Source: a virus
Virus record (IMG/VR): IMGVR_UViG_3300039412_000320
Length of the DNA stretch: 64,000 bases
Reading direction: 5' to 3' (one strand)
Part shown: in pieces, positions 1-64,000 of the stretch
Layout of the letters: every line of letters starts with the position of its first letter
How positions within the stretch are numbered: the first letter of the stretch is position 1
Position numbers and translations under genes: made by a program
Notes under the pieces: model-generated
The model's database searches: none
The model's input: only the letters and a program-made list of their open reading frames with translations
What the model was told of the DNA's origin: nothing

Positions 1-4
1 GGCA

Positions 5-1675
5 TTAAGCTGTGCCGCCTGCTCCCGGAGCTTTACCAGTGCCGGACTCTCTAACCTTGCTTGGTTTTCCATCGCCTTTTCCCTTCTTGGGGGCTGCCTT
101 CGCACAAATCTGCTCGATAAGCTTCCCCGAATTCTTGAACAGAGCTATAACCCCACTATGAAACTCATGTGGACTTTTTGTCATGTATTCCCGGACCTGC
201 GGGAGAGTGAACCACTCCAGCCCTTCGGTCTCCCATACGGCATCACTTTGAGGGTGGAAGTCAAATTCCTGCGCAGTCTCGCCGATGAAGTTAAAGTAAC
301 GAAATGTCCCACTTTGGAACACAAAGGCCGGGTGGAGAGTCATGCTGCCGCTATACCCCGTCTCCTCTCGAAGTTCCTTCTGTGCGCTCTCGCCGGGCTG
401 CATATTCTCTTGGATGGCTCCGCCGATAGTTCCCCAGCATGAACCCTGTTGGACCTCGGGAGACCGCCATGCAAAGCAAATACGACCCGTTGTAGTGCAG
501 ACCGGGAGAATTCCCGAGGCTCCGCCGCCATCACCGGCCCAGAAGCCCTGTTCGTCGTAATAGTCGGCCCTGACCGCCTTTGCCAAGGGCATAGGCTCGG
601 AGCCGGGTTCGGTAACTACGAGATTTGGTTTCTCTCCCGGACTACCAAGCTCCGGGTGTTGGGCATAGTATTCATCCTGTTTGCCCGTCCCCCACGCTCG
701 CATCTCATCGACCCGGAGGAAACGCCCCATTTTTTTCCTTCGTTCATCCGTGGCATCCTGATTCCATTTGATTTTAGCCGCTACCGCCTCGGGGGTTACT
801 TCCGTGGTATCCAAAACGAGAGTTGACTTGGTAGCGGCGTTATCGAAATAAACTATGAAACCGCCCACGCCGTTATCTCCAATGCCCTTCCATACGCCTC
901 CACCGGCCCTTACAGCGTCTTTATAGGCTTGGTTGGGGTCATCTCCCTTCTTTTTGTACTGCATTTTCAAAAGCTCATTGTGGAATCCCGGCCCCAGTGT
1001 TAATGTGCCCTTGGGCTGCCCCATGTTATCGTAGACCACGAGATACAGGGGGAACGGCTGGCTCTTGATGCTCTGGAAGCGATAGCGCCGGATAGCCTTG
1101 AGAACATCGTTCTTGGAGGGGTTGACCGGACGCTTGGGGACAATCTCCACCCGGCGCTGCCGGGGGCTGCGGTCTACCTTCTTACCTGCTGTCACCACAT
1201 ACCGCTGAGTCTCATTGATAAAGTCCGCAGGGATTTGAAATTCTCCCCGCACGGAGCCAATACTGGGGTCCTTCTCCCGATTCTCCGGGTGGTCATTAGC
1301 GACCAAATCCTTGTAGCAGGCTAGCGTGAGGGCGTAAATTTTGGCGATGACTTCTTTCTTGTAGCCCACCGATATCATGAAGGCGGTCATCTCATCCAGC
1401 ATGACCCCCAGTGCCTCGCTGGCGACCTGCTGGAAAGCTTGGGTCTCCTCGGGTATGGGGAACTTGATGGAGAACGTGGTAAACTTGGGAATTCCCAAAT
1501 CGAGGACGATGGAGGCAGTAGGAGACAAACCTGTGTGCATCGCTGAGACCTCCAGCGTAGCGAACGTCGGCGAAATGTAAGCTGTCTTATTCATCTGTTT
1601 AAGCGACAGGTAGTTCCCGCTTCTCCCGAAGCCAAGAAGCTTCAAAGGCTTCCATGACCCGCTCATGCCGGTCAC
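5..1675 (-). CDS. Hypothetical protein with C-terminal Nudix-like motif
   Basis: 556-aa ORF that is complete in the window. Its C-terminal region GGAIQENMQPGESAQKELREETGYSG resembles a degenerate Nudix box (GG.I..GE....KELREETG). The N-terminal ~400 aa are unassigned. It is the last gene of the minus-strand structural block. Confidence 0.5.
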   Translation of the reverse strand: MTGMSGSWKPLKLLGFGRSGNYLSLKQMNKTAYISPTFATLEVSAMHTGLSPTASIVLDLGIPKFTTFSIKFPIPEETQAFQQVASEALGVMLDEMTAFMISVGYKKEVIAKIYALTLACYKDLVANDHPENREKDPSIGSVRGEFQIPADFINETQRYVVTAGKKVDRSPRQRRVEIVPKRPVNPSKNDVLKAIRRYRFQSIKSQPFPLYLVVYDNMGQPKGTLTLGPGFHNELLKMQYKKKGDDPNQAYKDAVRAGGGVWKGIGDNGVGGFIVYFDNAATKSTLVLDTTEVTPEAVAAKIKWNQDATDERRKKMGRFLRVDEMRAWGTGKQDEYYAQHPELGSPGEKPNLVVTEPGSEPMPLAKAVRADYYDEQGFWAGDGGGASGILPVCTTTGRICFAWRSPEVQQGSCWGTIGGAIQENMQPGESAQKELREETGYSGSMTLHPAFVFQSGTFRYFNFIGETAQEFDFHPQSDAVWETEGLEWFTLPQVREYMTKSPHEFHSGVIALFKNSGKLIEQICAKAAPKKGKGDGKPSKVRESGTGKAPGAGGTA

Positions 1676-1784
1676 TCTTGAGTATATTCCTTAACTCCTC
1701 CAACATGTCCTCAGTGATTACCGTATTTTCCACGTTAACTGGTTTATCGTCAACCCTATTGTCGTACATTGAACCCATCTCCTT

Positions 1785-3266
1785 CTAACTCTCATTGAAA
1801 ATATTTAATATATCACCTTTGCACTCCCACACTGTGTTCTCCCTCGGAGCGAGCAGACCCATGGGGTTGTTGACATTCCAGTTGGCAACCTCTCCCGTGG
1901 GGGTGAATACGCCGCCAGCAACCCAACCAATTTGAATCCACTGACCGGGGTCCACAAGATAGTTGGTCCCGAGGCACTCCCACGTCACGGCGGTCGGCGG
2001 GCTGGTCGTACCATCGGTCACCGTTCCCCCCTGCGTGGTGGAGAAGGCCGGGGCGGTCATCCCACTAACTCCCCCTACTATAGCAATCTGGAGATTACCG
2101 TTTGGGTCGATGATGAACTGACCGGTATAATAGGTGGTCAGCGCCGTCCATGGGGCGATACCCACCGTATACATGCCGAAAGTGTTCCTGTAGTATGCTT
2201 GCCACACCGCAGGGGAGGGCAACAGCTTCCAATAAGCGTTGCTCGTACCAATGGTTGGCGGCTGATTGGTGTTGCGCTTAAGTGCCCGGTACATTTGGTA
2301 GCTTGGAATGGGAGGACTGGAGGTAGAGTACTGAACCAAGGCCCCCCGAGCATAAGTCATTCCACTGTTCCATTCAGCCGGGAGCAAAGTTGGCGGGGAG
2401 GTGGGGGCATAGTAGAGCGCCTGCCAATCCGCCTGAGATAGTGTCGGGGTCAAGTGCCTGCCGTATGCCGCCAAGGTGGTCTTGGGATGCTTGGGGTCAA
2501 ACAGGGGCGCTACCCACAGCATCGGACCGAGCGGAGGATTTTCCACCTGTAGGATGATGATACGCAGGATATCGTTGATGTTGAGGCTGACGTTCTCCGC
2601 TTCGGTGAATACCGTGGTGAACTCCAATCCCACATGGGCGGGCTTGGCTAGGTCGATAGCCCCGTAAAGATTCTGGACAATCTCCTGCAATTGGGTAAGA
2701 CTGAGGACGTTGTTTAGGGGGTTGTTTCCCCCCACGTTCACCGATACCTGAATGGCATTGCGGTCGGACTGGTCGTAAACTCCCTGCCCGATGAGCTTGT
2801 AAAGCTCCACCACCTGCACGGTCTTTCCCGTGTAAGCATAAATGACGGCGGCAATAGCAGCAGTGGTTGCCCCCATGCCATAGGCATTGATGAGGTCTAC
2901 CAACATGTCCCGGTAGCCCACGGGATTATCCAAGGCCCCGAACCCGGTGAAATCTCCCTTGTCATATTGAGCCGGATATGGGTAAGCGCTCTTGATTTGA
3001 AGGGGGGCGGCGTCCCGGCGCTTGATGTCGGGAGGAGTGAGGTATTGCGGTTGAATTCCGAGAATGTCATATTGATAATCATATTCGAGCTTGGCAAGTT
3101 CTTGTGCTATCACCCGAAGGAGATATCCCCACTGCGGCTGGTCATTCCTCGGAAGATAGTAATTAGCGGTTGCCTGCAACAGACCGAGCAGACGAGCATC
3201 CTCGAACAAGAGGAGTGATTCCCTCGGTAGCAGGTAGAGAAGGTCGGGATTGTTATTGGTCGCCAT
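1785..3266 (-). CDS. Hypothetical virion structural protein (baseplate or fibre-associated)
   Basis: 493-aa ORF, co-directional and tightly packed with the giant fibre genes. No recognisable catalytic motif. Confidence 0.55.
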   Translation of the reverse strand: MATNNNPDLLYLLPRESLLLFEDARLLGLLQATANYYLPRNDQPQWGYLLRVIAQELAKLEYDYQYDILGIQPQYLTPPDIKRRDAAPLQIKSAYPYPAQYDKGDFTGFGALDNPVGYRDMLVDLINAYGMGATTAAIAAVIYAYTGKTVQVVELYKLIGQGVYDQSDRNAIQVSVNVGGNNPLNNVLSLTQLQEIVQNLYGAIDLAKPAHVGLEFTTVFTEAENVSLNINDILRIIILQVENPPLGPMLWVAPLFDPKHPKTTLAAYGRHLTPTLSQADWQALYYAPTSPPTLLPAEWNSGMTYARGALVQYSTSSPPIPSYQMYRALKRNTNQPPTIGTSNAYWKLLPSPAVWQAYYRNTFGMYTVGIAPWTALTTYYTGQFIIDPNGNLQIAIVGGVSGMTAPAFSTTQGGTVTDGTTSPPTAVTWECLGTNYLVDPGQWIQIGWVAGGVFTPTGEVANWNVNNPMGLLAPRENTVWECKGDILNIFNES

Positions 3267-3267
3267 A

Positions 3268-3936
3268 CTAGGCAGCCTTAACTACTATAGCCTTGGGTTC
3301 CTTTAATGGGGAGGAATAACGATGCTCACCCCACCATTGTTTTTTAGCTATTCCTATACGAGAGTTTTTTTGTTGACGAATAAGCTCATTGAGCTTAGCA
3401 TCGTCGGAATAACCCGAGATTTTCCAAAGTCTGCTGGCTGTCATATAGGAAAATCCTAGTTGCTTGCTAATTTCTCTAAAAGTGCATCCCTTAATTCTAA
3501 GATTAATAACGTCGCCTATACGCCCCCAATACTTCTTTTTAGCTTCGGCGGCGTTATACCGATGAGTTTCAATCTTTGGTTTGCCTTTGAGTTTGAAGCT
3601 AATCGAAAGTTTATGTTCCATAGAAGGTACAAAACCGTCATGTCCATCTCCACCCCCAGTTATGTTATATCCAAAAATAGGATTATTAGATTGATATTTC
3701 CCTATGAAATATCTTTCTTGAGCGTTGAGGTCTTGTTTAGATGCCACAAACCCGGATAACAAGCATACTTCAAACGCCGTTTCTCCATACGCTCGAATAG
3801 CTCTATGAAAGTGGGTCTGGCTTCCTCTCTTTGCTTCTTGCTTATGCCTTGACCATCTTTTTGACGGGGTATTTCCCGAAGCCTTTCCGATATAAACTTT
3901 TTGATTTACTAAACATCGTACCAAGTATATAATCAT
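3268..3936 (-). CDS. GIY-YIG homing endonuclease
   Basis: N-terminal IYLVRCLVNQKVYIGKA...KRWSRH...YGETAFEV is the GIY-YIG motif set. It is inserted between two structural genes with 1-2 nt spacing. Confidence 0.8.
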   Translation of the reverse strand: MIIYLVRCLVNQKVYIGKASGNTPSKRWSRHKQEAKRGSQTHFHRAIRAYGETAFEVCLLSGFVASKQDLNAQERYFIGKYQSNNPIFGYNITGGGDGHDGFVPSMEHKLSISFKLKGKPKIETHRYNAAEAKKKYWGRIGDVINLRIKGCTFREISKQLGFSYMTASRLWKISGYSDDAKLNELIRQQKNSRIGIAKKQWWGEHRYSSPLKEPKAIVVKAA

Positions 3937-3938
3937 AC

Positions 3939-6900
3939 CTAAGTTCCTGATGTTAAATAATTTATAGTTACTCTCCCAGCAGAAAAATATTCCGTAGCAC
4001 TCAATGTTATATCTTTAGCACTACTCTCACCCTCTACAACATATGTGACAAAGTAAGACTTCAAAGAGGGGGAGGTGGTATCCGCAGGGATGGTGATGAT
4101 GACCTTTTGAGCATAGGCACTTTGATATTGCGCAGCAAGACCGGGGTCGTTGGTACCGATGATGTAGAAAGAGCCATTCTGTGACGAAACCAAGGGCGTG
4201 GCAGCGGTAGACAGGAAGTTGCTTATTGAAGAGGTACGGGCGTAAGCCTGACCCTCATAGAGCAATCCCACAAACGCTTCGGCAGGTCCGCCACTGGGCA
4301 CCGTGCTATCCGGTAAAATGGGAACGGTAGTGATGAAACTGTGGGCGGGCACCGCTTGTCCGCTAAAGGCCGGGTCATTCGTCAGAGGAGTCCACAGCGT
4401 GCCCGTGGGAATAACAAAGCCGATATCGTAAGAACCATCCGACTTGGCGCACTTGATGAGTGGGATTCCCACCGACTTGACGCCACTTATCGCCTGCACC
4501 AATGAAACGATGCTGGACTGATACAGAGTTCCCGTAGCGCTGTCCAACGCTTGGTCAATGGCGGTGCGCACAGCGGAGTCTACTGTATCCGGTGAAATGC
4601 CACTATTGAGAGTCACCGTCAAGGTGATGTCGATAGGATTGGCAACCATGGCCTTGACAAGGACGCTTGCACCCGCCGCCTTAGTGATGTTTATCTGGTT
4701 AACCAAGATGGGAACGAACGAGGGATACTCGGTCGCAGTGGTGAATGCTTCGGTGTAGAAGTAAGACACCAACACCTGCCCACCGTCTGGGATGCGGCTG
4801 GTCGCATTGGTGCCGAGATTGCGGGCAATGGTCACTGCGCCGGATGTCGTGTCCACGTTAAGAACAAAGTCCACGTTCTCAATCATGACCTCGTAGGCGG
4901 GCGGGCTGACGCTGGTCTGATAGAGGACTTCGATATAGCGGCTGTCATGAGGAACTCCCGCTCCCACCAGTCCGGTGGAGTTGGTGAGGTTGATGGTCCC
5001 ATCCGTATTGTATGCTGCCCCATTCAACGTCAAATCAAACCGGCCATAACTCTCGGGAAGCCACGTATTATACACAAACCCGTTGTTATCAAGGGAGTTT
5101 GCAACGCTGCCATTAAGGGTCTGAGGCTCCATGGAAGCGAAGCTGAGGTTCTCGTGCAGGATAAACTGATTGAAGCTCACCACGACTTGCTGGTTGTTCT
5201 GGATGGAGCTTCCGGTCGCTGTCCCCGTGTCGGAGGCAAAAGCATAATCGCTGTGATTGTAAACGGCAGTGAACTGTGTCCCATTGGAGCTTGCCACGGT
5301 CACATTCTGACCGTTAAGGAAAGAAGCGGATGTAAGTCCGGCAAGCGTGAGGGGCGCTCCTGCTCCAAAGCTGTTGATGCAATTTACGGTGAGGATGTTG
5401 TTGGAGATGGAGATACCTGTAATGGTCTTGGACACGGTGAGTGTTTTAAGGCCGTAGGTAGCGTAGCAGCCGACATAAGGCCCTGCGGGGGTGCCGTAAG
5501 GAGACGGCTCTGGCACCAAGGTGTAATCAGACCCGTTGACATACAGGGTAGACAGGTCCGAAGAACGGACTGAGAGGACATCCCCCAAAACACCACTAGG
5601 GTCAACGGAGATATCCATGGCGGTGCCGATGGTTACAGGTGTAGTGGTGCTAGCGGTGATGGTCACAGTGATGGGGGTTGTAGCGGTGGAGACCACCTGC
5701 ACCATGTCACCCGCCTGATTAGACCCACCATTGAGCAGGAAGTCAGAGGTGTGTACGAGGTCCAACAGGGCCTCGGGGATGGTGCCGGTGAAATTCGTCT
5801 GCCCGATGACCGAGTTGACGTTGGTGACCGGCTGATTCGTGGGGGTATCCACGAGGGGAGACTGGAGCCGGGCATTCAGGAGATAGGTGCCGTTGAATCC
5901 CACGCCCTGCACGGCGGCGAGATTGCTCAGTGGAGCGGCGAGCGTAGGATAAGAAATTCTGACCTGTGTTGCCCCGCTCCCGGAGATGTAGTAGGCATTG
6001 GCGCTGGGATTAAGGATGATGTATCCGCCATTGGTGTCGAACTGTGCCTCACTGATATCAAGGAAGAAGGAGTTGGAAAGCCCTTGAACGAGAAGCTCCA
6101 CTCCTTGGTAGAGAGGCCAATTAAGCGCTTGAAAGTTGGCGCTGGCAACCTGAAACTTGAGTAGGTTGTTGGTAGCCGACACGAGGGTGAGTGGAAGGTA
6201 GGTGCTGTATACTCCCGGAGCACTGGCATTATCATATTCAAACGATACGATGTCATCCTCCTCGGAGGAGGAAGTTCCCTGACAGTAAACGTCCACACAA
6301 CCAAACACGTGCTTTTGCCGAATGTTATCCCAGTCACGAACCATCTCAAGGTCACCGGCTGCTACCACTTCTACCGCAACGATGCCCGGTGTGGATGCTG
6401 CCGTGGTGTAATACCCATTGCGGGTTCCCGAGTCCACTCCAGTAAACTGCCGGTTGACAATGCGAGCGGCGAAGTGAGAGTTGATTTCATCATCAACTCC
6501 GAAGGTAGCCGCCGCAAGGTTGGTGACCGACCACCCTGCCGGGGCATTGGAGCCGATAGAGTTGATAGTCCCCGCTCCCACATTGGTACTGGAGCCGGTG
6601 GTTTGGCAAGATGCCGGAACTGTAACTCCCCACCAACCATACACGGGGTTGTAAAATGAGGCAGCGGAGGATGGGGTGATGGAGGCCGAACCGGTAGTCT
6701 GGAAGTTAATGGATGGGGTAGAGGCGTCTCCTGTGGTAGAACAGATGATGCCAGTAGGAAAGGTGGTGGTCGTTGTGGGCTGGCTATAGGTATAGAAAGT
6801 GAGATTGACGACCGATGGTGTAGCTCCTCCACGAGTGAGACCCACAGACTGTCCGAGATGGTCGAATTGTTGGTCAATGAATGTCTGAGTATCGGCGGCA

Positions 6901-8405
6901 TTAAGCCCATAAGCTCGGGCAATCTGCTGCTTTATAGGAGAAGCATTAAAGGTGTCACTAACCCCGTTACCACTTACATTATCTATCTGGCTTATTGCCG
7001 ATACCGATTGGGCGCACCGTGAAAACCACTCACGAACACTCATGTTGCTGAGTTCAATCGACACTGGGTCGATAAGCAAATCTCTTATCTCCGAACGAGG
7101 AGTCAAGTCAAGGTCGGGATAAAGCTGAGTCATTTGGGTGATAAGCCGACCGGCGATATCCTGTTGCCGTTGAAGAGCAAGAAAATCCGTAGGGTTAGCA
7201 AGAGATAAGTTGACAAAACCACACGTAACCGGTCCGCTTTGCTGACTCTCAAACAGGACGTTATTGAGAGGGCTTTGAACAACCACGGATAGCATTGCAT
7301 AAAACTGCGTGGCATTATTCACCGCACCGGGAGGAACATCCACGTAGTTATAGGTGTAGGCCACGGTACTGTTCGTGGTAGTTATGATTTCCTGTCCTGT
7401 AGTGGGGTCGTAATTAGTCACACTGTTGGTGTTGGTGATTTGCGTATTCACTCGGCTGACTTGGGTCAGAGGAACAACATCTCCATACTGAACATACGGA
7501 GGATTCACCCCGGCTGGGTCTGTGGACAACATCACCTTAACGCCGATAGCCCCAACAAAATTAGGCATGAGCCATTCTATCCGACAGCTTACCTGAGATT
7601 TATAGGCGTTTATTCCCGAAGGTGGGCCGATAACTTGAGCAAGGCCACTTTGCACTGGAACGATGGTAAATTGCACCGTGGGAGAAATGGCGTAGAAACC
7701 CACGTTGAGCCACGTGACATTTCCATCGGATGTAACTACGCCGGATGTGCCAGATTCCGGTGAGGGTTGCGAATAAGTCCCCGTGTAAGCGTAAATAGCC
7801 GTAAAACTGGTGGGAGTCACAGAAGCTACGATTACGCTCACACCGTTCAGGAAAGTGGCCTGCAAAAGGTTGTTAAAAGAAACGGTCATTCCCACGGAAA
7901 AATTGTGGTTGGAAGTAACAGTCAGCAAATTGTTGGATATCGCTATCCCGGTAACGGGAGCGGACAAATCCGAGGCTGCTCCCGATGTTGTAAACACCGT
8001 GGGTTCACTGCTTCCTGTGGACCCAGTGGAGGTGATAACCAACTGCACGTAGCCATTATCATCTACAAACCTATATCCCACGGCACGGGGAGTGCTGGCC
8101 TCCCAAGCCATCTGGCTGGGGTCGTAATTACGAGCTAAGAATTGAATAGAAGCATCCCCATAACCAACATCCAAAGTGATGCTGTCAGAAAACTGTGCTA
8201 CCCCATTTGACACAGTGGGGGTAGTGGTGATTTTTTGAGCATAAGGAAGAGAAACCTCAAGACGCACGTAGGACTGCCCAGCCTGTATGACATACGGAAG
8301 AACAGAGGTATCCACCGACATGGCATTAATCTGCACAGGCGGACTGCCGAAAGTGATAACCGGCGTGATGAACGTGAGCGGACTTCCTACACTGGGCGGT
8401 ATCAT
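3939..8405 (-). CDS. Giant tail fibre / baseplate structural protein
   Basis: 1488-aa ORF with Ser/Thr/Gly/Val-rich, beta-rich composition typical of phage fibres. Confidence 0.65.
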   Translation of the reverse strand: MIPPSVGSPLTFITPVITFGSPPVQINAMSVDTSVLPYVIQAGQSYVRLEVSLPYAQKITTTPTVSNGVAQFSDSITLDVGYGDASIQFLARNYDPSQMAWEASTPRAVGYRFVDDNGYVQLVITSTGSTGSSEPTVFTTSGAASDLSAPVTGIAISNNLLTVTSNHNFSVGMTVSFNNLLQATFLNGVSVIVASVTPTSFTAIYAYTGTYSQPSPESGTSGVVTSDGNVTWLNVGFYAISPTVQFTIVPVQSGLAQVIGPPSGINAYKSQVSCRIEWLMPNFVGAIGVKVMLSTDPAGVNPPYVQYGDVVPLTQVSRVNTQITNTNSVTNYDPTTGQEIITTTNSTVAYTYNYVDVPPGAVNNATQFYAMLSVVVQSPLNNVLFESQQSGPVTCGFVNLSLANPTDFLALQRQQDIAGRLITQMTQLYPDLDLTPRSEIRDLLIDPVSIELSNMSVREWFSRCAQSVSAISQIDNVSGNGVSDTFNASPIKQQIARAYGLNAADTQTFIDQQFDHLGQSVGLTRGGATPSVVNLTFYTYSQPTTTTTFPTGIICSTTGDASTPSINFQTTGSASITPSSAASFYNPVYGWWGVTVPASCQTTGSSTNVGAGTINSIGSNAPAGWSVTNLAAATFGVDDEINSHFAARIVNRQFTGVDSGTRNGYYTTAASTPGIVAVEVVAAGDLEMVRDWDNIRQKHVFGCVDVYCQGTSSSEEDDIVSFEYDNASAPGVYSTYLPLTLVSATNNLLKFQVASANFQALNWPLYQGVELLVQGLSNSFFLDISEAQFDTNGGYIILNPSANAYYISGSGATQVRISYPTLAAPLSNLAAVQGVGFNGTYLLNARLQSPLVDTPTNQPVTNVNSVIGQTNFTGTIPEALLDLVHTSDFLLNGGSNQAGDMVQVVSTATTPITVTITASTTTPVTIGTAMDISVDPSGVLGDVLSVRSSDLSTLYVNGSDYTLVPEPSPYGTPAGPYVGCYATYGLKTLTVSKTITGISISNNILTVNCINSFGAGAPLTLAGLTSASFLNGQNVTVASSNGTQFTAVYNHSDYAFASDTGTATGSSIQNNQQVVVSFNQFILHENLSFASMEPQTLNGSVANSLDNNGFVYNTWLPESYGRFDLTLNGAAYNTDGTINLTNSTGLVGAGVPHDSRYIEVLYQTSVSPPAYEVMIENVDFVLNVDTTSGAVTIARNLGTNATSRIPDGGQVLVSYFYTEAFTTATEYPSFVPILVNQINITKAAGASVLVKAMVANPIDITLTVTLNSGISPDTVDSAVRTAIDQALDSATGTLYQSSIVSLVQAISGVKSVGIPLIKCAKSDGSYDIGFVIPTGTLWTPLTNDPAFSGQAVPAHSFITTVPILPDSTVPSGGPAEAFVGLLYEGQAYARTSSISNFLSTAATPLVSSQNGSFYIIGTNDPGLAAQYQSAYAQKVIITIPADTTSPSLKSYFVTYVVEGESSAKDITLSATEYFSAGRVTINYLTSGT

Positions 8406-9190
8406 TGTTGATTCCCCACTAGCTGCCTAGACGATGTTATCGAAAACGAAACCGAAGACGGCGTAGTCTGATTGCCATAAGAAGTGACGGCGCATTGGGC
8501 GGCTACCGACGTTGGGTCAGGCATCGTTATCGAAATATTTCCTATGTCTTTAAGCATCTCCAAAAGGCTCAAACTCTGCACGGTTCTTTGAGCGGACTGA
8601 ATGTTTTTGATATTCTGGAGCGCATCCATTATCTGTGAAGAGATGTCTGCTTCGGTAATGGTCACCCCAAACTTCTTACCAATGTAACTCCGAATAGCAC
8701 AAGTGAACTGAGGATAAAACGGACACGTAGAGGTGAGAACGAACTTCAACACCTTCTGCACCAACTTGTTCGTATCCCAAACTCGCTGCATGGTGCCATA
8801 CGGAGATATCACAAAGTCATTAAGCTGCCCCGTAGCCGAGCATCGGAGGCAATAATCTTGAAGGGTGATATAACTCACCTCAATCAGGGGAACATACCAC
8901 CTCACCGGCTTGATGAACACTATTTTGTAAAACTGAGCGCTGGTGTTCAGCCGGTTCTCATCCGGGAGAATCTGATAAGCATAGGGATTGTTAGCTCCCG
9001 GCGTTGGAGAAGCCAACTCCCCGCTTATGTAAAGTTGTACGACCTCCTGACCGTTAATCGGAGCACGCATGTTCAAAGCCGGATTTGACGCTAAGTGCAA
9101 CGTCATAAAATCTGTAGTATCAATTACATACCTCTCCCCGTAAATCGTATGAGGACATGCTTGGAGACCGGTATTGAAGTCATAACTCAT
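8402..9190 (-). CDS. Hypothetical structural protein
   Basis: 262-aa ORF with a 4-nt overlap (ATGA) to the upstream gene, inside the structural operon. Confidence 0.5.
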   Translation of the reverse strand: MSYDFNTGLQACPHTIYGERYVIDTTDFMTLHLASNPALNMRAPINGQEVVQLYISGELASPTPGANNPYAYQILPDENRLNTSAQFYKIVFIKPVRWYVPLIEVSYITLQDYCLRCSATGQLNDFVISPYGTMQRVWDTNKLVQKVLKFVLTSTCPFYPQFTCAIRSYIGKKFGVTITEADISSQIMDALQNIKNIQSAQRTVQSLSLLEMLKDIGNISITMPDPTSVAAQCAVTSYGNQTTPSSVSFSITSSRQLVGNQQ

Positions 9191-9927
9191 GATGTCGAAC
9201 CCGTTGTTGGTGTTATAACCCCCCTATCCACGATATTGATGGGAGTGGTGGGCTGACTATGATTGGCCTGCTCCAACTCCCACTGAGTCATGTCATCGGC
9301 TTGATTAACTCGGGCATAGGGTTGACCTTTGTACAAATTCGCCGAATTGACATCATCCACTAATGTGATTTGATACTCCGGTTTTGCGAAATAGCTGTTA
9401 ATTTTGGTAAGCAGTTCCGGCAATGTTCTGGGGTTGACTCCCGTACTATCTGCTGGAGAGTCTTGCAAGAAGTCGTTTGCATATTGAGCAGCATCTTCGT
9501 TCTTTTCAATGAGACACCGCACCTGATTCATGTAAAAGACAGCATCATCCTCCCGTTCATGAATATACTGCATTCCCTTTTTTATCCGGCTGACCATAAC
9601 CATAGGGAGATGGTCATTCCCCACGGCATAGTTAAAGTGCCCATTTTCTCCTGGTTTCCACGAGGGCTTTTTGAATGTGGGAGCAAGGCTTTGATTGTGA
9701 GAAGCCGGGTCCTCGGGATAGACGGTGGAGTAGTACTGCTCAAGCACCCCCGCCGTTTTACGAAGTTGCTCCGCCCGGATACGATGGAAGGTGGAAATCG
9801 CCGCCACATCTCCCGTGCGGTTGTTGACCCACTTTTGGAAGGACTGCCACTGGGAGAGAGCGAAGTTCCCCAGCCAATGGAAGGGTGGTCCGGCGTATGA
9901 ATATTTAACAGGTGCTACGGCTGCCAT
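9187..9927 (-). CDS. Hypothetical structural protein
   Basis: 246-aa ORF in operonic arrangement. Confidence 0.5.
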   Translation of the reverse strand: MAAVAPVKYSYAGPPFHWLGNFALSQWQSFQKWVNNRTGDVAAISTFHRIRAEQLRKTAGVLEQYYSTVYPEDPASHNQSLAPTFKKPSWKPGENGHFNYAVGNDHLPMVMVSRIKKGMQYIHEREDDAVFYMNQVRCLIEKNEDAAQYANDFLQDSPADSTGVNPRTLPELLTKINSYFAKPEYQITLVDDVNSANLYKGQPYARVNQADDMTQWELEQANHSQPTTPINIVDRGVITPTTGSTS

Positions 9928-9935
9928 ATCCTCCC

Positions 9936-12900
9936 CTAACTGTAGGTTCCGGTTATCGTAGCCACATTGCCACTGATGTAAGTGACGGGCTGGCTAACGA
10001 TACTGGTCCCATTTAGAATGGTGGAGTTGCCCTCGACCGTCATACTCAGCACCGTGGAAATAGTCCCCGTTCCACTCGGGAATTGGGCCTGAATCGTCCA
10101 CCCTGTGAGCCAACCGGCGAGTGCCCCCGTACCATAGTTTGGATTGACGGCGATGACTGAGACACCGTTGGTGAACGAACAGCTTGAAACCCCTATCGAA
10201 GAGGCTACTCCACTTCCCCCTTGTTGCTGCGGGGAGATGGGCTGACTGAGGGTCACCACAAAGTTGTTATAGTTCGGGACCGTATAGGTAACCGAGATAT
10301 TAACACTTTGAAGTTGCAGAACTGCACCGGTTCCCGGCTGTTGCGAGCAGGATAGGTATAGAATGGCTCCGAAACCTGCGCTATTGACGATTGCCGGGGT
10401 AAGCCCTGCGGGGCTGTAGAAGCTGAAATCGTGAACAACATTCGCACCTTCTTGGGTCTGATTGATGGTAGAAGCCGCCCACCCCAAAAGGTTTATAGTA
10501 GTGTAAGCCCCACTCGTTCCGGCTGATTGAGTGAGGTAAACGCTGACATCCACATTAATGACGGTAGCGTTGCTCGGAATATTGAACCCAAGATTAGTCA
10601 GGAGCAGGTTCTTGGCGATGTGGGCATTGCTGTTATTAGAACCGTAGAGGGTGATGGTGTCTTGCCCACCAGAGCCGAGATTTCCATAAGTTATCCACCC
10701 CACGTCGCCGGAAACGTTAGTCTGTTCCACTTCCGAGTGAGGCAGGAAAGGACCACCCGTGTTGGTGGTGTAATTCAAAGGTGGAATGGTGACCGAAATC
10801 GGGCTGACAGAGGACACTGTGGGCTTACAGAAGTAGAGGAAATTAAGTCCCAACTGCTTGCCTCCACCGGAGCCTCCCACAGCAAACAGGTCGAAAGATT
10901 TGTTGCTGCCCTGATACCAAGCAATGTCTTGGTCGGATAGCGTCATGGAGTTTCCCGCCGAACCGGATACTGGAGTTCCTCCATTGTAAGAGAGTTGGAA
11001 ATTCGGATTGGTGTACCCAAAACTGATAAGTCCCTGATAGTTGTTGTTATCCCCGGACAGAGTAAAGTCTGTCGTGGCGGCGGTAGCAGCATCGGGGGTT
11101 TGACTGTTGTATCCTTGGAAGTCAAACTCCGGGCTGCTGGGGTTGTTATAGATGGGCAGTGTGGCGCTAACTCCCTGCAAGAGCGGTACGCCGTAGGACG
11201 GAATGCCGCCGCTGGTTACAGTGGTACGAAGTGCCCCATTGGTGTAGACCGTGTAGGTAAATGTAGCGGAAGCGTTAACCCCTCCCACATCGGTTACAGT
11301 GATGGGAAAGCTGCCACTTCCCGAGGAGAACGGTCCACTCAGGCGGATAAATGCCACTCCGCCACTTACCGACTCCACCACATAAGTGTATCCTGCGGGA
11401 GGAGTGGCACTAAGCTGACTGGTCTGTGTCGCAATGACCCCAAGAGCCACAACGTAGAACGACTTGTTTGTACGGGGGTTGATGGTGTCAACGTTGCCGT
11501 TTGCCACATAACCAAGAGAGCCGAGTGATAGGCCATTAACGTAGTCGATACCGGTCTTAAGGGTGAGACCGACAGCCACGGTGAGACTGAACTGCTTCTG
11601 GGTAGTAGAACCAGCGTTGTCCGTAACCTGAACGGTGAACGTGTAGGTTCCCGGTGCCGTGGTTTTTCCAGAAAGTATTCCCGTGGAGGAGTTGAGAGTC
11701 AGGCCGCTAGGCAAGGCCCCGGCGACAACAGTCCAAGAGTTGTATGGAGCGGAACCTCCCGAAGCGTTGAAGGTGACGGAGTAAGTAACCCCGGCTGTAG
11801 CCCCTGGTAGAGGTGAGGAGTTAGTAATAGCAAGGGTGCTAGCGGAGATGACCAACTGTAAGGGAGCGGTAATGGAGTCTGCCGGTGACATCCCATCGGA
11901 GACTGTAGCATTAAATGTCGTGTTTATCGCTGAGGCGGAAGTACCGGTCAGAAGACCCCCGGCGCTCAAACTGAAACCTCCCGGAAGACCCGTAGACGAC
12001 CACGTGTACACGGGCGCACCGCCCGTGGGCGAACCTCCTCCAGTAGCGGTTAGCTGCTGACTGTAGGCAATGTTGATAAGCCCCTGCGGAAGGGGTGAAG
12101 TGGAGGTGATAGCGATGTTGGTGCCAGCAGACATATTAACCACGGCGGTTGCCAGGTGTCCACCAAGGTCTACCGCTTGGAAAGTAACGGGGTCAGAAGC
12201 GAACGGAGCACCGGTATAAAGACCGGTGATACGGGCCGTTGCTCCATTGTCAGAGGAACTGGCTGTAAGGGTGAGAGGCCCACCTTCTCCCACAAAGAGG
12301 TTATCGGGGTCGGAAATCACCGTCCACGATACCGGTGTAGTAAAGCTGCCCTGGACCGCAAGGGTACCAAGATAATCCACTCCCCGGTTGATGGGTACTA
12401 CCCCGCTGGAGTCGATGGTCATACCAGAAAGCACGCCCACCGTGACAGTGAGTGTCTTATTGGCGGAGTTGGCAATGGAGTCTTGAACCGTAAAGGTAAC
12501 GGACTGACTTCCATAGGCAATGTCTGTAGTGGTGCCGGAAAGGACACCGGAACTATTGAACGTGATACCAGTCGGCAGGGGAGCGGCGGGCTGCCATGTG
12601 TAGGGAGCAATACCACCTACCGCCTGTAACTGGAATGTGTAGGGGGTTGCGGCGGTGATGGGGGCAATGGATGTGGTGGTGATGGTCAAAGCACTATTTA
12701 CCGTAAGAGTAATCACCCGGTGGGTAACAATACTGTTGCTATCAGTTAGAGTAAAGGTGACGTTAGCACTGTACGGCTCAGTCACTATACCAGAAGGAAC
12801 GGTCCCGGACAGAACTCCCGTAGAAGCATTAAGAGTAAGATAGGGGGAAAGTGGGGCGGCACTGGTCAGTATATCACTTGACCATGAGTAAGGAGGTACA

Positions 12901-15677
12901 CCACCATACCCCACAAGAGTCTGAGAGTATGGAACGGTCACCACAATAGACTGCAAAGTGCTCGTCAGGATTGTGAGCGGGGTGATGTACTGAATGGCGA
13001 GCCGCTGATAGAGATAGGAAGAGGACCCCGATGTGTCGGTAAGCTGAATCCACAAATCAAAATACCCAGCTTCGGTGGGAGTCCCACTCAAAGTAGCGGT
13101 GTTACCGGCAACAGCAAAACTTAAGCCAGCCGGGAGATGACCACGATACACCGTGGCGGATACCAAGGGAGCCGAACCGGAGGTAACAATGGTCCCTGTG
13201 TACGAGGTTGTGAGTTTACCCGTTCCGAGATGAGAAGTCAACGAGTTGCCCTTGGGGACCGTATTCCAATTGACGGTGATGGTGCCATGAACGTTGGAGG
13301 AGGCATCAATATACTCAAACACGGTTGCCGGGGCGTATGTGGCGAGCAAGTTTCCGTAGACTAGGCCCGTATTTTGGTCCAGAGATAAGCCGGTAGGTAG
13401 AGCAGAACCACTCTTAAGCCTAACAGTAAAAGAAGATTCTGGAGGACTACCAACGGGAAGCAATGAGGAGTTGAAATATGGGCGTTGGGGATTAAGTCCT
13501 ACAGCGTCCCCGATGATGTAAGGGCGGGCAAAGTTGGTCACCACTCCGATGTCTCCCAAAGAGGCAATGTCATTGTGGGAGAGGAGTGAGAAGGTACGGA
13601 TAATGGTTGCTACCGTATCTACCCCGTTGGTAAGAATGATGGGGACATCTGCTTCGGTGTTACCGTAGCTCGTGGGCGGGCCAGAGACTTCGATAAGTGG
13701 ACCGGCGACCGGAGGAGACTGAGGACTGACGGAGGTGATTGGGCAGACTGTTACAGCCAACCCATTGGGATTGACAAAGTCACCACCGGGAACGGGGAAG
13801 TTATTATTCTGATTGAGAACGAAACCTTGGAAGGTGCCAGATATCGCCTCTGTCAGGGGGTTGGTTTCTCCATATCCCCAGATGTGGTCGAATGCCGCTG
13901 CGGTATCGAGAATGTTGTTAACTTCGGTCTGAGCCGTGTAGTAAACTTTGGCAACAACAGTAGCGGGTGAGGGGGTAGCGCTGTCCGTCACGGGGATAGT
14001 CAGGTAGTGTACTCCCAGCTTATCGTTGGGGACAGTTATCTGTGCTTCCACTACTCCGTCGATGAGGCTGAAAGAAGCCAAGCTAAGGTCATCGGAGGGG
14101 GAGTTGAGGGTGTAGGGTGGGACTCCTCCAAACACCGGCACATCAATCCTGAAACTCTGCCCGGCGTAGATAACGGATTGGTCGGGATTCCCAACCGTAA
14201 GGGCCGCACGAGATAGTGTTAACGTAAAGGTACTGGAGGCCAGTGCTCCCACGGCGTCCTGAACCTGTATCGTAACGGAGAACAGGTTGCTAAAGTCTGT
14301 GAGACTATAGGTGCAAGGAACGCCGGAAATCAATCCGGTTGCAGGGTTGATGGTGAGACCAACCGGCAACGCTCCTCCCTGAATGGACCATGTGAATGGC
14401 AGCAATCCCCCGGTGTTCACCATTTGCTGGGTGTAGGGAGTAAGAACCGTCGCATTAGCAATGGACGTTGTAGTGATGGTAAGATTAGTGGGGATAGTGA
14501 AAGTGAATGTCCCCTCGGCGATAAATGCCGGTGTGGTGCTATCCATCACGGAGATGTTGACGGTGAAGTTGCCTAGTTGTGTGGGAGTACCGCTTATGGT
14601 TCCGTCGATACTCATCTTGAGGCCGGGAGGAAGCCCGTCCGCAAACCAACTATAAGGGGCATTACCACCCGCTGCCGCCATCTTGAAATCCAGCATGGGG
14701 ATACCAACATAAGAGTTGCTGGGCAGGGAAGCGGTTTGGATGCTGACAGGAGACAGTGTGCCTGTGCTGGGAACAACCTCTGTCAACGGCTCCAAAAGCT
14801 CCTGTGCTTGCGGGCGTCCTGAGAATGGGAACACGTCCAGCGCCATGGTGCCAAGGAGGCTGCTGGCATTGCTGTAACGGCTTGTAGCAACGAGAAGCTT
14901 GAGTTCGTTCGTTATCATGTCCCGGACGAGGCTGCGGACAATGACCTCAAAGGGCTGAGGTGCGGTCAGCACGGAGGTGTTGTTGACAATCTCGAATCCC
15001 TGTTCCCCGGCGACACCGAGGGTACCAGTGATGGAGGTTTCCGGGGCAGCGTTGTACTGCTGGTTCATCACGTAGACGCTGAAAGCAAATGACCGGGTGA
15101 GCTTAACGGGCGGTGTGTTGAGGCTGAAATCGTTAAGCACCTGCACAATAATGGTCTGAGTCCCCGGTGTGGTAAAAATCTTGGTGACTACCCGGTTGCT
15201 CAAAGGCAACGGACCGGAACTGGTGCCATCCTGATAGAGAACCTGCCACGAGCTTGAGTTCGAGCCATCGTAAAGGCTGCTGAGGGTGATGGTCAAAGTC
15301 TGCCCGAGAAGCAGGGTGCTGTTGTCATAAGCTACAAGGCTGCTCGTAATAGCGGGCGGGAAAGTGTGGTACACATCCCAGAAGGGGCTGTCCTGATATT
15401 GAGTAAGGTCGGAGGACACTGCAACCATACTCATGGCATAACCGCTCACCTGCAAGGTCTCTTCAAAGGACGGACTGCTTACCGTTCCCCCAAAACTCAA
15501 GCCGGTGGTGAAGACGGAAGTCGGAGAAGCATTCGGCGGGGTAGCAAGGTAGATGTTCCACCCGGAGTAGAGCGTGTATCCGCCATTGACCTTGGGCGGA
15601 GTCCAGTTTACCGTGAGGATATAACTTTCACTTATATCAGCTATTGTTGGAGAGGTTGGTAAAAGGGGTAAACTCAT
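9936..15677 (-). CDS. Giant adhesin-like structural protein with repeated putative Ig (He_PIG/CADG-like) domains
   Basis: 1913-aa ORF. It carries many repeats of the pattern LP.GL(S/T).(N/D)..TG.(I/L)SG(T/K)P...G.Y.F.V...D (for example LPSGLTLNSSTGILSGKTTAPGTYTFTVQVTD and LPAGLSFAVAGNTATLSGTPTEAGYFD). Confidence 0.7.
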   Translation of the reverse strand: MSLPLLPTSPTIADISESYILTVNWTPPKVNGGYTLYSGWNIYLATPPNASPTSVFTTGLSFGGTVSSPSFEETLQVSGYAMSMVAVSSDLTQYQDSPFWDVYHTFPPAITSSLVAYDNSTLLLGQTLTITLSSLYDGSNSSSWQVLYQDGTSSGPLPLSNRVVTKIFTTPGTQTIIVQVLNDFSLNTPPVKLTRSFAFSVYVMNQQYNAAPETSITGTLGVAGEQGFEIVNNTSVLTAPQPFEVIVRSLVRDMITNELKLLVATSRYSNASSLLGTMALDVFPFSGRPQAQELLEPLTEVVPSTGTLSPVSIQTASLPSNSYVGIPMLDFKMAAAGGNAPYSWFADGLPPGLKMSIDGTISGTPTQLGNFTVNISVMDSTTPAFIAEGTFTFTIPTNLTITTTSIANATVLTPYTQQMVNTGGLLPFTWSIQGGALPVGLTINPATGLISGVPCTYSLTDFSNLFSVTIQVQDAVGALASSTFTLTLSRAALTVGNPDQSVIYAGQSFRIDVPVFGGVPPYTLNSPSDDLSLASFSLIDGVVEAQITVPNDKLGVHYLTIPVTDSATPSPATVVAKVYYTAQTEVNNILDTAAAFDHIWGYGETNPLTEAISGTFQGFVLNQNNNFPVPGGDFVNPNGLAVTVCPITSVSPQSPPVAGPLIEVSGPPTSYGNTEADVPIILTNGVDTVATIIRTFSLLSHNDIASLGDIGVVTNFARPYIIGDAVGLNPQRPYFNSSLLPVGSPPESSFTVRLKSGSALPTGLSLDQNTGLVYGNLLATYAPATVFEYIDASSNVHGTITVNWNTVPKGNSLTSHLGTGKLTTSYTGTIVTSGSAPLVSATVYRGHLPAGLSFAVAGNTATLSGTPTEAGYFDLWIQLTDTSGSSSYLYQRLAIQYITPLTILTSTLQSIVVTVPYSQTLVGYGGVPPYSWSSDILTSAAPLSPYLTLNASTGVLSGTVPSGIVTEPYSANVTFTLTDSNSIVTHRVITLTVNSALTITTTSIAPITAATPYTFQLQAVGGIAPYTWQPAAPLPTGITFNSSGVLSGTTTDIAYGSQSVTFTVQDSIANSANKTLTVTVGVLSGMTIDSSGVVPINRGVDYLGTLAVQGSFTTPVSWTVISDPDNLFVGEGGPLTLTASSSDNGATARITGLYTGAPFASDPVTFQAVDLGGHLATAVVNMSAGTNIAITSTSPLPQGLINIAYSQQLTATGGGSPTGGAPVYTWSSTGLPGGFSLSAGGLLTGTSASAINTTFNATVSDGMSPADSITAPLQLVISASTLAITNSSPLPGATAGVTYSVTFNASGGSAPYNSWTVVAGALPSGLTLNSSTGILSGKTTAPGTYTFTVQVTDNAGSTTQKQFSLTVAVGLTLKTGIDYVNGLSLGSLGYVANGNVDTINPRTNKSFYVVALGVIATQTSQLSATPPAGYTYVVESVSGGVAFIRLSGPFSSGSGSFPITVTDVGGVNASATFTYTVYTNGALRTTVTSGGIPSYGVPLLQGVSATLPIYNNPSSPEFDFQGYNSQTPDAATAATTDFTLSGDNNNYQGLISFGYTNPNFQLSYNGGTPVSGSAGNSMTLSDQDIAWYQGSNKSFDLFAVGGSGGGKQLGLNFLYFCKPTVSSVSPISVTIPPLNYTTNTGGPFLPHSEVEQTNVSGDVGWITYGNLGSGGQDTITLYGSNNSNAHIAKNLLLTNLGFNIPSNATVINVDVSVYLTQSAGTSGAYTTINLLGWAASTINQTQEGANVVHDFSFYSPAGLTPAIVNSAGFGAILYLSCSQQPGTGAVLQLQSVNISVTYTVPNYNNFVVTLSQPISPQQQGGSGVASSIGVSSCSFTNGVSVIAVNPNYGTGALAGWLTGWTIQAQFPSGTGTISTVLSMTVEGNSTILNGTSIVSQPVTYISGNVATITGTYS

Positions 15678-16450
15678 ATAGTTTTTGTTTTCCTCTTTAA
15701 GGATTCCCGATTAATCGCCGCCAATCTAATCTTGGCTATGGTTTCGGGAGAATGTTTACGACCAATACGGGCAGCACTCAATTTGGCAAACATTTCTGGT
15801 GTACCCATAGTATGTTGAAGAGAAGCTCTAATCTTTGCTCGATGTTCATCCGAAAGTGTTTTTCCTGTCATAGCAAGACTTAACTTGGCACGAGTTTCTG
15901 GGGATAATTTTTTACCGGTTCGTACCTTGCTTAAGTTAGCGCACCATTCAGTCGAACGAACTTTTCCCGTATTGGCTGCTCGTATCTTAGCACGAGTTTC
16001 CATTGAACACGCCCCACGATGGATTCCTTTAAGGGACAAACTTATCTTTTTTCTTGTTTCCAAAGTGTGTTTCCTACCTGTCATAATCTTGCTTCTCTGA
16101 ATACGACTCTCAGGTGACCACCTCACCCCTATCGCTGAGCATTCACCACCGGTACTATAATTGTATCCAAAATCAGGATTCGTTGAACGATGGTTAAGTA
16201 TTTCCTTTATTTCCAGCACGTTAACTTCTTCTTTAGAAAGATGTGGTCCATGTAACACTTTTATGTCAAAGGATTCAAGACCATACTTTTTTAATGCCCT
16301 ATAGAGCCTAAGACCCTTTCTTTTAACTTCGGCACAATGTCCCCTCCATCTTGTCTTTATCCCATTGGAAGTCTGACCAACATAAACCTTTCCATTCACT
16401 TTATTAGTGATAAGATAAACTAGCCATACACGAGACTTTTTCATAAACAC
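15674..16450 (-). CDS. GIY-YIG homing endonuclease with NUMOD3-like repeats
   Basis: VWLVYLITNKVNGKVYVGQTSNGIKTRWRGH is the GIY-YIG motif. The C-terminal half repeats SPETRAKI/HRAKIRA DNA-binding modules. Confidence 0.8.
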   Translation of the reverse strand: MFMKKSRVWLVYLITNKVNGKVYVGQTSNGIKTRWRGHCAEVKRKGLRLYRALKKYGLESFDIKVLHGPHLSKEEVNVLEIKEILNHRSTNPDFGYNYSTGGECSAIGVRWSPESRIQRSKIMTGRKHTLETRKKISLSLKGIHRGACSMETRAKIRAANTGKVRSTEWCANLSKVRTGKKLSPETRAKLSLAMTGKTLSDEHRAKIRASLQHTMGTPEMFAKLSAARIGRKHSPETIAKIRLAAINRESLKRKTKTI

Positions 16451-16456
16451 ACAACC

Positions 16457-19400
16457 TTAAATCTGTGTAACCACAGAGCTTGTAGAATCGGTTGTTATTC
16501 CCCCGATAAAGGGGTCCAGAGCAACTGATCTTGCCAATATCGAATTTGCCGTCAGATTGGCTGCGCCTGCGGTCTGGAAAGTGCTGTCCGCCACGATGGT
16601 GGAGTTAAGCTGAGCGTAAGCCACAACCGTACTGGGGGCAATATTTGTCTCCTGACTGATTCCGTGCATAGACAGGTTGGTGCAGGAGGACCGCTCTGCG
16701 ATGAAGAAAGCTCCGGGGGTATCCCCGACCGCTACGGCAAGGGCCACACCGGATACAGTAAGCTCCGACTGAGACAAGACAAAGCCGGTGCCGGAAGTCG
16801 GCAAGCTGACCGAACCTCCGGTCATAATAACACCGCAGCCCTGCTCGAACCCGCCCGCCTGTGCATTGTTGACAAACACACAAGACACAAACTCTATATC
16901 GGAGTCAATACCGTAAACAGCGGGATTGACAAATCCTTGGAACTGGATGTTATTGAACAACACCCGGCTGTTGTCTACGAAGAACGCCGAGGTCGGCCCG
17001 TCGCCAAATCCACTGAATCCTGTGGCGTCAATGACGATAGGACTGGTAGCACTCGCCGTGCTAGTGATAACAATACGTCCCTCTTCCTGAATGGAGAAGG
17101 CGAGATTAGCAAGAGCATACCACTTGGCAGTACGAAGTGTTCCATCACCAAGAGCGATTACCTGCAAAGTGGAAGCGAGGCGGGTGATGTTATACGCTAT
17201 ACCCGTGGTGATAAGTTGAATGGAACAGGGGTGACGGAGGACCGGAGGCAGGCTGTTTACTGCCGCCGTGATGGTGAGCTTCGGCGTAGTCGGGTCCAGA
17301 CCATCATTGGAGTCGTTGCCGCTTACATTATTCACATACAGAACGATGGGAGCAACGGTCGCCTGCAAGTTCTGACCAAGTACCGTCTTCGGAGTTGGCG
17401 GGGCAATGGCAAACCCGACATGGGGGTTAGACTGCCCAAACCCTCTGCCGCCTGTACCACCTTGTAGAAGGGTAACGACCTTCCTGATATCCTTGTTCAT
17501 GGGCAGGATGAAATCGTTAGTATGCAGCGGGGCCTCGAAGGTGGTCTCCACGTTATTCTGCCGCATTGCCACATAGTTGCTATCGAAGAAGGTTGCCAAC
17601 GGGATATTGGCGAGACCAGAATCCGGCCAACTGACCAACCTCGGTAGCGGAATAGCGACGGGTAACTCCCGGTTATACGGGTACACATCCGAGAGTCCGA
17701 CCTGCGGAGCCGCCCCGGCACCGTTGGTGGTGATGAGAGCGTTATCAATGGTGTAGAGGATTTCGTACTGACGAGTCAAAACCCCCTCCCCCTGATAGGG
17801 AACATACCGCTCTTCCACCGTGAAGGTGGAGTTGGGGTCGAAAGCAGGGAGGATGGAGCCGACAAAGAAAGAGTAGGCTCCTCCGTTGTTCGGGTCAAGG
17901 TTAACTCCCGGTATGGTGATAATAACCAGACCGTTGTTGAAATCTGCCGTGGAGATGGGCACGGCGTTAAGGTTGTTGGATTGTCCCACCGCCCATACCA
18001 TCTTGATAACATCATCCCCGGAGATTCCCTTAATGGTACATCCCTTGGCGGCGAGAACCACTGTACTGGCATTAGTGACATTACTGTAGGAGACGGACTC
18101 TACAACCACCCTCGGGTCCATCCTGAGAGAAGAGAGAGCGGGAGGAAGATTACCGAAAAGGACGGTCTCCTCGATTTCCGTAATGCCCTTCACCGGGGCA
18201 TTGAATGCCGCCTGCGCCGTATTCTGTGCCATGAAGGACATGACCACGGTACTGGTGAGAGACACGGCTCCCTGAATGGTGACAATGCAGTTGGTGCCAC
18301 TTATGGTGCGAGAGGTGATGGCGTAGGATAGGCCCGAGGCGAGGTCAAACGCCGACACGACGTACAATCCGTTAACCGGCCCGTTGAGACTCTGATTGGG
18401 GACAATGAAGGTTGTAACGGGGCTACCCGCCACGGTCTGCTGAGTTCCCGAGGAACCCGCTACCTGCACATAGATGCGGGTCCCGAAGGCCACATTGGAG
18501 TACTCGGGGTTGAATGTCCAGACTTGGTAAGCTTCCGAAGAAATCTGCTGCGTTTGAATGGCGTATTCTGACACGCCGTAGACGGGAAGAGTCGTGCCAC
18601 TGGTATAGTCGTACAAGATACCGCCGTCCACAGCGAAAGGAGTCTGGATGAGATTCGCCGCTCCGCCAGCCGGGTAACTGATGCCGAGGGTAACATAAAG
18701 GTTGTTCGCTCCGGGGTCGAAGGGTGTCCCGTAAAGGTTGTTAGGGAATGATACGATGATGGTCTTTGAGTTCAGGCCGGTGATGAGAATCTGCCCGGAG
18801 AGGAGGTTGATGGGGGTTTTGATTCCCCCTACAAGGTTGAATCCCTGCACAAAGGCCGAGGTGATGGTTGCCACGGTGTTTGTCGGGAGGCTGACGGTGA
18901 AGGCGTCATTCTGTGCCCATGCCGCTCCCGGTGTACCCACGGACTTACCGATGGTTCCCGAGGTGCCATTCGGATTAGCGGGGGTGCTGGCAGTACCGTT
19001 TATGCTGATTTGCTTGGTCACATAGAAGGTCCGAGCGTCACTGCTGAATCCGTTGGAGAAGCCATCCCAAGCTTCCACGGTATTGCTACCGATGATTACA
19101 CTGGGGGCCATGGAGACGTAGTAGTCAAGCGTGGACCCGAGAGCGGAGACACTCATGCCGGGCGATTGTCCTCTGCCGATAGTGCTCCGCAGGTTACCGC
19201 TGATGAGGTCCACGAATCCCTCACCGATGAGCTTTTCGTAGTCCCAGCTATCTTGGCTTACCGACTGGCGTGTATCCACAGTATCGTCGGCGAATATCTG
19301 GTCTGCCAGACGAGAATCATACCGTCCCGAGAGACCATAAACGATGAGACCGGAGTTGGCATTGAGGGCATTGGCACACCCAAAGATGTTGCTTCCCAAG

Positions 19401-20266
19401 GAGAAGGGACCAGAGTTGCGTTGGAAGACCACGGCAACCGGCATAGCGTAGCTGTAGCCGTCCATGGTGCCCAACAGGTTGGTGGGGTCTCCATCTCCTG
19501 CCCGCCAAATGCCAGTGTCTCCCGTCACGGTTCCAAGATTCTGAAATTGGAAGGTGGTATTGCCGGTGACGGGGGAGGCCAAGCTGGCTTGTGCATAAAC
19601 AGCCTGATTGGTTCCGGCACCCGAGGGGTCAATGCCATAACGGAAACGGGTGAAGTCATAGGAAAGCCCGACCCGCTGGACATTAAGCCGCCACTGTATC
19701 TGGGCACGCTGGGTCGTGTAGAGTCCGTTGTTGAATACGTCCACTGAGTCATCCGGGATGGATTCGAGGAAAGCGGCGTTGGGTGTCACACAACCGTAGG
19801 GGTAGAAATAATTCAGATTCGTGGTCGGGTCAACATAATATCCAACTCCGGTCGTGGGGTCAAGTGATTGATACCAAAGCTCCAGAAAAACGACGTAGAT
19901 TCTTGCAGGTTCATCCGCCGTGTAGGTAGTCCAAAAGAGGGGAGCGGGCAGGACCACTTGGTTAAGGGCTTGATTGGCGGACAGGGAGCCGGTCATGGTG
20001 ACCACCTCTCCGTTGAAGAGAACGTCCGCTTGCGGAACAGTAAAGGTGTTGGCAACCGTGGTGTTGAAAACCATGGGACTCCATGTGAGGAATCCCGAGG
20101 TAACGGGGCTATCCTTTACAAGCTGTTGGCGCTGCAACCTTTGAAGGTCCTGTATCAGGTTGACATCGGCGTCCGAAATTTCATGGTCATGCAATCCGAC
20201 GACGGTCAAAAGACTTTTGCCGGTCGGGTCTAACGTTCTGGAAACCACCGAAGGATATTCAAACAT
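16457..20266 (-). CDS. Giant tail fibre / spike structural protein
   Basis: 1269-aa ORF with low-complexity, beta-rich, Gly/Ser/Thr-rich sequence. It is flanked by homing endonuclease genes. Confidence 0.65.
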   Translation of the reverse strand: MFEYPSVVSRTLDPTGKSLLTVVGLHDHEISDADVNLIQDLQRLQRQQLVKDSPVTSGFLTWSPMVFNTTVANTFTVPQADVLFNGEVVTMTGSLSANQALNQVVLPAPLFWTTYTADEPARIYVVFLELWYQSLDPTTGVGYYVDPTTNLNYFYPYGCVTPNAAFLESIPDDSVDVFNNGLYTTQRAQIQWRLNVQRVGLSYDFTRFRYGIDPSGAGTNQAVYAQASLASPVTGNTTFQFQNLGTVTGDTGIWRAGDGDPTNLLGTMDGYSYAMPVAVVFQRNSGPFSLGSNIFGCANALNANSGLIVYGLSGRYDSRLADQIFADDTVDTRQSVSQDSWDYEKLIGEGFVDLISGNLRSTIGRGQSPGMSVSALGSTLDYYVSMAPSVIIGSNTVEAWDGFSNGFSSDARTFYVTKQISINGTASTPANPNGTSGTIGKSVGTPGAAWAQNDAFTVSLPTNTVATITSAFVQGFNLVGGIKTPINLLSGQILITGLNSKTIIVSFPNNLYGTPFDPGANNLYVTLGISYPAGGAANLIQTPFAVDGGILYDYTSGTTLPVYGVSEYAIQTQQISSEAYQVWTFNPEYSNVAFGTRIYVQVAGSSGTQQTVAGSPVTTFIVPNQSLNGPVNGLYVVSAFDLASGLSYAITSRTISGTNCIVTIQGAVSLTSTVVMSFMAQNTAQAAFNAPVKGITEIEETVLFGNLPPALSSLRMDPRVVVESVSYSNVTNASTVVLAAKGCTIKGISGDDVIKMVWAVGQSNNLNAVPISTADFNNGLVIITIPGVNLDPNNGGAYSFFVGSILPAFDPNSTFTVEERYVPYQGEGVLTRQYEILYTIDNALITTNGAGAAPQVGLSDVYPYNRELPVAIPLPRLVSWPDSGLANIPLATFFDSNYVAMRQNNVETTFEAPLHTNDFILPMNKDIRKVVTLLQGGTGGRGFGQSNPHVGFAIAPPTPKTVLGQNLQATVAPIVLYVNNVSGNDSNDGLDPTTPKLTITAAVNSLPPVLRHPCSIQLITTGIAYNITRLASTLQVIALGDGTLRTAKWYALANLAFSIQEEGRIVITSTASATSPIVIDATGFSGFGDGPTSAFFVDNSRVLFNNIQFQGFVNPAVYGIDSDIEFVSCVFVNNAQAGGFEQGCGVIMTGGSVSLPTSGTGFVLSQSELTVSGVALAVAVGDTPGAFFIAERSSCTNLSMHGISQETNIAPSTVVAYAQLNSTIVADSTFQTAGAANLTANSILARSVALDPFIGGITTDSTSSVVTQI

Positions 20267-20861
20267 TTGTTGCCCCTTCTTCTACAAAGTGTGCGGTAGT
20301 TTTTTTATCTTGAAATGCTTGAATTTTCTTGATGTGGTTTAAGAAATCAGTTGTAATTAAGTTTCTCTTCATCCAATTGCATCTATGACAACAAGGAACG
20401 GTATTTTTCAGGGTATATCCCTGATTGTTGTCCAGACGGTCGAGACCATTATAGAAAAAACTACCATGTTGTTTGGATTTGTAACTAAGGTTTGTCGGTA
20501 ACCCCCCGCAATAAAAGCAGTTTTTAGTTATCAGGGTGAAAAAATCTGAAGCGGTTATGTCCCACCCAAGGTTTCTTTTCTTGGCTCCCTGTTTATAGGT
20601 ACGCAAAACACAATTCCTCGCTGCCTCTCCTTCGGGAAGGGAGGTTTTAATATTCCTAACTTTCAATGATTCCCTTTGTAGACAACCACAACTTTTTGTA
20701 TGACCGGACCTTATGGTCCAACCTACGGAAGGAAACTCTTTTCCACAACAGCACCTAACCTGCCAGAAAGCTTGAGTACTTTTCTGCTTTTCTTTTGGTA
20801 TTTTGCGTATAACAAAGAGAGTCCCATAGGTTTTACCAGTCATATCAATCAGTTCAGCCAC
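20259..20861 (-). CDS. His-Me finger (HNH/endonuclease VII-like) homing endonuclease, paralog family A
   Basis: N-terminal LTGKTYGTLFV...CCCGKE...TKSCGC zinc-ribbon-like segment plus C-terminal YNGLDRLDN..GYTLKNTVPCCHRCNWMK. It is paralogous to the ORFs at 21474, 23104 and 59042. Confidence 0.7.
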   Translation of the reverse strand: MAELIDMTGKTYGTLFVIRKIPKEKQKSTQAFWQVRCCCGKEFPSVGWTIRSGHTKSCGCLQRESLKVRNIKTSLPEGEAARNCVLRTYKQGAKKRNLGWDITASDFFTLITKNCFYCGGLPTNLSYKSKQHGSFFYNGLDRLDNNQGYTLKNTVPCCHRCNWMKRNLITTDFLNHIKKIQAFQDKKTTAHFVEEGATNV

Positions 20862-20956
20862 GGCGGTTACCTCTACTAATGAGTTGGAAAGTTAGATAAA
20901 TCCCATATGTGAATTCCAAAATTTCAACTTTCAATACCGTTTTTTAGGAGATTTAA

Positions 20957-21511
20957 ATGGCGAGTGTACCTTATAACTACATCAACCAGCCTATAGTATC
21001 AACGGCTCTCATACAAGCATCAAACTCAGATTCCTTTTATTTCCCGGAAATCAATAATCACTCAGGATTTGCTTTCAATGGAGCATACTACCAAAATGGA
21101 ATTGAGGTAACCTCACCTCCCACAGTTGCCTCTTGGTACTCTGAGGGTTCAGACCCCTACCGGGGCGTAATGGGAGCCTTTCCGGCCTACGGTCTAGTCC
21201 TTCTCGGAAGAGCCAACCTGACAATTCTTGATGAGAGCAGCCCGGCGTTGGCCCTGTGGATGACGTTTCTTCTGGGGGATAACCTACTTCTTACCAACAA
21301 CTTCGCACTAAATAACCCCAACTTTCCCTCGTCTTTGATAGGGTACACCCCCTCCAAGCTGGCTTATGCCAATGGAATCATCTCGGTGACGTATGTGCCG
21401 GATGCGGGGGCGGAGGATATTGGGCTTTCACCCCCCATGGGTTCCGCCAGTCACATGGTAGTACATATAGATTTCAGTTCTGACTCTGCCTTTCTGGATG
21501 TTGCAGTGTAA
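20957..21511 (+). CDS. Hypothetical protein
   Basis: 184-aa plus-strand ORF sandwiched between two minus-strand HNH genes. No motif recognised. Confidence 0.4.
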   Translation: MASVPYNYINQPIVSTALIQASNSDSFYFPEINNHSGFAFNGAYYQNGIEVTSPPTVASWYSEGSDPYRGVMGAFPAYGLVLLGRANLTILDESSPALALWMTFLLGDNLLLTNNFALNNPNFPSSLIGYTPSKLAYANGIISVTYVPDAGAEDIGLSPPMGSASHMVVHIDFSSDSAFLDVAV

Positions 21512-22202
21512 TTTTTCTGGCATGAGCCACAAACTCTTCCTTTGAAAGGTCCTTTTTCATCCAATTACATGTACCACACGAGGCCACACAGTTAATGCTA
21601 GTGTATCCAACCCTGTTATCTAGTCTATCTATACCATTATAAACAAAGGTAGAATAATCAAATGTACGTTTTAATACAAAGGTGTTACTTGGAGGCTCTC
21701 CACACCAAAAACACTTTGCTTTAAGCAGAGATACAACATCTTCTCTTTTCAGATTCCAAGTTATTTGGCGCACACTCGCACCACGTTTATATTGAGAGAT
21801 AATTTGGTTGGTGGCGGCATCTTCTACGGAAAGCCGTACCTGTGCTCTTCGTGAGCATTTTTTGCAATTTCTCATTCCTCCTGATGTAATCCTACTCCCC
21901 GATACCACCAAACAGACCCCGCAATCGCATCGAACACTCCATGTATAGTTTCCGCTTTCGTTTATACCCGCCTTTCCTATAACAGTAAGCTTTCCAAATC
22001 TTTGATTTGAAAGGTCAATATGACCCCTACACCCACAACTTTTAGTCTTTTTTCCAAGCAACTTTCCACTTGATATAGTTTTAATCGTACCACAGTCGCA
22101 CCGTACTTTCCATGCGGCATAAGCCCCCTGATACCCATCCCTAGAAATAACACTAAGCTTCCCAAAACGCTTTCCTGTCAAGTTAACGCAGCGTGGTCCC
22201 AT
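21474..22202 (-). CDS. His-Me finger (HNH-like) homing endonuclease, paralog family A
   Basis: LTGKRFGKLSVI...CDCG...KSCGC... and C-terminal YNGIDRLDNRVGYTSINCVASCGTCNWMKK. Confidence 0.7.
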   Translation of the reverse strand: MGPRCVNLTGKRFGKLSVISRDGYQGAYAAWKVRCDCGTIKTISSGKLLGKKTKSCGCRGHIDLSNQRFGKLTVIGKAGINESGNYTWSVRCDCGVCLVVSGSRITSGGMRNCKKCSRRAQVRLSVEDAATNQIISQYKRGASVRQITWNLKREDVVSLLKAKCFWCGEPPSNTFVLKRTFDYSTFVYNGIDRLDNRVGYTSINCVASCGTCNWMKKDLSKEEFVAHARKITLQHPERQSQN

Positions 22203-22316
22203 AAATACCCCTAATCATAAATCTGATAGTTTAGTAATGGTTAAAATTTTTGAAAGATATTGCTTATCTTAATTAAGATAATACAAACTACCCGTCGCTT
22301 TTATGGGGAGAAAATA

Positions 22317-22769
22317 ATGCAATACTCTAAAAAGGGAATACAACTTACAGAAAGTTTTGAGGGGTGCCGATTAACCGCTTACCAAGATACCGGGAAAGTT
22401 TGGACACTCGGTTACGGGCATACACACGGAGTTACATCCGGAATGACCTGCACACAGCAACAGGCGGAAATCTGGCTCCGTACCGATATGGCGGTAGCCG
22501 AGACGGGTGTACAAGCCTTGGTTAAAATCCCCCTGACGCAGGGTGAGTATGATGCTCTGGTGGATTTTGCCTTCAACTGCGGAGTGGGAAATCTCCGGGT
22601 ATCAACCCTGCTAAAGTTGGTCAACACGGGAGACTTCACCCATGCCGCTGCGGAGTTCGAGAAGTGGGACCACGTCAACAGTCAGGTAATGGCCGGTTTG
22701 CTACGGCGGCGGTTAGCGGAGGAGGCAGAGTTCAAGACACCGGACACACCGGCACCGGTACAGGCATAA
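22317..22769 (+). CDS. Phage lysozyme (GH24, lambda R/T4 e-like endolysin)
   Basis: LTESFEGCRLTAYQDTGKVWTLGYGHT matches the GH24 catalytic-region pattern E.G..L.AY.D..G.WT.G.GHT. Start chosen at the ATG preceded by GGGGAGAAAATA; the ORF track opens earlier at 22260. Confidence 0.8.
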   Translation: MQYSKKGIQLTESFEGCRLTAYQDTGKVWTLGYGHTHGVTSGMTCTQQQAEIWLRTDMAVAETGVQALVKIPLTQGEYDALVDFAFNCGVGNLRVSTLLKLVNTGDFTHAAAEFEKWDHVNSQVMAGLLRRRLAEEAEFKTPDTPAPVQA

Positions 22770-22822
22770 TTAGCCCATCCCCGGACATCCCTGGTCTTTT
22801 GCTTTTTGGTCACTGCATCCCA

Positions 22823-23107
22823 TTAGTCACCCTCCGTAACGCTCCTTGGGGGCAAGGGCCGCTCTACTTCTTGTAGAGGCCAGAGCTTGTCCCCCTCCTT
22901 CGCTTCGACTGACAACGTGGCGTTCCCCGACTCGTTGACCCCCACTTTAGCTACTTGGTCATCGGGTATCAACCGGGCGGCTCCGATGGCCTTGTGGATA
23001 TAGAAGAGCGACTGCCCCTCCTCCGGGTCGATTCCTCGCCGAGCGTAGGATTCCACCACGAATGCTAGGTACTTGTGCAGGTCGTCCTGCAAGACTAGGA
23101 TTCTCAT
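22823..23107 (-). CDS. Hypothetical protein
   Basis: 94-aa ORF whose start overlaps the stop of the upstream HNH gene (ATGA). Confidence 0.4.
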   Translation of the reverse strand: MRILVLQDDLHKYLAFVVESYARRGIDPEEGQSLFYIHKAIGAARLIPDDQVAKVGVNESGNATLSVEAKEGDKLWPLQEVERPLPPRSVTEGD

Positions 23108-23667
23108 TTTTTCCCCTTAAGATTGTGAGCAACTCTCATTACCCAAAGAATAAAATCATCATATGACATACTAGATTTAGCTCGATTGCAAATTTTACAG
23201 CAAGAGACCACATTTTCAGGAATATACCCAATGGTGTTGTTTATGCGGTCAATTCCGTTATATGTAAACGACCTATCTCCCCCCTTTGAGAACTTCTTCA
23301 TGGATGGAGGTATACCACAATAACGACAATTACCGCTCATAAGACTATCAAACAAAACATCATCTATCCCATACTGCAAACCACGCCTCTTTGCCGCCGC
23401 TTTGTATCTAAGCAAAATCTGATTTCTAGCGGGGTTGCCCTGACATCGCTCACATCCCAATTTAGCTGTTACCTCCGATTGAAAGCAACCACAACTTTTA
23501 GTTCGCTGTAGGCGTAAGTTAGTTCCTGAAAATGAGCCTATTTTACCACAAGAGCATCTACAAACCCAAGCTGCTTGTTTGGTTTTTTTAAAGTTATCCC
23601 GATAAAGAACAAGCAGTCTGCCAAATGTTTGTCCGGTTAAATCCTTTAATGCCCAACCTGAACCCAC
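23104..23667 (-). CDS. His-Me finger (HNH-like) homing endonuclease, paralog family A
   Basis: LTGQTFGRLLVL...CSCGK...KSCGC and YNGIDRINNTIGYIPENVVSCCKICNRAK. Confidence 0.7.
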   Translation of the reverse strand: MGSGWALKDLTGQTFGRLLVLYRDNFKKTKQAAWVCRCSCGKIGSFSGTNLRLQRTKSCGCFQSEVTAKLGCERCQGNPARNQILLRYKAAAKRRGLQYGIDDVLFDSLMSGNCRYCGIPPSMKKFSKGGDRSFTYNGIDRINNTIGYIPENVVSCCKICNRAKSSMSYDDFILWVMRVAHNLKGKK

Positions 23668-23676
23668 ACGGTCTCC

Positions 23677-24195
23677 TTATCTTTTAATACTGTAAAAAAT
23701 GTTTCTTTTAGATTCGGTTAGGTCTTGATACCCCCGAATAAGTTGGGACGCACACGGTTTCCAATCCGGCTGACCCGCCTTACAATTCAAAGCGAGGTAA
23801 AGGTAGTCCGGTGTAACCTCTCCATAATAGAGGACCTCGATTTTGGCATCTGTCAATCCGTCAAAGCCGAGCCGGTTCGCAGCCGCCGTGGAAACATCAA
23901 TGATACGCTTGGGTATCCCCGGTCCACGGTCGTTAATCCTCACCTTAACCTGTTTGTTGTTGTGCAGGTTGGTTACGAGCACGATGCTCCCAAAAGGCAG
24001 GGTACGGTGTGCTGCGGTAAGTTTGTGATAGTCAAACATTTCCCCACTGGAAGTAAGTTTCCCTTGACGTTCTTTCCCATAGGAAGACGCCTGTCCGAGT
24101 GAATCCCATTTTATCTTGGCAGACTGTGGCATAGCTGGCAAGGCAATGCCCGAAAGCGTCAAGAGGACGAGTAGAAATAGAGTGATTCTGCTCAA
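23677..24195 (-). CDS. Secreted RlpA-like double-psi beta-barrel protein (putative peptidoglycan lytic transglycosylase)
   Basis: N-terminal signal peptide (MSRITLFLLVLLTLSGIALPA). The segment SSGEMFDYHKLTAAHRTLPFGSIVLVTNLHNNKQVKVRINDRGP matches the RlpA/DPBB signature TASGE.F....TAAH..LPFG..V.VTN..N...V.VRINDRGP. Confidence 0.7.
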   Translation of the reverse strand: MSRITLFLLVLLTLSGIALPAMPQSAKIKWDSLGQASSYGKERQGKLTSSGEMFDYHKLTAAHRTLPFGSIVLVTNLHNNKQVKVRINDRGPGIPKRIIDVSTAAANRLGFDGLTDAKIEVLYYGEVTPDYLYLALNCKAGQPDWKPCASQLIRGYQDLTESKRNIFYSIKR

Positions 24196-24340
24196 ATTTC
24201 CTCCTTTTTACTACGAAATTCCGCCTTTCTTACTCTCCTTTCCGTCCAGACGGGCTGACTAGAGTGCATACAGTTTTACATTCCATAGTTGGACAATACT
24301 GCATCTCGGGCAAAAAAGTTGAAACAATCAGACTATTTGT

Positions 24341-27300
24341 CTAAAATGAAAACGGGGGGCTAGCCGGGGGGTCGGAGAAGATTGCCCTTGTGGGGATATG
24401 GGGTTCATAAAGGAAAGTCTGACTGTCCAGCGCCCGTCCGGCAACGATTATCCACTTGCAGTCAGATAGTATAACATCATTAAAATCTTGAGATAGCACG
24501 CCTCCGGGTCTGGCGTAGAGAAGTCCTCCGGGAATGAAGTTTGCACCCGGGATTTGGAATGCCGAACCATAGCCCACAGCGATAGTCACCGTGTTACCGG
24601 TGGTGACATCAGCTAAAGTTACACCGTCGATATACGGGTACACATCGTAGAAGAACGGTGGGGACAGAGACGGCCCCGGCGTCACACCCGTGGGGTCAAC
24701 CGGTACGACTCCTCCCGAGCCGTCCACGTAGACCGCCGTCAACGCTGCCATGTCGGCATCCGCCGTCAATGTCTGAGTTCCTCCCGAGGTGGGCGAGGGT
24801 GGGGCAACCGGGGTATTGTCCGGTGTGTTCTGATAGATGACAGCACTAAACAGGCTGCCCGGTCCCACCTGTTGAGGAATAGACAACCCGTGGGTAGCAA
24901 CCACCGTCAAAATATCACCCACGCTAAAATTGAAAGTCCCACTGAACGGCAGAATGAATGGACCTGTCTGACTGGTGGGTGAAGATTCAGTAATAATGGC
25001 AACTGGTGTCGGAGGAGACCCAGAAGCATATTGGGCATAAACGGTGACCGTCCTGACCCCGGCGTCCCCCGCTTCCCAGTTAAGTTGTCCCGTGACGGCA
25101 TAAGCTCCCGGCGCTGTGATGGTGTAAACGGGTGGGCTGAGGGAGACGTACCCCGTCAGGTCGAAGTCCACTTGGTCAAACACCACTTCGGCCCCATAGA
25201 CTCCCGTGGGGACGAGCGTGTAAGCAGCGTTTGACTCCACCTGAAATCCAAAGTTCTGTGCTCCCTGAATCTGCTGTTGCACCGTGGTGATGGCATCGGA
25301 GAATGCCTGCTGGATATTTGCCTTGTATGCCATGAGGCTGGCGGCGGATTGATTACAGGAGAGCATCGCCATCTGTACGGGGATGGTCTGCCCCTGTATG
25401 TCGGGCCGGGACAGATAGGCAACCGGGTCCAACGTTGTACCGTACCAGCCGGTCTGATTGGGGTCTTGCAAAGCACTCTGAGAGTAGGTAACGATAGGGG
25501 CGGTCGGAATGGGGAGGAGTGGGAAGCCCGGAGACCATGTCCGGCTGCGGGTGCTGGCGTCGGTCAGCACGGTGTTGTAATCAGTTGGGTTACCCAGTGG
25601 GTCAATAGCGGAGTCTAAGCTGGCGACGTAGGCACACACAAACCCGATGATGTAGGGGTCCTGCACGAGGAGTGTCCGGAGGTTGGCATTAAAGTCCCGC
25701 CAGAACTGCGTGAAGCGGTCCACCTGCTTGGCAATAGCGAACTGGTCGTAGGTGTAGCGATACTGCGGGTGGACACTCTGGTATTTCGTGTCAAGCTGGA
25801 TACGAGTATCCGCTAACGAAATGACAGACAGGAGATTTTTACCGATTGAAGTAGGGAATGTACAGGAAACAGGGTAGTCAGCTTCCCCTTCTCCCAGTAA
25901 AATTGCGGTGGTTCCAGCAGCACTGGATGTGGGGATGGACTGATAATCCAAATCCGTTTGGGTGAAACTCCCAACGTAGTTATTATCCGCATACCCATCC
26001 CACGTAGTGTTTCTAACATATCCGAGCACGGCGGCTTCGACATAAGACAATCTCCAAAGGGTGTTACCCTGTGTCTCCGTGAGTACCGGGGGCGAGCCTG
26101 CGGGGTTCAAGAGAAGAATGAGGGGCAGGGCTGCCGGGCCGGAATTGAGCACATCTCCGGGCAATACTTGATTCCATGGAATGGGGTTGGCGGCAAGATA
26201 ATCCACGGACGGCTGAACAAAAGTTTGATACGCCGCCTCGAAGTTGGTCAACCACTGACCGGCACGCCCATTCCGAGTACTGCTAAGATAGAATACCCAT
26301 GCGCTGGTAAGATTGGGGTCAAAGTTGCTGTCCACCACATTCCCCAAAGTCACATAACGGGTGAGGTCCTGACGAAGGGTCGCTTGCCGCACGGGAAGGT
26401 TGGGGCTGCTGTAATCCGGGTCGGTCGGCTCGATAACATCACCCGCCAAGGCGGGCAAGGTGCTGACAATGTTTGCCGCATAGGTCGCCGGGGGCATCTG
26501 ATAGTCGCTGATGACCGTCGCCGGATTAGGTAAGCTGCCCTGCATTGATGATTGAGGATTGAAGTAATTAGGGTAGCTCTGGTCCGGGGTATAAATGGGA
26601 ACATTCGTCGTGTTCTTCATCTGCTGGATGAACACTGGGTCGGAGAGATTGACTCCCGTGTTGGGAATGGCACCACCGAGGGGTGGAACAAACAGTGGTG
26701 TACCAAATGTAACCCCGCTGTAGGTCTGATTAGTGGTGGGGAAATTCCGCAGGATGTTGACATTTGGAACGTGCAATTGGCATTGCCCAAAAGCAAAGTT
26801 GGTATCGAAATTCGGGTGCGGAATAAAGCTCGCCAAGGGGAAGAACTTAAACCCGTTCCACTTCCAAATGGTATCGGAGAACAGGTTGGGGATGGCGGGT
26901 AGGTCCGGTAATGCCCAGTTGCAAATATCGTGAAGCATGGAGGCTATGGCGTTGAGGTTTGCCTGTACCATCTGGAGGATGTTCTGCTCCATGCTACTGA
27001 GGATGCCGATGTTCTTGGTAGCGGCACTAACGAGGCCAATAATCTCACTCTGAAACTGATTGACTTGCTGCATGAAAGTGATGATGTCATAGCCATATTT
27101 TATCGCCCGAGGTGGGTTGTCCAGCTTACCATCCGTCGCCAACTTAACTTGGTTGAATGCTTGTTGAATGTGCTTTTGGATGATATCCCGTTTCTCCATC
27201 ATCCAGTTGTTGGCATCGGTGACAGACTTCTCCAACTGCCGCCCATCTTCAAGAGACTTGTGGTAGAAGTTCTCAATCTTCGGGTCACCGAAGGGTTTGA

Positions 27301-27376
27301 ACCTTTGTACCGCCCCTTGGGCCTTGATGGGCCACGTTTGGGCTTGTTGCAGCGTTGATGTGAAAGGTGCTCCCAT
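24341..27376 (-). CDS. Large baseplate/fibre structural protein
   Basis: 1011-aa ORF, operonic with the other structural genes. Confidence 0.6.
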   Translation of the reverse strand: MGAPFTSTLQQAQTWPIKAQGAVQRFKPFGDPKIENFYHKSLEDGRQLEKSVTDANNWMMEKRDIIQKHIQQAFNQVKLATDGKLDNPPRAIKYGYDIITFMQQVNQFQSEIIGLVSAATKNIGILSSMEQNILQMVQANLNAIASMLHDICNWALPDLPAIPNLFSDTIWKWNGFKFFPLASFIPHPNFDTNFAFGQCQLHVPNVNILRNFPTTNQTYSGVTFGTPLFVPPLGGAIPNTGVNLSDPVFIQQMKNTTNVPIYTPDQSYPNYFNPQSSMQGSLPNPATVISDYQMPPATYAANIVSTLPALAGDVIEPTDPDYSSPNLPVRQATLRQDLTRYVTLGNVVDSNFDPNLTSAWVFYLSSTRNGRAGQWLTNFEAAYQTFVQPSVDYLAANPIPWNQVLPGDVLNSGPAALPLILLLNPAGSPPVLTETQGNTLWRLSYVEAAVLGYVRNTTWDGYADNNYVGSFTQTDLDYQSIPTSSAAGTTAILLGEGEADYPVSCTFPTSIGKNLLSVISLADTRIQLDTKYQSVHPQYRYTYDQFAIAKQVDRFTQFWRDFNANLRTLLVQDPYIIGFVCAYVASLDSAIDPLGNPTDYNTVLTDASTRSRTWSPGFPLLPIPTAPIVTYSQSALQDPNQTGWYGTTLDPVAYLSRPDIQGQTIPVQMAMLSCNQSAASLMAYKANIQQAFSDAITTVQQQIQGAQNFGFQVESNAAYTLVPTGVYGAEVVFDQVDFDLTGYVSLSPPVYTITAPGAYAVTGQLNWEAGDAGVRTVTVYAQYASGSPPTPVAIITESSPTSQTGPFILPFSGTFNFSVGDILTVVATHGLSIPQQVGPGSLFSAVIYQNTPDNTPVAPPSPTSGGTQTLTADADMAALTAVYVDGSGGVVPVDPTGVTPGPSLSPPFFYDVYPYIDGVTLADVTTGNTVTIAVGYGSAFQIPGANFIPGGLLYARPGGVLSQDFNDVILSDCKWIIVAGRALDSQTFLYEPHIPTRAIFSDPPASPPFSF

Positions 27377-29760
27377 TATCCTGTTGACACCGTATCGTTG
27401 ACTCCCGAGATGTAGCTTCCCTGATTATGCACAATATCAGGAGCCTCGGTCGTGTGGCGGGCTAGTGCCGCCTCAATAATTCTTTGAGCAGTCTGAACAT
27501 GCTCAGTCATTGTCACGCCCCGGAACTGGGCGCACTCCAACGTGTAAGTACCGGTTACGTGTTGGTGCATGTTACCGTAAACCATCATATCCACGTCACC
27601 GTTGATTTCCAGCCTGAGTCCCTTCTTAGCGGAGCTTTGACCAATGGTGAGTTCCACCCCGCCTGCCAAGGCCCCGGTAAGTGACCTGCCTTGCTTATCC
27701 GCTCCAGTTGCTATGACGATTCCGCCATCCAAATCCAACAAGAGGGATTGCCCGGAGTTCTTGTTGGCACCAATGCGGAGGAGGACATCCCGGACAGCGT
27801 GGAGGTCCAAGGACTGTCCATGAGCGTCCATTCCATTGGGAACAGGGTTACCCAGCCAAGAGTTGTAGGGCACCATGGGCATACCGTTGTTGCCGGTCGG
27901 TGCTCCTGCGGTGGTCAAATCATGGAATTGGAAAGTCGCATCTCCGCTGGGCGTATACATAGGCCGTCCGGGGCTGTGCGAGTTAACAACCGTGGGGTCA
28001 AACTGCTTGCCGGGTCCATCCGAATACCCGTTAATGATGTGCTTCCGCTTTACTCCGTCGTTGTCCCGGCGTGCCCCCAGCCGGACCACCACCGCTCCGT
28101 CTGTAGCCATGCGCAGACTGATGGCTTCCGCCGCCAGTTTATTGGTCAGCGTACCGCAGTCACCGATGCCCTGCAATTTACGATGGGCAGCGTCCCAGTA
28201 CTGGAGGGTCCGATTCTGTACGGCGTCCTGACTGCCTCGTATCTGCGTCTGCACGCTTCTCCCGGAGTTGGGGAGCGTGGTATCGTCACATCCGAGTCGT
28301 AGGATAGATTGTCCGAGAGCTTGGAGGTCAATGGCGTCCTCTTCGTCACGGTTCTTTCCTACGACTAGCTTTAATGAGCCTACAAGGTGCCCCTCAACGC
28401 TCCGACCGGCCCCGTGAGGGTACTCGTAGCCATTGAGCGGTTGAAATTGATTATTCTCCTTGGGCAGAGAGCTTCCCACCTCGAAGATGAGCATCCCCTC
28501 CTTGGTTACATCCCAGCGGGTGGTGTTATACTCGGTGGGGAACCGGGTGGAATAACAACTGGCGGCGGCACGGGCCTCGATATGGTCGGTGCTGTCCACT
28601 ACGGGATTGTACCCGCTCTCAAAATTGGCTCCAAACCGTCCGCCGCCATTGGGAGCGGCATTGGTAGTTAGTTCTGAAAGAACCGGCTTGAGAACCTGAC
28701 CGTAGGTGCTGTCGTCAAACAGGTTGTATCCTACCAACGTCCCCTCGCTGTGTTCCACGATAAATCCTTTGCGGGCAGGTGTGGGACCTTCATTCAAGGT
28801 GGGACCAATCAACCCCTTGTTGGTGGAGTCAGTGGGGTGGTCGAAGTCCTGATTGGCAAAATAGGTCTCATTGTCAACTTGGAACTTTCCTTGTGTCTTG
28901 ACGGTGGTGCGTATCCACGGATTAGCCGTGGTGCCGAGGATGTTATCCAGAAGGTCAGTCTGCAACACTTCGGGGGGCAACGGATAATCAAGAGCAAATT
29001 CCTGCACACGGGTGGTATTTTCGGTGTAAGCGGTCACATCCTGCTGACCGCTGAGATAACGGGAGGACAGAGGAACTTCCGGCTGTAGAAAGAGGGAGTA
29101 GTCCCGAGTTCCGTCCGGTAGAATGGTGGGATTGGGGATATTGTTGGCAGCCGGGCGCACGGCAGGCCCCTCGAAGCTTAGCCCGGCATCGGAATAACGC
29201 ACATGACGAGAGGTGACGGTACTCCATGTTCGACTGTAGGGATTGACACTTTCCCGGTCGAATCCCCCGGTTGCCTTATCCCAGCCGGGGTTTATTCGTT
29301 CTGTATATCCTTGTGAAAAGGCCGCTGTTCTTTCTCCGGGATAAGCTTTACGGTAATTACCCCGTTTACGTTCATCTCGTCCAGCGACCCCCTCCACCTC
29401 TCGCATGGCAATAGCGTCCTTGGCCCGAGCGATATGAGACATCGCCCAAGTAAGGATTGCCATCTGAGTATGACCTCCCATATAGAAAAGTGGAACCGCC
29501 AGACAGGTTGCCCCCTTTTCGGGCATTTGCAAATCAGTGGATTCGTAGGAACTATAAGAACAGGGAATGACCGCTACCTCATTGTAAACCTGCTTGGTAC
29601 GAAAATCCTCAATGGTGCATATCTGCCGTTCATAATCCACGGTCTGAACTGTAGCGAGAAAGACCTGAAATTGCTCCGTCAATTTAGTGGGAGCACTCGG
29701 TGGGTCTTTGTACATGTGCGTATTACTGGTCGGGAGCGCCATGTTAACTATTACCTCCAT
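27376..29760 (-). CDS. Large baseplate structural protein
   Basis: 794-aa ORF in tight operonic arrangement. Confidence 0.6.
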   Translation of the reverse strand: MEVIVNMALPTSNTHMYKDPPSAPTKLTEQFQVFLATVQTVDYERQICTIEDFRTKQVYNEVAVIPCSYSSYESTDLQMPEKGATCLAVPLFYMGGHTQMAILTWAMSHIARAKDAIAMREVEGVAGRDERKRGNYRKAYPGERTAAFSQGYTERINPGWDKATGGFDRESVNPYSRTWSTVTSRHVRYSDAGLSFEGPAVRPAANNIPNPTILPDGTRDYSLFLQPEVPLSSRYLSGQQDVTAYTENTTRVQEFALDYPLPPEVLQTDLLDNILGTTANPWIRTTVKTQGKFQVDNETYFANQDFDHPTDSTNKGLIGPTLNEGPTPARKGFIVEHSEGTLVGYNLFDDSTYGQVLKPVLSELTTNAAPNGGGRFGANFESGYNPVVDSTDHIEARAAASCYSTRFPTEYNTTRWDVTKEGMLIFEVGSSLPKENNQFQPLNGYEYPHGAGRSVEGHLVGSLKLVVGKNRDEEDAIDLQALGQSILRLGCDDTTLPNSGRSVQTQIRGSQDAVQNRTLQYWDAAHRKLQGIGDCGTLTNKLAAEAISLRMATDGAVVVRLGARRDNDGVKRKHIINGYSDGPGKQFDPTVVNSHSPGRPMYTPSGDATFQFHDLTTAGAPTGNNGMPMVPYNSWLGNPVPNGMDAHGQSLDLHAVRDVLLRIGANKNSGQSLLLDLDGGIVIATGADKQGRSLTGALAGGVELTIGQSSAKKGLRLEINGDVDMMVYGNMHQHVTGTYTLECAQFRGVTMTEHVQTAQRIIEAALARHTTEAPDIVHNQGSYISGVNDTVSTG

Positions 29761-32536
29761 TCAAAGCGTTTTTCAAGAAGGAGGGTAATGAAGGAGCGGG
29801 GGGTGATGGCGTGGTTGGGTTTGTTCCTTTAAGCTGCTTAATGGTTTGTACATTGGATGAGGAAATTCCACCTGTAAGGAAAACCCCCACCGTGCTCTTG
29901 ATATCGTTAAGGGCGGAAGTTCCAATTTCCACCTGTTGCTGCAAGTCAGGTTGGAGATTTTGAGTAAGACTCTTGTCTGTACCGGGTTGACCGGGTTGCG
30001 GGGTTACAAGCTCAATAACGGAGTCTGCGGTAACGGAGTCATACATTATATCAATAGATTGAGAAGCCTGAGAAGTTCCGGGTTGATTTCCGTTGAGCGG
30101 AGTGAGGTCGCCCGACTGTAATTGTCCCACAATACTGGGGTCACTCGGGTTAGTTACACCCGCAAACAGGAAAGCATTTACACTATCCACGGCTTTGGCA
30201 CGGAAAGTCAAAGCGGAGTTATCAGTCAAAATCCCTAAGCGACTTTCACGAAAAGCATCAGTTAGAGAAACCCATCTTCCCCACGGAAAGGGAGATATTA
30301 CCTCATACCCCTGCTCATCCGTGTAGGGCTGGGTATTGAGAACCTTCTGATAATAGACGGAGTTGATGCCGTTGTTCAACCAATAATTGGCGGAAAAGAA
30401 CGGGCTGCCAACCGTCATGGCACCAGTTCCACCTTGTTTGGCGGTCTCTCCCGTTTCCGGGTTAGTGGGCAAAGTGTTATACATGTCGGCATCTATTACA
30501 GTCGCCTTGTCATTCTGTAGCCTGAAACACTCGCTAGTGGTATCAAAACGAGTGGCCCAAAGATTACCTATCGTCTCCTTCCGCTGTTTAATGTAAGCCC
30601 ATTCATCTTGCGAGAAAGGCACATTGTCAGGCTGACGGACACTTCCTTGATTTCCCGCCTGTACCAATGCCGGATTCTTTGAGGGATTACCGCCCGGAGT
30701 AGCACCGGAAGAAGCCACTGAAACAAATTGTGAAGCCCAACCGGGAGGATTGACTACGGGTGTGTTTGCATCCGGGGGTTTCGTCCACTGATAAACAAGA
30801 TTCGGCTGACTGGTATAGGAGGTTACCGTCTTGGTTCCGATGGTCTTGGTGGAAGGAATGAGAGGCCGCTTTCGGACAGTATCCAGAGTTATCTGCATAT
30901 TGGCGGCTTGTCCCTGTTGATAGGTGATGCTCACTTGTTTGATGTACCCATACATATCCTTGTGAGGAAAATACATGGGGAATCCGAGGTGGATTTCCGG
31001 GCGCATGGGTATGGTAATGGTGTAGGTGCGATAAGCACGATTTGCCCGGTTGAGTTCCGAAGCGGCGTAAGCATACAGATTGACGAGATGGTTAGACTGA
31101 ATGAAAGGAAGCTGTCGGGCTGGTTCTTCCCTCAAACCGAACTTAGAGAGTTTCGCTATGTCGATGTGGTCTACAACTGGTTTGAGGATTCCACCCTCGG
31201 AATCAAAATGGAAGTTGGTAAGCCAGTCCCCTTGAATAGACATACGAGTGCAACGAATGCTATGCTCGTCTTCGGTCTCTGATTCACTCTCTATCTCACT
31301 CAAATGGACGACGAAGGGGTTGGTATTCTGAGTAAAATAATCAGCGGCATCGGGAAGTTGAGCATTGGGGTTAGTAATCCCTATATTGGTAACATCCAAA
31401 TTGTAATAAGGGGGCTTAAATATAATAGCCCCGTCCAAATCCTGAAACCCCTCATAGAGAAGCAAATTCACCACGGTACGCAGGCGCTCCAACCGAGAAG
31501 TAATCTTTCCATCATTGAGTTTTATGGAGTCCACCGACATATCGGGAAGATACTTACGCATGACATTGATGTACATGTTCTTGTCATTACGAGTGGTGCC
31601 GGGGGACTGTACCGCCAATCGGGCGCTGCGTGCTCCCATCATATCCGGGTCCATGCTGCCCACAGCGTCTTCCGGTTCTTTGCTGAGAACGTTGGTGATG
31701 ATGTTGGGGTCATCTTCCGTAATCACGGGAGAATTCTTCATGTCGTAGCCAAGGATACGGACATCCTTGACGAGATTAACGAGTTTTGTCTGCCAGCGTA
31801 TGATGTAGTTTTGCTTTATCGCCTTTCCCCAATCAGAGGGGTTATTTTGTTCGGCATTGATAGCCCCTTGGTCTAAAGCGTTGAGTTGAAATCCGGCTGG
31901 AGTAACCGAACGCAAAAACATATCGGCAAGCTGCTTGTAGGGGTCCATGGATGCGAGGTTGTTCTTATAAGGGGTGATGTAGTCCATGGAGGCATTGCTA
32001 ATGAGGGCTGCCGCAAGGTCAATCTGCATGAGTTCAAGAAAGCGGAGCGTCCCTAAACAGCTAATATTGATTTGTAGATTGGTTCCGGTGTCGCTATACC
32101 CGATATTGGAAATCATCCCCTTGAAAATACGGTAATACATGGTGTTTCCACGGGGGGAAGGAAAATACCCCTTGCCAAAAACCTGAACCTCCATCATGGT
32201 TTCAAGGATGTTGTTACCACCTGACGGGGCCTGAAATAGCCGCTTGAAGTTGTTAGGGACGAACATTGAGATAGACGCTGAAGGGATGAGATTGTCGATA
32301 TCATAAGAAGCGGAAAATGAGTCGATGAAGTCGTTGAAGTTGACAATCGTGTAGCTTCCATCCGATTGATTTGAAGCATCTTGTGAGTTTATGTAGGGGT
32401 TAATTAAGTAGGGGCGACCCTCAATATACACAACGATGTCCGGGGCGGTCTTTATTATTTCCCGCTCACCCACCGTTTGCATGATGTTTCGGATAAGGTT
32501 CGCCATGCGTCTCCTAGTTACTCCCCGTCGTGCCAA
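29744..32536 (-). CDS. Large baseplate structural protein
   Basis: 930-aa ORF in tight operonic arrangement. Confidence 0.6.
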   Translation of the reverse strand: MARRGVTRRRMANLIRNIMQTVGEREIIKTAPDIVVYIEGRPYLINPYINSQDASNQSDGSYTIVNFNDFIDSFSASYDIDNLIPSASISMFVPNNFKRLFQAPSGGNNILETMMEVQVFGKGYFPSPRGNTMYYRIFKGMISNIGYSDTGTNLQINISCLGTLRFLELMQIDLAAALISNASMDYITPYKNNLASMDPYKQLADMFLRSVTPAGFQLNALDQGAINAEQNNPSDWGKAIKQNYIIRWQTKLVNLVKDVRILGYDMKNSPVITEDDPNIITNVLSKEPEDAVGSMDPDMMGARSARLAVQSPGTTRNDKNMYINVMRKYLPDMSVDSIKLNDGKITSRLERLRTVVNLLLYEGFQDLDGAIIFKPPYYNLDVTNIGITNPNAQLPDAADYFTQNTNPFVVHLSEIESESETEDEHSIRCTRMSIQGDWLTNFHFDSEGGILKPVVDHIDIAKLSKFGLREEPARQLPFIQSNHLVNLYAYAASELNRANRAYRTYTITIPMRPEIHLGFPMYFPHKDMYGYIKQVSITYQQGQAANMQITLDTVRKRPLIPSTKTIGTKTVTSYTSQPNLVYQWTKPPDANTPVVNPPGWASQFVSVASSGATPGGNPSKNPALVQAGNQGSVRQPDNVPFSQDEWAYIKQRKETIGNLWATRFDTTSECFRLQNDKATVIDADMYNTLPTNPETGETAKQGGTGAMTVGSPFFSANYWLNNGINSVYYQKVLNTQPYTDEQGYEVISPFPWGRWVSLTDAFRESRLGILTDNSALTFRAKAVDSVNAFLFAGVTNPSDPSIVGQLQSGDLTPLNGNQPGTSQASQSIDIMYDSVTADSVIELVTPQPGQPGTDKSLTQNLQPDLQQQVEIGTSALNDIKSTVGVFLTGGISSSNVQTIKQLKGTNPTTPSPPAPSLPSFLKNALNGGNS

Positions 32537-33686
32537 AGACTAAGCTGCGCATATTAGGATTTCCCGCTGCATTAGGGACCGCCGCCGAGGAGGGGAACAG
32601 CGCCACATTAAGGGTATCCATATACGTGCCGCTCTGAATTGCCGGTGAAACGGGATTGATGCTCTTGAAGAGATTGGTGTTGTTTATCAAATTGGACACC
32701 ACTCCCTCAGTATTTACCCCCGTAGTCAGGGGAACACCATTCTGTGTACCCGCAGGCGGTGGTGCGGGTGTTTCCGTAGCCGTATACGCTCCATAAGAGT
32801 GCCCCCGCTGAATATTTGAGGGCTGACTATTGATATAGGGAGATGACGGTCGGAATCGCTCTCTCCATGAGAGAAAGCTAAAATGAAACTCCGCTCGGAA
32901 AGGATGGTCAGCATCTAAGGTATATCCAAAATCCTGAAACATCCCATTCCACACGAAGTTACCCACAATGAGTTGAACATCCTGATGCTTTTTTATGCGT
33001 CTACGGGTGTATCCGGGGGCTAGGGGTCCCTCATTTGCCTCTTCCCCCTCAAAAAAGTAGCCGTTGTTCTCAAAAAACATCACAAGCTGTTGGAGGTTAC
33101 GCCAAGACTCGGTAAAGTAGTAATACCCATCCGTTAGACCATAAGTCCAATACTGACCGGGGGTGTGACCGGTCATGGAGATGGTGGAGAGGCTCTCCCC
33201 CCACACACCATACTGCCAGCCGCCCCGAGCAAAGGATTGAGCATCTTCCGTACTCCGAGAAACCTGCGCCGTCTGAGGGTTGATGAGAAATCGGTACTCA
33301 GCGGTCAAAGCGGGGTTTGCCACTCCGTTAGAATTAAATCCCCGATGTGGTATGCGAATAACCACGTAATCCACAAACGGTTTGTTCGCCGCCGTGACAT
33401 AAGAATCCTTGGTGGAAGGGAGATTCTTTTCATTTTGTATGTTAAGCGCCGATTCAAGGGAAATCCTAGCCGAGGAACTTTCGGGAATAAAGCGCTTTTC
33501 CGCCCGTATTGGTAACAGCATTGAGGGCGTGGGAGAAGCCTTGGGGGTGATGGCATGAATGTCACTCATGTCATTGATATCACCCTTTGCTTGCTCGGGG
33601 ATAGCGCTTCCTCTCACGGTTATAGAAGTGGGGGGAATGCTCGGTGTTGGAGTGGTTCCCATTTTAAGTTGAAGGGTTAAACACAA
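32514..33686 (-). CDS. Hypothetical tail/baseplate protein
   Basis: 390-aa ORF between the SLT-domain hub protein and the baseplate proteins. Confidence 0.55.
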   Translation of the reverse strand: MCLTLQLKMGTTPTPSIPPTSITVRGSAIPEQAKGDINDMSDIHAITPKASPTPSMLLPIRAEKRFIPESSSARISLESALNIQNEKNLPSTKDSYVTAANKPFVDYVVIRIPHRGFNSNGVANPALTAEYRFLINPQTAQVSRSTEDAQSFARGGWQYGVWGESLSTISMTGHTPGQYWTYGLTDGYYYFTESWRNLQQLVMFFENNGYFFEGEEANEGPLAPGYTRRRIKKHQDVQLIVGNFVWNGMFQDFGYTLDADHPFRAEFHFSFLSWRERFRPSSPYINSQPSNIQRGHSYGAYTATETPAPPPAGTQNGVPLTTGVNTEGVVSNLINNTNLFKSINPVSPAIQSGTYMDTLNVALFPSSAAVPNAAGNPNMRSLVFGTTGSN

Positions 33687-35151
33687 ACCCCAGTGTCCTT
33701 TCTACCTGAAAAACAAAACTGAAAGTCCATTGAAATGGACTTGCCGCATCTTGAGTCCAGTTTAGGCTCTTGAAGTATCCCATATAGGTGGTGCCCTTAA
33801 ACTTCATAAGCACCGACCCCCGGCTCATCACATCATTAAGCCGCCCATTGAGCTGTGTGGCGGTGATAGCAAGTTCGGGAGACCAAGCGTCGATATCCAC
33901 CTGCTCTTTAGCCTGCCCTTTACCAGAACCCGCCTCTGCCTCAAAATCCTTATTGTAGAACCACCGAATTCCATTCATCTTGAACAAAGAAAGAAACTCC
34001 ACAAAGGCATCCTGTGCCGCAACCCTGAAAGCTTCTTGTGGGTTGGAAGTTCCGGTCTTTTGAGCAATAAGGTTATTAATCGTGTTGTTGGGTAAAGTTC
34101 CCGTGGGTGAGATTGTACTGTCTATTATTTCGCTTCCCGTGCCAGAAGCATTGAAGCCTGAAAGCAGAAGAGCCAAGGTATCAGAGCCGGGGTCCGCTGT
34201 ACTGAAAAAATCGGTAAGCCCAAACTGATTCATGAAGACGCCGGTAGTGCATTGTCCCTCTATCATGTCCGGCTGCATCCCCCACATCGTGATATGCCAT
34301 CCGGTGCGAGTTCGCTGTGGCCTCATGACATGCTTAGAGTTAATGTTGAAGCTTTTCATGCTGGCATTAAGCTGAACTTGCAAGGGTGGATACTGGTTAG
34401 CCGAGGTCGCCCCCGCAGGAGAAACAGGGAGATAAACATCCTGACGGTCATGCAACAGCACCTCGAACACCACGGGAGTTATGGAGTTTCTCACCTTGGG
34501 ATTCCCAGTGACTAAGCTCATATCGGAATACCATGGGGTATTATCCAGATTGGTGTTAATAATGGCATCCGGGAAGAGTGAAGTGTAGTCAATAGTGGGT
34601 GAGTCCAGAAGAAGCGGGTTGTAAGATGCAGCGGTCTTCAAAAGTGGGGCGTCTTGAGACCCATCCGACCGGGGGGTAGAGGGGTTGTTACCTCCCTGTG
34701 GGTTAGCGGTGATTTGAGACGAGTACCGGGCTACCGTGTCTATGAGACTTTGAGCATAGGGACTATTGAGACCGGCGTACCGATGTAGCGCCTCCTGCGG
34801 GTCGTTATTGGAAGCCCGCAGGCATTGAGCATAGAATTGGGTTGCCACTTGAATGTTGTATGCCGGGTCCGTGAGGAGTTGATTGGTGCTGACTGGTTGC
34901 CCATTCACCTTCAGGGAATCCACATTTCTGGTGTTGATTTGGCATAACCCATAGTCGGTACTAACACCGAGAGCTTTTCCGTTTTGGTTGATGGCATTGA
35001 CATAAAAGGAGGACTCGTGGGAGGCGATTCCTACCAGAATGTTGGGGTCTATGTTAGTGCCATTCTGATTATTATACTGAGTCACAACACTGTAAGCGGT
35101 GTCGTTGACCTGCTGCTCCGTAAGTTGTACTGGGGGTCCTTGGGTAGCCAT
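33664..35151 (-). CDS. Tail-associated protein with N-terminal SLT lytic transglycosylase domain
   Basis: VGIASHESSFYVNAINQNGKALGVSTDYGLCQINTRN carries the SLT family motifs ES...A...G..GLMQI. It lies immediately downstream of the tape measure gene. Confidence 0.7.
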   Translation of the reverse strand: MATQGPPVQLTEQQVNDTAYSVVTQYNNQNGTNIDPNILVGIASHESSFYVNAINQNGKALGVSTDYGLCQINTRNVDSLKVNGQPVSTNQLLTDPAYNIQVATQFYAQCLRASNNDPQEALHRYAGLNSPYAQSLIDTVARYSSQITANPQGGNNPSTPRSDGSQDAPLLKTAASYNPLLLDSPTIDYTSLFPDAIINTNLDNTPWYSDMSLVTGNPKVRNSITPVVFEVLLHDRQDVYLPVSPAGATSANQYPPLQVQLNASMKSFNINSKHVMRPQRTRTGWHITMWGMQPDMIEGQCTTGVFMNQFGLTDFFSTADPGSDTLALLLSGFNASGTGSEIIDSTISPTGTLPNNTINNLIAQKTGTSNPQEAFRVAAQDAFVEFLSLFKMNGIRWFYNKDFEAEAGSGKGQAKEQVDIDAWSPELAITATQLNGRLNDVMSRGSVLMKFKGTTYMGYFKSLNWTQDAASPFQWTFSFVFQVERTLGFVFNPST

Positions 35152-35154
35152 AGG

Positions 35155-38100
35155 TTATTGACCCCCGATACCTGGAATTTTTATGTTCGCTCCTAGCGTC
35201 GGATTAGCCAGCATATGGGCAAAGTCCTTCGCAGGGTTACCTGTAGATACGGTGGAGGTTTCGTGTGCTCCTCCGGGGAAAGTAGAGGGCAGGGTAACAT
35301 TAGGGCTGAATCCCTGAGCGATTTTGGTGGACGCATCGACTATAATGGGAGCATTACCGGCTGCTTTATTGGCTGTTCCCGTCGTAACTTGTGCATTTAC
35401 CCCCCCAGCAGCGACACCCGGTCCGGCTGCGGGAGGGATATCAGTGGTTCCACGATAGTAACCCTGTTTTATCATTACTTCTTCACGCAAGCGCTTTTCC
35501 ATGTCATAATACCCGGTAACATCATTTCCCGTAGCTATACCCCTTGACTTGACGGTGTTGATGGTGTTCTGCATAGCGGTAACAGTGTTAACTAAATTCT
35601 GTCTCTGTCCCTGAAACCCTGAGAGATTCAGCAGGTCGTTCTTGATTTTATCTGGTCCGGCCTTCTTGTCTTGGTCTTCCTTAAGCTGTTGTTGAGCGGC
35701 GATGATATACTTATCAAGAGTCTTGATTTCCTCCTGCCCCTTATCCATATCACCCTGAATGGTTCCGGGTCCTGTGGCAATAATTTTCGCCTGTATATCG
35801 GCGATATCTTCGGCTTTAGGCATAGTGTTCCCGCCGAAGAAGTCAAGTATTTTGGTGAGAGTGCCATAAACGAGGTTAATCAAAATCTGAGTAATCTGCT
35901 TGAGGTAGTCATCGGTGGTGGTCAAAGCCTCACCAAGACTTTTCTTCATAGTGTCGCTAAGTTCCTCACCCTGTTTCTTGGCGGAGTCGGCAAAGACTTT
36001 CGCCATAGCTCCACCTGCCTCAAAGTTCGAAGAGAACGTCTCCCAGTCCCCGGCTAACCCCTCCATAGCCTTCTGTTGTTCACTGGCGCTACCCTTCAAA
36101 TCCTTCATGACATCTTCACGTGTGGCTGTGGGCTTTAACCCAAGGTAACCCGCAATTTTCTTGTAGGTATGGTCATCTACATTCCCTGTTCCCATCATGG
36201 CTTCGTTGATACGAGCGCCAGATGCCGCCAGTTGAAGGGTTCGCAACTTAGGGATGTCCTCGGGGTTGAGTTGAAATGCTGTGGCAAATTTATTTATTTC
36301 CATCGACCGCTTAACTACTTCCTCAGGATGGAGAATGAACTTGCTCATTGCCTCATTCACATTCTTACCCACGCCCGCCTTCATAAGAGTCTGTTGGAGC
36401 TTTGTGATGTTCATAGCGGCGGTCATCGCCGGGCTTTGATTGGGAGCAAAAGCAAATTCCAAAGCGTTGCGGGTAGTGGGGTTCTTGACAAACAGGTTGG
36501 TCTGCTGTAGGGCCTGCTGACCGGCTGTTAACTGGTTGAGCGTAGCTCCCACTGCCTGCTTTTTAGTGGCGTCCCCCTTACCTTCGAGGTCACGGGCAGC
36601 GGCCATTGTAGCCATTCCCGCTGTGGTGGGATTAGACACCAAACTCTCCTTCGTGACACCGGACTGCCCTAATTTGGCCCTAGCTTGGTCTTCTGAGAAG
36701 CCAGCACTCTTATAGGCATCCAACAGGGCCTTGTAAGCATCGTCTGCCTGTTGCTCTACGTCCACACCTTGTGTGGCTTGGAGCATTTGCTGAGTGCCTC
36801 TGGTCATATGGAGCGCCATGAAAGCCCCCATCTCCGGGGTAGTCTTGGTGGTTATCATCGCTTTCATAGCGTCTTCCACCTGCTCCGAAGTGAGAAGCCC
36901 TGTGTGTCCCAGCATTCTCAGGGCGGAGGTGACATCATTTACACCCCGTGCCATATGGTCGAACTGCCCAGAGATGTCATCAAGAATTTGAATGTACTTG
37001 GTGGAGGTGATGCCTGCCGCTCGAATGTCGATGTTGAGCTTGTTGAAGAAAGCGTCCGTGCCTTCCAGCGACAGGTGGTATTGCTGGAGAAGCTTCATAA
37101 TTTGTTCGGTAGCGGCGGTCTGGTCCAGTCCGGCTAATCTCGCTCCACCAAAAATGGTAGCGGCAATTCCCTCCCCCGGTCTACCTCCTGCTTTACCAAT
37201 AATGTTTTGTTCCAGTCGATTGTTGGTTTCAGAGAGGTCGGCGACACTTACACCAAATTTGTTGATTGCCGCAGCGATATCAATGTTCTTCTCATAAGTC
37301 TGCCCATAGAGATTCATGCCGGGAGTCAGATTCATACGGACATTCTGAAACGCCGCTGCTCCCGAGGTACGCCCAGCAAATAATCCACTTTGTCCCAACT
37401 TGTCAAAGATTTGTTGATTGCTTTTAATCATACCATCAAAGGCATCTCGGAGCAAAGAGATAGCACCAATGAATATGCCTATCGGCCCCCCACCAGCAGC
37501 TTCTCCCAAAGCTCCCGCACCCATTTCCCCTGCACCTACTGCTGCCTCACCACCTCCTCCAACGGTAGCAGCGATACCCCCGGATGCTGTTGCGCCAATT
37601 CCTTCTTCGGCGGCTATACTTTTTGCCGCACTTTGTAAGGCCATGGCGGAAATCCGGGAACTTATCCCCGCACCCCTTCCACTGATTCCCCCCACCATCT
37701 CGGAAAGGTCTGCCTGTTTCATTCCCTTTACGACATTGGCACGCTCTTTAAGCTGTTGGAGTAAAGCGGGGTCCATTTTACTGATGGCATTCTTGGGTAT
37801 CGTACCAGTCTTAGGGTCAATCAAACCGGCAAGGTCTTTCATGAATCCCGTAGCTTCATTGGGGCCTTTTTCCGCCTCGAAAGTGACCATCCGCTGTTTG
37901 AATACACCGGCACCCTTCACTAAATTATCTCTAGCCTGTTCCGCTGCTCTTCGTCCTCGGTCCATTGTGCTAGTAGCTTTATCCCATGCTCGCATAAATG
38001 GTTCGAGCATTCCAATTCCCATTGCTCCAAAAGTATCTCGAAAGGTATCTCCTAATGCCCTTGCGGGACGCCGTAACTTTTCAATTTTTTCACGAACGGT

Positions 38101-38616
38101 GTCTAAAACGGCTGTCACCCCCTCCAAGGACTTTCTCAACTCCTTGGCGGAGGTGTCATCAAAAGCGTCATGCATACTCTTGGTGGTATCTCTAGCCCGG
38201 TCGTTGATTTTCTTCAACTCATCGTTAATGAGTTTGAGAGCCTTGATGGCCTTTTCCCGGTCTGCGACGGAGTAGCTACCGCTGTTCTTCACGTCCTCCG
38301 CTACCTTCTTTATCTTCTCAAGCTCCTCCTGAACTTCCTTGAAGTTTTTCTTTTGAAGAACCTGCCCAGAGTTGATGGCGTGAACCATCTTGAGGACACC
38401 ATCTAATCCCCGTTTTTGGTCTTCTACGTGGGTAACTAAAGCCTCGGCGGTGGTGTTGACCGTCCCAATACTCTCTTGCAGTTTAGCCATCAAGTCAACG
38501 AGTTGTTGTTCCTTGGCGACAATCAAATCCATCGTCCCGGATAAGGCTACAGTTGCCTTATTCAGGTTGTTGATGGAATCTTGCAAATCCTTCGGATTGT
38601 AGGGGGGTGCGGGCAT
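35155..38616 (-). CDS. Tail tape measure protein
   Basis: 1153-aa ORF with a long coiled-coil-like N-terminal region, Gly/Ala-rich hydrophobic stretches (GGIAATVGGGGEAAVGAGEMGAGALGEAAGGGPIGIFIGAISLL) and a position typical of tape measure proteins. Confidence 0.75.
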   Translation of the reverse strand: MPAPPYNPKDLQDSINNLNKATVALSGTMDLIVAKEQQLVDLMAKLQESIGTVNTTAEALVTHVEDQKRGLDGVLKMVHAINSGQVLQKKNFKEVQEELEKIKKVAEDVKNSGSYSVADREKAIKALKLINDELKKINDRARDTTKSMHDAFDDTSAKELRKSLEGVTAVLDTVREKIEKLRRPARALGDTFRDTFGAMGIGMLEPFMRAWDKATSTMDRGRRAAEQARDNLVKGAGVFKQRMVTFEAEKGPNEATGFMKDLAGLIDPKTGTIPKNAISKMDPALLQQLKERANVVKGMKQADLSEMVGGISGRGAGISSRISAMALQSAAKSIAAEEGIGATASGGIAATVGGGGEAAVGAGEMGAGALGEAAGGGPIGIFIGAISLLRDAFDGMIKSNQQIFDKLGQSGLFAGRTSGAAAFQNVRMNLTPGMNLYGQTYEKNIDIAAAINKFGVSVADLSETNNRLEQNIIGKAGGRPGEGIAATIFGGARLAGLDQTAATEQIMKLLQQYHLSLEGTDAFFNKLNIDIRAAGITSTKYIQILDDISGQFDHMARGVNDVTSALRMLGHTGLLTSEQVEDAMKAMITTKTTPEMGAFMALHMTRGTQQMLQATQGVDVEQQADDAYKALLDAYKSAGFSEDQARAKLGQSGVTKESLVSNPTTAGMATMAAARDLEGKGDATKKQAVGATLNQLTAGQQALQQTNLFVKNPTTRNALEFAFAPNQSPAMTAAMNITKLQQTLMKAGVGKNVNEAMSKFILHPEEVVKRSMEINKFATAFQLNPEDIPKLRTLQLAASGARINEAMMGTGNVDDHTYKKIAGYLGLKPTATREDVMKDLKGSASEQQKAMEGLAGDWETFSSNFEAGGAMAKVFADSAKKQGEELSDTMKKSLGEALTTTDDYLKQITQILINLVYGTLTKILDFFGGNTMPKAEDIADIQAKIIATGPGTIQGDMDKGQEEIKTLDKYIIAAQQQLKEDQDKKAGPDKIKNDLLNLSGFQGQRQNLVNTVTAMQNTINTVKSRGIATGNDVTGYYDMEKRLREEVMIKQGYYRGTTDIPPAAGPGVAAGGVNAQVTTGTANKAAGNAPIIVDASTKIAQGFSPNVTLPSTFPGGAHETSTVSTGNPAKDFAHMLANPTLGANIKIPGIGGQ

Positions 38617-38619
38617 CTA

Positions 38620-39249
38620 TTAAGCCTTTTGCTCCTTTTCTACCGCCGCCCTTTCCTCAGCAGACAACTGGGCTTCTAGGCTCTTTGCTACGGTGTCTTC
38701 AATTACTTCCTTGCTGGCATCGTGGATTTCCTTCAAAGCGGCCTCGAAAAACCGGCGCTCCACCTCGGTCATCAGTGTGCTTTGCGGAAAGTTCTTCTGC
38801 ATACGCTTTTCGATGTTGTCGGTGTGAACCATGAGAATCTTCCAAAGCGTCTGGAGGACCTCCTGTCCCCATCCGAGGAAAATGTTCCGCAGGACGACCT
38901 GCACATCCGATTTTTCATTGGTGGTGGGGTCTATCAGTATCCGCTGCTCTTCCATGAGGTTGCGAATGCTGATGCCGTTAATCCACGTCACCGCTCGGGA
39001 TAGTATCTCACACCGGATGCGCTGAACCCAAGCATACCCCTTAAGCTCCTCACAAGCAAGAAGTGCTTTCATCTCTTGGTCAGTGGGAATATTGGCAATT
39101 CTGAGACATACTGTCTTCCCAGATGCCTCAAAATTAAGGATTTCCTCGTTTTCTTCAATTCCGAACCCCTTAAGACCTAAAATTACCTCATCAAGGGACT
39201 TAGGGGCCTCAACAACCACCCCGGTTCCCGGCTTTGTCTTTGAACTCAT
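38620..39249 (-). CDS. Hypothetical protein (possible tail assembly chaperone, first gene of minus-strand module)
   Basis: 209-aa acidic ORF immediately upstream of the tape measure gene. The call rests on position only. Confidence 0.5.
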   Translation of the reverse strand: MSSKTKPGTGVVVEAPKSLDEVILGLKGFGIEENEEILNFEASGKTVCLRIANIPTDQEMKALLACEELKGYAWVQRIRCEILSRAVTWINGISIRNLMEEQRILIDPTTNEKSDVQVVLRNIFLGWGQEVLQTLWKILMVHTDNIEKRMQKNFPQSTLMTEVERRFFEAALKEIHDASKEVIEDTVAKSLEAQLSAEERAAVEKEQKA

Positions 39250-39324
39250 AATTCCTCCCTAATTAATCGGGTGACAGTCAGTTATCTGAAAATGACCACA
39301 AGAATTTTGGAAATTGAGGGCCGA

Positions 39325-39350
39325 ATCGTGGTATACTGGAAGTGGAGGAA
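39325..39350 (+). promoter_or_regulatory. Extended -10 promoter plus strong RBS (conserved motif copy 1)
   Basis: CGTGGTATACT GGAAGTGGAGGAA followed 6 nt later by ATG. The same TGGTATA(C/A)T...AGTG(G/A)AGGA block recurs at 49483 and 50829. Confidence 0.5.
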
Positions 39351-39356
39351 ACTTGT

Positions 39357-39635
39357 ATGGATGAAAGTTCGGAAGACAAAATGCTACGAGTGGCTCAAGG
39401 GCAGCGGGATTACCTAATATCCCTAGACGCCTATTACTCTCTTAAAGCTAAAGGAGTGAATCCACCCCTCTACCCATCAAGACCAAACTATGGTAGTGAG
39501 GGAACCGGTGGTGGTATCACCGAGACTATACTCGGACTCGGATTTTTCACGGGAGTTGGGGGAACATTAGGTTTAGGGGCATGGGTAGTCGTCTGTTCAA
39601 TCATGGGTTGGCATTGTTGGCCTATGCCTTATTAA
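39357..39635 (+). CDS. Small membrane protein, tandem paralog 1
   Basis: Contains ...QRDYLISLDAYYSLKAKGVNPPLYPSRPNYG... and a C-terminal hydrophobic segment. It is paralogous to the next ORF. Confidence 0.5.
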   Translation: MDESSEDKMLRVAQGQRDYLISLDAYYSLKAKGVNPPLYPSRPNYGSEGTGGGITETILGLGFFTGVGGTLGLGAWVVVCSIMGWHCWPMPY

Positions 39636-39671
39636 ACCCCCGGCTACTCCTGTTGATAATGGAGGATGCGT

Positions 39672-40004
39672 ATGGATGAAACAGCGGACGACAGGTTATC
39701 GCAACTACATCGGGCAGAAAGGGATTATTTAATCTCTTTGGATGCCTACCATTCCCTTAAAGCAAAGGGAGTGAACCCCCCATTTTACCCCGCTGGTCCA
39801 AACTACAATGGTGGGGGTAGATTGGGGTGGTCATGTACCCTCGCCCTATTCCTGATTTTAGTGGGTGGGATAATACTGTACCCAAGTTATGTTGGTATTT
39901 CATTTCTATCCATGTTTTTTCCCAATGTACCCGTATCGACATGGATTCTTATGTTTACGGCGATTTTTGTTCTAACAATTGCATGGTTTATCCACAAGCT
40001 ATAA
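39672..40004 (+). CDS. Small membrane protein, tandem paralog 2
   Basis: Contains ...ERDYLISLDAYHSLKAKGVNPPFYPAGPNYNGGG... and two hydrophobic segments. Start chosen at the ATG 5 nt after GGAGGA; the ORF track opens 6 nt earlier at 39666. Confidence 0.5.
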   Translation: MDETADDRLSQLHRAERDYLISLDAYHSLKAKGVNPPFYPAGPNYNGGGRLGWSCTLALFLILVGGIILYPSYVGISFLSMFFPNVPVSTWILMFTAIFVLTIAWFIHKL

Positions 40005-41150
40005 CTAATCCTGTTGGTAGCGCCGAATCTTTTCCCTCACGTCTCCGGGGAGTGGATTTGCACCCTCTCTGGTAACGGGGGTCGGGGTAATTCTCCCCTT
40101 CTGCAAGTCCCTCTCCCTCTTTGTAACCTCTTCCTCCGTTTCGATACGGATGGTTTCCTTGTTGATTCCGATACCCCCACGCCGGGTGACCATTTGCTCA
40201 ATCTCTCGCTTGCGTTGTTCGGCGGCATCCACCTGCTGCTTTTCAAATTTTGCCATGAGCTTCTCGTGGCGGTCGTTGGAAAGCATCCCATGAAATTCTT
40301 TGAGCATTCCCTCCTTGGTTTCCATGTTTTCCACGTGTGCCCACCCATCTTCAAGGCTGGTATCCACGGGGGCCGCTACTACATTCTCCCACGGCTCCAG
40401 AGCATCCACCCGCATCTTACGGGTTGCGTCTTTAAGCTCCGCCGCCAACCCATCTACAGACTTCCCCGCCCACGGGCGCATGATAAGCACAGCGTTCCAT
40501 GACTCATCCAAGCGCTTCTTGGCCTGCTCCCGATAAGTGCAGAGCGAGGCCCATAAACGGGTATGATTCGAGGGGCACAAGACCCGCATAGTCTTACCAT
40601 CCGGGAGGTTAATATTCCTAGTCTCGCAGGAGAAATAAGCACTGTGGCTATGCCAAAGCATTTCTGAGGTTCGGGTAGTGGAGAATGCCGATAGGTAAGG
40701 GAAGAGAGAGGCATCTCGGTCTCCCATTGCCAAAATAAGTTGGACAAGGCGATGAATCTCCAAGGAGGATAGAGACCCCAATTCTTCCTCATTAAGCGTT
40801 GTACTCAGCAATAGACACCTAAAGACAAACTCCAGACTATCCGGTATCCACCGCCTGAGGATGCGACGTTCGGTATCGTGAAAACCCCGCACCCACCCCC
40901 GCTGCTTGCCATCCACCATAAGAGGACGAATTCTTGCTCCTACACTGATAAGCTCATCACACGCCTCGGTAACTTTCTCCCGAACACCCTCTACATACTT
41001 GGTGGGTACCCGGTTGATTATACCCTCACCAAGTTTCCTAGCAATCTCCACCCCGAAAGTCATTTTACTTTCACCGGGTGAACCACCACCCACCCACCTT
41101 CCCGTGGGAGATGTACCAAGGACCGTTGGGGAGACATTCCCTCTAACCAT
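40005..41150 (-). CDS. Hypothetical protein
   Basis: 381-aa ORF. It has a Glu/Arg/Lys-rich C-terminus and no clear motif. Confidence 0.5.
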   Translation of the reverse strand: MVRGNVSPTVLGTSPTGRWVGGGSPGESKMTFGVEIARKLGEGIINRVPTKYVEGVREKVTEACDELISVGARIRPLMVDGKQRGWVRGFHDTERRILRRWIPDSLEFVFRCLLLSTTLNEEELGSLSSLEIHRLVQLILAMGDRDASLFPYLSAFSTTRTSEMLWHSHSAYFSCETRNINLPDGKTMRVLCPSNHTRLWASLCTYREQAKKRLDESWNAVLIMRPWAGKSVDGLAAELKDATRKMRVDALEPWENVVAAPVDTSLEDGWAHVENMETKEGMLKEFHGMLSNDRHEKLMAKFEKQQVDAAEQRKREIEQMVTRRGGIGINKETIRIETEEEVTKRERDLQKGRITPTPVTREGANPLPGDVREKIRRYQQD

Positions 41151-41655
41151 GTGGTCCTCCGTCCGGGGTAGCCGCTGGAAATATCCGCTTTTCCTTACGA
41201 GCGGATTCCAATATTTTACGACTTAGTTCTGCCTCAGCGGCGACCTCCTCTTTCCCAAAACGGACTTCCATAGACTTGATAGCCTTGTCATGGGCTGTTT
41301 CCTCTTCCTCCCCATCATCAGAAATTCGATTCATAAAAGTGGAGGGTTGGGGGGCCTGATATAAATCCACGGTGGAAAATCGACTGGCAGGTGGTAGTGA
41401 ACCCTTGTAGACCTTCCAAACCCTGGCGGCAATAGCCTCTGGAATGGCCGCAATTACCCGAATGGACTCTTTCAAAGATTGGGGCTTAATCCCAGAGACT
41501 TCGGCAAGAGCGGTTGATAGGACTGTGCGCAGGGGGTCTTCTCCCTTACCAATATGGATAGCCATTTCTTCTCTCCATGTGAGTTTTTTGAACCGGAACT
41601 TGTAGCGCAGTAGTTCCACATCCACAAAGTTGGAGTCAGTCATTTCTATACCCAT
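41143..41655 (-). CDS. Hypothetical protein
   Basis: 170-aa ORF with an 8-nt overlap to the downstream gene. Confidence 0.45.
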   Translation of the reverse strand: MGIEMTDSNFVDVELLRYKFRFKKLTWREEMAIHIGKGEDPLRTVLSTALAEVSGIKPQSLKESIRVIAAIPEAIAARVWKVYKGSLPPASRFSTVDLYQAPQPSTFMNRISDDGEEEETAHDKAIKSMEVRFGKEEVAAEAELSRKILESARKEKRIFPAATPDGGPHG

Positions 41656-41698
41656 ATGAACGGCCTATGAAGCCATCTTTCATAGAATCACTATCAGA

Positions 41699-42406
41699 AT
41701 GGTATTTAGAATATACGCAATGAAAATCAGAAGTCACACCACCGAGAAAAGCTGGATTGTCTACCTTATAACCAACAAAGTAAATGGGAAGGTGTATGTT
41801 GGTCAAACATCCTGTGGTTTGAAAAGGCGATGGGCACTCCATTGTTCCCCCTCGGCGGGAAACAAACATCTGTTGAACTCTATTCGTAAATATGGCCGTG
41901 ATTCCTTTGAAATCAGCATTATCCACGGTCCGGGGCTTACCTTTGAAGAATCTAGCACCTTAGAGAAACGGGAAATATCTAAGAGGAAGTCAACCGACCA
42001 CCAATTCGGATACAACCGAAGTACGGGGGGTGAAGGAGGTGCTAATGGTATGAGATTCCCCTCCGAAACTTACCCCAAAAGATTGGGTAGAAAATGCTCT
42101 GTCGAAACCATCAAAAAACTACGGGATGCTGCAATTGGCAGAAAGTGCTCACCCGAAACAAGAGTGAAATTGAGGCTGGCACTAAAGGGTAAGAAACCAT
42201 CTGCTAAGGCTATAGAAAACTCCCGTAATGTGTGGATTGGAAGAAAGCACTCACCGGAATCGAAAAGAAAAATAGGGGCGGCACAAAGGGAAGTTAGGGA
42301 GGTAAAACCGAGAACACCTGAAACAATTACTAAACTGAAAGCGGCTTGGAAACGACGTAAATTAAAAAACCCAGAAATGGTGTTCCCGTTTCAAAAGGAA
42401 AAATAG
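41699..42406 (+). CDS. GIY-YIG homing endonuclease
   Basis: WIVYLITNKVNGKVYVGQTSCGLKRRWALH is nearly identical in its GIY-YIG core to the ORF at 15674-16450. An alternative start lies at ATG 41720. The stop abuts the helicase start (TAGTATG). Confidence 0.8.
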   Translation: MVFRIYAMKIRSHTTEKSWIVYLITNKVNGKVYVGQTSCGLKRRWALHCSPSAGNKHLLNSIRKYGRDSFEISIIHGPGLTFEESSTLEKREISKRKSTDHQFGYNRSTGGEGGANGMRFPSETYPKRLGRKCSVETIKKLRDAAIGRKCSPETRVKLRLALKGKKPSAKAIENSRNVWIGRKHSPESKRKIGAAQREVREVKPRTPETITKLKAAWKRRKLKNPEMVFPFQKEK

Positions 42407-42407
42407 T

Positions 42408-44003
42408 ATGTATCTAACGGAGTTATGCCGAAGGTTGTGTACGCAGGATTTGTACCCATTTGTTCTACAAAACAAGAAAAAATTGATGTGGACCATCAAG
42501 TACTCCTTCACCATCGACTACATGCCAGATAGCGATGAAGTGGTTACCAGCAGAACCATGAAGGCTATATGGAAATACATCACCCGCTTCAAACGCCTTC
42601 CCGTGGGTCCGCAGGACGTTAAGGGGTACATCGTCACCAACCCCGACCACATCAAGGAGTTCTCTCGTGGGGGTGAGGATGGTGAAAAAGATGAAACCAC
42701 GGAAACCCTGCAACAGCTTGATACCTTGACCACATGGAATCCCCCCACGGAATCCGTCCGGGGGCTGGAATCCCTCATGGTTCTGGAGAACGCCTTCTCC
42801 AAGGTCCGGGGAGCTTGGCACTCTGTCGCTGCTAACCAATACTCCAAAATTGCCAACGGTATGGACTCCTTCAAGTGGTTTGAGAAGGGGGAGAAAAAGG
42901 AAGAGCGGGGTCCCGCTCCTGCCATGCGTTGGCTGCGCATGAAGTGGTTGGAAGACTACACCGACGATACACCGCCTGTAGATGGATTCCTGCACCAAAA
43001 CATGCAGGTAGTCCGGGAGGGTTTTGCCAACCTGATGAACGAGCAGAATGAGAACGGTCGGATGCTGCTTGGTCTGGACAACGTTGACAAGTGTGTGGTC
43101 ATTGGCAAACAGACAGACAACCGCTTCATCGGCATCGTCGGGCAGGCAAACGATGGCAAAACCACACTTGCCAACTACATAGTCTACAACTGGTTACGCC
43201 AAGGATTCAACGGTCTATATGTTTCCACCGAGCACACGTCCAAGCGAATTTGGGACGTGATGACTTACTTGCATTCCTCTCACCCGGATTATGGTGAGCT
43301 TGTCCTCCCTCCCACCAAAGAATGGGAAAACCGGAACGTCACTTCGGAACACATCCGGCACATGCAGGATATCTGCTTCGACATCGAAAATGGAAGGAAC
43401 CTGCCGGGAAAGCTCGAAGTCAAAGAGTTCCCCAATCGTGACTGGGATTCCATTGAAGACTGGCTCAAGCTCTATCACAGCAAGAACCACTATGACTTCC
43501 TGCTTTTGGACTACATCACCCGGCTGGAGATTCCCGGTGACCCCCGGTGGAAAGACCAAGGGATGAAGGAACTCATTCACCGCATCCAGAAGTTCACCCG
43601 CCAGTTTGACGAGAGCCGGGGCATCATCGTCATGAGTCCCGTGCAGATTACCAAGGAGTCCTACAAGGAAGCTATGAAGGGGGACTTCAAAGAGGGAATT
43701 GGGCACTACACACTGGATGCTATCCGCACATTTTCCGAACTGAAAGACGACATGGATGTCATCCTCACGGTGTGGTCGGACATCGAAATGAAGGCACCGG
43801 AACGCAACGAAATTGAAATTGGATGCGTAAAAAAGCGTGTCGGAGCACAACCTTTGGCGCAAATTGCGGTAATATCTCCTTGGACAGGTGCATTCGTCCG
43901 TAAGGGTGCCGCCGCCTCGGAACAACGTCCCCTGACCACGGAGTTGAAGCAGGTGATTCAGGAGGTAAGAAACATTGATTCCGAGATGGCTGATACACTT
44001 TAG
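42408..44003 (+). CDS. DnaB-like replicative helicase / RecA-fold ATPase
   Basis: Mid-protein Walker A (GIVGQANDGKTTLANY), Walker B-like FLLLDYITRL and PVQITKE, laid out as in the DnaB C-terminal domain. Confidence 0.55.
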   Translation: MYLTELCRRLCTQDLYPFVLQNKKKLMWTIKYSFTIDYMPDSDEVVTSRTMKAIWKYITRFKRLPVGPQDVKGYIVTNPDHIKEFSRGGEDGEKDETTETLQQLDTLTTWNPPTESVRGLESLMVLENAFSKVRGAWHSVAANQYSKIANGMDSFKWFEKGEKKEERGPAPAMRWLRMKWLEDYTDDTPPVDGFLHQNMQVVREGFANLMNEQNENGRMLLGLDNVDKCVVIGKQTDNRFIGIVGQANDGKTTLANYIVYNWLRQGFNGLYVSTEHTSKRIWDVMTYLHSSHPDYGELVLPPTKEWENRNVTSEHIRHMQDICFDIENGRNLPGKLEVKEFPNRDWDSIEDWLKLYHSKNHYDFLLLDYITRLEIPGDPRWKDQGMKELIHRIQKFTRQFDESRGIIVMSPVQITKESYKEAMKGDFKEGIGHYTLDAIRTFSELKDDMDVILTVWSDIEMKAPERNEIEIGCVKKRVGAQPLAQIAVISPWTGAFVRKGAAASEQRPLTTELKQVIQEVRNIDSEMADTL

Positions 44004-44032
44004 ATATATCAAAGTAACATATACTCAAGTTA

Positions 44033-44668
44033 TTGATAGGAGGTTGTTTGGCTAAGTACTCCATCGAAGACTCAGTGCCCCCCATCATGCCCATAAATTG
44101 GGCGGATTGGGAGGGGGATTTACACGTTCAAAAGATGCGGAAAGACCGTCAGAAAGAGGCGGAGCTTATCTACTTTCGCCTGCTCCTCAAACAGTGGTAT
44201 TTGGGCACCTTCCCAACTGATGCTTGGGAGCTAGCGCAACTCATCGGGGTTAGGTACCGGACGCTCACCCAGTGGTTGTACAAGTATGCCCACCTTTTCA
44301 GGTGCAACGACTGCAACGGAATCTTGTGGAACCCCAAATGGGGTCATAAGGTTAAGGACCATGTGGCAGTGAAAGGGCAGCGAACTGGCAGTAAGCTGGC
44401 ACTGGTCCGGCAGTGTCTGGGCAGTTGTCTGGCAGCGAACTGGTACTGTACCTGCACTAAACTGGCAGTGAGCGGGTACAACTTGAAACTCCGAAACTAT
44501 AGAAAAGACGTAACTTACTCACTTCCGCTCGGGACAACCGAATCTAATATAACCGAACCGAACCGAACCGAAGGGAAGCCGGAACGGCGGGTAGAACCAG
44601 AACCAAAACAAGAACCGGAAACGTCTGCCATTCCGGCTTCCCCCGTGGAAGAAGAAAACTGGAAATAG
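44033..44668 (+). CDS. Hypothetical protein
   Basis: 211-aa ORF. The start is uncertain (TTG at 44033, or TTG at 44048 after TAGGAGG). It contains an (AACCG)4 nucleotide repeat at 44551-44572. Confidence 0.45.
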   Translation: MIGGCLAKYSIEDSVPPIMPINWADWEGDLHVQKMRKDRQKEAELIYFRLLLKQWYLGTFPTDAWELAQLIGVRYRTLTQWLYKYAHLFRCNDCNGILWNPKWGHKVKDHVAVKGQRTGSKLALVRQCLGSCLAANWYCTCTKLAVSGYNLKLRNYRKDVTYSLPLGTTESNITEPNRTEGKPERRVEPEPKQEPETSAIPASPVEEENWK

Positions 44669-44675
44669 GAGATAC

Positions 44676-45149
44676 ATGGCGCAGCAACCGTTTGACCTTA
44701 GCAACACGTTCAAAGTTTTAGGGGAAGAGAAACCCGCTCCTCCTGCCTCCTCTTCTCCGGTGAATTCCTCTGCTTCCTCTCCGACGCAGAAATTCTCTCT
44801 CTCCGCTAAATGGAAAATATGGGTTGGGGATTGGAATGAGGACGATGATGAACCCATTCCGCAGAGAGAGATTTGGCGGGCTATCCACTGCTTGTTTAAC
44901 CCCAACTTCAAGGGGTGTGACCAGTGGTACAAAGAGCAAGTTCTGACAGTTGGGTTTGTACGCCGGAACGGGCGGAGGATGGTGGAAGATACACCACCCG
45001 ACTACAATCCCAAAGACCATCCGTGGGATATCCTGCATGTTCCTCAGCCGGATAAGCACTGCAAAAAGTGTTTGGGTATAGGCTGGAAAGATAGGCGAGA
45101 CCCCAACAGTCTTGCTACCGATAGAGAGTTTTGTGATTGCTGGAAATAG
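44676..45149 (+). CDS. Hypothetical protein
   Basis: 157-aa ORF with an AGGAG RBS and a Cys/His-containing C-terminus (HCKKC...CDCW). Confidence 0.5.
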   Translation: MAQQPFDLSNTFKVLGEEKPAPPASSSPVNSSASSPTQKFSLSAKWKIWVGDWNEDDDEPIPQREIWRAIHCLFNPNFKGCDQWYKEQVLTVGFVRRNGRRMVEDTPPDYNPKDHPWDILHVPQPDKHCKKCLGIGWKDRRDPNSLATDREFCDCWK

Positions 45150-45399
45150 CAGTATTATTCTATTCCGGGCCTTTGACCGGAACCCAAAAAAATATTTTTC
45201 ATGACTACTTCAAACCCACTATTGACTTCAATTTCCCCACTCCTCGAAATCCCCATTGGTGCTGTGATTTTTTTGTGCCCGGAGAGGTTTGCAAGTAATT
45301 TTGCATTTTCACTACCGGACCCATAAACAGCCGCAAGTATGACCGCAGACGTTCCAAATCCCGACAGAAGGACCGCAGGCTAACTTACAGGAGAGTCCT

Positions 45400-48282
45400 A
45401 TGACTTTGAAGAGTGGTGCTGTTACGCCGTTTCAAGAATATATCTATAAAAGTAGGTATGCCCGTTGGCTTCCTGAGAAGAGTCGTCGGGAAGACTGGTC
45501 TGAAACCGTTCACAGATACATCGAATTTATATCCAAGAGAATCCCCGCCGACGTTCGAGAAGAAACTTCAAAAGAGTTGGAAAATGCTATACTCAATCTG
45601 GAAGTCATGCCCTCCATGCGAGCCATGATGACCGCAGGAAAGGCGCTCGAAAAGGATGAAGTCGCCGCTTATAATTGCAGCTTTTTGGCTATTGATGACC
45701 CCCGTGCATTTGACGAAGCGATGTATATCAGTATGTGCGGTGTAGGCTTGGGTTTCTCCGTAGAGCGCCAATATGTAAATCAACTCCCCACCGTCGCCGA
45801 AAATTTCTATCCCGTTGAGACCATCATCAAAATTCGTGATTCCAAAATTGGCTGGGCTTCCGGTTTCCGCCAACTCATCGCTTTGCTCTACGGTGGTTCA
45901 ATCCCGCAATGGGACCTCTCCTCCGTCCGCCCGGCTGGTATGCCGCTCAAGACCTTCGGCGGCAGGGCATCCGGGCCGGGACCGTTAGACCGCCTCTTCA
46001 AGTTCACTGTTCAGCTTTTCAAGAATGCAGCTGGGCGCAAGCTCACGTCTCTCGAATGCCACGACCTCATGTGCATGGTAGCCGACATCGTGGTTTCAGG
46101 TGGTGTGCGCCGGTCGGCAATGATATCCCTCTCCAATTTATCCGATGACCGGATGCGCAACGCCAAGAACGGTCAGTGGTGGATTGAAAATCCGCAACGG
46201 GCCTTAGCCAACAACTCCGCCGTCTACACCGAAAAACCAGAGATGGTCACCTTCATCCGGGAGTGGTTGTCACTTTGTGAGAGCCGGTCCGGGGAGCGGG
46301 GCATCTACAACCGGGATGCTGCCGTCAAGAAAGCCAAGTCCGTGGGTCGCCGTAAGTGGGAGGGGATTGAGTTTGGAATCAACCCGTGTGGCGAAATTAT
46401 ACTTAGAAGTAAGGGTCTATGTGTATCAAAACAAACCCCCTTAATTACAAAATTAGGGATTATAAAAATAGGTGAAAATGTTGGAAAGACTGTTTCGGTG
46501 TGGAATGGAAAGGGCTGGTCGGACGTTGTTATCCGCCAGACTGGTTCATTACAACAGCTATTGCGTGTTACTTTATCTGATGGTTCTTACTTGGATTGCA
46601 CCCCTGACCACGGGTTCTCAGTAAAGACTAGATTTCAAAAAAATTGGAAACGGGTGGAAGCTAAAAACTTAATGAAGTATAGCAAATACCCCGTTCAGGT
46701 CGAACCTACAAAGATTGTTTCTTCAAAGGATGGAAACTGTATTAATCACGCTTATACCCTTGGTTTTTGCGTTGGTGACGGCAGTAGTAACGGGGATTCT
46801 AGTATTGTTACTGCTGACTTATATGGTCGTAAAGACCAGACCCTGCCCCTGGCAGGAAGTCGTGCGAAAGTACGCCGGAAACCGGGGTATAGTGTTGATA
46901 GTCAAAGAATCTCCTGCACAAAGTTTGTAGATGTCTCTTTAATGAAAGCCTTGAAAACAGATCATACGGCACTAGATAGGCTGTTCTTGTGGAATAAGAA
47001 ATCGGTTTTAGAGTTTGTGGCTGGGTGGATGGATGCCGATGGCTCTGAGACTGGAACAGGAGGAGTGCGCTTGTATATATCCGGTGAGCTTCGTGCTCGA
47101 AAGATGCAACTTCTTTTGACTAAACAAGGGATACGTTCATTGGTAAATTTGTGTGAGTCGGCAGGAATTAAGACCAACTACGGGGTTCGTAGTGATGATT
47201 TGTGGTACCTTCAAATAACAGATTGCTCTAATATCCCCAGTCATAGAGTGAATACAAAGGGTGGGCATATCCCAAGGTTTAAGGGGAAATATCAGATTGT
47301 TCGCAGCGTTGTTCCACTGCCGGGACGGCATGATGTTTTCTGTTTCTCCGAACCTGAGAAACATATGGCTCTCTTTGCTAATGTTCTGACATATCAATGC
47401 AATCTCACCGAGGTTGTCTGCCGTCCGTCCGACGACGCCGTCAGCCTTGAACGTAAAATATGCCTTGCGGCGATTCTAGGCACCCTACAATCGACGTTAA
47501 CGGAATTTAGGTACCTGCGTAAGGATTGGCAGCGAAACGCCGAGGAAGAGCGCTTATTGGGCGTTTCACTCTCGGGAATCATGGACAACCGGCTGCTCTC
47601 CACCAACAGCAAGGAGCTTGCTCCCCTTCTGGACCACCTCCGTCAACACGCTGTCGCCGTTAACGTGGAGTGGGCAGGGAAGCTGGGCATCACCCCCTCC
47701 GTCGCCGTTACCTGTGTCAAGCCGTCCGGCACGGTCAGCCAACTGGTCAACTGCTCGCCAGGCATCCATACGAGGTTTAGCGAATACCTCGTGCGGGCTA
47801 TCCGGGAAGACCGTAAAAATCCCATTGGGGCATTCCTCAAGGCATGTGGAGTTCCCAATGAGCCAGATGTTACGAAACCCAACGATGTGGATGTGTTCTT
47901 CTTCCCCTTGGCTTCCCCCGAGGGGTCTATCACTCGGAACAAGCTGACGGCTATTGAACAGCTTGAACTCTACCTCACTTACCGGCAGCACTGGACCGAA
48001 CACAACCCCAGTACGACCATCTATGTCCGGGACCACGAGTGGTTGGAAGTGGCTACATGGGTCTACAAGCACTTTGACCAAATCGGCGGGATAGCATTCC
48101 TTCCATTCACCAACCACATCTATAAGCAGGCTCCCTACACGGAGGTATCCGAAGTGGAGTATCGGGCGGCTAGTCTTAAGATGCCGGAAATAGACTGGTT
48201 AAAGCTTCCTGAATTTGAGAAAGATGACCACACCACGGCGATGAAGGAAGTTGCTTGCTCTGGAAACAGTTGCGATATATAA
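45400..48282 (+). CDS. nrdJ: Class II (adenosylcobalamin-type) ribonucleotide reductase, interrupted by an intein
   Basis: Extein motifs GGVRRSAMISLSNL and NPCGEIILRSKGL...CNLTEV match the NrdJ active-site pattern NPCGE(x8)CNL. A 326-aa insertion sits exactly before the CNL cysteine. Confidence 0.8.
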   Translation: MTLKSGAVTPFQEYIYKSRYARWLPEKSRREDWSETVHRYIEFISKRIPADVREETSKELENAILNLEVMPSMRAMMTAGKALEKDEVAAYNCSFLAIDDPRAFDEAMYISMCGVGLGFSVERQYVNQLPTVAENFYPVETIIKIRDSKIGWASGFRQLIALLYGGSIPQWDLSSVRPAGMPLKTFGGRASGPGPLDRLFKFTVQLFKNAAGRKLTSLECHDLMCMVADIVVSGGVRRSAMISLSNLSDDRMRNAKNGQWWIENPQRALANNSAVYTEKPEMVTFIREWLSLCESRSGERGIYNRDAAVKKAKSVGRRKWEGIEFGINPCGEIILRSKGLCVSKQTPLITKLGIIKIGENVGKTVSVWNGKGWSDVVIRQTGSLQQLLRVTLSDGSYLDCTPDHGFSVKTRFQKNWKRVEAKNLMKYSKYPVQVEPTKIVSSKDGNCINHAYTLGFCVGDGSSNGDSSIVTADLYGRKDQTLPLAGSRAKVRRKPGYSVDSQRISCTKFVDVSLMKALKTDHTALDRLFLWNKKSVLEFVAGWMDADGSETGTGGVRLYISGELRARKMQLLLTKQGIRSLVNLCESAGIKTNYGVRSDDLWYLQITDCSNIPSHRVNTKGGHIPRFKGKYQIVRSVVPLPGRHDVFCFSEPEKHMALFANVLTYQCNLTEVVCRPSDDAVSLERKICLAAILGTLQSTLTEFRYLRKDWQRNAEEERLLGVSLSGIMDNRLLSTNSKELAPLLDHLRQHAVAVNVEWAGKLGITPSVAVTCVKPSGTVSQLVNCSPGIHTRFSEYLVRAIREDRKNPIGAFLKACGVPNEPDVTKPNDVDVFFFPLASPEGSITRNKLTAIEQLELYLTYRQHWTEHNPSTTIYVRDHEWLEVATWVYKHFDQIGGIAFLPFTNHIYKQAPYTEVSEVEYRAASLKMPEIDWLKLPEFEKDDHTTAMKEVACSGNSCDI
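46420..47397 (+). mobile_element. Intein with LAGLIDADG homing endonuclease domain inside nrdJ
   Basis: Begins CVSKQTPLITKLGII (intein block A). Contains LGFCVGDGSS and VAGWMDADGSETG (LAGLIDADG motifs). Ends ...DVFCFSEPEKHMALFANVLTYQ with a C-terminal Gln instead of Asn, followed by the +1 Cys of CNL. Confidence 0.8.
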
Positions 48283-48332
48283 TCCTGTAGTTTTGGTATT
48301 TGTGAACTATAGAAACCTTTATCAGAGGGGCC

Positions 48333-49091
48333 ATGAAACAAGTATGTGGAGTTTACTGTATTTCTCTTGTTAATACAGAGCGCAACTATGTCGGGCAAGC
48401 CAAAGATGTTTTCAAACGTTGGAGGGAGCATCGGTGGGCTTTATCTAAGGGTGTGAATAAATCCAAAAGATTGCAAAGGGCGTGGAACAAATACGGTTCC
48501 GCTGCTTTTCTATTTAGGGTTTTGGAAGAATGTCCGTGCGACCCACTTGTGTTACTTACGAGAGAACAATATTGGATTGATGAACTTCAAGCCCACAAGA
48601 AAGGATTTAACTGTTCTCCGGTTGCTGGTTTGTCTACCTTGGGGGTTAAGTTTTCCGCTTCAACTAAGGCTAAGATATCAGAAAAAGCCAAAGGAAGGGT
48701 GATATCGGAAGAAACAAGAAGGAAAATTAGTGATGCCTTGAAGGGTCGATTATTTTCCTCAGAGCATAGGGCTCGATTATCGAAGGTAAGTACTCAAAGA
48801 ATGCTTACCTCTCCTGATAGATTTATTATCGGAAAGTGGTCTCACAACCACCCTCGTTTTGGAAAGGACAACTCGTTTTATGGTAAGCATCACTCGGATG
48901 ATGTAAAATTAATAATGTCAGAAAAACATCAAGGGAAAACAGCCTCTTCTGAGCTTTGTGCTTTACGCTCTAAAAATGCAACTGGGAAAAACAACCCCAT
49001 GTTTGGAAGAAAACATTCAGAAGAGACTAAGGAAAAAATTAGGCAAGCCCGAATTTTACGGGTTACGAGTATTGTAAGACAGGAAAGCTGA
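48333..49091 (+). CDS. GIY-YIG homing endonuclease with NUMOD3-like repeats
   Basis: GVYCISLVNTERNYVGQAKDVFKRWREH is the GIY-YIG motif; it also has repeated S(E/P)ETRRKIS / HSEETKEKIRQAR modules. It sits immediately downstream of nrdJ. Confidence 0.8.
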   Translation: MKQVCGVYCISLVNTERNYVGQAKDVFKRWREHRWALSKGVNKSKRLQRAWNKYGSAAFLFRVLEECPCDPLVLLTREQYWIDELQAHKKGFNCSPVAGLSTLGVKFSASTKAKISEKAKGRVISEETRRKISDALKGRLFSSEHRARLSKVSTQRMLTSPDRFIIGKWSHNHPRFGKDNSFYGKHHSDDVKLIMSEKHQGKTASSELCALRSKNATGKNNPMFGRKHSEETKEKIRQARILRVTSIVRQES

Positions 49092-49107
49092 TTATTAAAG
49101 GATACAC

Positions 49108-49398
49108 ATGGAAACAATTCTTAAGTTCGTTCTGACTTTCGTGGATGGTACTACGGAGGTGCAGGAGTTGCCCGTCCCATCTGAACATGCTGAGGCTCTC
49201 GCCATGCAGGCGATTGTGCAGTATGCCAGTGTGGGTCTCCTCAAGAAGTTGGAGAAGGAGAATAAATTTGTGCTCATTGCGGCGAGTCAAATCGCCATGG
49301 TAGAGGTGGAGCTTCCTAAAGTCACCCTTGCCACAAGCCTTGATGCCAAAATAGCGGGGAACGCTGCCGATAATATCCGTAAAATCACCCTCGGCTAA
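49108..49398 (+). CDS. Hypothetical protein
   Basis: 96-aa ORF with an AAGGA RBS. Confidence 0.45.
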   Translation: METILKFVLTFVDGTTEVQELPVPSEHAEALAMQAIVQYASVGLLKKLEKENKFVLIAASQIAMVEVELPKVTLATSLDAKIAGNAADNIRKITLG

Positions 49399-49482
49399 GC
49401 CCCGTAGTAGAGTCCCCTATCGTACCCCGCCCCCCGATGGACGCTGCCGGAAATTAAAATTCCTTCGGCGTCCATCCCGCAC

Positions 49483-49508
49483 GTGGTATACTGAGAGTGA
49501 AGGATTTT
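49483..49508 (+). promoter_or_regulatory. Extended -10 promoter plus RBS (conserved motif copy 2)
   Basis: ACGTGGTATACT GAGAGTGAAGGA TTTT ATG. Confidence 0.5.
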
Positions 49509-49766
49509 ATGCGACAGGCGGAGTGTAACTGCCGGTATCCGGGGCCATGCTTCCCCCGCTCTAAGGATGAAGCTGTGGTGGACATTCAAAAAGTTGGACA
49601 GGATGGCACTGCCATACTTCTTCTGCATCACATCAAAGCAGGACCTTTCCCCATTCACAACATCCGCAGTGTTAAGACCAACCTGATTTTTTTTCTCAAA
49701 AGCAATCAGCAGAGGCACCGTAATTTGCGGGTTCTGAATCGGGGTCCAGCGAAGTATTACTCTTAG
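49509..49766 (+). CDS. Hypothetical small Cys-rich protein
   Basis: 85-aa ORF (MRQAECNCRYPGPCF...) directly downstream of the conserved promoter/RBS motif. It overlaps a minus-strand ORF of equal plausibility. Confidence 0.4.
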   Translation: MRQAECNCRYPGPCFPRSKDEAVVDIQKVGQDGTAILLLHHIKAGPFPIHNIRSVKTNLIFFLKSNQQRHRNLRVLNRGPAKYYS

Positions 49767-49774
49767 GTGAGTCT

Positions 49775-50242
49775 ATGGTCGTGGAATTGCGTCAAATCGC
49801 ACTGTACCCCGAATCGGGGAAGCTGTGTCGGCTCCCGTACCCCGGTCATCCGAAGGGCTGTCCATGTTACGGACATAAAGTAGGGTGCCCCCCTGAGTGC
49901 GTCCGGTTTGTTGATAAGATAGATACCTCCCAACCCGTTTACGCTATAATCAATGAATTCGACTTAGCAAACCATATGCGAAGGATGAAGTTGCGTCATC
50001 CGCAGTGGTCGGAACGGCAACTTCGGTGTTGCCTGTACTGGCAGACCGGGCCACGCAAGAAGCTCGCTGCCAAGGTTACGGCGTTTCTCGTGGAGCATGA
50101 GGATTATGTCGCTGATTTCTGTCCCGAGGCGGAGGGGGTGAATGTCACTCAGACTCTCCGATTATCTGGTATTAACTTAGAGTGGCCTCCGAGGAAAATA
50201 GCTCGGCAAGTCGCCTTCGTCGGCGTCCCAAAGGAGAAATAA
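49775..50242 (+). CDS. Hypothetical Cys-rich protein
   Basis: 155-aa ORF with the cysteine cluster CRLPYPGHPKGCPCYGHKVGCPPEC. Its stop overlaps the start of the peptidase gene. Confidence 0.5.
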   Translation: MVVELRQIALYPESGKLCRLPYPGHPKGCPCYGHKVGCPPECVRFVDKIDTSQPVYAIINEFDLANHMRRMKLRHPQWSERQLRCCLYWQTGPRKKLAAKVTAFLVEHEDYVADFCPEAEGVNVTQTLRLSGINLEWPPRKIARQVAFVGVPKEK

Positions 50243-50796
50243 TGTCTTGTGTAGCAGCCGTGGTTGAAAAAGGAAAGGTTTGGATGGGCGCTGATTCTGC
50301 GGCCTCTGATGGTGAGGATATGGTGACTCTCACCAACAGGAAGGCATTCTTTAACGGACCCTACTTGATTGGAGCGGTGGGGTCGATGCGTATGACACAG
50401 CTTCTCCAATACAAGCTGGAACCCCCTGCTTACACGGACCCCAAGGTTCCCCTGATAAAGTTCATGGCAACCGAGTTTATTGAGGCGGTGCGCCGGACGT
50501 TCAATGTGGGCGGCTTCATGGCACAGCAGGATGAGCACAGCAGCACCGGGATATTTCTCGTGGCCTTTAGGGGACACATCTTCCGCTTCGAGGGAGACTT
50601 TCAGGTGTTTGAGAGGGTGGACGGCTTTGAGGCAATCGGCTGTGGAAGTCCTTACGCTCTTGGGGCGCTTAGCGTCACCCCTGACGACCCTGCTAAGCCC
50701 CGGCTGGAGAAAGCACTTATGGCGGCGACATATTTCAGCGCCCATGTGCGCAAGCCCCACCTGATACTGAATGAGGATGGCAAGGAAAATTGTTAA
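50242..50796 (+). CDS. HslV/proteasome beta-like Ntn-hydrolase peptidase
   Basis: C-terminal FEAIGCGSPYALGALSV closely parallels HslV AIGSGGPYALAAARAL. The N-terminus MSCVAAVVEKGKVWMGADSAASDG parallels HslV (M)TTIVSVRRNG...GDGQ but has Ser/Cys at the nucleophile position. Start taken at the ATG after AAGGAGAAATA. Confidence 0.6.
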   Translation: MSCVAAVVEKGKVWMGADSAASDGEDMVTLTNRKAFFNGPYLIGAVGSMRMTQLLQYKLEPPAYTDPKVPLIKFMATEFIEAVRRTFNVGGFMAQQDEHSSTGIFLVAFRGHIFRFEGDFQVFERVDGFEAIGCGSPYALGALSVTPDDPAKPRLEKALMAATYFSAHVRKPHLILNEDGKENC

Positions 50797-50828
50797 GGCA
50801 AATTATTTCCTTTAAAATCTTGAAATCT

Positions 50829-50858
50829 GTGGTATAATGTAAGTGGAAGGATTTGATT
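50829..50858 (+). promoter_or_regulatory. Extended -10 promoter plus RBS (conserved motif copy 3)
   Basis: TTGAAATCTGTGGTATAAT GTAAGTGGAAGGA TTTGATT ATG. Confidence 0.5.
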
Positions 50859-50990
50859 ATGAAAAAATTTGTTGGCACTTATCGTGACCGTAGGGTTAAG
50901 ATTGAGGCCATTAGTGCCGGGAAGGCCATCCTTACTGTCAGTAAGATTTTCGGTGTGAAGCCAACCAAGGTCAGCGTTCGTCAAATTTAA
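50859..50990 (+). CDS. Small basic protein (43 aa)
   Basis: MKKFVGTYRDRRVKIEAISAGKAILTVSKIFGVKPTKVSVRQI. It is preceded by the conserved promoter/RBS and followed by a structured 3' region and a terminator. Confidence 0.35.
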   Translation: MKKFVGTYRDRRVKIEAISAGKAILTVSKIFGVKPTKVSVRQI

Positions 50991-51160
50991 GTTTTGATGT
51001 TTTTGAACTACCGACAGTATTATATAGAAGCGAGATGAACATGAAAACGGTCATCACAAACCCGGTTGACACGATAGAAGCGGTCGCCGCAGTGTGTGAG
51101 GGAGGCGATACCTCGCCTTCGGGAGGGCTTGGATAGAAAATCCAAGCAAGGACCCCCGAA

Positions 51161-51189
51161 GGCGCTCGAAAGAGCGCCTTTTGTGTTTT
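51161..51189 (+). terminator. Intrinsic terminator
   Basis: GGCGCTC GAAA GAGCGCC hairpin (GNRA loop) followed by TTTTGTGTTTT. Confidence 0.6.
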
Positions 51190-51202
51190 AAGGAGACTTT
51201 TT

Positions 51203-51281
51203 ACTCCGGTGAGTCGAGCGGCTAAGACACCTGCCTTACAAGCAGGTAAACTCGTGGGTTCGAGTCCCACCCGGAGTACCA
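51203..51281 (+). tRNA. tRNA, anticodon UAC (Val) by manual fold
   Basis: Acceptor ACTCCGG/CCGGAGT. Anticodon arm CCTGC-CTTACAA-GCAGG has a loop identical to E. coli tRNA-Val(UAC). T arm GTGGG-TTCGAGT-CCCAC. CCA is encoded. Confidence 0.75.
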
Positions 51282-51292
51282 AAATTAAATAT

Positions 51293-51370
51293 GCCCCGGT
51301 AGCTTAGTGGCTTCAAAGCGCCACCTTCACACGATGGAGAACACAGGTTTGAGTCCTGTTCGGGGCACCA
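51293..51370 (+). tRNA. tRNA, anticodon CAC (Val?) by manual fold
   Basis: Acceptor GCCCCGG/TCGGGGC. D stem GCTT/AAGC. Anticodon arm CCACC-TTCACAC-GATGG (one mismatch). T arm ACAGG-TTTGAGT-CCTGT. CCA is encoded. Confidence 0.7.
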
Positions 51371-51604
51371 AGTTCTGGTTGACAGTAATGTCTACCAGAT
51401 GTCAACGTATACGGCTAATCCGGCTGACGACCGGTGTTATCGGCGACTTACGTTAAGAGCCGCCCTGTTTTAAGCCTTGTGGCGGGTAACCGCAGCGGTC
51501 ATAGACGACTGTAAATAGAAGGGCATCCAAGGCTGGCCTCTCCCGTTCGATTTGGGATACTGTGCTCATGGGTATGGTAAGCCAGCCCACAAGGCGAAAG
51601 ATTT

Positions 51605-51678
51605 GCAGGGGTAGCACAATGGCAGTGCGGGACGTTGCCAACGTTCATACGGGAGTTCGATTCTCCTCCTCTGCTCCA
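51605..51678 (+). tRNA. tRNA-Gly (GCC)
   Basis: Acceptor GCAGGGG/CCTCTGC. D arm GCAC-AATGGCA-GTGC. Anticodon arm GGACG-TTGCCAA-CGTTC. T arm GGGAG-TTCGATT-CTCCT. CCA is encoded. Confidence 0.85.
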
Positions 51679-51685
51679 AGTTTGT

Positions 51686-51759
51686 GGGGCCATCGTCTAA
51701 TGGGAGGACTTCTGCCTTGCACGCAGAAAACCGGGGTTCGACCCCCCGTGGTTCCACCA
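51686..51759 (+). tRNA. tRNA-Ala (UGC)
   Basis: Acceptor GGGGCCA/TGGTTCC with G3:U70. Anticodon arm TCTGC-CTTGCAC-GCAGA. T arm CGGGG-TTCGACC-CCCCG. CCA is encoded. Confidence 0.85.
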
Positions 51760-51763
51760 AAGT

Positions 51764-52312
51764 TTAGGCATACTTAGACATCCCTCGGGATTGTCTTCCG
51801 TTGCCTTTATTTCGACCACAGAAAGTTGGAGTCTGGCTGTTGCAGTTTGGACAAGTTAAGCGGACGTTGTCTGGTTTACAGTTTCCAGCATCTCCATCAA
51901 TGTGGTCTACGACTGGAATAAGGGGTTTGTTGCACCAAACGAGCAGCATACCGCAGATTTCACAGTTATTTCCTCTTTTTGAGATGAGGATTTTGCGGAT
52001 GGTTTTTCGGTGCTTGACTCCCCCTAGTTCAAACTGTTCTAGGGCCTTTGCATGGAGGTAGTGCCCACGTCCTTTCGGTTCTGGTTTCGGTTTTTTTGGT
52101 CTCTTTGCGTTGCTTGCTTTTGCCGAACAAGAACTGGAGCAATATGTGTTATCAAACCGTTTGTTGTAGGGGATGGATGCTTCGCATACGGGGCAACGTT
52201 TAGGGCTGAGCATGTATTTAGCTTCATTTTTAGCAGTCCGGCTCTTGTTGCTGCATGCTAGCGAACAATAGATGTGGTTTGCTGGTGTATTACAGACTGG
52301 GCATTGATTCAT
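51764..52312 (-). CDS. HNH homing endonuclease
   Basis: VDHIDGDAGNCKPDNVRLTCPNCN is the classic HNH core; there are several CxxC pairs upstream. Start placed at the internal Met (MNQCPVCN). The longer ORF-track start at 52363 would overlap the tRNA-Gly at 52326. Confidence 0.65.
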   Translation of the reverse strand: MNQCPVCNTPANHIYCSLACSNKSRTAKNEAKYMLSPKRCPVCEASIPYNKRFDNTYCSSSCSAKASNAKRPKKPKPEPKGRGHYLHAKALEQFELGGVKHRKTIRKILISKRGNNCEICGMLLVWCNKPLIPVVDHIDGDAGNCKPDNVRLTCPNCNSQTPTFCGRNKGNGRQSRGMSKYA

Positions 52313-52325
52313 AGTTGTTTTTTGG

Positions 52326-52400
52326 GCGGGATTGATGTCAATGGTAGCATGCCACGCTTCCAACGTGGTCGTACCGATTCGACTTCGGTATCCCGCTCCA
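52326..52400 (+). tRNA. tRNA-Gly (UCC)
   Basis: Acceptor GCGGGAT/ATCCCGC. Anticodon arm CCACG-CTTCCAA-CGTGG. T arm ACCGA-TTCGACT-TCGGT. CCA is encoded. Confidence 0.85.
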
Positions 52401-52446
52401 ACCTCCTATAAAAGGAGGTCGAAAGTCGGTTTTCGCTAAAGTTTAG

Positions 52447-52520
52447 GCGGGTATGGTATATTGGGTGTGCCCAACCTTCCCAAGGTTGTGAAACGGATTC
52501 GATTCCCATGTCCCGCTCCA
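52447..52520 (+). pseudogene. Degenerate tRNA-Gly-like element (anticodon CCC), probable pseudo-tRNA
   Basis: Its ends (GCGGGTA...GTCCCGCTCCA) match the neighbouring Gly tRNAs and it has a clean anticodon arm CAACC-TTCCCAA-GGTTG. The T stem (ACGGA/CCCAT) does not pair and acceptor pairs 6 and 7 are mismatched. It also contains TGGTATATT, an extended -10-like sequence. Confidence 0.4.
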
Positions 52521-52681
52521 AGATTGTAGTCACTCTAAGGGCTGTCGAAGCTGACGAGTGGCGAGGTTCTACCAGCAGGGTCCCTCAGTAAGGGGGACTG
52601 TGGTGGTTCCCCTGAAAAGGGACCCCGAGCAGTAGAACCTGCGGATGACTAGCTTAACCAGCCGGTTGTCCCGAATTTTGC

Positions 52682-52783
52682 GGGTGTAGCTTAATCAGAG
52701 CGGTGGTCCACCAGACCACGCCGTGTCCGGGCTTGATATCAAGTCAGGCATGTTGTACCGGCTGAACGCCGGTCGCCCGCTCC
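52682..52783 (+). ncRNA. tRNA-Gly-like element with a ~37-nt insertion between the anticodon arm and T arm
   Basis: It shares its 5' end GCGGGTGTAG and 3' end CGCCCGCTCCA with tRNA-Gly(CCC) at 58750. The acceptor pairs, the anticodon-like arm is GTGGT-CCACCAG-ACCAC, the T-like arm is ACCGG-CTGAACG-CCGGT, and there is a long extra region containing the palindrome CTTGATATCAAG. Confidence 0.4.
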
Positions 52784-52790
52784 AGTTTGT

Positions 52791-52865
52791 GGGCCTGTAG
52801 CTCAGCGGGAGAGCGCTTGCTCGACAAGCAAGAGGTGGTAGGCTCGACCCCTACCGGGCGCACCA
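52791..52865 (+). tRNA. tRNA, anticodon GAC (Val?) with C33
   Basis: Acceptor GGGCCTG/CGGGCGC (6 of 7 pairs). D arm GCTC-AGCGGGA-GAGC. Anticodon arm CTTGC-TCGACAA-GCAAG. T arm GTAGG-CTCGACC-CCTAC. CCA is encoded. The unusual C at position 33 lowers confidence in the anticodon call. Confidence 0.65.
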
Positions 52866-52877
52866 AAGTTTGGGACC

Positions 52878-52958
52878 GGAGCTTAAGCAGAACCTTCTGC
52901 CATCGGAAGAGCGTAGTGTTTACAACACTTGGGGGTGGGAATCCCTCCGGCTCCACCA
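52878..52958 (+). ncRNA. tRNA-like element ending in CCA, non-canonical
   Basis: 3' end CGGCTCC-A-CCA with T-like arm GGGGG-TGGGAAT-CCCTC and a 5' partner GGAGCTT. The interior (hairpins GCAG-AACCTT-CTGC and GTGTT-TAC-AACAC) cannot be folded into a standard cloverleaf by hand. Confidence 0.3.
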
Positions 52959-53044
52959 AGAACGACGCTGGGTTCGTGCTCCAGAAGTGGGTGACACGAC
53001 GCCAAGGAGAGGGGTTAACAGCCCGGAGAGTAGGACCAGCGTCA

Positions 53045-53695
53045 TCAAGTTTTGGGTACGTCGCCTAATGGGATGGCACTTCCCTCGCACGGAAGAACGA
53101 TTGCGGGTTCGACTCCCGCCGTATCCACCAAGTTTTTGAAAGTATATAGTCCATCCTTAGCGATGAAGTGTTCATCTTCATGGCAGGTGGGGCAAAGGAT
53201 TTCAAGGTTTTCAGGTTTGTTGTTTTTTCGATTGCGGTCTATATGGTGAACCCGCAGAACTGGGGTAAAGCGGGCGTATCCACAACGATTGCATTTTTTT
53301 GGATGATGTTTGAATGCAATTTCTCGATACGCCGCTCCACCGTTAGTGTAATGGTCTGGTCTCATATCATGAAATGCCTCACCGGATAGGATAGACTGAG
53401 CGTGGTCTTTACATGCCCGTGAGCAAAAAAGCAGACCAGATTTTGATGCTTTAATTTGAGCGGGGCGTTTTTCAAAGCTAGTAAAGCAAAATGAGCATTT
53501 TACAGTAACTCTTGTTCTACTAGCAACCCCCGAGCACTCTCTTGAGCAGTATTGACCATTAGAGTGTTTGGGTAAGTAAAAAGGCCTTTTGCATGTGGGA
53601 AGTGTACAGTAATGAAGAAACAGCCTTCTTGGCTTCCCATCGTAGAGTGTAGATATTATTGATTCTTCGGGTGGATTTGATATGTCAGTATGCAA
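53045..53695 (-). CDS. HNH homing endonuclease
   Basis: RVHHIDRNRKNNKPENLEILCPTCHEDEH is the HNH core. The stop-to-stop ORF runs across the tRNA-Ala(CGC) gene on the opposite strand. Confidence 0.65.
   Translation of the reverse strand: MHTDISNPPEESIISTLYDGKPRRLFLHYCTLPTCKRPFYLPKHSNGQYCSRECSGVASRTRVTVKCSFCFTSFEKRPAQIKASKSGLLFCSRACKDHAQSILSGEAFHDMRPDHYTNGGAAYREIAFKHHPKKCNRCGYARFTPVLRVHHIDRNRKNNKPENLEILCPTCHEDEHFIAKDGLYTFKNLVDTAGVEPAIVLPCEGSAIPLGDVPKT
53054..53130 (+). tRNA. tRNA-Ala (CGC)
   Basis: Acceptor GGGTACG/CGTATCC with G3:U70. Anticodon arm CTTCC-CTCGCAC-GGAAG. T arm GCGGG-TTCGACT-CCCGC. CCA is encoded. Confidence 0.8.
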
Positions 53696-53737
53696 GTGTG
53701 ATTACCTCCACCTATGTATTTGATAGTTGATTTTCAC

Positions 53738-53811
53738 GGCCTGTTCGTCTATCGGCAGGACAGCAGATTCTCAATCTGTAAAGAGGGGTTCGATTCCCCT
53801 ACGGGCTACCA
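53738..53811 (+). tRNA. tRNA, anticodon CUC (Glu) by manual fold
   Basis: Acceptor GGCCTGT/ACGGGCT. Anticodon arm GCAGA-TTCTCAA-TCTGT. T arm AGGGG-TTCGATT-CCCCT. CCA is encoded. Confidence 0.75.
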
Positions 53812-53818
53812 AATTCAT

Positions 53819-53895
53819 GGGGTCGTAGACAAGTGGCTTAAGTCGCCAGATTCTCAATCTGGAAACCGTGGGTTCAAATCCCATCGGCCCTGCCA
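53819..53895 (+). tRNA. tRNA, anticodon CUC (Glu?) by manual fold; second copy with a different body
   Basis: Acceptor GGGGTCG/CGGCCCT. Anticodon arm CCAGA-TTCTCAA-TCTGG. T arm GTGGG-TTCAAAT-CCCAT. Discriminator G. CCA is encoded. Confidence 0.75.
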
Positions 53896-53907
53896 AGTGG
53901 AGATGTT

Positions 53908-54105
53908 GTGGCAACGTTGACGCTGGACATAAACGAGGAAGCGAAGTTCAAGGCTTGGGAGAAAGAGCACAAGAAAAAGTGCAAACTCCGGCCCGGTACG
54001 TGTGGTGACCTTTACAGCTTCAACATCTGCCCAAGTGGTATTGGGGATTTTATCAGTGTTCACTGCCCGTGTGGAGCACAAGCAGACCTGACGGGAAGTT
54101 TGTAA
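53908..54105 (+). CDS. Small Cys-rich protein (zinc-ribbon-like)
   Basis: 65-aa ORF with a GTG start after GGAG. Contains CKLRPGTCGD...CPSGIGDFISVHCPCG. Confidence 0.35.
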   Translation: MATLTLDINEEAKFKAWEKEHKKKCKLRPGTCGDLYSFNICPSGIGDFISVHCPCGAQADLTGSL

Positions 54106-54375
54106 AAGGCAAGACCATGAGCCTATGGATAACATCATTCACAAACTGCTGGTATACGAGCCAATTCGTATATTTGATGAGTTTAGCCACTGGATTGTGG
54201 TAGGATGGATGATTCTCCATACGTTGAGTTGGGCGATAGTGGAAGGATGCCGACTCTACTGGTCAACGAAAATAAAGATTAGGCGCATTTTCATACAAGA
54301 TGTCGCCGAAGAGTAACGCACCTGTCGCCAAGTGGAAAGGCATAATTTGAACTACCAACCCCCTTTATAGGGGTT

Positions 54376-54888
54376 ATGATGCTTATTTGCAAAAATTGCG
54401 GTGGGTATATTCCATCAAGGGTAAATGTTGATGGGAAAATAAAAAAGCTGAACGGTCGCAGGTATTGTTTATCCTGTAGCCCATTTAAGGGAAAGAAATT
54501 TAATTATGAAACTGACCGGGATGAGAATAGAAATTTCCACTGCCGCTTATGTGGTCAGAACACCGGTCCTCGCAGGCGTATGTGTAATACCTGTGTATCC
54601 CGCATTAGACGTTTTCGAGCTAAACGTACAGCCGTAAAGTGGCTTGGAGGAAAATGCAATCGGTGTGGATGGGTCGGAGACATTGCGGCTTTTGAGTTTC
54701 ACCACCCCGGAGACAACAAAGAGTTCGATATTGGTACGGTTAGTAACAGAGCATGGGCAACGATAGTCAAAGAATTAAAAAAATGTGAATTACTCTGTTC
54801 CAACTGTCATCGTACCGAACATCATGGCATCCGTGATGAGAATTTCTTAAAAATAGCGGATGAATATGGTGGAAAAATTTATGTTTAG
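54376..54888 (+). CDS. HNH homing endonuclease
   Basis: N-terminal CxxC pairs. C-terminal FEFHHPGDNKEFDIG...CELLCSNCHRTEHH is the HNH core. Confidence 0.7.
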   Translation: MMLICKNCGGYIPSRVNVDGKIKKLNGRRYCLSCSPFKGKKFNYETDRDENRNFHCRLCGQNTGPRRRMCNTCVSRIRRFRAKRTAVKWLGGKCNRCGWVGDIAAFEFHHPGDNKEFDIGTVSNRAWATIVKELKKCELLCSNCHRTEHHGIRDENFLKIADEYGGKIYV

Positions 54889-54889
54889 T

Positions 54890-54963
54890 GACTCGGATTC
54901 CGAATGGTTAGGAGGCGGTCTGCAAAACCGTTTAAGTGGGTTCGATTCCCATCCGGGTCTCCA
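54890..54963 (+). tRNA. tRNA-Cys (GCA)
   Basis: Acceptor GACTCGG/CCGGGTC. Anticodon arm GCGGT-CTGCAAA-ACCGT. T arm GTGGG-TTCGATT-CCCAT. CCA is encoded. The gene starts 2 nt after the HNH stop. Confidence 0.85.
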
Positions 54964-54969
54964 GTTTAA

Positions 54970-55046
54970 GCACGGGTACCCAAGCGGCTTAAGGGACAGG
55001 TCCGCAAAACCTGCATTCATAGGTTCAAATCCTATCCCGTGCTCCA
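54970..55046 (+). tRNA. tRNA, anticodon GCA-like (Cys?) with C33
   Basis: Acceptor GCACGGG/CCCGTGC. D arm CCC-AAGCGGCTTAA-GGG. Anticodon arm CAGGT-CCGCAAA-ACCTG. T arm ATAGG-TTCAAAT-CCTAT. CCA is encoded. Confidence 0.65.
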
Positions 55047-55155
55047 AGTGAGGTCATGGCTACCATTGACCACGTAGTGGGTGCGGGCAAAATGATGAGG
55101 CTGCTGCCCGCCTTTGTACTCCCAAACGTGGATACTTCGCAGCCTCAAACTTTAT

Positions 55156-55233
55156 ACCGTGGAAGACAAAGTCGTCGAGTCCTCTGGCTTTCAACCAGAG
55201 CATTAGCGGGTCCGAGTCCCGTCCACGGTACCA
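55156..55233 (+). tRNA. tRNA-Glu (UUC)
   Basis: Acceptor ACCGTGG/CCACGGT. Anticodon arm TCTGG-CTTTCAA-CCAGA. T arm GCGGG-TCCGAGT-CCCGT. CCA is encoded. Confidence 0.8.
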
Positions 55234-55238
55234 ACTCT

Positions 55239-55332
55239 GGGGGATAGCACCGACGTGCAGGCAGGTCCTATAAACCTGTAGTTGCGGCTGATTACCGTGC
55301 TCGGCGGGGATTGACACCCCGGTCCCCTACCA
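55239..55332 (+). ncRNA. 94-nt tRNA-like element (class II-like, non-canonical)
   Basis: 7-bp acceptor GGGGGAT/GTCCCCT plus A-CCA. T-like arm CGGGG-ATTGACA-CCCCG. Anticodon-like arm CAGGT-CCTATAA-ACCTG. Long extra arm with a GCGG/CCGT hairpin. The D region is a tight GCAC-CGAC-GTGC hairpin with no GG. It is followed by TTTTTT. Confidence 0.4.
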
Positions 55333-55368
55333 TTTTTTAAGAATCTCAGTATTAGTCCTTGGGAGCAT

Positions 55369-55575
55369 ATGATGAAAAAGGAAAAAATCAGGGATTACGA
55401 GGTTCAGGCAAAACTCACACTCTACACCAGTACCACTGTTTCGGCCCGGTCTTTAGAGGAAGCGACTGAAAAGTCAAAAAACCTTAAGGAGCAGGATTTC
55501 GTAGACTTCAACGGTGATTACATCGATGGTAATATGCGGATTACCGGAGTCTATGAGTCTGGGTTTGAACTATAA
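55369..55575 (+). CDS. Hypothetical small protein
   Basis: 68-aa ORF between the tRNA block and the tmRNA. Confidence 0.4.
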   Translation: MMKKEKIRDYEVQAKLTLYTSTTVSARSLEEATEKSKNLKEQDFVDFNGDYIDGNMRITGVYESGFEL

Positions 55576-55675
55576 GTAATGTGACGGTTTGGGACACTCC
55601 GGTGGTTACATAAGGGACATGCCTTAGGGCACTACGCTCACACTGGGTAGCATATATGCGGTGTCCCGTTTAATG

Positions 55676-56026
55676 TGGGGGCGTTCTGGTTTCGACGGGA
55701 GCGCTCATTGCAGGAAGGCACGCCGGGAGGTTACCCTGCCCGTAACAAGGGTTAACAACGCAATTGCCACAGCGCAATATGCATTTGCTTAATCGCTAGA
55801 TTAGGCACGCTTGCTCTGCTTTAGCCTGTCGGGTAGAGGCCAAGCGCCGATAGAGAGGCTGCGACCGGGGATGCAGCCGATATCCGGCGAGATAAAGGCT
55901 TGCACCGTGGTTCTGATATGCCTGTTTCAGCAGAGTCATGGCAAAGAGCAGTACGAAGCAGGATAAGCGTGTAGTCTTCTTGTTGTGACACTTTTCGGAC
56001 CTGGGTTCAAATCCCAGCGCCTCCAC
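55676..56026 (+). ncRNA. ssrA: tmRNA (transfer-messenger RNA)
   Basis: 5' end GGGGGCGTTCTGGTTTCGACGGG matches the tmRNA consensus GGGGCUGAUUCUGGAUUCGACGGG. The 3' tRNA-like end CTGGG-TTCAAAT-CCCAG CGCCTCC A CCA pairs with the 5' end. An internal tag ORF GCA ATT GCC ACA GCG CAA TAT GCA TTT GCT TAA encodes (ANN)AIATAQYAFA*. Confidence 0.8.
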
Positions 56027-56208
56027 CAAAAAATTTATGGCTTCCGCCAAATGTTCCAAATGCAAGCATCGTAAATACAAAAAGCCCTGCACCGTAAGGG
56101 TCAAGGTCAAGGGGTGGATGAAGAGTATCCCGCCCGGATGGCAACAGGATTATGAACCCTGCGGGTGCAAGGAGACGGTGTGAGTAATTGCGACCGCTGA
56201 TATCCATT

Positions 56209-56820
56209 ATGAGTTGCCACGCTCACCGTCGCTGGCAGCAGCAACTCAGGGAAACATGGTTGAGAGAGTGCCCGGTTGATTATCGGTTTTTCTTGGGTAG
56301 TCCCAAATTGGAAAATGCTGATGATGATGAGGTTTCGCTGAATGTTTCTGACACATACGGAGACCTCTCATCCAAGGTCCAAGCTGCATATCAATGGGTG
56401 ATAATGTACAGCTATGACCACGTTTTTAAGTGTGATGTTGATACCTATGTTTGCACCCCTCGGTTACTCCGGTCGGGGTTTGAGCGGCATGACCATATAG
56501 GACAACGGGGTGTGGGGGAAAATAACCAACCCTACGGAGGCTCCGGGTACTGGCTCAGTAGGAAAGCGTTAGAGTTTCTTGCGTCAGCGCCCTGCTTAAA
56601 GGACACCCGTTGCTACAACGATGAGGATTGGTGGGTATGGGCAACGCTGTCATTTAATAGCGTTTGTCCCACAGAGCACGATGGTCGTTACAGTATGACG
56701 GAGGGAAGGGTCCCTCTCCCGGAAAACGACATCATCACTTACCACCCACACACACTTACCACCGAAGAACGTTTCATGGGCATTCAAATGGTCCACGAAA
56801 AGGCCAAGGAGATTAGATGA
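56209..56820 (+). CDS. GT31-family (Fringe/beta-1,3-galactosyltransferase-like) glycosyltransferase
   Basis: HRRWQQQLRETW fits the GT31 signature RR..IR.TW. It also has a DxD-like KCDVDTYV and YGGSGYWLSRKAL (GT31 GGGyvlSr motif). Start taken at the ATG at 56209; the ORF track starts at TTG 56188. Confidence 0.6.
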   Translation: MSCHAHRRWQQQLRETWLRECPVDYRFFLGSPKLENADDDEVSLNVSDTYGDLSSKVQAAYQWVIMYSYDHVFKCDVDTYVCTPRLLRSGFERHDHIGQRGVGENNQPYGGSGYWLSRKALEFLASAPCLKDTRCYNDEDWWVWATLSFNSVCPTEHDGRYSMTEGRVPLPENDIITYHPHTLTTEERFMGIQMVHEKAKEIR

Positions 56821-56833
56821 ATTTGGTAGCACT

Positions 56834-56870
56834 ATGTAGTGTGAGATGTAGTGTGAGATGTAAGGTGACG
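56834..56870 (+). repeat. Tandem 12-nt direct repeat (ATGTAGTGTGAG x2 plus a degenerate third copy)
   Basis: ATGTAGTGTGAG ATGTAGTGTGAG ATGTAAGGTGACG, directly downstream of the glycosyltransferase stop and upstream of the RNase P RNA-like element. Confidence 0.6.
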
Positions 56871-56959
56871 GCGTGAGCATCGGGAGCATGAGTTACTATC
56901 TTACTTTGAAGGCCCTTGACCCGGATGGGTCGAAGGGAATCTTCGCTCCTAATAATCCC

Positions 56960-57205
56960 AAGTTTGGAAAAGGTTTGTGGACTGGACAACTGCTGCCCCG
57001 CAAGGGGGAGAGGAAAGTCGGAGCTACACAGAGCACCGTGCGGGGTAACGCCCCGGCGCAGTAGCAATACTGCGACAATTAGAGCAACAGAGACGAGCCG
57101 GTTAAGTCCGGGTGAAACGGGCAATCTTCACGGGGAGCAATCTCGAATAGGAGGGGATGAACCTGCTCGGTTCGCTATAACCCTCGGGTTGAGAGCTTGA
57201 CCCCC
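56960..57205 (+). ncRNA. rnpB: RNase P RNA-like element (bacterial type A-like, apparently minimised)
   Basis: Collinear matches to E. coli M1 RNA conserved regions. (1) GAGAGGAAAGUCGGAGCUACACAGAGCA matches GGAGGAAAGUCCGGGCUCCAUAGGGCA. (2) Hairpin CGGGG-UAACG-CCCCG matches CCAGG-UAACG-CCUGG, with compensatory changes. (3) GCAACAGAGA is an exact 10-mer. (4) CCGGGUGAAACGGG matches AGGGUGAAAGGGUG. (5) GAUGAACCUGCUCGGUUCGC matches GACAGAACCCGGCUUAUCGG, with AGUCGG/UCGGUU able to form P4. It has a short GCAA-capped P3. Boundaries are approximate. No credible protein ORF covers the region. Confidence 0.45.
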
Positions 57206-57323
57206 CTAGTAATAGGGGGGGCTAGATTGATGGTTGTCGCCTCGCAAGAGGAACAAAACTCCGCTTATAAGTCCACAAATAATTTAGTGATTTGACTACG
57301 GCAACCTTATTAGAGAGATTGCC

Positions 57324-57788
57324 ATGAAACAAAGTAAGTCACAAAAGCGGTTGAATGCGGACTATACAAGACAGTTAGGTATGAGTCCGGGGTCAGCTAC
57401 CCATAAGCTTACTCGAAACCTTCTTTTTAGGTACATCCAACAAAACCACGATGATGTTTGTTATCGCTGTGGTTCAAAGATTGAGACGTTAGCATCTTTT
57501 AGCATTGAACACAAAGAGCCTTGGCGTAATTCGGACCCGAATCTGTTTTGGGATTTAGAAAATATTTCGTTTGCCCATAAAAAATGCAATATTCAGGCAG
57601 CCCAACACATCGGAAAAAGAGTAATAGGTCCACCGGGAACAAGCTGGTGCTCAAATCACAAAATGTTTTTTCCTGTTGATAGGTTTTATAAAAACCGGTC
57701 AATGTGGAATGGGTTACACCGTCAGTGTAAAGAGTGTCATAAAAATTGGAAGAAGGCTTATAGGTCCACAAAATTTTCAGTATTATAG
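57324..57788 (+). CDS. HNH homing endonuclease
   Basis: CYRCGSKIE...FSIEHKEPWRNSDPNLFWDLENISFAHKKCN is an HNH core with a zinc ribbon. Confidence 0.65.
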   Translation: MKQSKSQKRLNADYTRQLGMSPGSATHKLTRNLLFRYIQQNHDDVCYRCGSKIETLASFSIEHKEPWRNSDPNLFWDLENISFAHKKCNIQAAQHIGKRVIGPPGTSWCSNHKMFFPVDRFYKNRSMWNGLHRQCKECHKNWKKAYRSTKFSVL

Positions 57789-58076
57789 CTTGGTGCGTGA
57801 TGCGAATCAGCGCTGCTTGACCACGGATTTACTCAGCAATGGGAGCCGAGCTAGTAACTCTTTTACCGGGGGCCGCAAGAAGAGTGCGGATAGTCGGCTC
57901 ACTTCCAATTCCGCCGACGATAAAGATTGTAGGATGGTGAACAAGGCTACCCTATCGGGTCGAACCTTACTTTAGTTAGTAGTTGTGATTGGTCGTTTGT
58001 GGTCGCTGTTGTTGCGATTATTGATTAGGACCCACGACGCTGACTTGTTGGTCCCCGTCCAAATTCAAGGAGGCAT

Positions 58077-58712
58077 ATGAAATCCGATTCCGCATTTATC
58101 GCCGTAGTTTTAGACCGTTCCGGTTCCATGAGCATCGTCAAGGATGCGACCATCGACGGCTTCAACGAGTTCATCAATGGGCAGAAGCAGCAGCCCGGAG
58201 AAGCCCATCTCCTGTTGGTCCAATTCGACTCCATTGACCCCCATGAAATCGTTATCGACGCACCTTTGACGGACGTTCCAAATCTGACCAAGGACACCTT
58301 CTCCCCACGGGAGAACACTCCCCTGCATGACGCCATGGGGTGGACGATTATCGAGGTTGGCGAGCGGCTGGAAAAGATGCCGGAAGAGGAGCGCCCGGAG
58401 AAGGTCATCATCGTCATCCTCACGGATGGTCATGAGAACGCCAGCAAGGAATTCACGAAGGAAAATGTGGCGAACATGGTGAAGCACCAGACAGAGAAGT
58501 ACAACTGGACCTTCATCTTCTTGGGAGCCAATCAGAACGCCGTTCTGACCGCCAAGGGATTCAACATTTCGGCGGATACTTCCATGAGCTACAACAACAA
58601 CCCCTCCTCCACTCAGGAGGTATACCTTGCCGTAAGCGCCAACACCAGCGCCGTCCGGCGTGGTCTCAAGGCGTCGTTCACTTCCGCCCAACGGAAGGCG
58701 GCAAAACAGTAG
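58077..58712 (+). CDS. von Willebrand factor A (vWA) domain protein
   Basis: AVVLDRSGSM is the MIDAS DxSxS motif; it is followed by IIVILTDGHEN and a Rossmann-like alternation. RBS AGGAGG. Confidence 0.7.
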   Translation: MKSDSAFIAVVLDRSGSMSIVKDATIDGFNEFINGQKQQPGEAHLLLVQFDSIDPHEIVIDAPLTDVPNLTKDTFSPRENTPLHDAMGWTIIEVGERLEKMPEEERPEKVIIVILTDGHENASKEFTKENVANMVKHQTEKYNWTFIFLGANQNAVLTAKGFNISADTSMSYNNNPSSTQEVYLAVSANTSAVRRGLKASFTSAQRKAAKQ

Positions 58713-58749
58713 CCTGTTTGTATAGACAGGCTACCGAATCCTTATATAT

Positions 58750-58826
58750 GCGGGTGTAGTTCAGTCCGGTAGAACGCCAGCTTCCCAAGCTGGATGTCGT
58801 GGGTTCAAATCCCATCGCCCGCTCCA
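58750..58826 (+). tRNA. tRNA-Gly (CCC)
   Basis: Acceptor GCGGGTG/CGCCCGC. D arm GTTC-AGTCCGGTA-GAAC. Anticodon arm CCAGC-TTCCCAA-GCTGG. T arm GTGGG-TTCAAAT-CCCAT. CCA is encoded. Confidence 0.85.
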
Positions 58827-58828
58827 AT

Positions 58829-59023
58829 ATGCGTCACGTGGATACAATCCCCGACTGCCTCCTGCCTTTCATGACGCAAGAAAATTTCAATCTACTCGAA
58901 GCTACCCCGTGGTCAACCATTTTAGAGGAACGTAAGAGGCTCGCCGACGCTGGCAACTGGTATAGGCTGCAAGCAATAAACACCTACGTTTTTCAATATT
59001 ATAAGGACGGGAATAGACATTAG
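58829..59023 (+). CDS. Hypothetical small protein
   Basis: 64-aa ORF starting 3 nt after the tRNA. The longer ORF-track version overlaps the tRNA. Confidence 0.3.
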   Translation: MRHVDTIPDCLLPFMTQENFNLLEATPWSTILEERKRLADAGNWYRLQAINTYVFQYYKDGNRH

Positions 59024-59041
59024 ATTTTAAGTATTTGGTAT

Positions 59042-59671
59042 ATGGAACCCCTAGTGGGGGGCAATATGCCAAATATAGATTGGATTGGTAGGGAATTTGG
59101 GCTTTGGAGAGTCTTATCCCAAGGTAAGCGGGATGGGTATTTGCTGTGCTTGTGTCAAGGATGTAATAATCAAAAAGAGGTTGGGAAACAGACTCTCAAG
59201 AGAGGGACATCTACAAAATGCTTACAATGTAGGTACCGTAGCCAAAGGGGAAAACAATACCCTTGGGGTCCTCCGCAGTCTTCTCTCTCTGTAGAGGAGA
59301 TTTTTGTTAATAGACTCTTCTATCGGTACCGTCAACATGCAGAAGAACGGGGCCTTGAGTGGAAACTCACGAGAGAGGAGTTCTCCTCTATCATAAAGCG
59401 GGATTGTTACTGGGGCGGCTGTGCTCCGAAGATGAGGTTTATGCGCAAACACAAAAAGGATGTCAAGAGGGGTCGGGATGTTGGGATGATTGCAAATGGT
59501 ATTGACAGGTTGGACAACTCACTGGGGTATACTTTGGACAACACGGTTCCATGTTGCAAGGAGCATAATACCATGAAGTCTTCTCTCCCCGCCAATAGGT
59601 TCTTGGAATTAGTGAAGTCAGTATACATGCTTCATTGCAGGGGGGTTGATGAAAGCTCAGCTTTTGAGTGA
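59042..59671 (+). CDS. His-Me finger (HNH-like) homing endonuclease, paralog family A
   Basis: IDWIGREFGLWRVL...CLCQGCNN...TKCLQC and C-terminal ANGIDRLDNSLGYTLDNTVPCCKEHNTMK. A likely alternative start is ATG 59066 after GGGGGG. Confidence 0.7.
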   Translation: MEPLVGGNMPNIDWIGREFGLWRVLSQGKRDGYLLCLCQGCNNQKEVGKQTLKRGTSTKCLQCRYRSQRGKQYPWGPPQSSLSVEEIFVNRLFYRYRQHAEERGLEWKLTREEFSSIIKRDCYWGGCAPKMRFMRKHKKDVKRGRDVGMIANGIDRLDNSLGYTLDNTVPCCKEHNTMKSSLPANRFLELVKSVYMLHCRGVDESSAFE

Positions 59672-60383
59672 TATCCATTCTGAATTTTATAAAAATCCCC
59701 TTGAGTTCCTAGACTCCTTGGAGTTTTCTCCTAACCTTGATTTCCTTTTACTTCCCGGAGACCTCGTGGTACCCTGCTCACAAGGTAAGGAAAAGACCAA
59801 ACGGGTTGTAGATTACTTTGCTAGGAAGGCTCGCCACTGCATTTTTACTTGCGGAAACCATTGCTATTATTATGGTACTAAAGAAGCTGCCGAGGGAATC
59901 CTTATTTCCGTAATGCCTTCAAATTTCCACTGGTTAAGGAATTCTGTCGAGACGGTTGACGGAATTGGGTTTTTCGGTGGAGCAATGTGGTTTCCTGATG
60001 CCCCCCATAATAAGATGTATGAAGACCAATTAAGCGATTTTCTTGTTATTAGGGGATTTAAGGACTGGGTATACGAGGAAAATCATAAATTTATAGAAGC
60101 GGGCAAAAAATATATCACTGACAAGACCATTGTCCTTACCCATCACGTTCCCGCCTATAGTGTAGTTGCTCCAGTCTTTCAAGGCGATAATCTAAACCGA
60201 TTTTTTGTTTGTGATATGACTCACCTTATTTTAAAGAGAAAGCCGCCCCTATGGGTTTATGGGCATACCCACCTCCCCGGAAATAGAATGATGGGGGAAA
60301 CAAGGATTGTAGCAAACCCGTATGGATATCCTTTAGAAAGGAAAAATTTAGGGCCGTATCCTCCCGTTGTTTTTGAAATCTAG
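59646..60383 (+). CDS. Calcineurin-like metallophosphoesterase
   Basis: Motifs LSDIHSE, LLPGDLV, CGNHC, LTHHVP and YGHTHLP are in canonical order. Confidence 0.7.
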   Translation: MMKAQLLSDIHSEFYKNPLEFLDSLEFSPNLDFLLLPGDLVVPCSQGKEKTKRVVDYFARKARHCIFTCGNHCYYYGTKEAAEGILISVMPSNFHWLRNSVETVDGIGFFGGAMWFPDAPHNKMYEDQLSDFLVIRGFKDWVYEENHKFIEAGKKYITDKTIVLTHHVPAYSVVAPVFQGDNLNRFFVCDMTHLILKRKPPLWVYGHTHLPGNRMMGETRIVANPYGYPLERKNLGPYPPVVFEI

Positions 60384-60402
60384 CGAAGCAGTATTATTAC
60401 TC

Positions 60403-60760
60403 ATGAACCCCGCCGTTGTAGCCGCCATCATCAAAAAATACGGAACTCACCTTGCCGGGGGTGAGTACGAGATTTTTGTTTCCCTCGCCGACGTGCAATC
60501 CATTCCGGTCGGCTCCGGGATGCGTGAGTACCAAGAACGGCCGCCGCAACGGGGTCGTCCTCCGCTTGTTTCAACGCCCGCAGGTTATCGACATCACCGC
60601 CACGGTGACCGACCTTGAAGGTAACCCCATCGTGAAAGCTCCCCCCGCTCCCCCGCCTGAACCGCCTCCTACCCCGGCCCCCGAGCCATTGTCAAAAGAC
60701 CCAATCTTTCAGACACTTGTAGATGTTGCCTCCTCCGCTACTCCCCCACCCCAAGCCTAA
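60403..60760 (+). other. Possible single gene split across two reading frames (frameshift or sequencing error) with a Pro-rich C-terminus
   Basis: Frame A (60403 onward) reads MNPAVVAAIIKKYGTHLAGGEYEIFVSLADVQSIPVGSGM and then turns to low-quality sequence. Frame B (+1), from about 60530, reads ...NGVVLRLFQRPQVIDITATVTDLEGNPIVKAPPAPPPEPPPTPAPEP...TPPPQA*. Confidence 0.3.
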
Positions 60761-60803
60761 CCAGTAAGTTCCGTCTTTTCAGATTCTATTTAGAGGGAAA
60801 ACT

Positions 60804-62255
60804 ATGCGCAACCCACTGTTGTGTCCAAAGACGGCTATCTTGACTTCACCCAGTTATCTGGAGTCTCTCTATTCCCTCCTTTCGGGTGACCAAAGAAATG
60901 ACCGGTCCGCTTATCTCGAAGCCCGTCAGCATCTTGGCTCCGCCATCAACACCGTATCGGCAAAGATTCCCCCCAAGAGTCGGTTGACCAGAGATATCCG
61001 CTTTGCTCGCTGGGATATGGAGACCGCTAACGCCTTCGCCAAATCGGGAGATTGGGGCGCAGCAGCAGATAGCCAGCTACACGCTGTCTGGAAACTCCAG
61101 AACGTCGTAGCGGCCCTCCAGCGCAGCAAAAAGGCATACGGGTATGATGTTTGTCTTACCGCTGACTCTCAACTTCCGCTGCTGGACGGAACAGAAATAG
61201 CCATAGTTGACCTTCTAGGAAAGGACCATTTCTGGGTTTATTCAATAAACGAGAAGGGAATGCTTAGACCCGGATACGGGCATGACGCCCGACTGGTTGA
61301 AAAAGATGCCCCCCTACTAGAAGTAAGGTTGGACAACGGTAAAACTATAAGGTGTACCTTTACCGAGAGATTTATGCTAAGAGGGGGAGGATACAAACGG
61401 GCAGCAGAACTTATCCCCGGAGATTCCTTGATGCCTCTCTACAGAGACTTGGCTCCGATTGCTTTTGAGGGTAATGAATATGAAAGGACATACGAGCCGG
61501 GTAGAGAATCGTGGAAGTTTACCCATCGTTTTGCGGAAGCTAGATGTCCAAAGGGGTATGTAAGACATCATAAAGATTTGAATCGCTTCAACAATTCCCC
61601 TGACAATCTCGCTGTTATAACTTGGGAAGAACATCAGAAATTGCATCAAGAGTTGGGAGTTCCAGTTACAGATAAAGGGCGGACGGCACGTAGCCGTAAC
61701 ATGTCCAAAATTAACTCTGACCGCAAGGGGAAACCACGTCCTTGGGCACACTTTCCTCATCCGTGGGTGAATAAAGAAGAAAAGGCCAATATTTTGGTGA
61801 AATACAGGGAGTTGTTGGGGGAAGAGGGGTTTGTTGTTGCCCAGAAGCACAGAAGTCAACTAGCTACCCACAAACGCTGGCACACAGACCGCCAGATAGT
61901 CTCTGCCACTTGTTTGCTTTGTGCCTCCGTTAATCATAAGGTGGTATCAGTCGCATCTGCTGGTACTGCTGATGTATATGATTTTATTGTTGATAAGTAT
62001 CATAATTTCGCTTTGAGTGCCGGGGTTTTTGTACATAACAGTGGGCAAACACAGGGAGAAATTTTCAACGGCTCGGAGGCAATTGCCAACCGGGAAAACC
62101 AGAAGAATATTGACGACACGGCACAGCCGTTTGAGCAGCACCAGAATGTTAAAAATCCACTAAATCTAACAAGGGACTGGGAGGCGGAGAACGACTACCC
62201 CTCGCTCGCTGAAAAGAAGAGCAAGCGGATTCACTGGCCTCCCCGACTGAGATAA
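60804..62255 (+). CDS. Small hypothetical protein interrupted by an HNH-containing intein
   Basis: Exteins are aa 1-116 and the last 71 aa. The central 296 aa show intein termini. Confidence 0.65.
61152..62039 (+). mobile_element. Intein with embedded HNH endonuclease domain
   Basis: Begins [21 protein letters not shown] (block A). Internal [27 protein letters not shown] is an HNH motif. Ends [24 protein letters not shown] followed by +1 Ser (block G, HN|S). Confidence 0.75.
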
Positions 62256-63607
62256 TGCCAGCTATCAGAGTCATAGACCCGGTCAACCCCAACTCCGTTT
62301 TCACTATCGACGGCATCCTCGTCACGTATGTGAAGCCGTGGAATAATACCATCACCTATCAGTTTGGCAACGCCCTCACCTACAACGGCTCCTCGTGGAT
62401 TTCGCTCCAGAACAACAACCGGGGCAACACCCCCTTCGTCGGCTCCACGTGGTGGGGTCTCATTGCCCAGAGTGTGACCGGCACGACCGGCCCTACGGGG
62501 CCGCTCGGTGCCACAGGACCGGGAAACTTTACAGGGTATACCGGCTACAGCGGCCCCAGCGGTTTCACGGGTTACACTGGTCCGGGCAATTTTACAGGAT
62601 ATTCGGGTCCGACCGGTTACACTGGAGATTCTGGGCCGACCGGACCTACCGGACCCGGCATAACCGGATATACAGGAACGACCGGACCTACTGGGCCGGG
62701 TAATTTTACCGGTTTCACGGGCTATACGGGGGACAGCGGCCCCACGGGTCCCGGCAACTTTACCGGATATTCGGGGTATACAGGACCGATTGGGCCAGCT
62801 GGGTATACCGGCTATACCGGTCCTGAAAGCACGGGGTACACAGGCTTTACAGGAGCCAGTGGATTCACCGGACCCACCGGACCGGGGAACTTCACGGGTT
62901 ACACTGGTTACACGGGAACGAGCGGCTACACAGGTCCAACTGGACCCGGAAATTCCACAGGTTATACGGGATATTCGGGGGCTACAGGGCCTACCGGACC
63001 GGGCAATTTTACTGGGTCTACAGGCTACAGCGGATATACGGGAGCGACCGGTCCGGGCAATTTTACAGGTTACACAGGATACACGGGTTATACCGGAGTA
63101 ACTGGTTACACTGGACCCAGTGTCACCGGATATACGGGCTATTCAGGATACACAGGTTACACAGGACCCGGTAATTTTACGGGTTACTCAGGTTACACCG
63201 GCTACACGGGACCGATTGGTTATACGGGTTACACAGGCTATACGGGACCTTCATCGGGAGCCATTGTTTTTGTTATTGACGGCAGAGGTTCGGTGCCTGC
63301 CACAGGGTCGTATGGGTATGTTCAAGTTCCCTACAACGCAACCATCACAGGTTGGACATTGCTCGCCAACGCCTCGGGCACAGCACAGATTACCATCAAG
63401 AAATGTACTTATGCAAGCTTCCCCACGACCGCCAGTATTGTAGCGTCTGCTCCTCCCAACTTAAGTGGGCCACAGCAGAATAATACCAGCACTGCGGTAG
63501 ATACGTGGACAAGGACCCTGACGCTGGGGGATGTTTTAGAGTTTAACCTTGACGCCGCCGCAACCGTCAACCGACTGGCGCTGATGCTGGATATTACGAG
63601 GAGCTAA
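62255..63607 (+). CDS. Collagen-like triple-helix repeat protein (probable fibre) with globular C-terminal domain
   Basis: About 250 aa of G-X-(T/S) triplets ([38 protein letters not shown]...) with a recurring GPGNFTGY unit. The start overlaps the previous stop (TAATG). Confidence 0.7.
62500..63250 (+). repeat. Tandem 9-nt-periodic nucleotide repeat encoding the collagen-like region
   Basis: Reiterated GGN TAC ACN / GGN CCN ACN units. They generate long shadow ORFs in the other two forward frames. Confidence 0.7.
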
Positions 63608-64000
63608 TGGCGAACACGCTCATTTGCGGGTTCGAGATGGGGAGCACCAACGAAGGTCTTCCAAGTGGTGGAACTGCGACGGTTGAAGTCATTGCCGCCG
63701 CCCGCCGCACGGGAAACTATGGTCTGCATGTGAAAGCGGCAGCGGGTCAGACCGGATATTTGTACTTCTACCAAGAAACCGCTGTTGGTGTTTATGCTCA
63801 GTTTGTTCAGAGCTACCGATTTTACTTTCAGCTTTTGCACCTCCCCGGCACTACCGTTGTGTTTGCTCAGGTATATAACAGCGCAAACACCCAATCATAT
63901 ATTGGCATCAACCCAAGCGGCACCCTATATTGTCAAACGACTACAGGTAACACATCTGCCAACAGCACTCAGGCTCTTACGGTAGATGGCTTGTGGCATC
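63607..64000 (+). CDS. Hypothetical protein (partial, continues past the window end)
   Basis: ORF starting with a TAATG overlap to the collagen-like gene. It has no stop within the window. Confidence 0.45.
   Translation, partial: MANTLICGFEMGSTNEGLPSGGTATVEVIAAARRTGNYGLHVKAAAGQTGYLYFYQETAVGVYAQFVQSYRFYFQLLHLPGTTVVFAQVYNSANTQSYIGINPSGTLYCQTTTGNTSANSTQALTVDGLWH

Follow-up and report, generated by a model that had tools for sequence, protein, structure and literature searches.

tmRNAs have been reported in huge phages, some of which carry both a tmRNA and SmpB (Al-Shayeb and colleagues, PMC7162821). They were present in 402 of 18,146 phage genomes (2.3%; PMC9004378), phage G encodes one with the tag AKLNITNNELQVA (PMC12484599), and a full Rfam scan of two circularised megaphage genomes returned only tRNAs and one tmRNA (PMC8172020). 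In bacteria such as E. coli and mycobacteria, ssrA and the RNase P RNA gene rnpB are unlinked (PMC6582537). The tRNA cluster of T4 with SegB, as far as it is described where PMC6582537 cites it, is a stable-RNA block with interspersed homing endonucleases and mosaic inheritance.

We analyzed a 64,000-nt stretch of viral DNA, referred to here as the window (IMG/VR record IMGVR_UViG_3300039412_000320). Its tmRNA gene resembles the one-piece ssrA of the E. coli type (RF00023) in length class (352 nt), tRNA-Ala-like domain, G3:U70 pair, and CCA end, and it shares with bacterial ssrA the P2 helix, PK1, a resume codon that starts at nt 90 and has A at −4, a stop codon within helix 5, PK2 to PK4, and a tag with a hydrophobic, alanine-rich C-terminus. 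It differs from bacterial ssrA in being phage-encoded, in having a tag, (A)ATAQYAFA, that ends in FA and not LAA, in having no smpB nearby, and in its position within a tRNA array beside an RNase P RNA gene. Like the phage tmRNAs reported before, it is complete and belongs to a large phage with many tRNA genes; unlike the permuted tmRNAs of marine phages it is one-piece, and unlike the tmRNA of the megaphage genomes (PMC8172020) it is linked to an RNase P RNA. No blastn similarity was found to any tmRNA in 50,697 GenBank phage records. At ssrA prophage attachment sites, tmRNA sequence also lies beside phage genes; however, those sites are 3′ fragments or duplicated ends at a junction with an integrase, whereas the present gene is whole, internal, and unduplicated.

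The RNase P RNA shares with bacterial rnpB (RF00010) the P1–P4 core, conserved motifs, the P15 GGU, and P18, and differs from it in being phage-encoded, only 310 nt long, and reduced to a minimal P12, with P13/P14 gone. Comparable losses of RNase P RNA elements have been reported in CPR bacteria (PMC8172020). The whole block is similar to the T4 cluster in its organization; T4, however, depends on host RNase P and host tmRNA, while the present cluster brings both RNAs.

The tmRNA gene and the surrounding RNA-gene block

ARAGORN identified 13 tRNA genes and one tmRNA gene in the 64-kb window (Table 1). The Rfam scan of the whole window matched RF00023 over the same tmRNA interval, covering model positions 1–374 with 134.5 bits against a gathering score of 47 (E = 1.9e-52). 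The sequence-only reading had proposed a phage-borne tmRNA at 55676–56026; both programs called the gene, so its identity was borne out and the locus stood, while the ends had to be shifted by one to two bases.

Table 1 Features of the tmRNA gene and the stable-RNA block. Gene positions are numbered with window position 55677 as nt 1.
Feature	Window position	Strand	Gene position (nt)	Basis or remark
12 tRNA genes: Val x3, Gly x3, Ala x2, Glu x2, Cys x2	51203–55046	+		ARAGORN, Rfam
One-piece tmRNA gene, 352 nt	55677–56028	+		ARAGORN and RF00023 full model
Acceptor stem	55677–55683 (GGGGGCG) with 56018–56024	+	1–7 with 342–348	Includes G3:U70
P2 helix		+	20–47 with 291–321	Structure drawn on window sequence
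PK1	55724–55756	+	S1 48–51/63–66, S2 53–60/73–80	
Tag frame GCC ACA GCG CAA UAU GCA UUU GCU UAA = ATAQYAFA*	55766–55792	+	90–116	ARAGORN
Resume codon GCC	55766–55768	+	90–92	
Helix 5 hairpin, 8 bp, loop GCUA	55787–55806	+	111–118 with 123–130	
Stop codon UAA	55790–55792	+	114–116	
PK2	55808–55860	+	132–141/159–170 and 147–151/180–184	
PK3	55865–55903	+	189–196/204–211 and 197–202/221–227	
PK4	55905–55962	+	229–238/256–265 and 245–250/281–286	
T arm CUGGG-UUCAAAU-CCCAG	56001–56017	+	325–341	
Discriminator A; encoded CCA	56025; 56026–56028	+		
Antisense ORF, 104 aa, TTG start	55796–56110	−		Artefact
210-aa ORF between tmRNA and RNase P RNA	56188–56820	+		Called publicly as a 203- to 210-aa gene
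Bacterial type-A RNase P RNA, 310 nt, short P12, without P13/P14	56974–57283	+		RF00010
tRNA-Gly(ccc), final RNA gene of the cluster	58750–58826	+		ARAGORN, Rfam

Direct reading of the acceptor stem, with 5′ GGGGGCG against 3′ CGCCUCC, gave the pairs G1-C, G2-C, G3-U, G4-C, G5-C, C6-G, and G7-C; the alanine identity pair G3:U70, for which a check had been suggested, is therefore present. The tRNA-Ala-like T arm, acceptor, and CCA previously read at the 3′ end were confirmed in the same way. The T arm has a tRNA-like T loop, and a D-loop analogue, UUCGAC, occurs without a D stem; both fit the Rfam consensus. Every helix and all four pseudoknots can form in the window tmRNA and, with different sequence, in the distant viral contig L090. 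The resume codon lies just 3′ of the formable PK1, and the earlier concern about reconciling it with pseudoknot architecture falls away. The UAA stop codon sits in the 5′ strand of helix 5, an arrangement that L090 repeats with different sequence.

The in-frame reading that ends in ...YAFA and a stop codon is real. The frame encodes the eight residues ATAQYAFA, to which the alanine carried by the tmRNA is added, giving (A)ATAQYAFA. Upstream of the resume codon GCC, position −4 is A and position −2 is U, in agreement with the known rule for this context. The nucleotide number of the resume codon, 90, is the same as in E. coli tmRNA, and we take the A at −4 to be the equivalent of E. coli A86, a residue reportedly described by Williams and co-workers in 1999.

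All of the RNA genes (tRNA, tmRNA, and RNase P RNA) are plus-strand genes located between 51203 and 58826. CCA is encoded by 13 of the 13 tRNA genes and by the tmRNA, and U precedes the first base (−1) of nine tRNAs and of the tmRNA; for the tmRNA this base is also U in the relatives L003 and L090. A permissive Rfam scan of 49–61 kb returned no further RNA families, and a scan for sigma-70 promoters and terminators around the RNA genes did not rise above shuffled expectation. The region is interspersed with homing-endonuclease genes of the GIY-YIG and HNH types, and one of its ORFs appears to contain an intein.

Among the protein-coding frames, the 210-aa ORF gave only a sub-threshold Pfam match. 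A 42%-identical relative of this ORF, on contig L005, was set aside; no RNA genes were present in the 13 kb of that contig. The opposite-strand ORF at 55796–56110 had been regarded as an artefact of the tmRNA, and we agree: it had no Pfam match, none of the six public assemblies calls it as a gene, and in L003 unrelated sequence stands in place of its N-terminal third, leaving a frame of 71 aa. L003 also has a 157-aa ORF with an AGLIDGEG (LAGLIDADG-like) motif abutting the 3′ end of its tmRNA. Assignment of this ORF to the LAGLIDADG class was not retained, as the motif was seen by eye only and Pfam gave no match.

Conservation among related phages

The tmRNAs of the window and of its closest relative (L002/L003) are 97.7% identical. 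By comparison, the 210-aa ORF that follows retains only 84% amino-acid identity in L003, and the DNA immediately upstream and downstream of the tmRNA could not be aligned between the window and L002/L003; the tmRNA is thus an island of conservation amid mosaic surroundings. In L002/L003 the T arm is two bases longer, ARAGORN gives no call, and Rfam scores 124.4 bits. Given this T arm, some copies of the tmRNA may be less than fully active.

Two more distant relatives, L090 and L185, were reached through the neighboring RNase P RNA. On L090, a 114-kb viral contig, the order is tRNA-Cys, tRNA-Ile(tat), tmRNA, RNase P RNA, tRNA-Gly(ccc), and a metallophosphoesterase gene; L185 (78 kb) carries tRNA-Ile(tat), the tmRNA, and then, in the same orientation as the tmRNA, the RNase P RNA. 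Gene order from the tRNA array through tmRNA, RNase P RNA, and tRNA-Gly(ccc) to metallophosphoesterase is common to the window, L003, and L090, with tRNA-Gly(ccc) in the same position in all three. On a further contig, L184, the tmRNA and the RNase P RNA are adjacent in reversed order.

Covariation was examined in a plain MAFFT alignment of four distinct phage tmRNAs, using a structure derived from one of the four. In this alignment, standard pairs occupied 86.0% of 379 cells, compared to 39.6–50.9% when the pairing partners were slid by one to three columns, and changes on both sides of a pair were found in 23 of 95 pairs, compared to 3–7 in the slid controls. The observed covariation score was reached by none of 500 shuffles. 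Both-side changes occurred in P2, in the T stem, and in one or both stems of each pseudoknot: two S2 pairs of PK1 were altered on both sides, relatives exchange U-A for C-G or G-C in PK4, and one T-stem position shows four different pair types. In PK3, a C-to-U change in L002 still leaves a G-U pair. The acceptor pairs were invariant across the four tmRNAs, as were C(−5) and A(−4) ahead of the resume codon.

The tags read ATAQYAFA in the window and L002, ANMQYAFA in L185, and AKPLAMYAMA in L090. Within the QYAFA shared by the window and L185, the only differences are CAA/CAG and GCA/GCG, and L090 retains Y-A-x-A through UAU/UAC and GCU/GCC. The C-terminal Y-A-F/M-A is therefore kept across the relatives with synonymous nucleotide differences, which, judged by codon comparison, is the pattern that a translated frame under peptide-level selection would leave. 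Taken with the covariation, the sequence and structure determinants of a tmRNA are all present and are under selection in related phages.

Proposed activity and alternative readings

We consider it likely that the gene encodes a functional, standard one-piece tmRNA of a tailed phage of ~340 kb, placed in a same-strand block with 13 tRNA genes and an RNase P RNA. The steps proposed here are taken over from established bacterial tmRNA biology. RNase P would cut the 5′ end of the precursor, which has U at −1 and an encoded CCA like the neighboring tRNA genes, and the mature tmRNA would be alanylated by the host alanyl-tRNA synthetase through G3:U70. Host SmpB and EF-Tu would then carry the charged tmRNA to ribosomes stalled on broken mRNAs, translation would restart at GCC, AATAQYAFA would be appended to the nascent chain, and release would occur at UAA. 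The tagged chain would probably be handed to a host AAA+ protease. The benefit to the phage may be that ribosomes are kept available during a long infection in which mRNA is heavily cleaved and host ssrA transcription has perhaps stopped. Maturation of the phage tRNAs and the tmRNA of the block would most likely be the task of the phage RNase P RNA.

The partner protein was searched for with an HMM made from 31 SmpB sequences of bacterial loci. Neither the window, translated in six frames, nor the flanks on related viral contigs, mostly 10–20 kb each, gave an SmpB (best E = 0.2), and tblastn on the same window and flanks was negative. From these negative results the SmpB of the host is the likely partner, unless the protein is encoded in the remaining ~270 kb of the phage genome. 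A scan of IMG/VR with the SmpB alignment was swamped by E. coli-like prophage ends and was uninformative.

A search for YAFA followed by UAA in 185,579 species genomes, which by design sees only tags ending on this stop codon, gave 54 loci; ARAGORN called a tmRNA in 43 and a YAFA-ending tag in 37. These tmRNAs belong mostly to Erysipelotrichales and related Bacilli, plus four Patescibacteria, and YAFA-ending tags are ordinary cellular tags in these groups. The 22 bacterial tmRNAs that were aligned are only 36–46% identical to the phage tmRNA, which therefore is no recent capture from them. The tag was also tried as a pointer to a donor or host and rejected; the aligned bacterial tmRNAs singled out neither. 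The ssrA tag of Mesoplasma ends in ...YAFA as well. In Mesoplasma, ssrA-tagged proteins are degraded by Lon and not by ClpXP (PMC8138137), and Lon may serve as a lead, rather than a result, on the protease that reads the phage tag.

It is unlikely that the RNA is made but does not enter normal trans-translation, either as a decoy for SmpB or alanyl-tRNA synthetase or as a rescue-only tmRNA whose tag does not direct degradation. Such a role would suit the failure to find a phage SmpB in the window and the relatives' flanks, and the short tag ending in FA instead of the common LAA. Lambda-P22 hybrid phages reportedly need the charging of tmRNA and not tagging. Selective tagging of host proteins has been speculated upon (PMC9004378). 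However, a decoy has no need of a conserved tag frame, yet Y-A-F/M-A is kept through synonymous changes, the context of the resume codon does not vary, and the stop codon is still found within helix 5. The occurrence of YAFA-ending tags as normal tags in Erysipelotrichales, related Bacilli, and Patescibacteria, together with degradation of ssrA-tagged proteins by Mesoplasma Lon (PMC8138137), also speaks against a tag that does not lead to degradation.

A second question is where the tag starts. The sequence-only reading gave it as (ANN)AIATAQYAFA, with resumption upstream at GCA 55760 or earlier, so that the peptide would be (A)AIATAQYAFA or longer. The frame is indeed open there, GCA 55760–55762 is an alanine codon, and L185 likewise has GCA at this place; the codons upstream of the tag, however, read V-N-N-A-I and not A-N-N-A-I. 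ARAGORN set the start at gene nt 90, GCC falls on the consensus resume codon in the Rfam alignment, and the conserved C(−5) and A(−4) point to the same codon. GCA 55760 has C at −4 where GCC has A, and the equivalent codon in L090 is ACA, which is not alanine, with the ARAGORN start in that contig also at nt 90. The longer tag is thus quite improbable, and because the upstream GCA lacks A at −4 and is replaced by a non-alanine codon in L090, the tag is taken as (A)ATAQYAFA.

We regard it as very improbable that the gene is maintained chiefly as a DNA target, be it an attP-like site for host ssrA or a homing-endonuclease target spread by gene conversion. Differences between the tmRNAs of the window and L002/L003 do cluster in one place only, the T arm, a classic crossover site, and endonuclease genes of the HNH and GIY-YIG types, as well as the AGLIDGEG-containing ORF that abuts the tmRNA 3′ end in L003, are close at hand. 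A DNA target, however, would not yield compensatory changes across helices and pseudoknots or synonymous-only changes in the tag. The ORFs scanned around the RNA genes and in the structural half of the window included no integrase, the 157-aa ORF was without a Pfam match, and homing endonucleases account for the mosaic flanks and not for the persistence of the RNA.

The genomic setting bears on whether the gene belongs to the phage at all. PHROG matches to a baseplate wedge protein (E = 1.7e-26) and a tail fibre (E = 1.7e-40) flank the tmRNA region; the long minus-strand ORFs of 0–39 kb and the ORFs past 60 kb correspond to baseplate wedge, tail proteins, and tail fibre, and ORFs at 42–48 kb match ribonucleotide reductase (E = 1.8e-162) and a DnaB-like helicase. 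Phage genes therefore lie on both sides of the tmRNA, which is ~55 kb into the window, with 8 kb left to its other end. The identical sequence was found on a metagenomic contig of 338,351 bp (ENA ERZ27250039), the tmRNA and RNase P RNA were 100% identical in six other assemblies of the same phage, and contigs from many samples encode an exact match to the 211-aa protein of 58077–58712. With 25 nt of the tmRNA 5′ end as a probe, two IMG/VR viral contigs were retrieved, one of which (316,945 bp) is from a close relative with the same tRNA array, tmRNA, and RNase P RNA. A second copy of the tmRNA 3′ end (last 23 bases) was not found in the window with three mismatches allowed, no integrase turned up in the scanned ORFs, which covered the surroundings of the RNA genes and the half of the window with structural genes, and no host genes were found among the neighbors of the tmRNA. 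The tmRNA is a complete gene internal to a viral genome, away from any phage-host junction. The phage-borne character proposed earlier is upheld by the PHROG neighbors, the 338,351-bp contig, and the single 3′ end, and the single full copy, with no integrase or host genes found beside it, does not fit an ssrA attachment site.

ssrA is a well-known and common site of prophage integration. That a host ssrA was caught at the edge of an integrated prophage, or was joined to phage DNA by misassembly, is nevertheless exceedingly improbable: hundreds of IMG/VR viral contigs do end in smpB beside ssrA, and prophage ssrA fragments are discussed in PMC9004378, but the prophage-junction reading is untenable because the gene is full-length with phage genes on either side, its 3′ end is unduplicated in the window, neither integrase nor smpB was found nearby, the arrangement was assembled independently in at least six samples and is kept in diverged viral contigs, and the 22 bacterial tmRNAs with or near YAFA-ending tags are so distant in sequence.

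The RNase P RNA gene and the meaning of the cassette

The RNase P RNA, which had not featured in the sequence-only reading, starts 945 bases 3′ of the tmRNA. It matched RF00010 over model positions 1–367 with 185.7 bits against a gathering score of 100. The RNA retains the P1–P4 core, the GAGGAAAGUC motif, P18, and the J11/12 and J12/13 motifs ACAGAGA and GGUGAAA; in P15/L15, CGGGUUGAGAGCUUGA aligned to the consensus CGGGUAGG..GCUUGA, including the CCA-binding GGU. The specificity domain is non-canonical, with P12 cut to ~4–5 bp and 43 model positions absent, those of P13/P14. The CCA-encoding tRNA and tmRNA genes and the U at −1 fit a type-A ribozyme. An RnpA-like ORF was not detected in the window by tblastn, a weak test with an approximate query.

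A pattern describing the shortened form hit 16 viral contigs in IMG/VR, the longest of 455,708 bp. Rfam confirmed a full RNase P RNA within a dense tRNA array at all 10 of the loci that were long enough among the 11 newly found, and a more general motif returned canonical-length copies in tRNA arrays on viral contigs of 114 and 369 kb. RNAalifold, applied to 13 phage copies with 50% mean column identity, gave 71 pairs, 48 of them with compensatory changes, and the long-range P4 helix was among the compensated pairs. At least five distinct contigs (window, L002/L003, L090, L184, and L185) have the tmRNA beside the RNase P RNA. Taken together, tRNAs, tmRNA, and RNase P RNA make this locus a conserved stable-RNA cassette of phages.

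The RNase P RNA had no blastn match in the 50,697 GenBank phage records. Microcystis phage MaAM05, which was matched with another phage RNase P RNA as the query, was rejected as a precedent; the matched region lies amid fabI, engB, mtgA, and glyS and is probably host DNA. No report of a phage- or virus-encoded RNase P RNA was found in the mostly open-access literature within our reach. The RNase P RNA component of the cassette looks new.

Phage tmRNAs are already established, and the present tmRNA therefore adds an example to a known class. It contributes a new tag family, A-x-x-Q-Y-A-F-A, and gives unusually clean signs of selection on both structure and tag in phages. The RNase P RNA ~1 kb away would carry more weight than the tmRNA alone, as a pairing for which no description was found. 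We lean slightly towards a huge-phage lineage with a self-contained cassette, in which dense tRNA arrays and a tmRNA would be matured by the phage's own shortened type-A RNase P ribozyme. If this is true, the phage would supply the substrates and the catalytic RNA for 5′ processing, plus ribosome rescue, its translation supply would be partly independent of host transcription, and the cassette would hold the first virus-encoded RNase P RNA, as far as the literature search reached. An active ribozyme would be a naturally minimized RNase P RNA, and it would make testable whether huge phages mature their own tRNAs and tmRNA after the shutdown of host RNA synthesis. Phage takeover of translation would then widen from tRNAs, tmRNA, and translation factors to RNA processing.

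RNase P RNA in the window and on other viral contigs

A full-length RNase P RNA of the bacterial type A, 310 nt long (Rfam family RF00010, 185.7 bits), was located 945 bases downstream of the tmRNA in the window; its P12 is minimal, and P13/P14 are missing. Comparison with the copy of the closest relative phage (L002) by blastn gave 94% identity, and the differences include compensatory changes in P18, a hairpin. This shortened form was present on 16 viral contigs from IMG/VR, 2-456 kb in length (L002, L073, L074, L077, L090, and L175-L185), and covariation was observed in 48 of the 71 predicted pairs among 13 copies. At every locus that had been scanned with Rfam and was long enough for the gene, the RNase P RNA lay within a tRNA array. 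Copies of canonical length were found in the tRNA arrays of two further contigs, L086 (IMGVR_UViG_3300005529_000001, 369 kb) and L092 (114 kb). Our literature search found no published description of a phage RNase P RNA.

On the huge viral contig L086, two protein-coding features were also noted close to the RNase P RNA and its tRNA array: a protein with an RF-1 domain, similar to ArfB, an alternative ribosome-rescue factor, and an ORF with a GTP-binding domain. The 9.5 kb of this contig that were analysed contained no tmRNA. An RNase P RNA-like stretch also occurs in the GenBank record of 'Microcystis phage MaAM05' (MW495066.1, 110323-120478), where its neighbours are fabI, engB, mtgA, and glyS; this record probably includes host (cyanobacterial) DNA.

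Coordinates of features in the window and at related loci
Feature	Locus	Position	Strand
RNase P RNA, type A	window	56974-57283	+
tRNA genes (13)	window	51203-55046 and 58750-58826	
Homing-endonuclease genes	window	41699-42406, 48333-49091, 57324-57788, 60804-62255	
Homing-endonuclease genes	window	51764-52363, 53045-53695	-
48-aa Cys-rich ORF	window	56037-56183	+
tmRNA of the relative	L002 (same as L003)	3697-4050 (8644-8997)	
157-aa ORF	L003	8999-9472	-
Long tRNA-Ile(tat)	L090	508-601	
Long tRNA-Ile(tat)	L185	12058-12150	
RF-1-domain protein	L086	3975-4565	-

The tmRNA and its flanks

Cellular tmRNA tags ending in YAFA, such as GNRTNYAFA, ANNNVNYAFA, and GNQNTNYAFA, came mainly from Erysipelotrichales and related Bacilli and from Patescibacteria (bacterial loci L013-L065); for several tmRNAs of Catenibacterium, Kandleria, and Eggerthia, ARAGORN chose implausibly long tag frames.

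ARAGORN made no tmRNA call on the copy in the relative (L002/L003), which differs from the window copy almost exclusively in the T arm, two bases longer and carrying compensatory changes. Its 3' end is abutted by a 157-aa ORF that contains the LAGLIDADG-like motif AGLIDGEG, and the DNA at this site differs in the window. The concentration of the differences in the T arm, together with the abutting ORF and the unlike window DNA, suggests gene conversion by a homing endonuclease, but the ORF has no Pfam match. In the window phage, a 48-aa Cys-rich ORF (CxxC...C...CxC), absent from L003, starts 9 bases past the tmRNA CCA.

On the 5' side, an unusually long tRNA-Ile(tat) of 93-94 nt directly precedes the tmRNA in two more distant viral contigs, L090 and L185. 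A homologous sequence, not called by ARAGORN, was found upstream of the tmRNA in L003 (about 8530-8600); in the window it is missing, and its site is taken by a 67-aa ORF and a 100-nt spacer.

Homing-endonuclease genes and tRNA arrays

Numerous homing-endonuclease genes, two of them GIY-YIG/NUMOD3 and several HNH, occur in and near the RNA cluster of the window. The ORF at 60804-62255 (483 aa) matched intein-splicing and HNH_3 domains, and in some of the public assemblies of this phage (L007, L009) a 216-aa HNH gene is missing.

CCA is encoded in all 13 tRNA genes of the window, and the base after it is A or G. The tRNA-Gly(ccc) at 52447-52520 was called by ARAGORN, yet it scored 27.3 bits in Rfam against a gathering score of 29, and a second tRNA-Gly(ccc), at 58750, scored 70.3 bits; the former may be a decaying duplicate. 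The codons read by the 13 genes nearly all start with G (Val, Ala, Gly, and Glu), with Cys in addition, and similar sets were found in the arrays of the relatives L077, L177, and L179. Those of L086 and L092 serve chiefly Leu, Pro, His, Arg, and Thr. It appears that the arrays are sorted according to codon family.

Follow-up and report, generated by a model that had tools for sequence, protein, structure and literature searches.

A complete RNase P RNA gene of bacterial class A is present in the 64-kb stretch of viral DNA which we have analysed (the window). It lies on the + strand at 56974–57279, from the 5' strand to the 3' strand of helix P1. The whole window was scanned with 4,227 Rfam families at curated thresholds (cmscan): the match to RF00010, the model of bacterial class A RNase P, covers 56974–57283 (+) and scores 185.7 bits (E 2e-58), the gathering score of this family being 100 bits. 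The alignment spans model positions 1–367, which is the full length with no truncation, and RF00010 is the top-scoring model of clan CL00002 for this RNA. This is a real RNase P RNA, with a match far beyond chance. The molecule itself belongs to a known family, to which it adds a new member; the interest comes from its viral location and from the reduction series described below.

A first-pass annotation had proposed in this place a size-reduced, rnpB-like RNA next to a tmRNA in a virus. The full-length match above the curated threshold bears this out, and the search with RF00010, RF00011 and the archaeal models finds class A as the best of its clan. The extent had to be changed: the proposed range, 56960–57205, begins 14 nt too early and ends 74–78 nt too soon, so that J18/2, an extra hairpin, the 3' strands of P1, P2 and P4 and nearly all of P18 fall outside it. 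By the Rfam alignment the gene has a length of 306–310 nt instead of about 250 nt. None of the ORFs which overlap the RNA has Pfam or PHROG homology. The minimum free energy of the RNA is -125.2 kcal/mol (z = -5.09 with respect to shuffled sequences), and the corresponding fold recovers P1, P2, P3, P8, P9, P18 and the extra hairpin.

Helices were mapped from the cmscan alignment and each pair was checked by script, with index 1 at window position 56974; all features given below are on the + strand. The structure is, with square brackets for P4 and braces for P6: ((((((((((((((((((.(((((((....)))))))....[[[.[[[[[((((...{{{{{((((((((((.....)))))((((((((....))))))).)((...(((((...........((((......))))........)))..)))))))))))))...((((......((((((..(((((}}}}})))))......)))))).....))))......((((((((....))))).)))..........))))))).((((....)))).......]]]]]]]].).))))))))))....

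All elements of the core are present: P1–P5, the P4 and P6 pseudoknots, P7–P11, P15–P18, the conserved regions CR-I to CR-V and the GGU motif. From CR-I to CR-V the conserved strings are GAGGAAAGUC, ACAGAGA, GGGUGAAA, GAGCAA and ACAAAACUCCGCUUA. Helix P1 is formed by index 1–11 with 295 and 297–306 (5' strand 56974–56984, 3' strand 57268–57279); double changes are found among relatives in 8 of its 11 pairs. It is followed by P2 (index 12–18 with 259–265, strands 56985–56991 and 57232–57238) and by P3 (56993–57010, index 20–26 with 31–37), a short hairpin of 7 bp, capped by GCAA and interrupted by one G.G mismatch. The first conserved block noticed in the first-pass annotation, GAGGAAAGUCGGAGCU (57010–57025), is indeed CR-I with the 5' strand of P4 according to the cmscan alignment; CR-I and this strand occupy 57011–57023 within it, with sequence AGGAAAGUCGGAG. 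The P4 pseudoknot (index 42–44 and 46–50 with 286–293) pairs AAG-U-CGGAG (57015–57023) with CUCCGCUU (57259–57266). The U at 57018 (index U45) is the conserved bulged U of P4, invariant in relatives. A different block, GAACCUGCUCGGUUC (57159–57173), had been taken for the 3' strand of P4; it actually forms P17 and its loop. Nevertheless the P4 pseudoknot and a closing P1 do both form, as judged from the script pair check and from the relatives: the pairing of P4 is complete (100%) across the 12 relatives, with covariation in 5 of its 8 pairs and variants CGGAG/CUCCG, CCGGG/CCCGG and UCGGGA/UCCCGG.

P5 (index 51–54 with 161–164) has one A.G mismatch. In the P6 pseudoknot (index 58–62 with 191–195) the strand GAGCA in J5/7, at 57031–57035, pairs with the L17 loop at 57164–57168; three pairs covary, with variants GAGCA/UGCUC, GGACA/UGUCC and GGAU/AUCC. 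The 3' strand of P5 and J5/15 (CR-IV) are found at 57134–57140, GGAG-CAA, the region equivalent to E. coli A248; the GCAA of J5/15 is invariant across the 12 relatives. The P15-P16-P17 arm extends over 57141–57194, with P15 at index 168–171 and 218–221, P16 at 178–183 and 207–212 and P17 (57159–57173) at 186–190 and 196–200. The 3' side of L15, GGGUU (57186–57190, index 213–217), carries the GGU motif which binds the 3'-CCA of tRNA. P18 (57201–57221, index 228–235 with 240–248) is closed by a GUAA tetraloop. An extra hairpin, CCUC-GCAA-GAGG, is found in J2/4 between P2 and P4, in a position like that of P19 (57240–57251, index 267–270 with 275–278). It is kept with compensatory changes in five relatives (L056, L041, L115, L042, L130) and is absent from five others (L012, L069, L137, L071, L040). 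Finally CR-V, AACAAAACUCCGCUUA (57252–57267), contains the 3' strand of P4; it reads ACAAAA and not ACAGAA, a G-to-A change also present in L040, L115, L042 and L130.

Other types of RNase P RNA were considered and rejected. Class B (RF00011) has P5.1, P10.1 and P15.1 and lacks P6, P16 and P17; here RF00010 wins the clan and P6, P16 and P17 are all present. Archaeal type A RNAs have no P13, P14 or P18. The absence of P13 and P14 is common to them and to the RNA in the window, but P18 with its GUAA loop and the bacterial L15 GGU motif argue against an archaeal type, and the bacterial model wins the clan. The E. coli M1 RNA, a class A (ancestral-type) molecule of 377 nt, has the same architecture as the window RNA. 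Common to both are P1–P12, P15–P18, the two pseudoknots P4 and P6, all five conserved regions, the GGU motif in L15 and GNRA loops which cap P9 and P18. The RNA described here differs by the absence of P13 and P14, a P12 of 4 bp, a short P3, the extra GCAA hairpin in J2/4 and by being encoded in a phage.

The specificity domain is reduced to 98 nt (57036–57133), and keeps P7–P11, CR-II, a mini-P12 and CR-III. It starts with P7 (index 63–67 with 156–160), followed by P8 (57041–57055, index 68–72 with 78–82), which is the UAACG-capped hairpin correctly recognized in the first-pass annotation, P9 (57056–57076, index 83–90 with 95–103, GCAA loop) and P10/P11 (index 104–113 with 147–155). J11/12 (CR-II), ACAGAGACGAG, is found at 57087–57097 (index 114–124); the block GCAACAGAGA (57084–57093), rightly assigned before, comprises the 3' end of the P11 5' strand and the start of this junction. 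The mini-P12 (57098–57111, index 125–128 with 135–138) has 4 bp and a loop of 6 nt. J12/13 (CR-III), GUGAAACG, at 57112–57119 (index 139–146), continues directly into the 3' strand of P11, and the block GGGUGAAACGGG (57110–57121) had also been well placed there. The place from which P13 and P14 have been lost lies between 57117 and 57118, where there are 0 nt in place of 43 model positions. The loss of most of the specificity domain, P12–P14, had been suggested: it is true that P13 and P14 are gone and that P12 is cut to 4 bp, but P7–P11, CR-II and CR-III have been kept. P7, P8, P10 and P12 are 100% paired in relatives and covary. The short P12 itself shows CCGG/CCGG, CCAC/GUGG and CCGA/UCGG; it is found in the lineage of the window and in L056, L041 and L137, whereas L012 keeps a long P12 in the same position. 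In class A structure, the L14-P8 brace between domains is lost together with P13 and P14. The tetraloop contacts L18-P8 and L9-P1 can still be made.

P13 and P14 are typical of class A without being universal, and their loss does not exclude the RNA from the class, because cellular members show the same loss (PMC8172020). Candidate Phyla Radiation bacteria also have class A RNAs of this kind, and the loss was described as "not unusual" (Lui et al. 2021, PMC8172020). The same paper cites RNase P RNAs without P12 in Mycoplasma fermentans and Thermoproteaceae. Both of these, and the RNA of Pyrobaculum, have shed peripheral or specificity helices while keeping the P4 core, as is the case here; the reduction is far weaker in the window RNA, which retains CR-II, CR-III and a vestige of P12. 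The Pyrobaculum RNA, called type T, is a naturally minimised RNase P RNA.

Relatives were sought with a pattern for the junction without P13 and P14, GGTGAAANNGGCAANCNNCNNNNGNAGCAA, which gave 7 viral, 100 metagenome and 45 genome loci. The loci were sorted with nhmmer and ARAGORN into two classes. Those in class (i) lie inside tRNA arrays, with 4–19 tRNAs within 3 kb; several are on contigs of 41–340 kb and many come from IMG/VR. In class (ii) tRNA neighbours are few or lacking, and most loci have none within 3 kb. These genes belong to cellular MAGs, mostly of Burkholderiales/Betaproteobacteria, but also of Planctomycetia, Omnitrophota and Thermomicrobia; one of them is on a 2.2-Mb contig and is presumably the sole copy of that cell. 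Since the same junction is seen in cellular MAGs, the loss of P13 and P14 is a known natural variation. The cellular RNAs share with the window the direct passage from CR-III (GGUGAAA) to the 3' strand of P11, which is found in the 45 genome loci and in most of the 100 metagenome loci. They differ from the lineage of the window in their lack of tRNA neighbours and in their sequence: among those recovered, identity to the window RNA does not exceed 66%, which makes them no closer to it than its distant phage relatives. The ranking of identities among these cellular RNAs is thus uninformative about a donor. The closest relatives of the window RNA are all in tRNA arrays.

Covariation was measured by explicit pair counting in a MAFFT alignment of 12 distinct class (i) sequences. 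We find that 86.0% of the cells pair, while shuffled alignments give 72.3 ± 0.8% and none out of 500 reaches the observed value. When the partners are slid by 1–3 columns only 34–43% of the cells pair, a comparison which favours the observed structure, since the alignment is based on sequence and the structure comes from the window RNA, itself one of the 12. Changes on both sides are found in 55 of 98 pairs, as compared with 14–26 after sliding, and the covariation score is 0.417, as compared with 0.06–0.13. Copies 94% identical to the window RNA were found with an exact-pattern scan of IMG/VR followed by blastn, in two viral contigs of 316,945 bp (L034) and 75,409 bp (L007); the second is identical to a metagenome contig (L132). 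The window and L034 have a single difference in nt 1–227 (99.6% identity); for the adjacent ORF the identity is only 80%. In nt 228–306 there are 17 differences, which include a complete yet compensatory replacement of the P18 stem.

These data bear on whether the gene might be what is left of a host rnpB, acquired together with host tRNA genes and now decaying and without function; the first-pass annotation had left the choice between a decayed host fragment and a streamlined RNA. Several features would agree with decay: P13 and P14 are gone and P12 is shortened, P3 and P5 each contain a non-canonical pair, CR-V has its G-to-A change and no promoter was found in a scan. However, CR-I to CR-V and the two pseudoknots have remained intact, and the loss of P13 and P14 is also found in cellular genomes, including the one on a 2.2-Mb contig (PMC8172020). 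The compensatory double changes in phage-associated relatives and the contrast between the strict conservation of the first 227 nt in two phage genomes and the divergence of the neighbouring ORF exclude a decayed fragment; the place in tRNA arrays is also conserved across lineages which have RNAs only 62–71% identical to that in the window. We consider such a remnant very improbable, and the evidence supports the other choice, a streamlined RNase P RNA.

Judged by its genes, the window is part of a huge tailed phage, since it has phage genes and since near-identical copies of the RNA are found on the two viral contigs of 316,945 and 75,409 bp. It codes for a baseplate wedge/Baseplate_J protein of 1,488 aa (phrog_6, 1.7e-26), an SLT transglycosylase, an Ig-repeat protein of 1,913 aa, a DnaB-like helicase, a member of the phage family phrog_7371 (1.5e-53) and a class II ribonucleotide reductase split by a LAGLIDADG intein, with phage reductases as best matches. 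Free-standing homing endonuclease genes, of the GIY-YIG or HNH type, number at least nine. One of them is part of a cassette inserted at 57280–57755 (+), just after rnpB, with an HNH ORF at 57324–57788; it is absent from L034. The cassette has created a duplication of the 3' end of rnpB, GCUUAUAGGUCCACAAA, at 57756–57772. These 17 nt are the only partial duplicate of rnpB in the window. The complete genome probably has over 300 kb, of which only 64 kb are seen here.

RNase P RNA is normally a cellular gene and some database records labelled as phages which contain rnpB are plainly bacterial. The window might accordingly be cellular DNA: a segment of a chromosome or megaplasmid, an assembly chimera, or an integrative element with an attachment-site copy derived from rnpB. 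Against this, rnpB is flanked by genes of phage families, it has no close cellular relative, and the order tmRNA - ORF - rnpB is common to the window, L034 and L007, viral contigs of IMG/VR from at least two separate metagenome samples. An attachment-site fragment was rejected, as the copy is full length and not a 3' fragment; among the neighbouring ORFs scanned no integrase family was matched. Altogether a cellular origin of the window is extremely improbable. Among 50,697 GenBank phage records blastn gave no match to the window RNA. Two full-size RNAs from other phage contigs did match GenBank records, which look bacterial or are unannotated and were rejected; for example, the match in "Microcystis phage MaAM05" looks bacterial and lies among fabI, engB, mtgA and glyS.

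Phage tRNA genes abound near the gene: 13 tRNAs and a tmRNA are found within 8 kb. Twelve tRNA genes form an array at 51203–55046 (+) and a thirteenth, tRNA-Gly, is found at 58750–58826 (+). The tmRNA (55677–56028, +, detected by both Rfam and ARAGORN) is the neighbour already noticed in the first-pass annotation; it lies about 950 nt upstream of rnpB with one ORF of 210 aa in between. All 13 tRNA genes and the tmRNA encode their 3'-CCA, the nucleotide at position -1 is U in 9 of the 13 tRNAs, and all these RNAs are presumed substrates of RNase P. In the window rnpB is not directly flanked by tRNAs, while in the relatives it lies 1–9 nt from them. Thus in L036 (Rfam coordinates) rnpB is at 6330–6684 between tRNAs at 6254–6327 and 6687–6770, and in L012 at 4462–4786 between tRNAs at 4381–4452 and 4793–4863. 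The tRNA just before rnpB is Ala(TGC) or Cys, the one just after is Gly(TCC), and the order Val(TAC)-Gly(GCC)-Ala(TGC) ... rnpB-Gly(TCC) is conserved in lineages with RNAs only 62–71% identical. From this spacing and conserved order we infer that in the phages of the relatives the RNA is transcribed together with tRNAs; cleavage at the downstream tRNA would then free its 3' end. A scan of the window for sigma-70 promoters and intrinsic terminators gave a background level, with no consensus adjoining rnpB. A leader motif, AAGTTT, upstream of several tRNAs and of rnpB was rejected, as it is not enriched in the window. Upstream of rnpB there is a 12-nt tandem repeat which is found only there.

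The RNA is most probably an active catalytic subunit which would use the RnpA protein of the host to mature the CCA-encoding tRNAs and the tmRNA of the phage. The data show its family, its fold, its conservation with covariation, the phage surroundings and substrates which encode CCA; transcription, association with host RnpA, catalysis and the advantage to the phage are inferred. The transcript is predicted to fold into the class A core with the P4 and P6 pseudoknots and would assemble with host RnpA. It could then cut the 5' leaders from the precursors of the tRNA array and of the tmRNA, the genome-encoded 3'-CCA docking on the L15 GGU motif. The phage might in this way uphold its capacity for tRNA maturation while it expresses many tRNAs. 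The regions which contact the protein, P3, P4, J18/2 and J2/4, are kept in the window RNA, and bacterial RNase P RNAs and proteins are interchangeable between species. Host RnpA is assumed as partner because no phage RnpA was found in searches which were weak: a three-sequence HMM against the six-frame translation of the 64-kb window and a degenerate-pattern scan of IMG/VR gave none, and the tblastn matches in GenBank "phage" records were rejected as bacterial contamination, with no bona fide phage RnpA.

An RNA derived from RNase P might also have ceased to be a general processor of tRNAs. It could be a decoy for host RnpA which halts the maturation of host tRNAs, or it could have an altered choice of substrates, in which case the reduced specificity domain would favour phage precursors. 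The modified specificity domain agrees with this explanation, as does the stronger reduction in other phage lineages, where an RNA of 263 nt (L190) has no CR-II, P12, CR-III or P18; the lack of a phage RnpA in the same weak searches would also make the RNA compete for the host protein. On the other hand, a pure decoy does not need the bulged U of P4, CR-IV, CR-V, the GGU motif, CR-II or CR-III, all of which are conserved, and cellular lineages with the same design without P13 and P14 evidently use it as a general enzyme. We therefore regard a decoy or an altered choice as unlikely, and a general processing enzyme remains our preferred interpretation.

Many other large viral contigs have RNase P RNA genes inside tRNA arrays. 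They range from full-size forms with 259–277 bits, on contigs of 94–369 kb (L036, L015, L026, L022, L039), to forms without P13 and P14 with 131–209 bits (L012, L056, L040, L071, L115, L137, L042, L130); L019 has an RF00010 score of 204 bits. The length diminishes from about 340–360 nt in the full-size forms to about 325 nt in those without P13 and P14, 306–310 nt in the window and 263 nt in L190 (131.8 bits), the smallest of the series. In the latter 101 model positions, from CR-II through P12, CR-III, P13 and P14, are replaced by 25 nt: the whole module for T-loop recognition is gone, as well as P18. We favour, with little more than even confidence, the view that several unrelated lineages of large phages carry their own RNase P ribozyme genes inside tRNA arrays, which would be the first virus-encoded RNase P and a natural series of reduction. 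In the literature searched we found no report of an RNase P RNA encoded by a phage, although the coverage of subscription journals was incomplete and a prior mention is possible; a 2024 review on RNase P does not mention it.

The neighbourhood of the gene and the logic of translation supply resemble those described for the tRNA arrays and tmRNA of huge phages (PMC7162821) and megaphages (PMC8172020), papers in which tRNAs and tmRNA are reported and RNase P RNA is not. In the megaphages of Lui et al. the only Rfam matches are tRNAs and a tmRNA (PMC8172020). Al-Shayeb et al. 2020 describe tmRNAs, SmpB, release factors and ribosome recycling factor, with tRNA annotation in their methods, and do not mention RNase P (PMC7162821). 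RNase P is counted among the core enzymes of cells, and with a catalytic RNA carried by phages the control which viruses exert on translation would reach as far as tRNA maturation. If it is active, phages would take over the maturation of tRNA 5' ends besides the supply of tRNAs, and this would account for the processing of dense phage tRNA arrays at the time of host shut-off. Evolution has here provided small class A ribozymes, with which the minimal requirement for the specificity domain may be studied.

Some of these genes are missed when annotation relies on the Rfam gathering threshold. A full-length match on a 385-kb contig (L031), adjoining a GOLLD RNA, scores 86 bits, and another full-length match (L017) scores 73 bits. 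Both are below the threshold, so that some phage RNase P RNA genes escape routine annotation.

We will start with the 3' end of the phage RNase P RNA gene, rnpB, where an HNH homing-endonuclease cassette (window 57280–57788) is inserted directly downstream, exactly past the final nucleotide of helix P1. The related viral copy L034, which is 94% identical in this RNA, has no such cassette. Beyond the insert, in positions 57756–57772, the 3' end of rnpB, GCUUAUAGGUCCACAAA, occurs a second time. Between the window and L034 there are 18 differences in rnpB, and 17 of them lie within the 79 nt which adjoin the insert. The pattern looks like the co-conversion tract of a homing event aimed at the conserved RNA gene. 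The endonuclease gene of the cassette (HNH, 57324–57788) is one of many: the density of mobile endonucleases in the window is very high. The free-standing genes comprise four GIY-YIG and five HNH/EndoVII; the others are found in positions 3268–3936, 15674–16450, 20259–20861, 21474–22202, 23104–23667, 41699–42406, 48333–49091 and 59042–59671. Two more genes contain inteins (45400–48282 and 60804–62255). In a 450-aa ORF (62255–63607), Pfam Collagen matches triple-helix repeats of the collagen type with E 9.8e-20.

On the 5' side, the 153-nt spacer upstream of rnpB has 2.4 copies of a 12-nt tandem repeat, ATGTAGTGTGAG (56834–56868), with no further copy elsewhere in the 64-kb window. The phage tmRNA is found in positions 55677–56028 and encodes the tag ATAQYAFA*. 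This tag terminates in FA, the usual ending being AA. The phage tRNA genes occupy positions 51203–55046, with one more at 58750; apart from Cys, they decode only GNN codons (Val, Ala, Gly, Glu), and Glu(CTC) and Cys(GCA) are present as tandem duplicates. The gene order is kept among distant relatives (L012, L069, L056, L041, L071, L040 and L042), whose arrays also contain Asp and, in some cases, Phe.

Several phage P RNAs form a subfamily in which CR-I is GAGGAAGUUC and not the near-universal GAGGAAAGUC: L056, L041, L137, L071, L040, L115, L042, L130 and L190. Their CR-V is altered to match, CCCGGCUAU, so that P4 stays as 3 bp, a bulged U and 5 bp. L190 (IMGVR_UViG_3300020122_000057, 70.8 kb; 4070–4332, minus strand) is only 263 nt long, matches RF00010 with 131.8 bits and is immediately adjoined by tRNAs. 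In this RNA 25 nt stand in place of CR-II, P12, CR-III, P13 and P14 (101 model positions), and P18 is deleted. It would represent an RNase P RNA of bacterial type that lacks the module for T-loop recognition.

Two P RNAs give full-length class A matches, both below the Rfam gathering score: L031 on a 385-kb viral contig (2784–3119, minus strand; 86 bits, E 5.5e-25) and L017 on an 80-kb viral contig (489–881, plus strand; 72.9 bits, E 1.6e-20). The first shares its tRNA array with a GOLLD RNA (5070–5488); the second is accompanied by a two-piece (permuted) tmRNA of the beta type.

Class A RNase P RNAs lacking P13/P14 (L143–L187, from genome_contigs, and most of L043–L142) are also widespread in MAGs of Burkholderiales/Betaproteobacteria, and MAGs of Planctomycetia, Omnitrophota, Elusimicrobia and Thermomicrobia carry them as well. 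A partial RNase P RNA-like match, L188, is found in a deposited phage record, 'Microcystis phage MaAM05' (GenBank MW495066.1, 111323–119478). The genes annotated around it are fabI, engB, mtgA and glyS, and this part of the record looks cellular.

Follow-up and report, generated by a model that had tools for sequence, protein, structure and literature searches.

What is the 483-codon open reading frame near the end of a 64,000-nucleotide stretch of viral DNA (IMG/VR record IMGVR_UViG_3300039412_000320, hereafter the window), and what is the element that occupies its middle? A preliminary description of this DNA had proposed that positions 61152..62039 encode an intein of HNH type inside a small, probably important protein with no recognizable function. 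The analysis presented here indicates that the reading frame very probably encodes a precursor: a 187-aa protein of jumbo phages, interrupted by a class-1 intein that itself harbours an HNH homing endonuclease. The element is a known kind of mobile intein with an HNH nuclease, while its host family and insertion site are new. The precursor gene, its parts and the two genes that precede it are as follows.

59646..60383, + strand: calcineurin-like metallophosphoesterase gene, always one small ORF upstream of the host-family gene
60406..60760, + strand: conserved ORF of ~90-120 aa belonging to the same cassette, interrupted by a 1-nt insertion with a frameshift near 60540
60804..62255, + strand: precursor gene of 483 codons plus stop (483 aa, 55.0 kDa); ribosome-binding site GAGGG 7 nt before the ATG; stop codon overlapping the start of the next gene (TAATG)
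60804..61151, + strand: N-extein, aa 1-116; N-terminus MRNPLL..K, ending in the start of the conserved tail, KKAYGYDV; residue -1 is Val116
61152..62039, + strand: intein, residues 117-412 (296 aa, 33.8 kDa), class-1 type with nested HNH endonuclease
61152..61190, + strand: block A; Cys117 is the intein Cys1 nucleophile
61338..61379, + strand: block B, RCTFTERF; Thr of the TxxH motif retained, His replaced by Glu188 (intein Glu72)
61365..61367, + strand: GAG codon of Glu188
61557..61646, + strand: HNH nuclease motif, ...EEHQKLH; a beta-beta-alpha element in the structure model
61647..61967, + strand: helical basic region 3' of the HNH motif, from sequence and structure model
61869..61922, + strand: His/Cys cluster HKRWH...CLLC within the post-HNH helical region
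61968..62039, + strand: blocks F and G; block F is VYDF...YHNF; the intein ends GVFVHN with His411 penultimate and Asn412 terminal
62040..62255, + strand: C-extein, aa 413-483 plus stop (71 aa); Ser413 is the +1 nucleophile

Beyond Ser413, the C-extein consists of the conserved tail SGxxGE...NP.NLTRD...DYPSL...KR.HWPPRLR, which is predicted to be disordered. Splicing in silico joins 116 and 71 residues into a product of 187 aa.

Evidence for an intein in the reading frame

An intein domain call by profile search had been named in advance as a check, and it was obtained with the curated Pfam cut-offs. Intein_splicing PF14890 scored 49-51 bits (E 8e-13 to 2e-13; cut-off 35.8), and the NCBIfam model intein_Cterm TIGR01443 also exceeded its cut-off (18.8-21.1 against 15.6 bits). 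The HNH motif inside the element is intact, with intein residues 131-162 matching HNH_3 PF13392 at 27.9-28.6 bits (cut-off 24.8), and several HNH endonuclease PHROGs match the intein as well (E down to 8e-8). Its strongest NCBIfam match (E 1e-30) is the intein portion of an intein-containing RtcB model. An HMMER sequence search of PDB aligned the Npu and Ssp DnaB mini-inteins (4o1r, 1mi8) over both the N and the C lobes. The AF2 model of the intein, built with 49 relatives, has a mean pLDDT of 80.6, mostly above 90 in the Hint lobes; when compared with PDB by Foldseek, it ranks the Ssp/Npu DnaB, DnaE and RecA inteins first (probability 1.00, target TM 0.77-0.87). The helical basic region that follows the HNH motif has the lowest model confidence and the most length variation among relatives, and presumably provides the homing endonuclease with its DNA-binding function. 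The Cys1 column is near-invariant across the 49 relatives, and the intein start and end are canonical as first described, with Cys1 at one terminus and ...VHN followed by Ser413 at the other. Splicing-domain profiles, Cys1, blocks F and G and the fold all agree, far more closely than chance would allow, and the proposed boundaries of the 296-aa element proved exact.

Among solved structures, the Ssp and Npu DnaB mini-inteins (1MI8, 4O1R, 6FRG) are the best matches in both sequence and fold. They share with the window intein the Hint horseshoe, Cys1, block F (VxDLTV..HNF), the terminal HN and a Ser/Cys-type +1 residue; in contrast to it, they are nuclease-free (engineered or natural), reside in a replicative helicase and have the TxxH histidine, His73. 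The HNH inteins of RtcB (NCBIfam NF052663), baseplate gp25/W (PF04965), dCTP deaminase and GyrA/GyrB are 28-47% identical to the window intein over the whole length. This group has the same order of Hint-N, HNH, helical region and Hint-C and shares the motifs ...DSLMPLYR... and NHKVVSV...HNFAL..GVFVHN, but its members occupy other hosts and sites, nearly all have TxxH, and most carry Cys at +1.

The second check named in advance was the contiguity of the flanking segments in homologues. The spliced 187-aa extein used as a query retrieved 30 homologous proteins, of which P0001, also 187 aa long and 94% identical to the extein, runs uninterrupted through the junction (KKAYGYDT|SGQIQGE). About 20 further full-length homologues (184-229 aa) are uninterrupted too, and in all, contiguous flanks were seen in P0001 plus more than 20 others. 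At the nucleotide level, the spliced coding sequence and the intein-less coding sequence of contig L004 each measure 564 nt and align without gaps at 89.7% identity. In a 23-sequence alignment, the junction falls within the family's best-conserved block, where K109, A111, Y112, Y114, D115 and S117 are invariant; the insertion point lies between Val116 and Ser413, in the invariant motif K-x-A-Y-G-Y-D-x|S. Insertion into the most conserved block is typical for inteins.

These data also bear on whether the element could be something other than an intein, such as a resident Hint/BIL-type or HNH domain, or whether the reading frame could be an assembly chimera. BIL and Hedgehog domains, which are also Hint folds, do occur among the lower-ranked fold matches. 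However, exactly these 296 residues are missing from the orthologues, the termini are the canonical Cys1 and HN|S, and PF14890 scores above its cut-off. The same arrangement is found on the independent metagenome contig L005, where the intein-bearing copy of the gene (protein P0031) has one amino-acid difference, and the gene is therefore not an assembly artefact. We consider such alternatives extremely unlikely; they are effectively refuted by the intein-less orthologues together with L005. An intron or a free-standing HNH gene is excluded by the continuous reading frame. Class 3 inteins have no position-1 nucleophile and are marked by a block B Trp, a block F Cys and a block G Thr (the WCT triplet). 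This class is excluded by the presence of Cys1 and by an Asp in block F (VYDF) where class 3 has Cys.

The host protein family

The host protein has no recognizable function, as the preliminary description had stated: it has no match in Pfam, the PHROGs, PDB sequences or known folds. Neither the spliced extein nor 31 family members gave a significant result in Pfam and PHROG scans, and no family match was found in NCBIfam. A HEPN-like match (1o3u, E 0.14) and matches to the Hsp104 coiled coil, both from the PDB profile search, were not significant. Fold searches with the host model returned generic helical bundles only, and Foldseek against viral structures gave no match at E <= 0.001. Inspection of the tail sequence gave no support for PIP-box/clamp-binding motifs or for a prohead-protease site.

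An exhaustive profile search defined the family as 63 cluster representatives among 1.84 billion. It comprises a short form of ~72-86 aa, with the consensus M..KLL.K-AYGYD.SGE…ENQ.NI.DT.QP..HET.NP.N…D..AE.EFP.L…WPPR.R, and a long form of ~185-260 aa. In the long form, the N-terminal NPLL..K and the AYGYD motif are separated by an inserted four-helix bundle. When the 94%-identical P0001 was modelled with AF2 to represent the host protein, this bundle (helices 16-108) came out with pLDDT >90, whereas the tail, the most conserved sequence of the protein, is modelled as disordered (pLDDT <50). One member, P0010 (297 aa), has the N-terminal helical-bundle module in tandem duplicate, followed by a single conserved tail.

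The suggestion that the host protein is probably important gains indirect support from its conservation across diverged jumbo phages in a fixed cassette, from an extein dN/dS of ~0.01-0.05 and from the location of the intein in an invariant motif; this support does not extend to essentiality itself. With low confidence, we propose an accessory role for the host protein, either early in infection or in the replication module; its conserved disordered tail would mediate this role, perhaps in concert with the metallophosphoesterase and the ~90-aa protein.

Genomic context and the closest cultured relative

The order of metallophosphoesterase gene, ~90-aa ORF and host gene is invariant for the long and short forms alike. 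This cassette usually lies a few genes upstream of a DinG/XPD-like helicase gene, and it is found on jumbo-phage contigs of 180, 344 and 413 kb as well as in Tunturiibacter phage Tunturi_5. The 1-nt insertion that interrupts the small ORF in the window is defined relative to the orthologues on contigs L008 and L004, and it is also present in the independent contig L005. A pseudogene, a sequencing error common to the window and L005, and programmed frameshifting are possible explanations. The gene downstream of the precursor gene (62255..63607, + strand) encodes a tail-fibre-like protein with collagen repeats (G-x-x); the same position in related contigs is taken by a 186-aa ORF, a 550-aa ORF or glycosyl-/methyltransferase genes of ~1200 aa.

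The closest cultured relative of the window is Tunturiibacter phage Tunturi_5 (L007, PP885688.1), a 309-kb jumbo myovirus, which suggests that the window belongs to an Acidobacteriota-infecting soil jumbo phage. The baseplate wedge protein of Tunturi_5 is 46% identical over 78% of the window protein. Its gp195 (L007 5980..6198), a 72-aa protein annotated as hypothetical, is a short-form family member and the sole match of a tblastn search against phage genomes; it is encoded three genes upstream of a DNA helicase and a DnaB-like helicase. The paper describing this phage makes no mention of inteins (PMC11924767). A DNA similarity search of the 6-kb region against known phages matched only a tRNA.

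Other elements in the window

The window contains a second intein of ~326 aa (46420..47397, + strand) in the ribonucleotide reductase (RNR) gene (45400..48282), inserted after NPCGEIILRSKGL. It begins CVSKQTPL, has block B CTPDHGF and the LAGLIDADG-like motifs LGFCVGDGS and VAGWMDADGS; its end seems to be Gln (…LTYQ|CNLTEV) in place of His-Asn. It has no Pfam call at E<1e-3. It is of the LAGLIDADG type and unrelated to the HNH intein, and phmmer found no second copy of the HNH intein among the window ORFs. Five free-standing genes resemble homing endonucleases (3268..3936, - strand; 41699..42406, 48333..49091, 57324..57788 and 59042..59671, + strand), three of them GIY-YIG (two with NUMOD3) and two HNH/endonuclease VII-like. 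With five such genes and two inteins, the segment is unusually rich in selfish nuclease elements. Upstream of the cassette, the region 51203..58826 (+ strand) carries 13 tRNA genes (Val x3, Gly x4, Ala x2, Glu x2, Cys x2), and a tmRNA with the tag ATAQYAFA lies within it at 55677..56028.

Mobility, alleles and selection

The same AYGYDx|S site is occupied by inteins in at least four other lineages (P0090, P0091, P0092 and P0093), as well as in the fragments P0005, P0066 and P0020, the last being a fragment of P0091. The allele P0093 is a 198-aa mini-intein in which HNH has degenerated. In P0092 (L009 574..1875; L010 151..1452), a 359-aa HNH intein sits between exteins of 17 and 57 residues in a short-form host protein of ~74 aa, which is very small for an intein host. 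Relatives of the intein also occur in baseplate gp25/W, RtcB, dCTP deaminase, GyrA/B and peptidases, and the intein lineage is therefore promiscuous.

Divergence of inteins and exteins disagrees between alleles. The window and P0090 have exteins that are 94.9% identical and inteins that are 68.0% identical, whereas for P0090 and P0091 the corresponding values are 48.2% and 75.5%. This incongruence indicates that the intein has probably moved horizontally. The intein is also lower in GC (45.8%) than the N-extein (54.6%) and C-extein (50.9%) of the window, and the difference (45-46% against 51-57%) is found in both the window and contig L008, which carries the P0090 allele.

Comparison of the window with L008 further reveals the mode of selection. 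The exteins are 87% identical at the nucleotide level with dN/dS 0.01-0.05, and are under strong purifying selection. The inteins are 68% identical at the nucleotide level and saturated at synonymous sites (pS 0.76-0.81). Since pN is nevertheless low, at 0.19-0.22 in the splicing and nuclease parts alike, purifying selection is indicated for both parts of the intein. Over the final 37 codons of the intein, identity reaches 83%, a value compatible with a boundary of recombination or co-conversion.

Homing would proceed in co-infected cells, where the HNH nuclease would cut intein-less alleles at the AYGYDxSGE-coding site, and recombinational repair would then copy the intein into the cut allele. 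The window and the intein-less L004 allele (1361..1924) differ at seven consecutive nucleotides precisely at the junction (spliced nt 345-351, window 61148..61151 + 62040..62042; GAT GTT|AGT against GAC ACC|TCG). A 30-nt stretch around the junction has 9 mismatches, compared to 0-7 elsewhere in a gene that is otherwise ~90% identical. This pattern fits either divergence of the target site (immunity) or a co-conversion tract, and the L004 allele may not be a substrate for the window nuclease because of the seven differing nucleotides. The +1 Ser is encoded by AGY in 4/4 intein-bearing alleles; of the intein-less alleles, four have Ser at this position, and two of these use AGY as well. Presence/absence polymorphism, recurrence at one site, intein/extein incongruence and the GC difference together appear to form the signature of a homing intein.

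Mycobacteriophage inteins, some of them in hypothetical proteins, are likewise sporadic among close relatives and located in conserved motifs (Kelley et al. 2016, PMC5050341). They differ from the window intein in belonging to actinobacteriophages, other exteins and other intein lineages. Inteins in phage proteins without known function are thus already documented (PMC5050341); what is new here is the host family, the insertion site, the very small extein of one allele and the His-to-Glu replacement in block B.

A glutamate in place of the block B histidine

The preliminary description had overlooked that the window intein does not have the canonical block B His. In the TxxH motif, Thr is kept and His is replaced by Glu (TFTE); in the HMMER alignment, Glu72 is paired with His73 of the Ssp DnaB intein. 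Among 67 related inteins aligned with MAFFT, Glu occupies this position in four (window/P0031, P0090, P0091 and P0097) and His in the remaining 63/67; one of the alleles at the AYGYDx|S site, P0092, retains the canonical residue (CTPSHPF). The inteins of the window, P0090 and P0091 are 66-75% identical to each other, and the P0097 intein, which is only 34% identical, resides in a host protein other than the family described here. Since Glu is common to inteins that are only 34-75% identical and occur in two host proteins, we infer that it is an old, maintained variant rather than a sign of decay.

The block B His is described as the single most conserved intein residue and is essential in many inteins, and natural inteins that do without it are a very small subset, the Tko CDC21-1 group (PMC6333167). 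As such inteins are known, the missing His does not exclude the window element from the inteins. The Tko/Pho/Pab CDC21-1 inteins are natural class-1 inteins that splice without the block B His and have a bulky -1 residue, and bulky -1 residues are able to compensate for the loss of this His (PMC6333167). In contrast to the window intein, they are archaeal, are hosted by the MCM/CDC21 helicase and belong to another sequence family, and their compensating residue is not known to be a Glu at the His position; the resemblance is thus by analogy only. Residue -1 is Val in the window and Ile or Thr in other alleles, and a Cys directly precedes the block B Thr (RCTFTE).

Splicing would begin with an N-S acyl shift at Cys117. 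As the block B His, which usually strains the N-terminal scissile bond, is Glu here, activation of this first step is presumed to come from the Glu carboxylate and/or from the bulky beta-branched -1 residue (Val/Ile/Thr). Ser413 would then attack the thioester to give a branched ester, Asn412 would cyclize with the aid of His411 and the block F His to release the 33.8-kDa intein, and an O-N shift would yield the native ...AYGYDV-SGQTQGE... protein of 21.2 kDa. Splicing, the activity and specificity of the nuclease and the role of Glu72 are all putative here. Judging from conservation, splicing would restore an active host protein.

In the absence of the block B His, splicing could be slow, conditional or impaired. 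A decaying or splicing-impaired intein would leave the precursor unspliced or subject to side cleavage only, so that the host gene would be inactivated or would work as a fusion. The replacement of a His that is essential in many inteins (PMC6333167) speaks for this explanation, as does the frameshift in the adjoining conserved small gene of the same genome, which suggests that the region tolerates damage. On the other hand, Glu is kept in the window, P0090, P0091 and P0097 and thus looks old and maintained, every other catalytic residue is intact, and the -1 residue is bulky and beta-branched, the condition shown to compensate for the lost His (PMC6333167). An intein pN/pS of ~0.25, together with the low dN/dS of the exteins, speaks for continued function of the intein as well as of the host protein. 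We therefore regard impairment as unlikely.

The unusual catalytic Glu and the Cys immediately ahead of the block B Thr can also be accommodated by a conditional regulatory intein, in which splicing would be gated by redox, pH or metal, via Cys1 and the block B Cys or via Glu, and would set when the host protein becomes active in the course of infection; the element would then not be purely selfish. Retention of the insertion site in several lineages, including the nuclease-less mini-intein P0093, is in line with such a role. However, most family members have no intein, the intact HNH and the discordant divergence of inteins and exteins are in keeping with simple selfish mobility, and the persistence of a mini-intein is the normal end of the homing cycle; we judge conditional control to be highly improbable. 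The preferred reading remains a mobile class-1 intein with a nested HNH endonuclease.

Implications

Going one step further, we tentatively propose a combined hypothesis, which we hold to be possible rather than probable: i) the inteins of the window, P0090, P0091 and P0097 would form a class-1 sub-lineage in which Glu functionally replaces the block B His, and ii) the host protein would belong to the core factors of Tunturi-5-like jumbo phages, would so far have escaped recognition and would act via its conserved disordered tail. If so, these inteins would use a distinct activation of the N-terminal scissile bond, assisted by a carboxylate and/or by strain from the -1 residue and possibly gated by pH, and the intein would flag the functional centre of the host protein and could exert conditional control over it. 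A naturally maintained His-to-Glu variant bears on both the splicing mechanism and intein engineering.

Inteins insert into functionally critical motifs, and the intein therefore points to AYGYD-x-S as the functional centre of an otherwise anonymous family that soil jumbo phages have conserved. The presence of this family in the cultivable phage Tunturi_5 makes the motif a concrete residue-level target for experiments.
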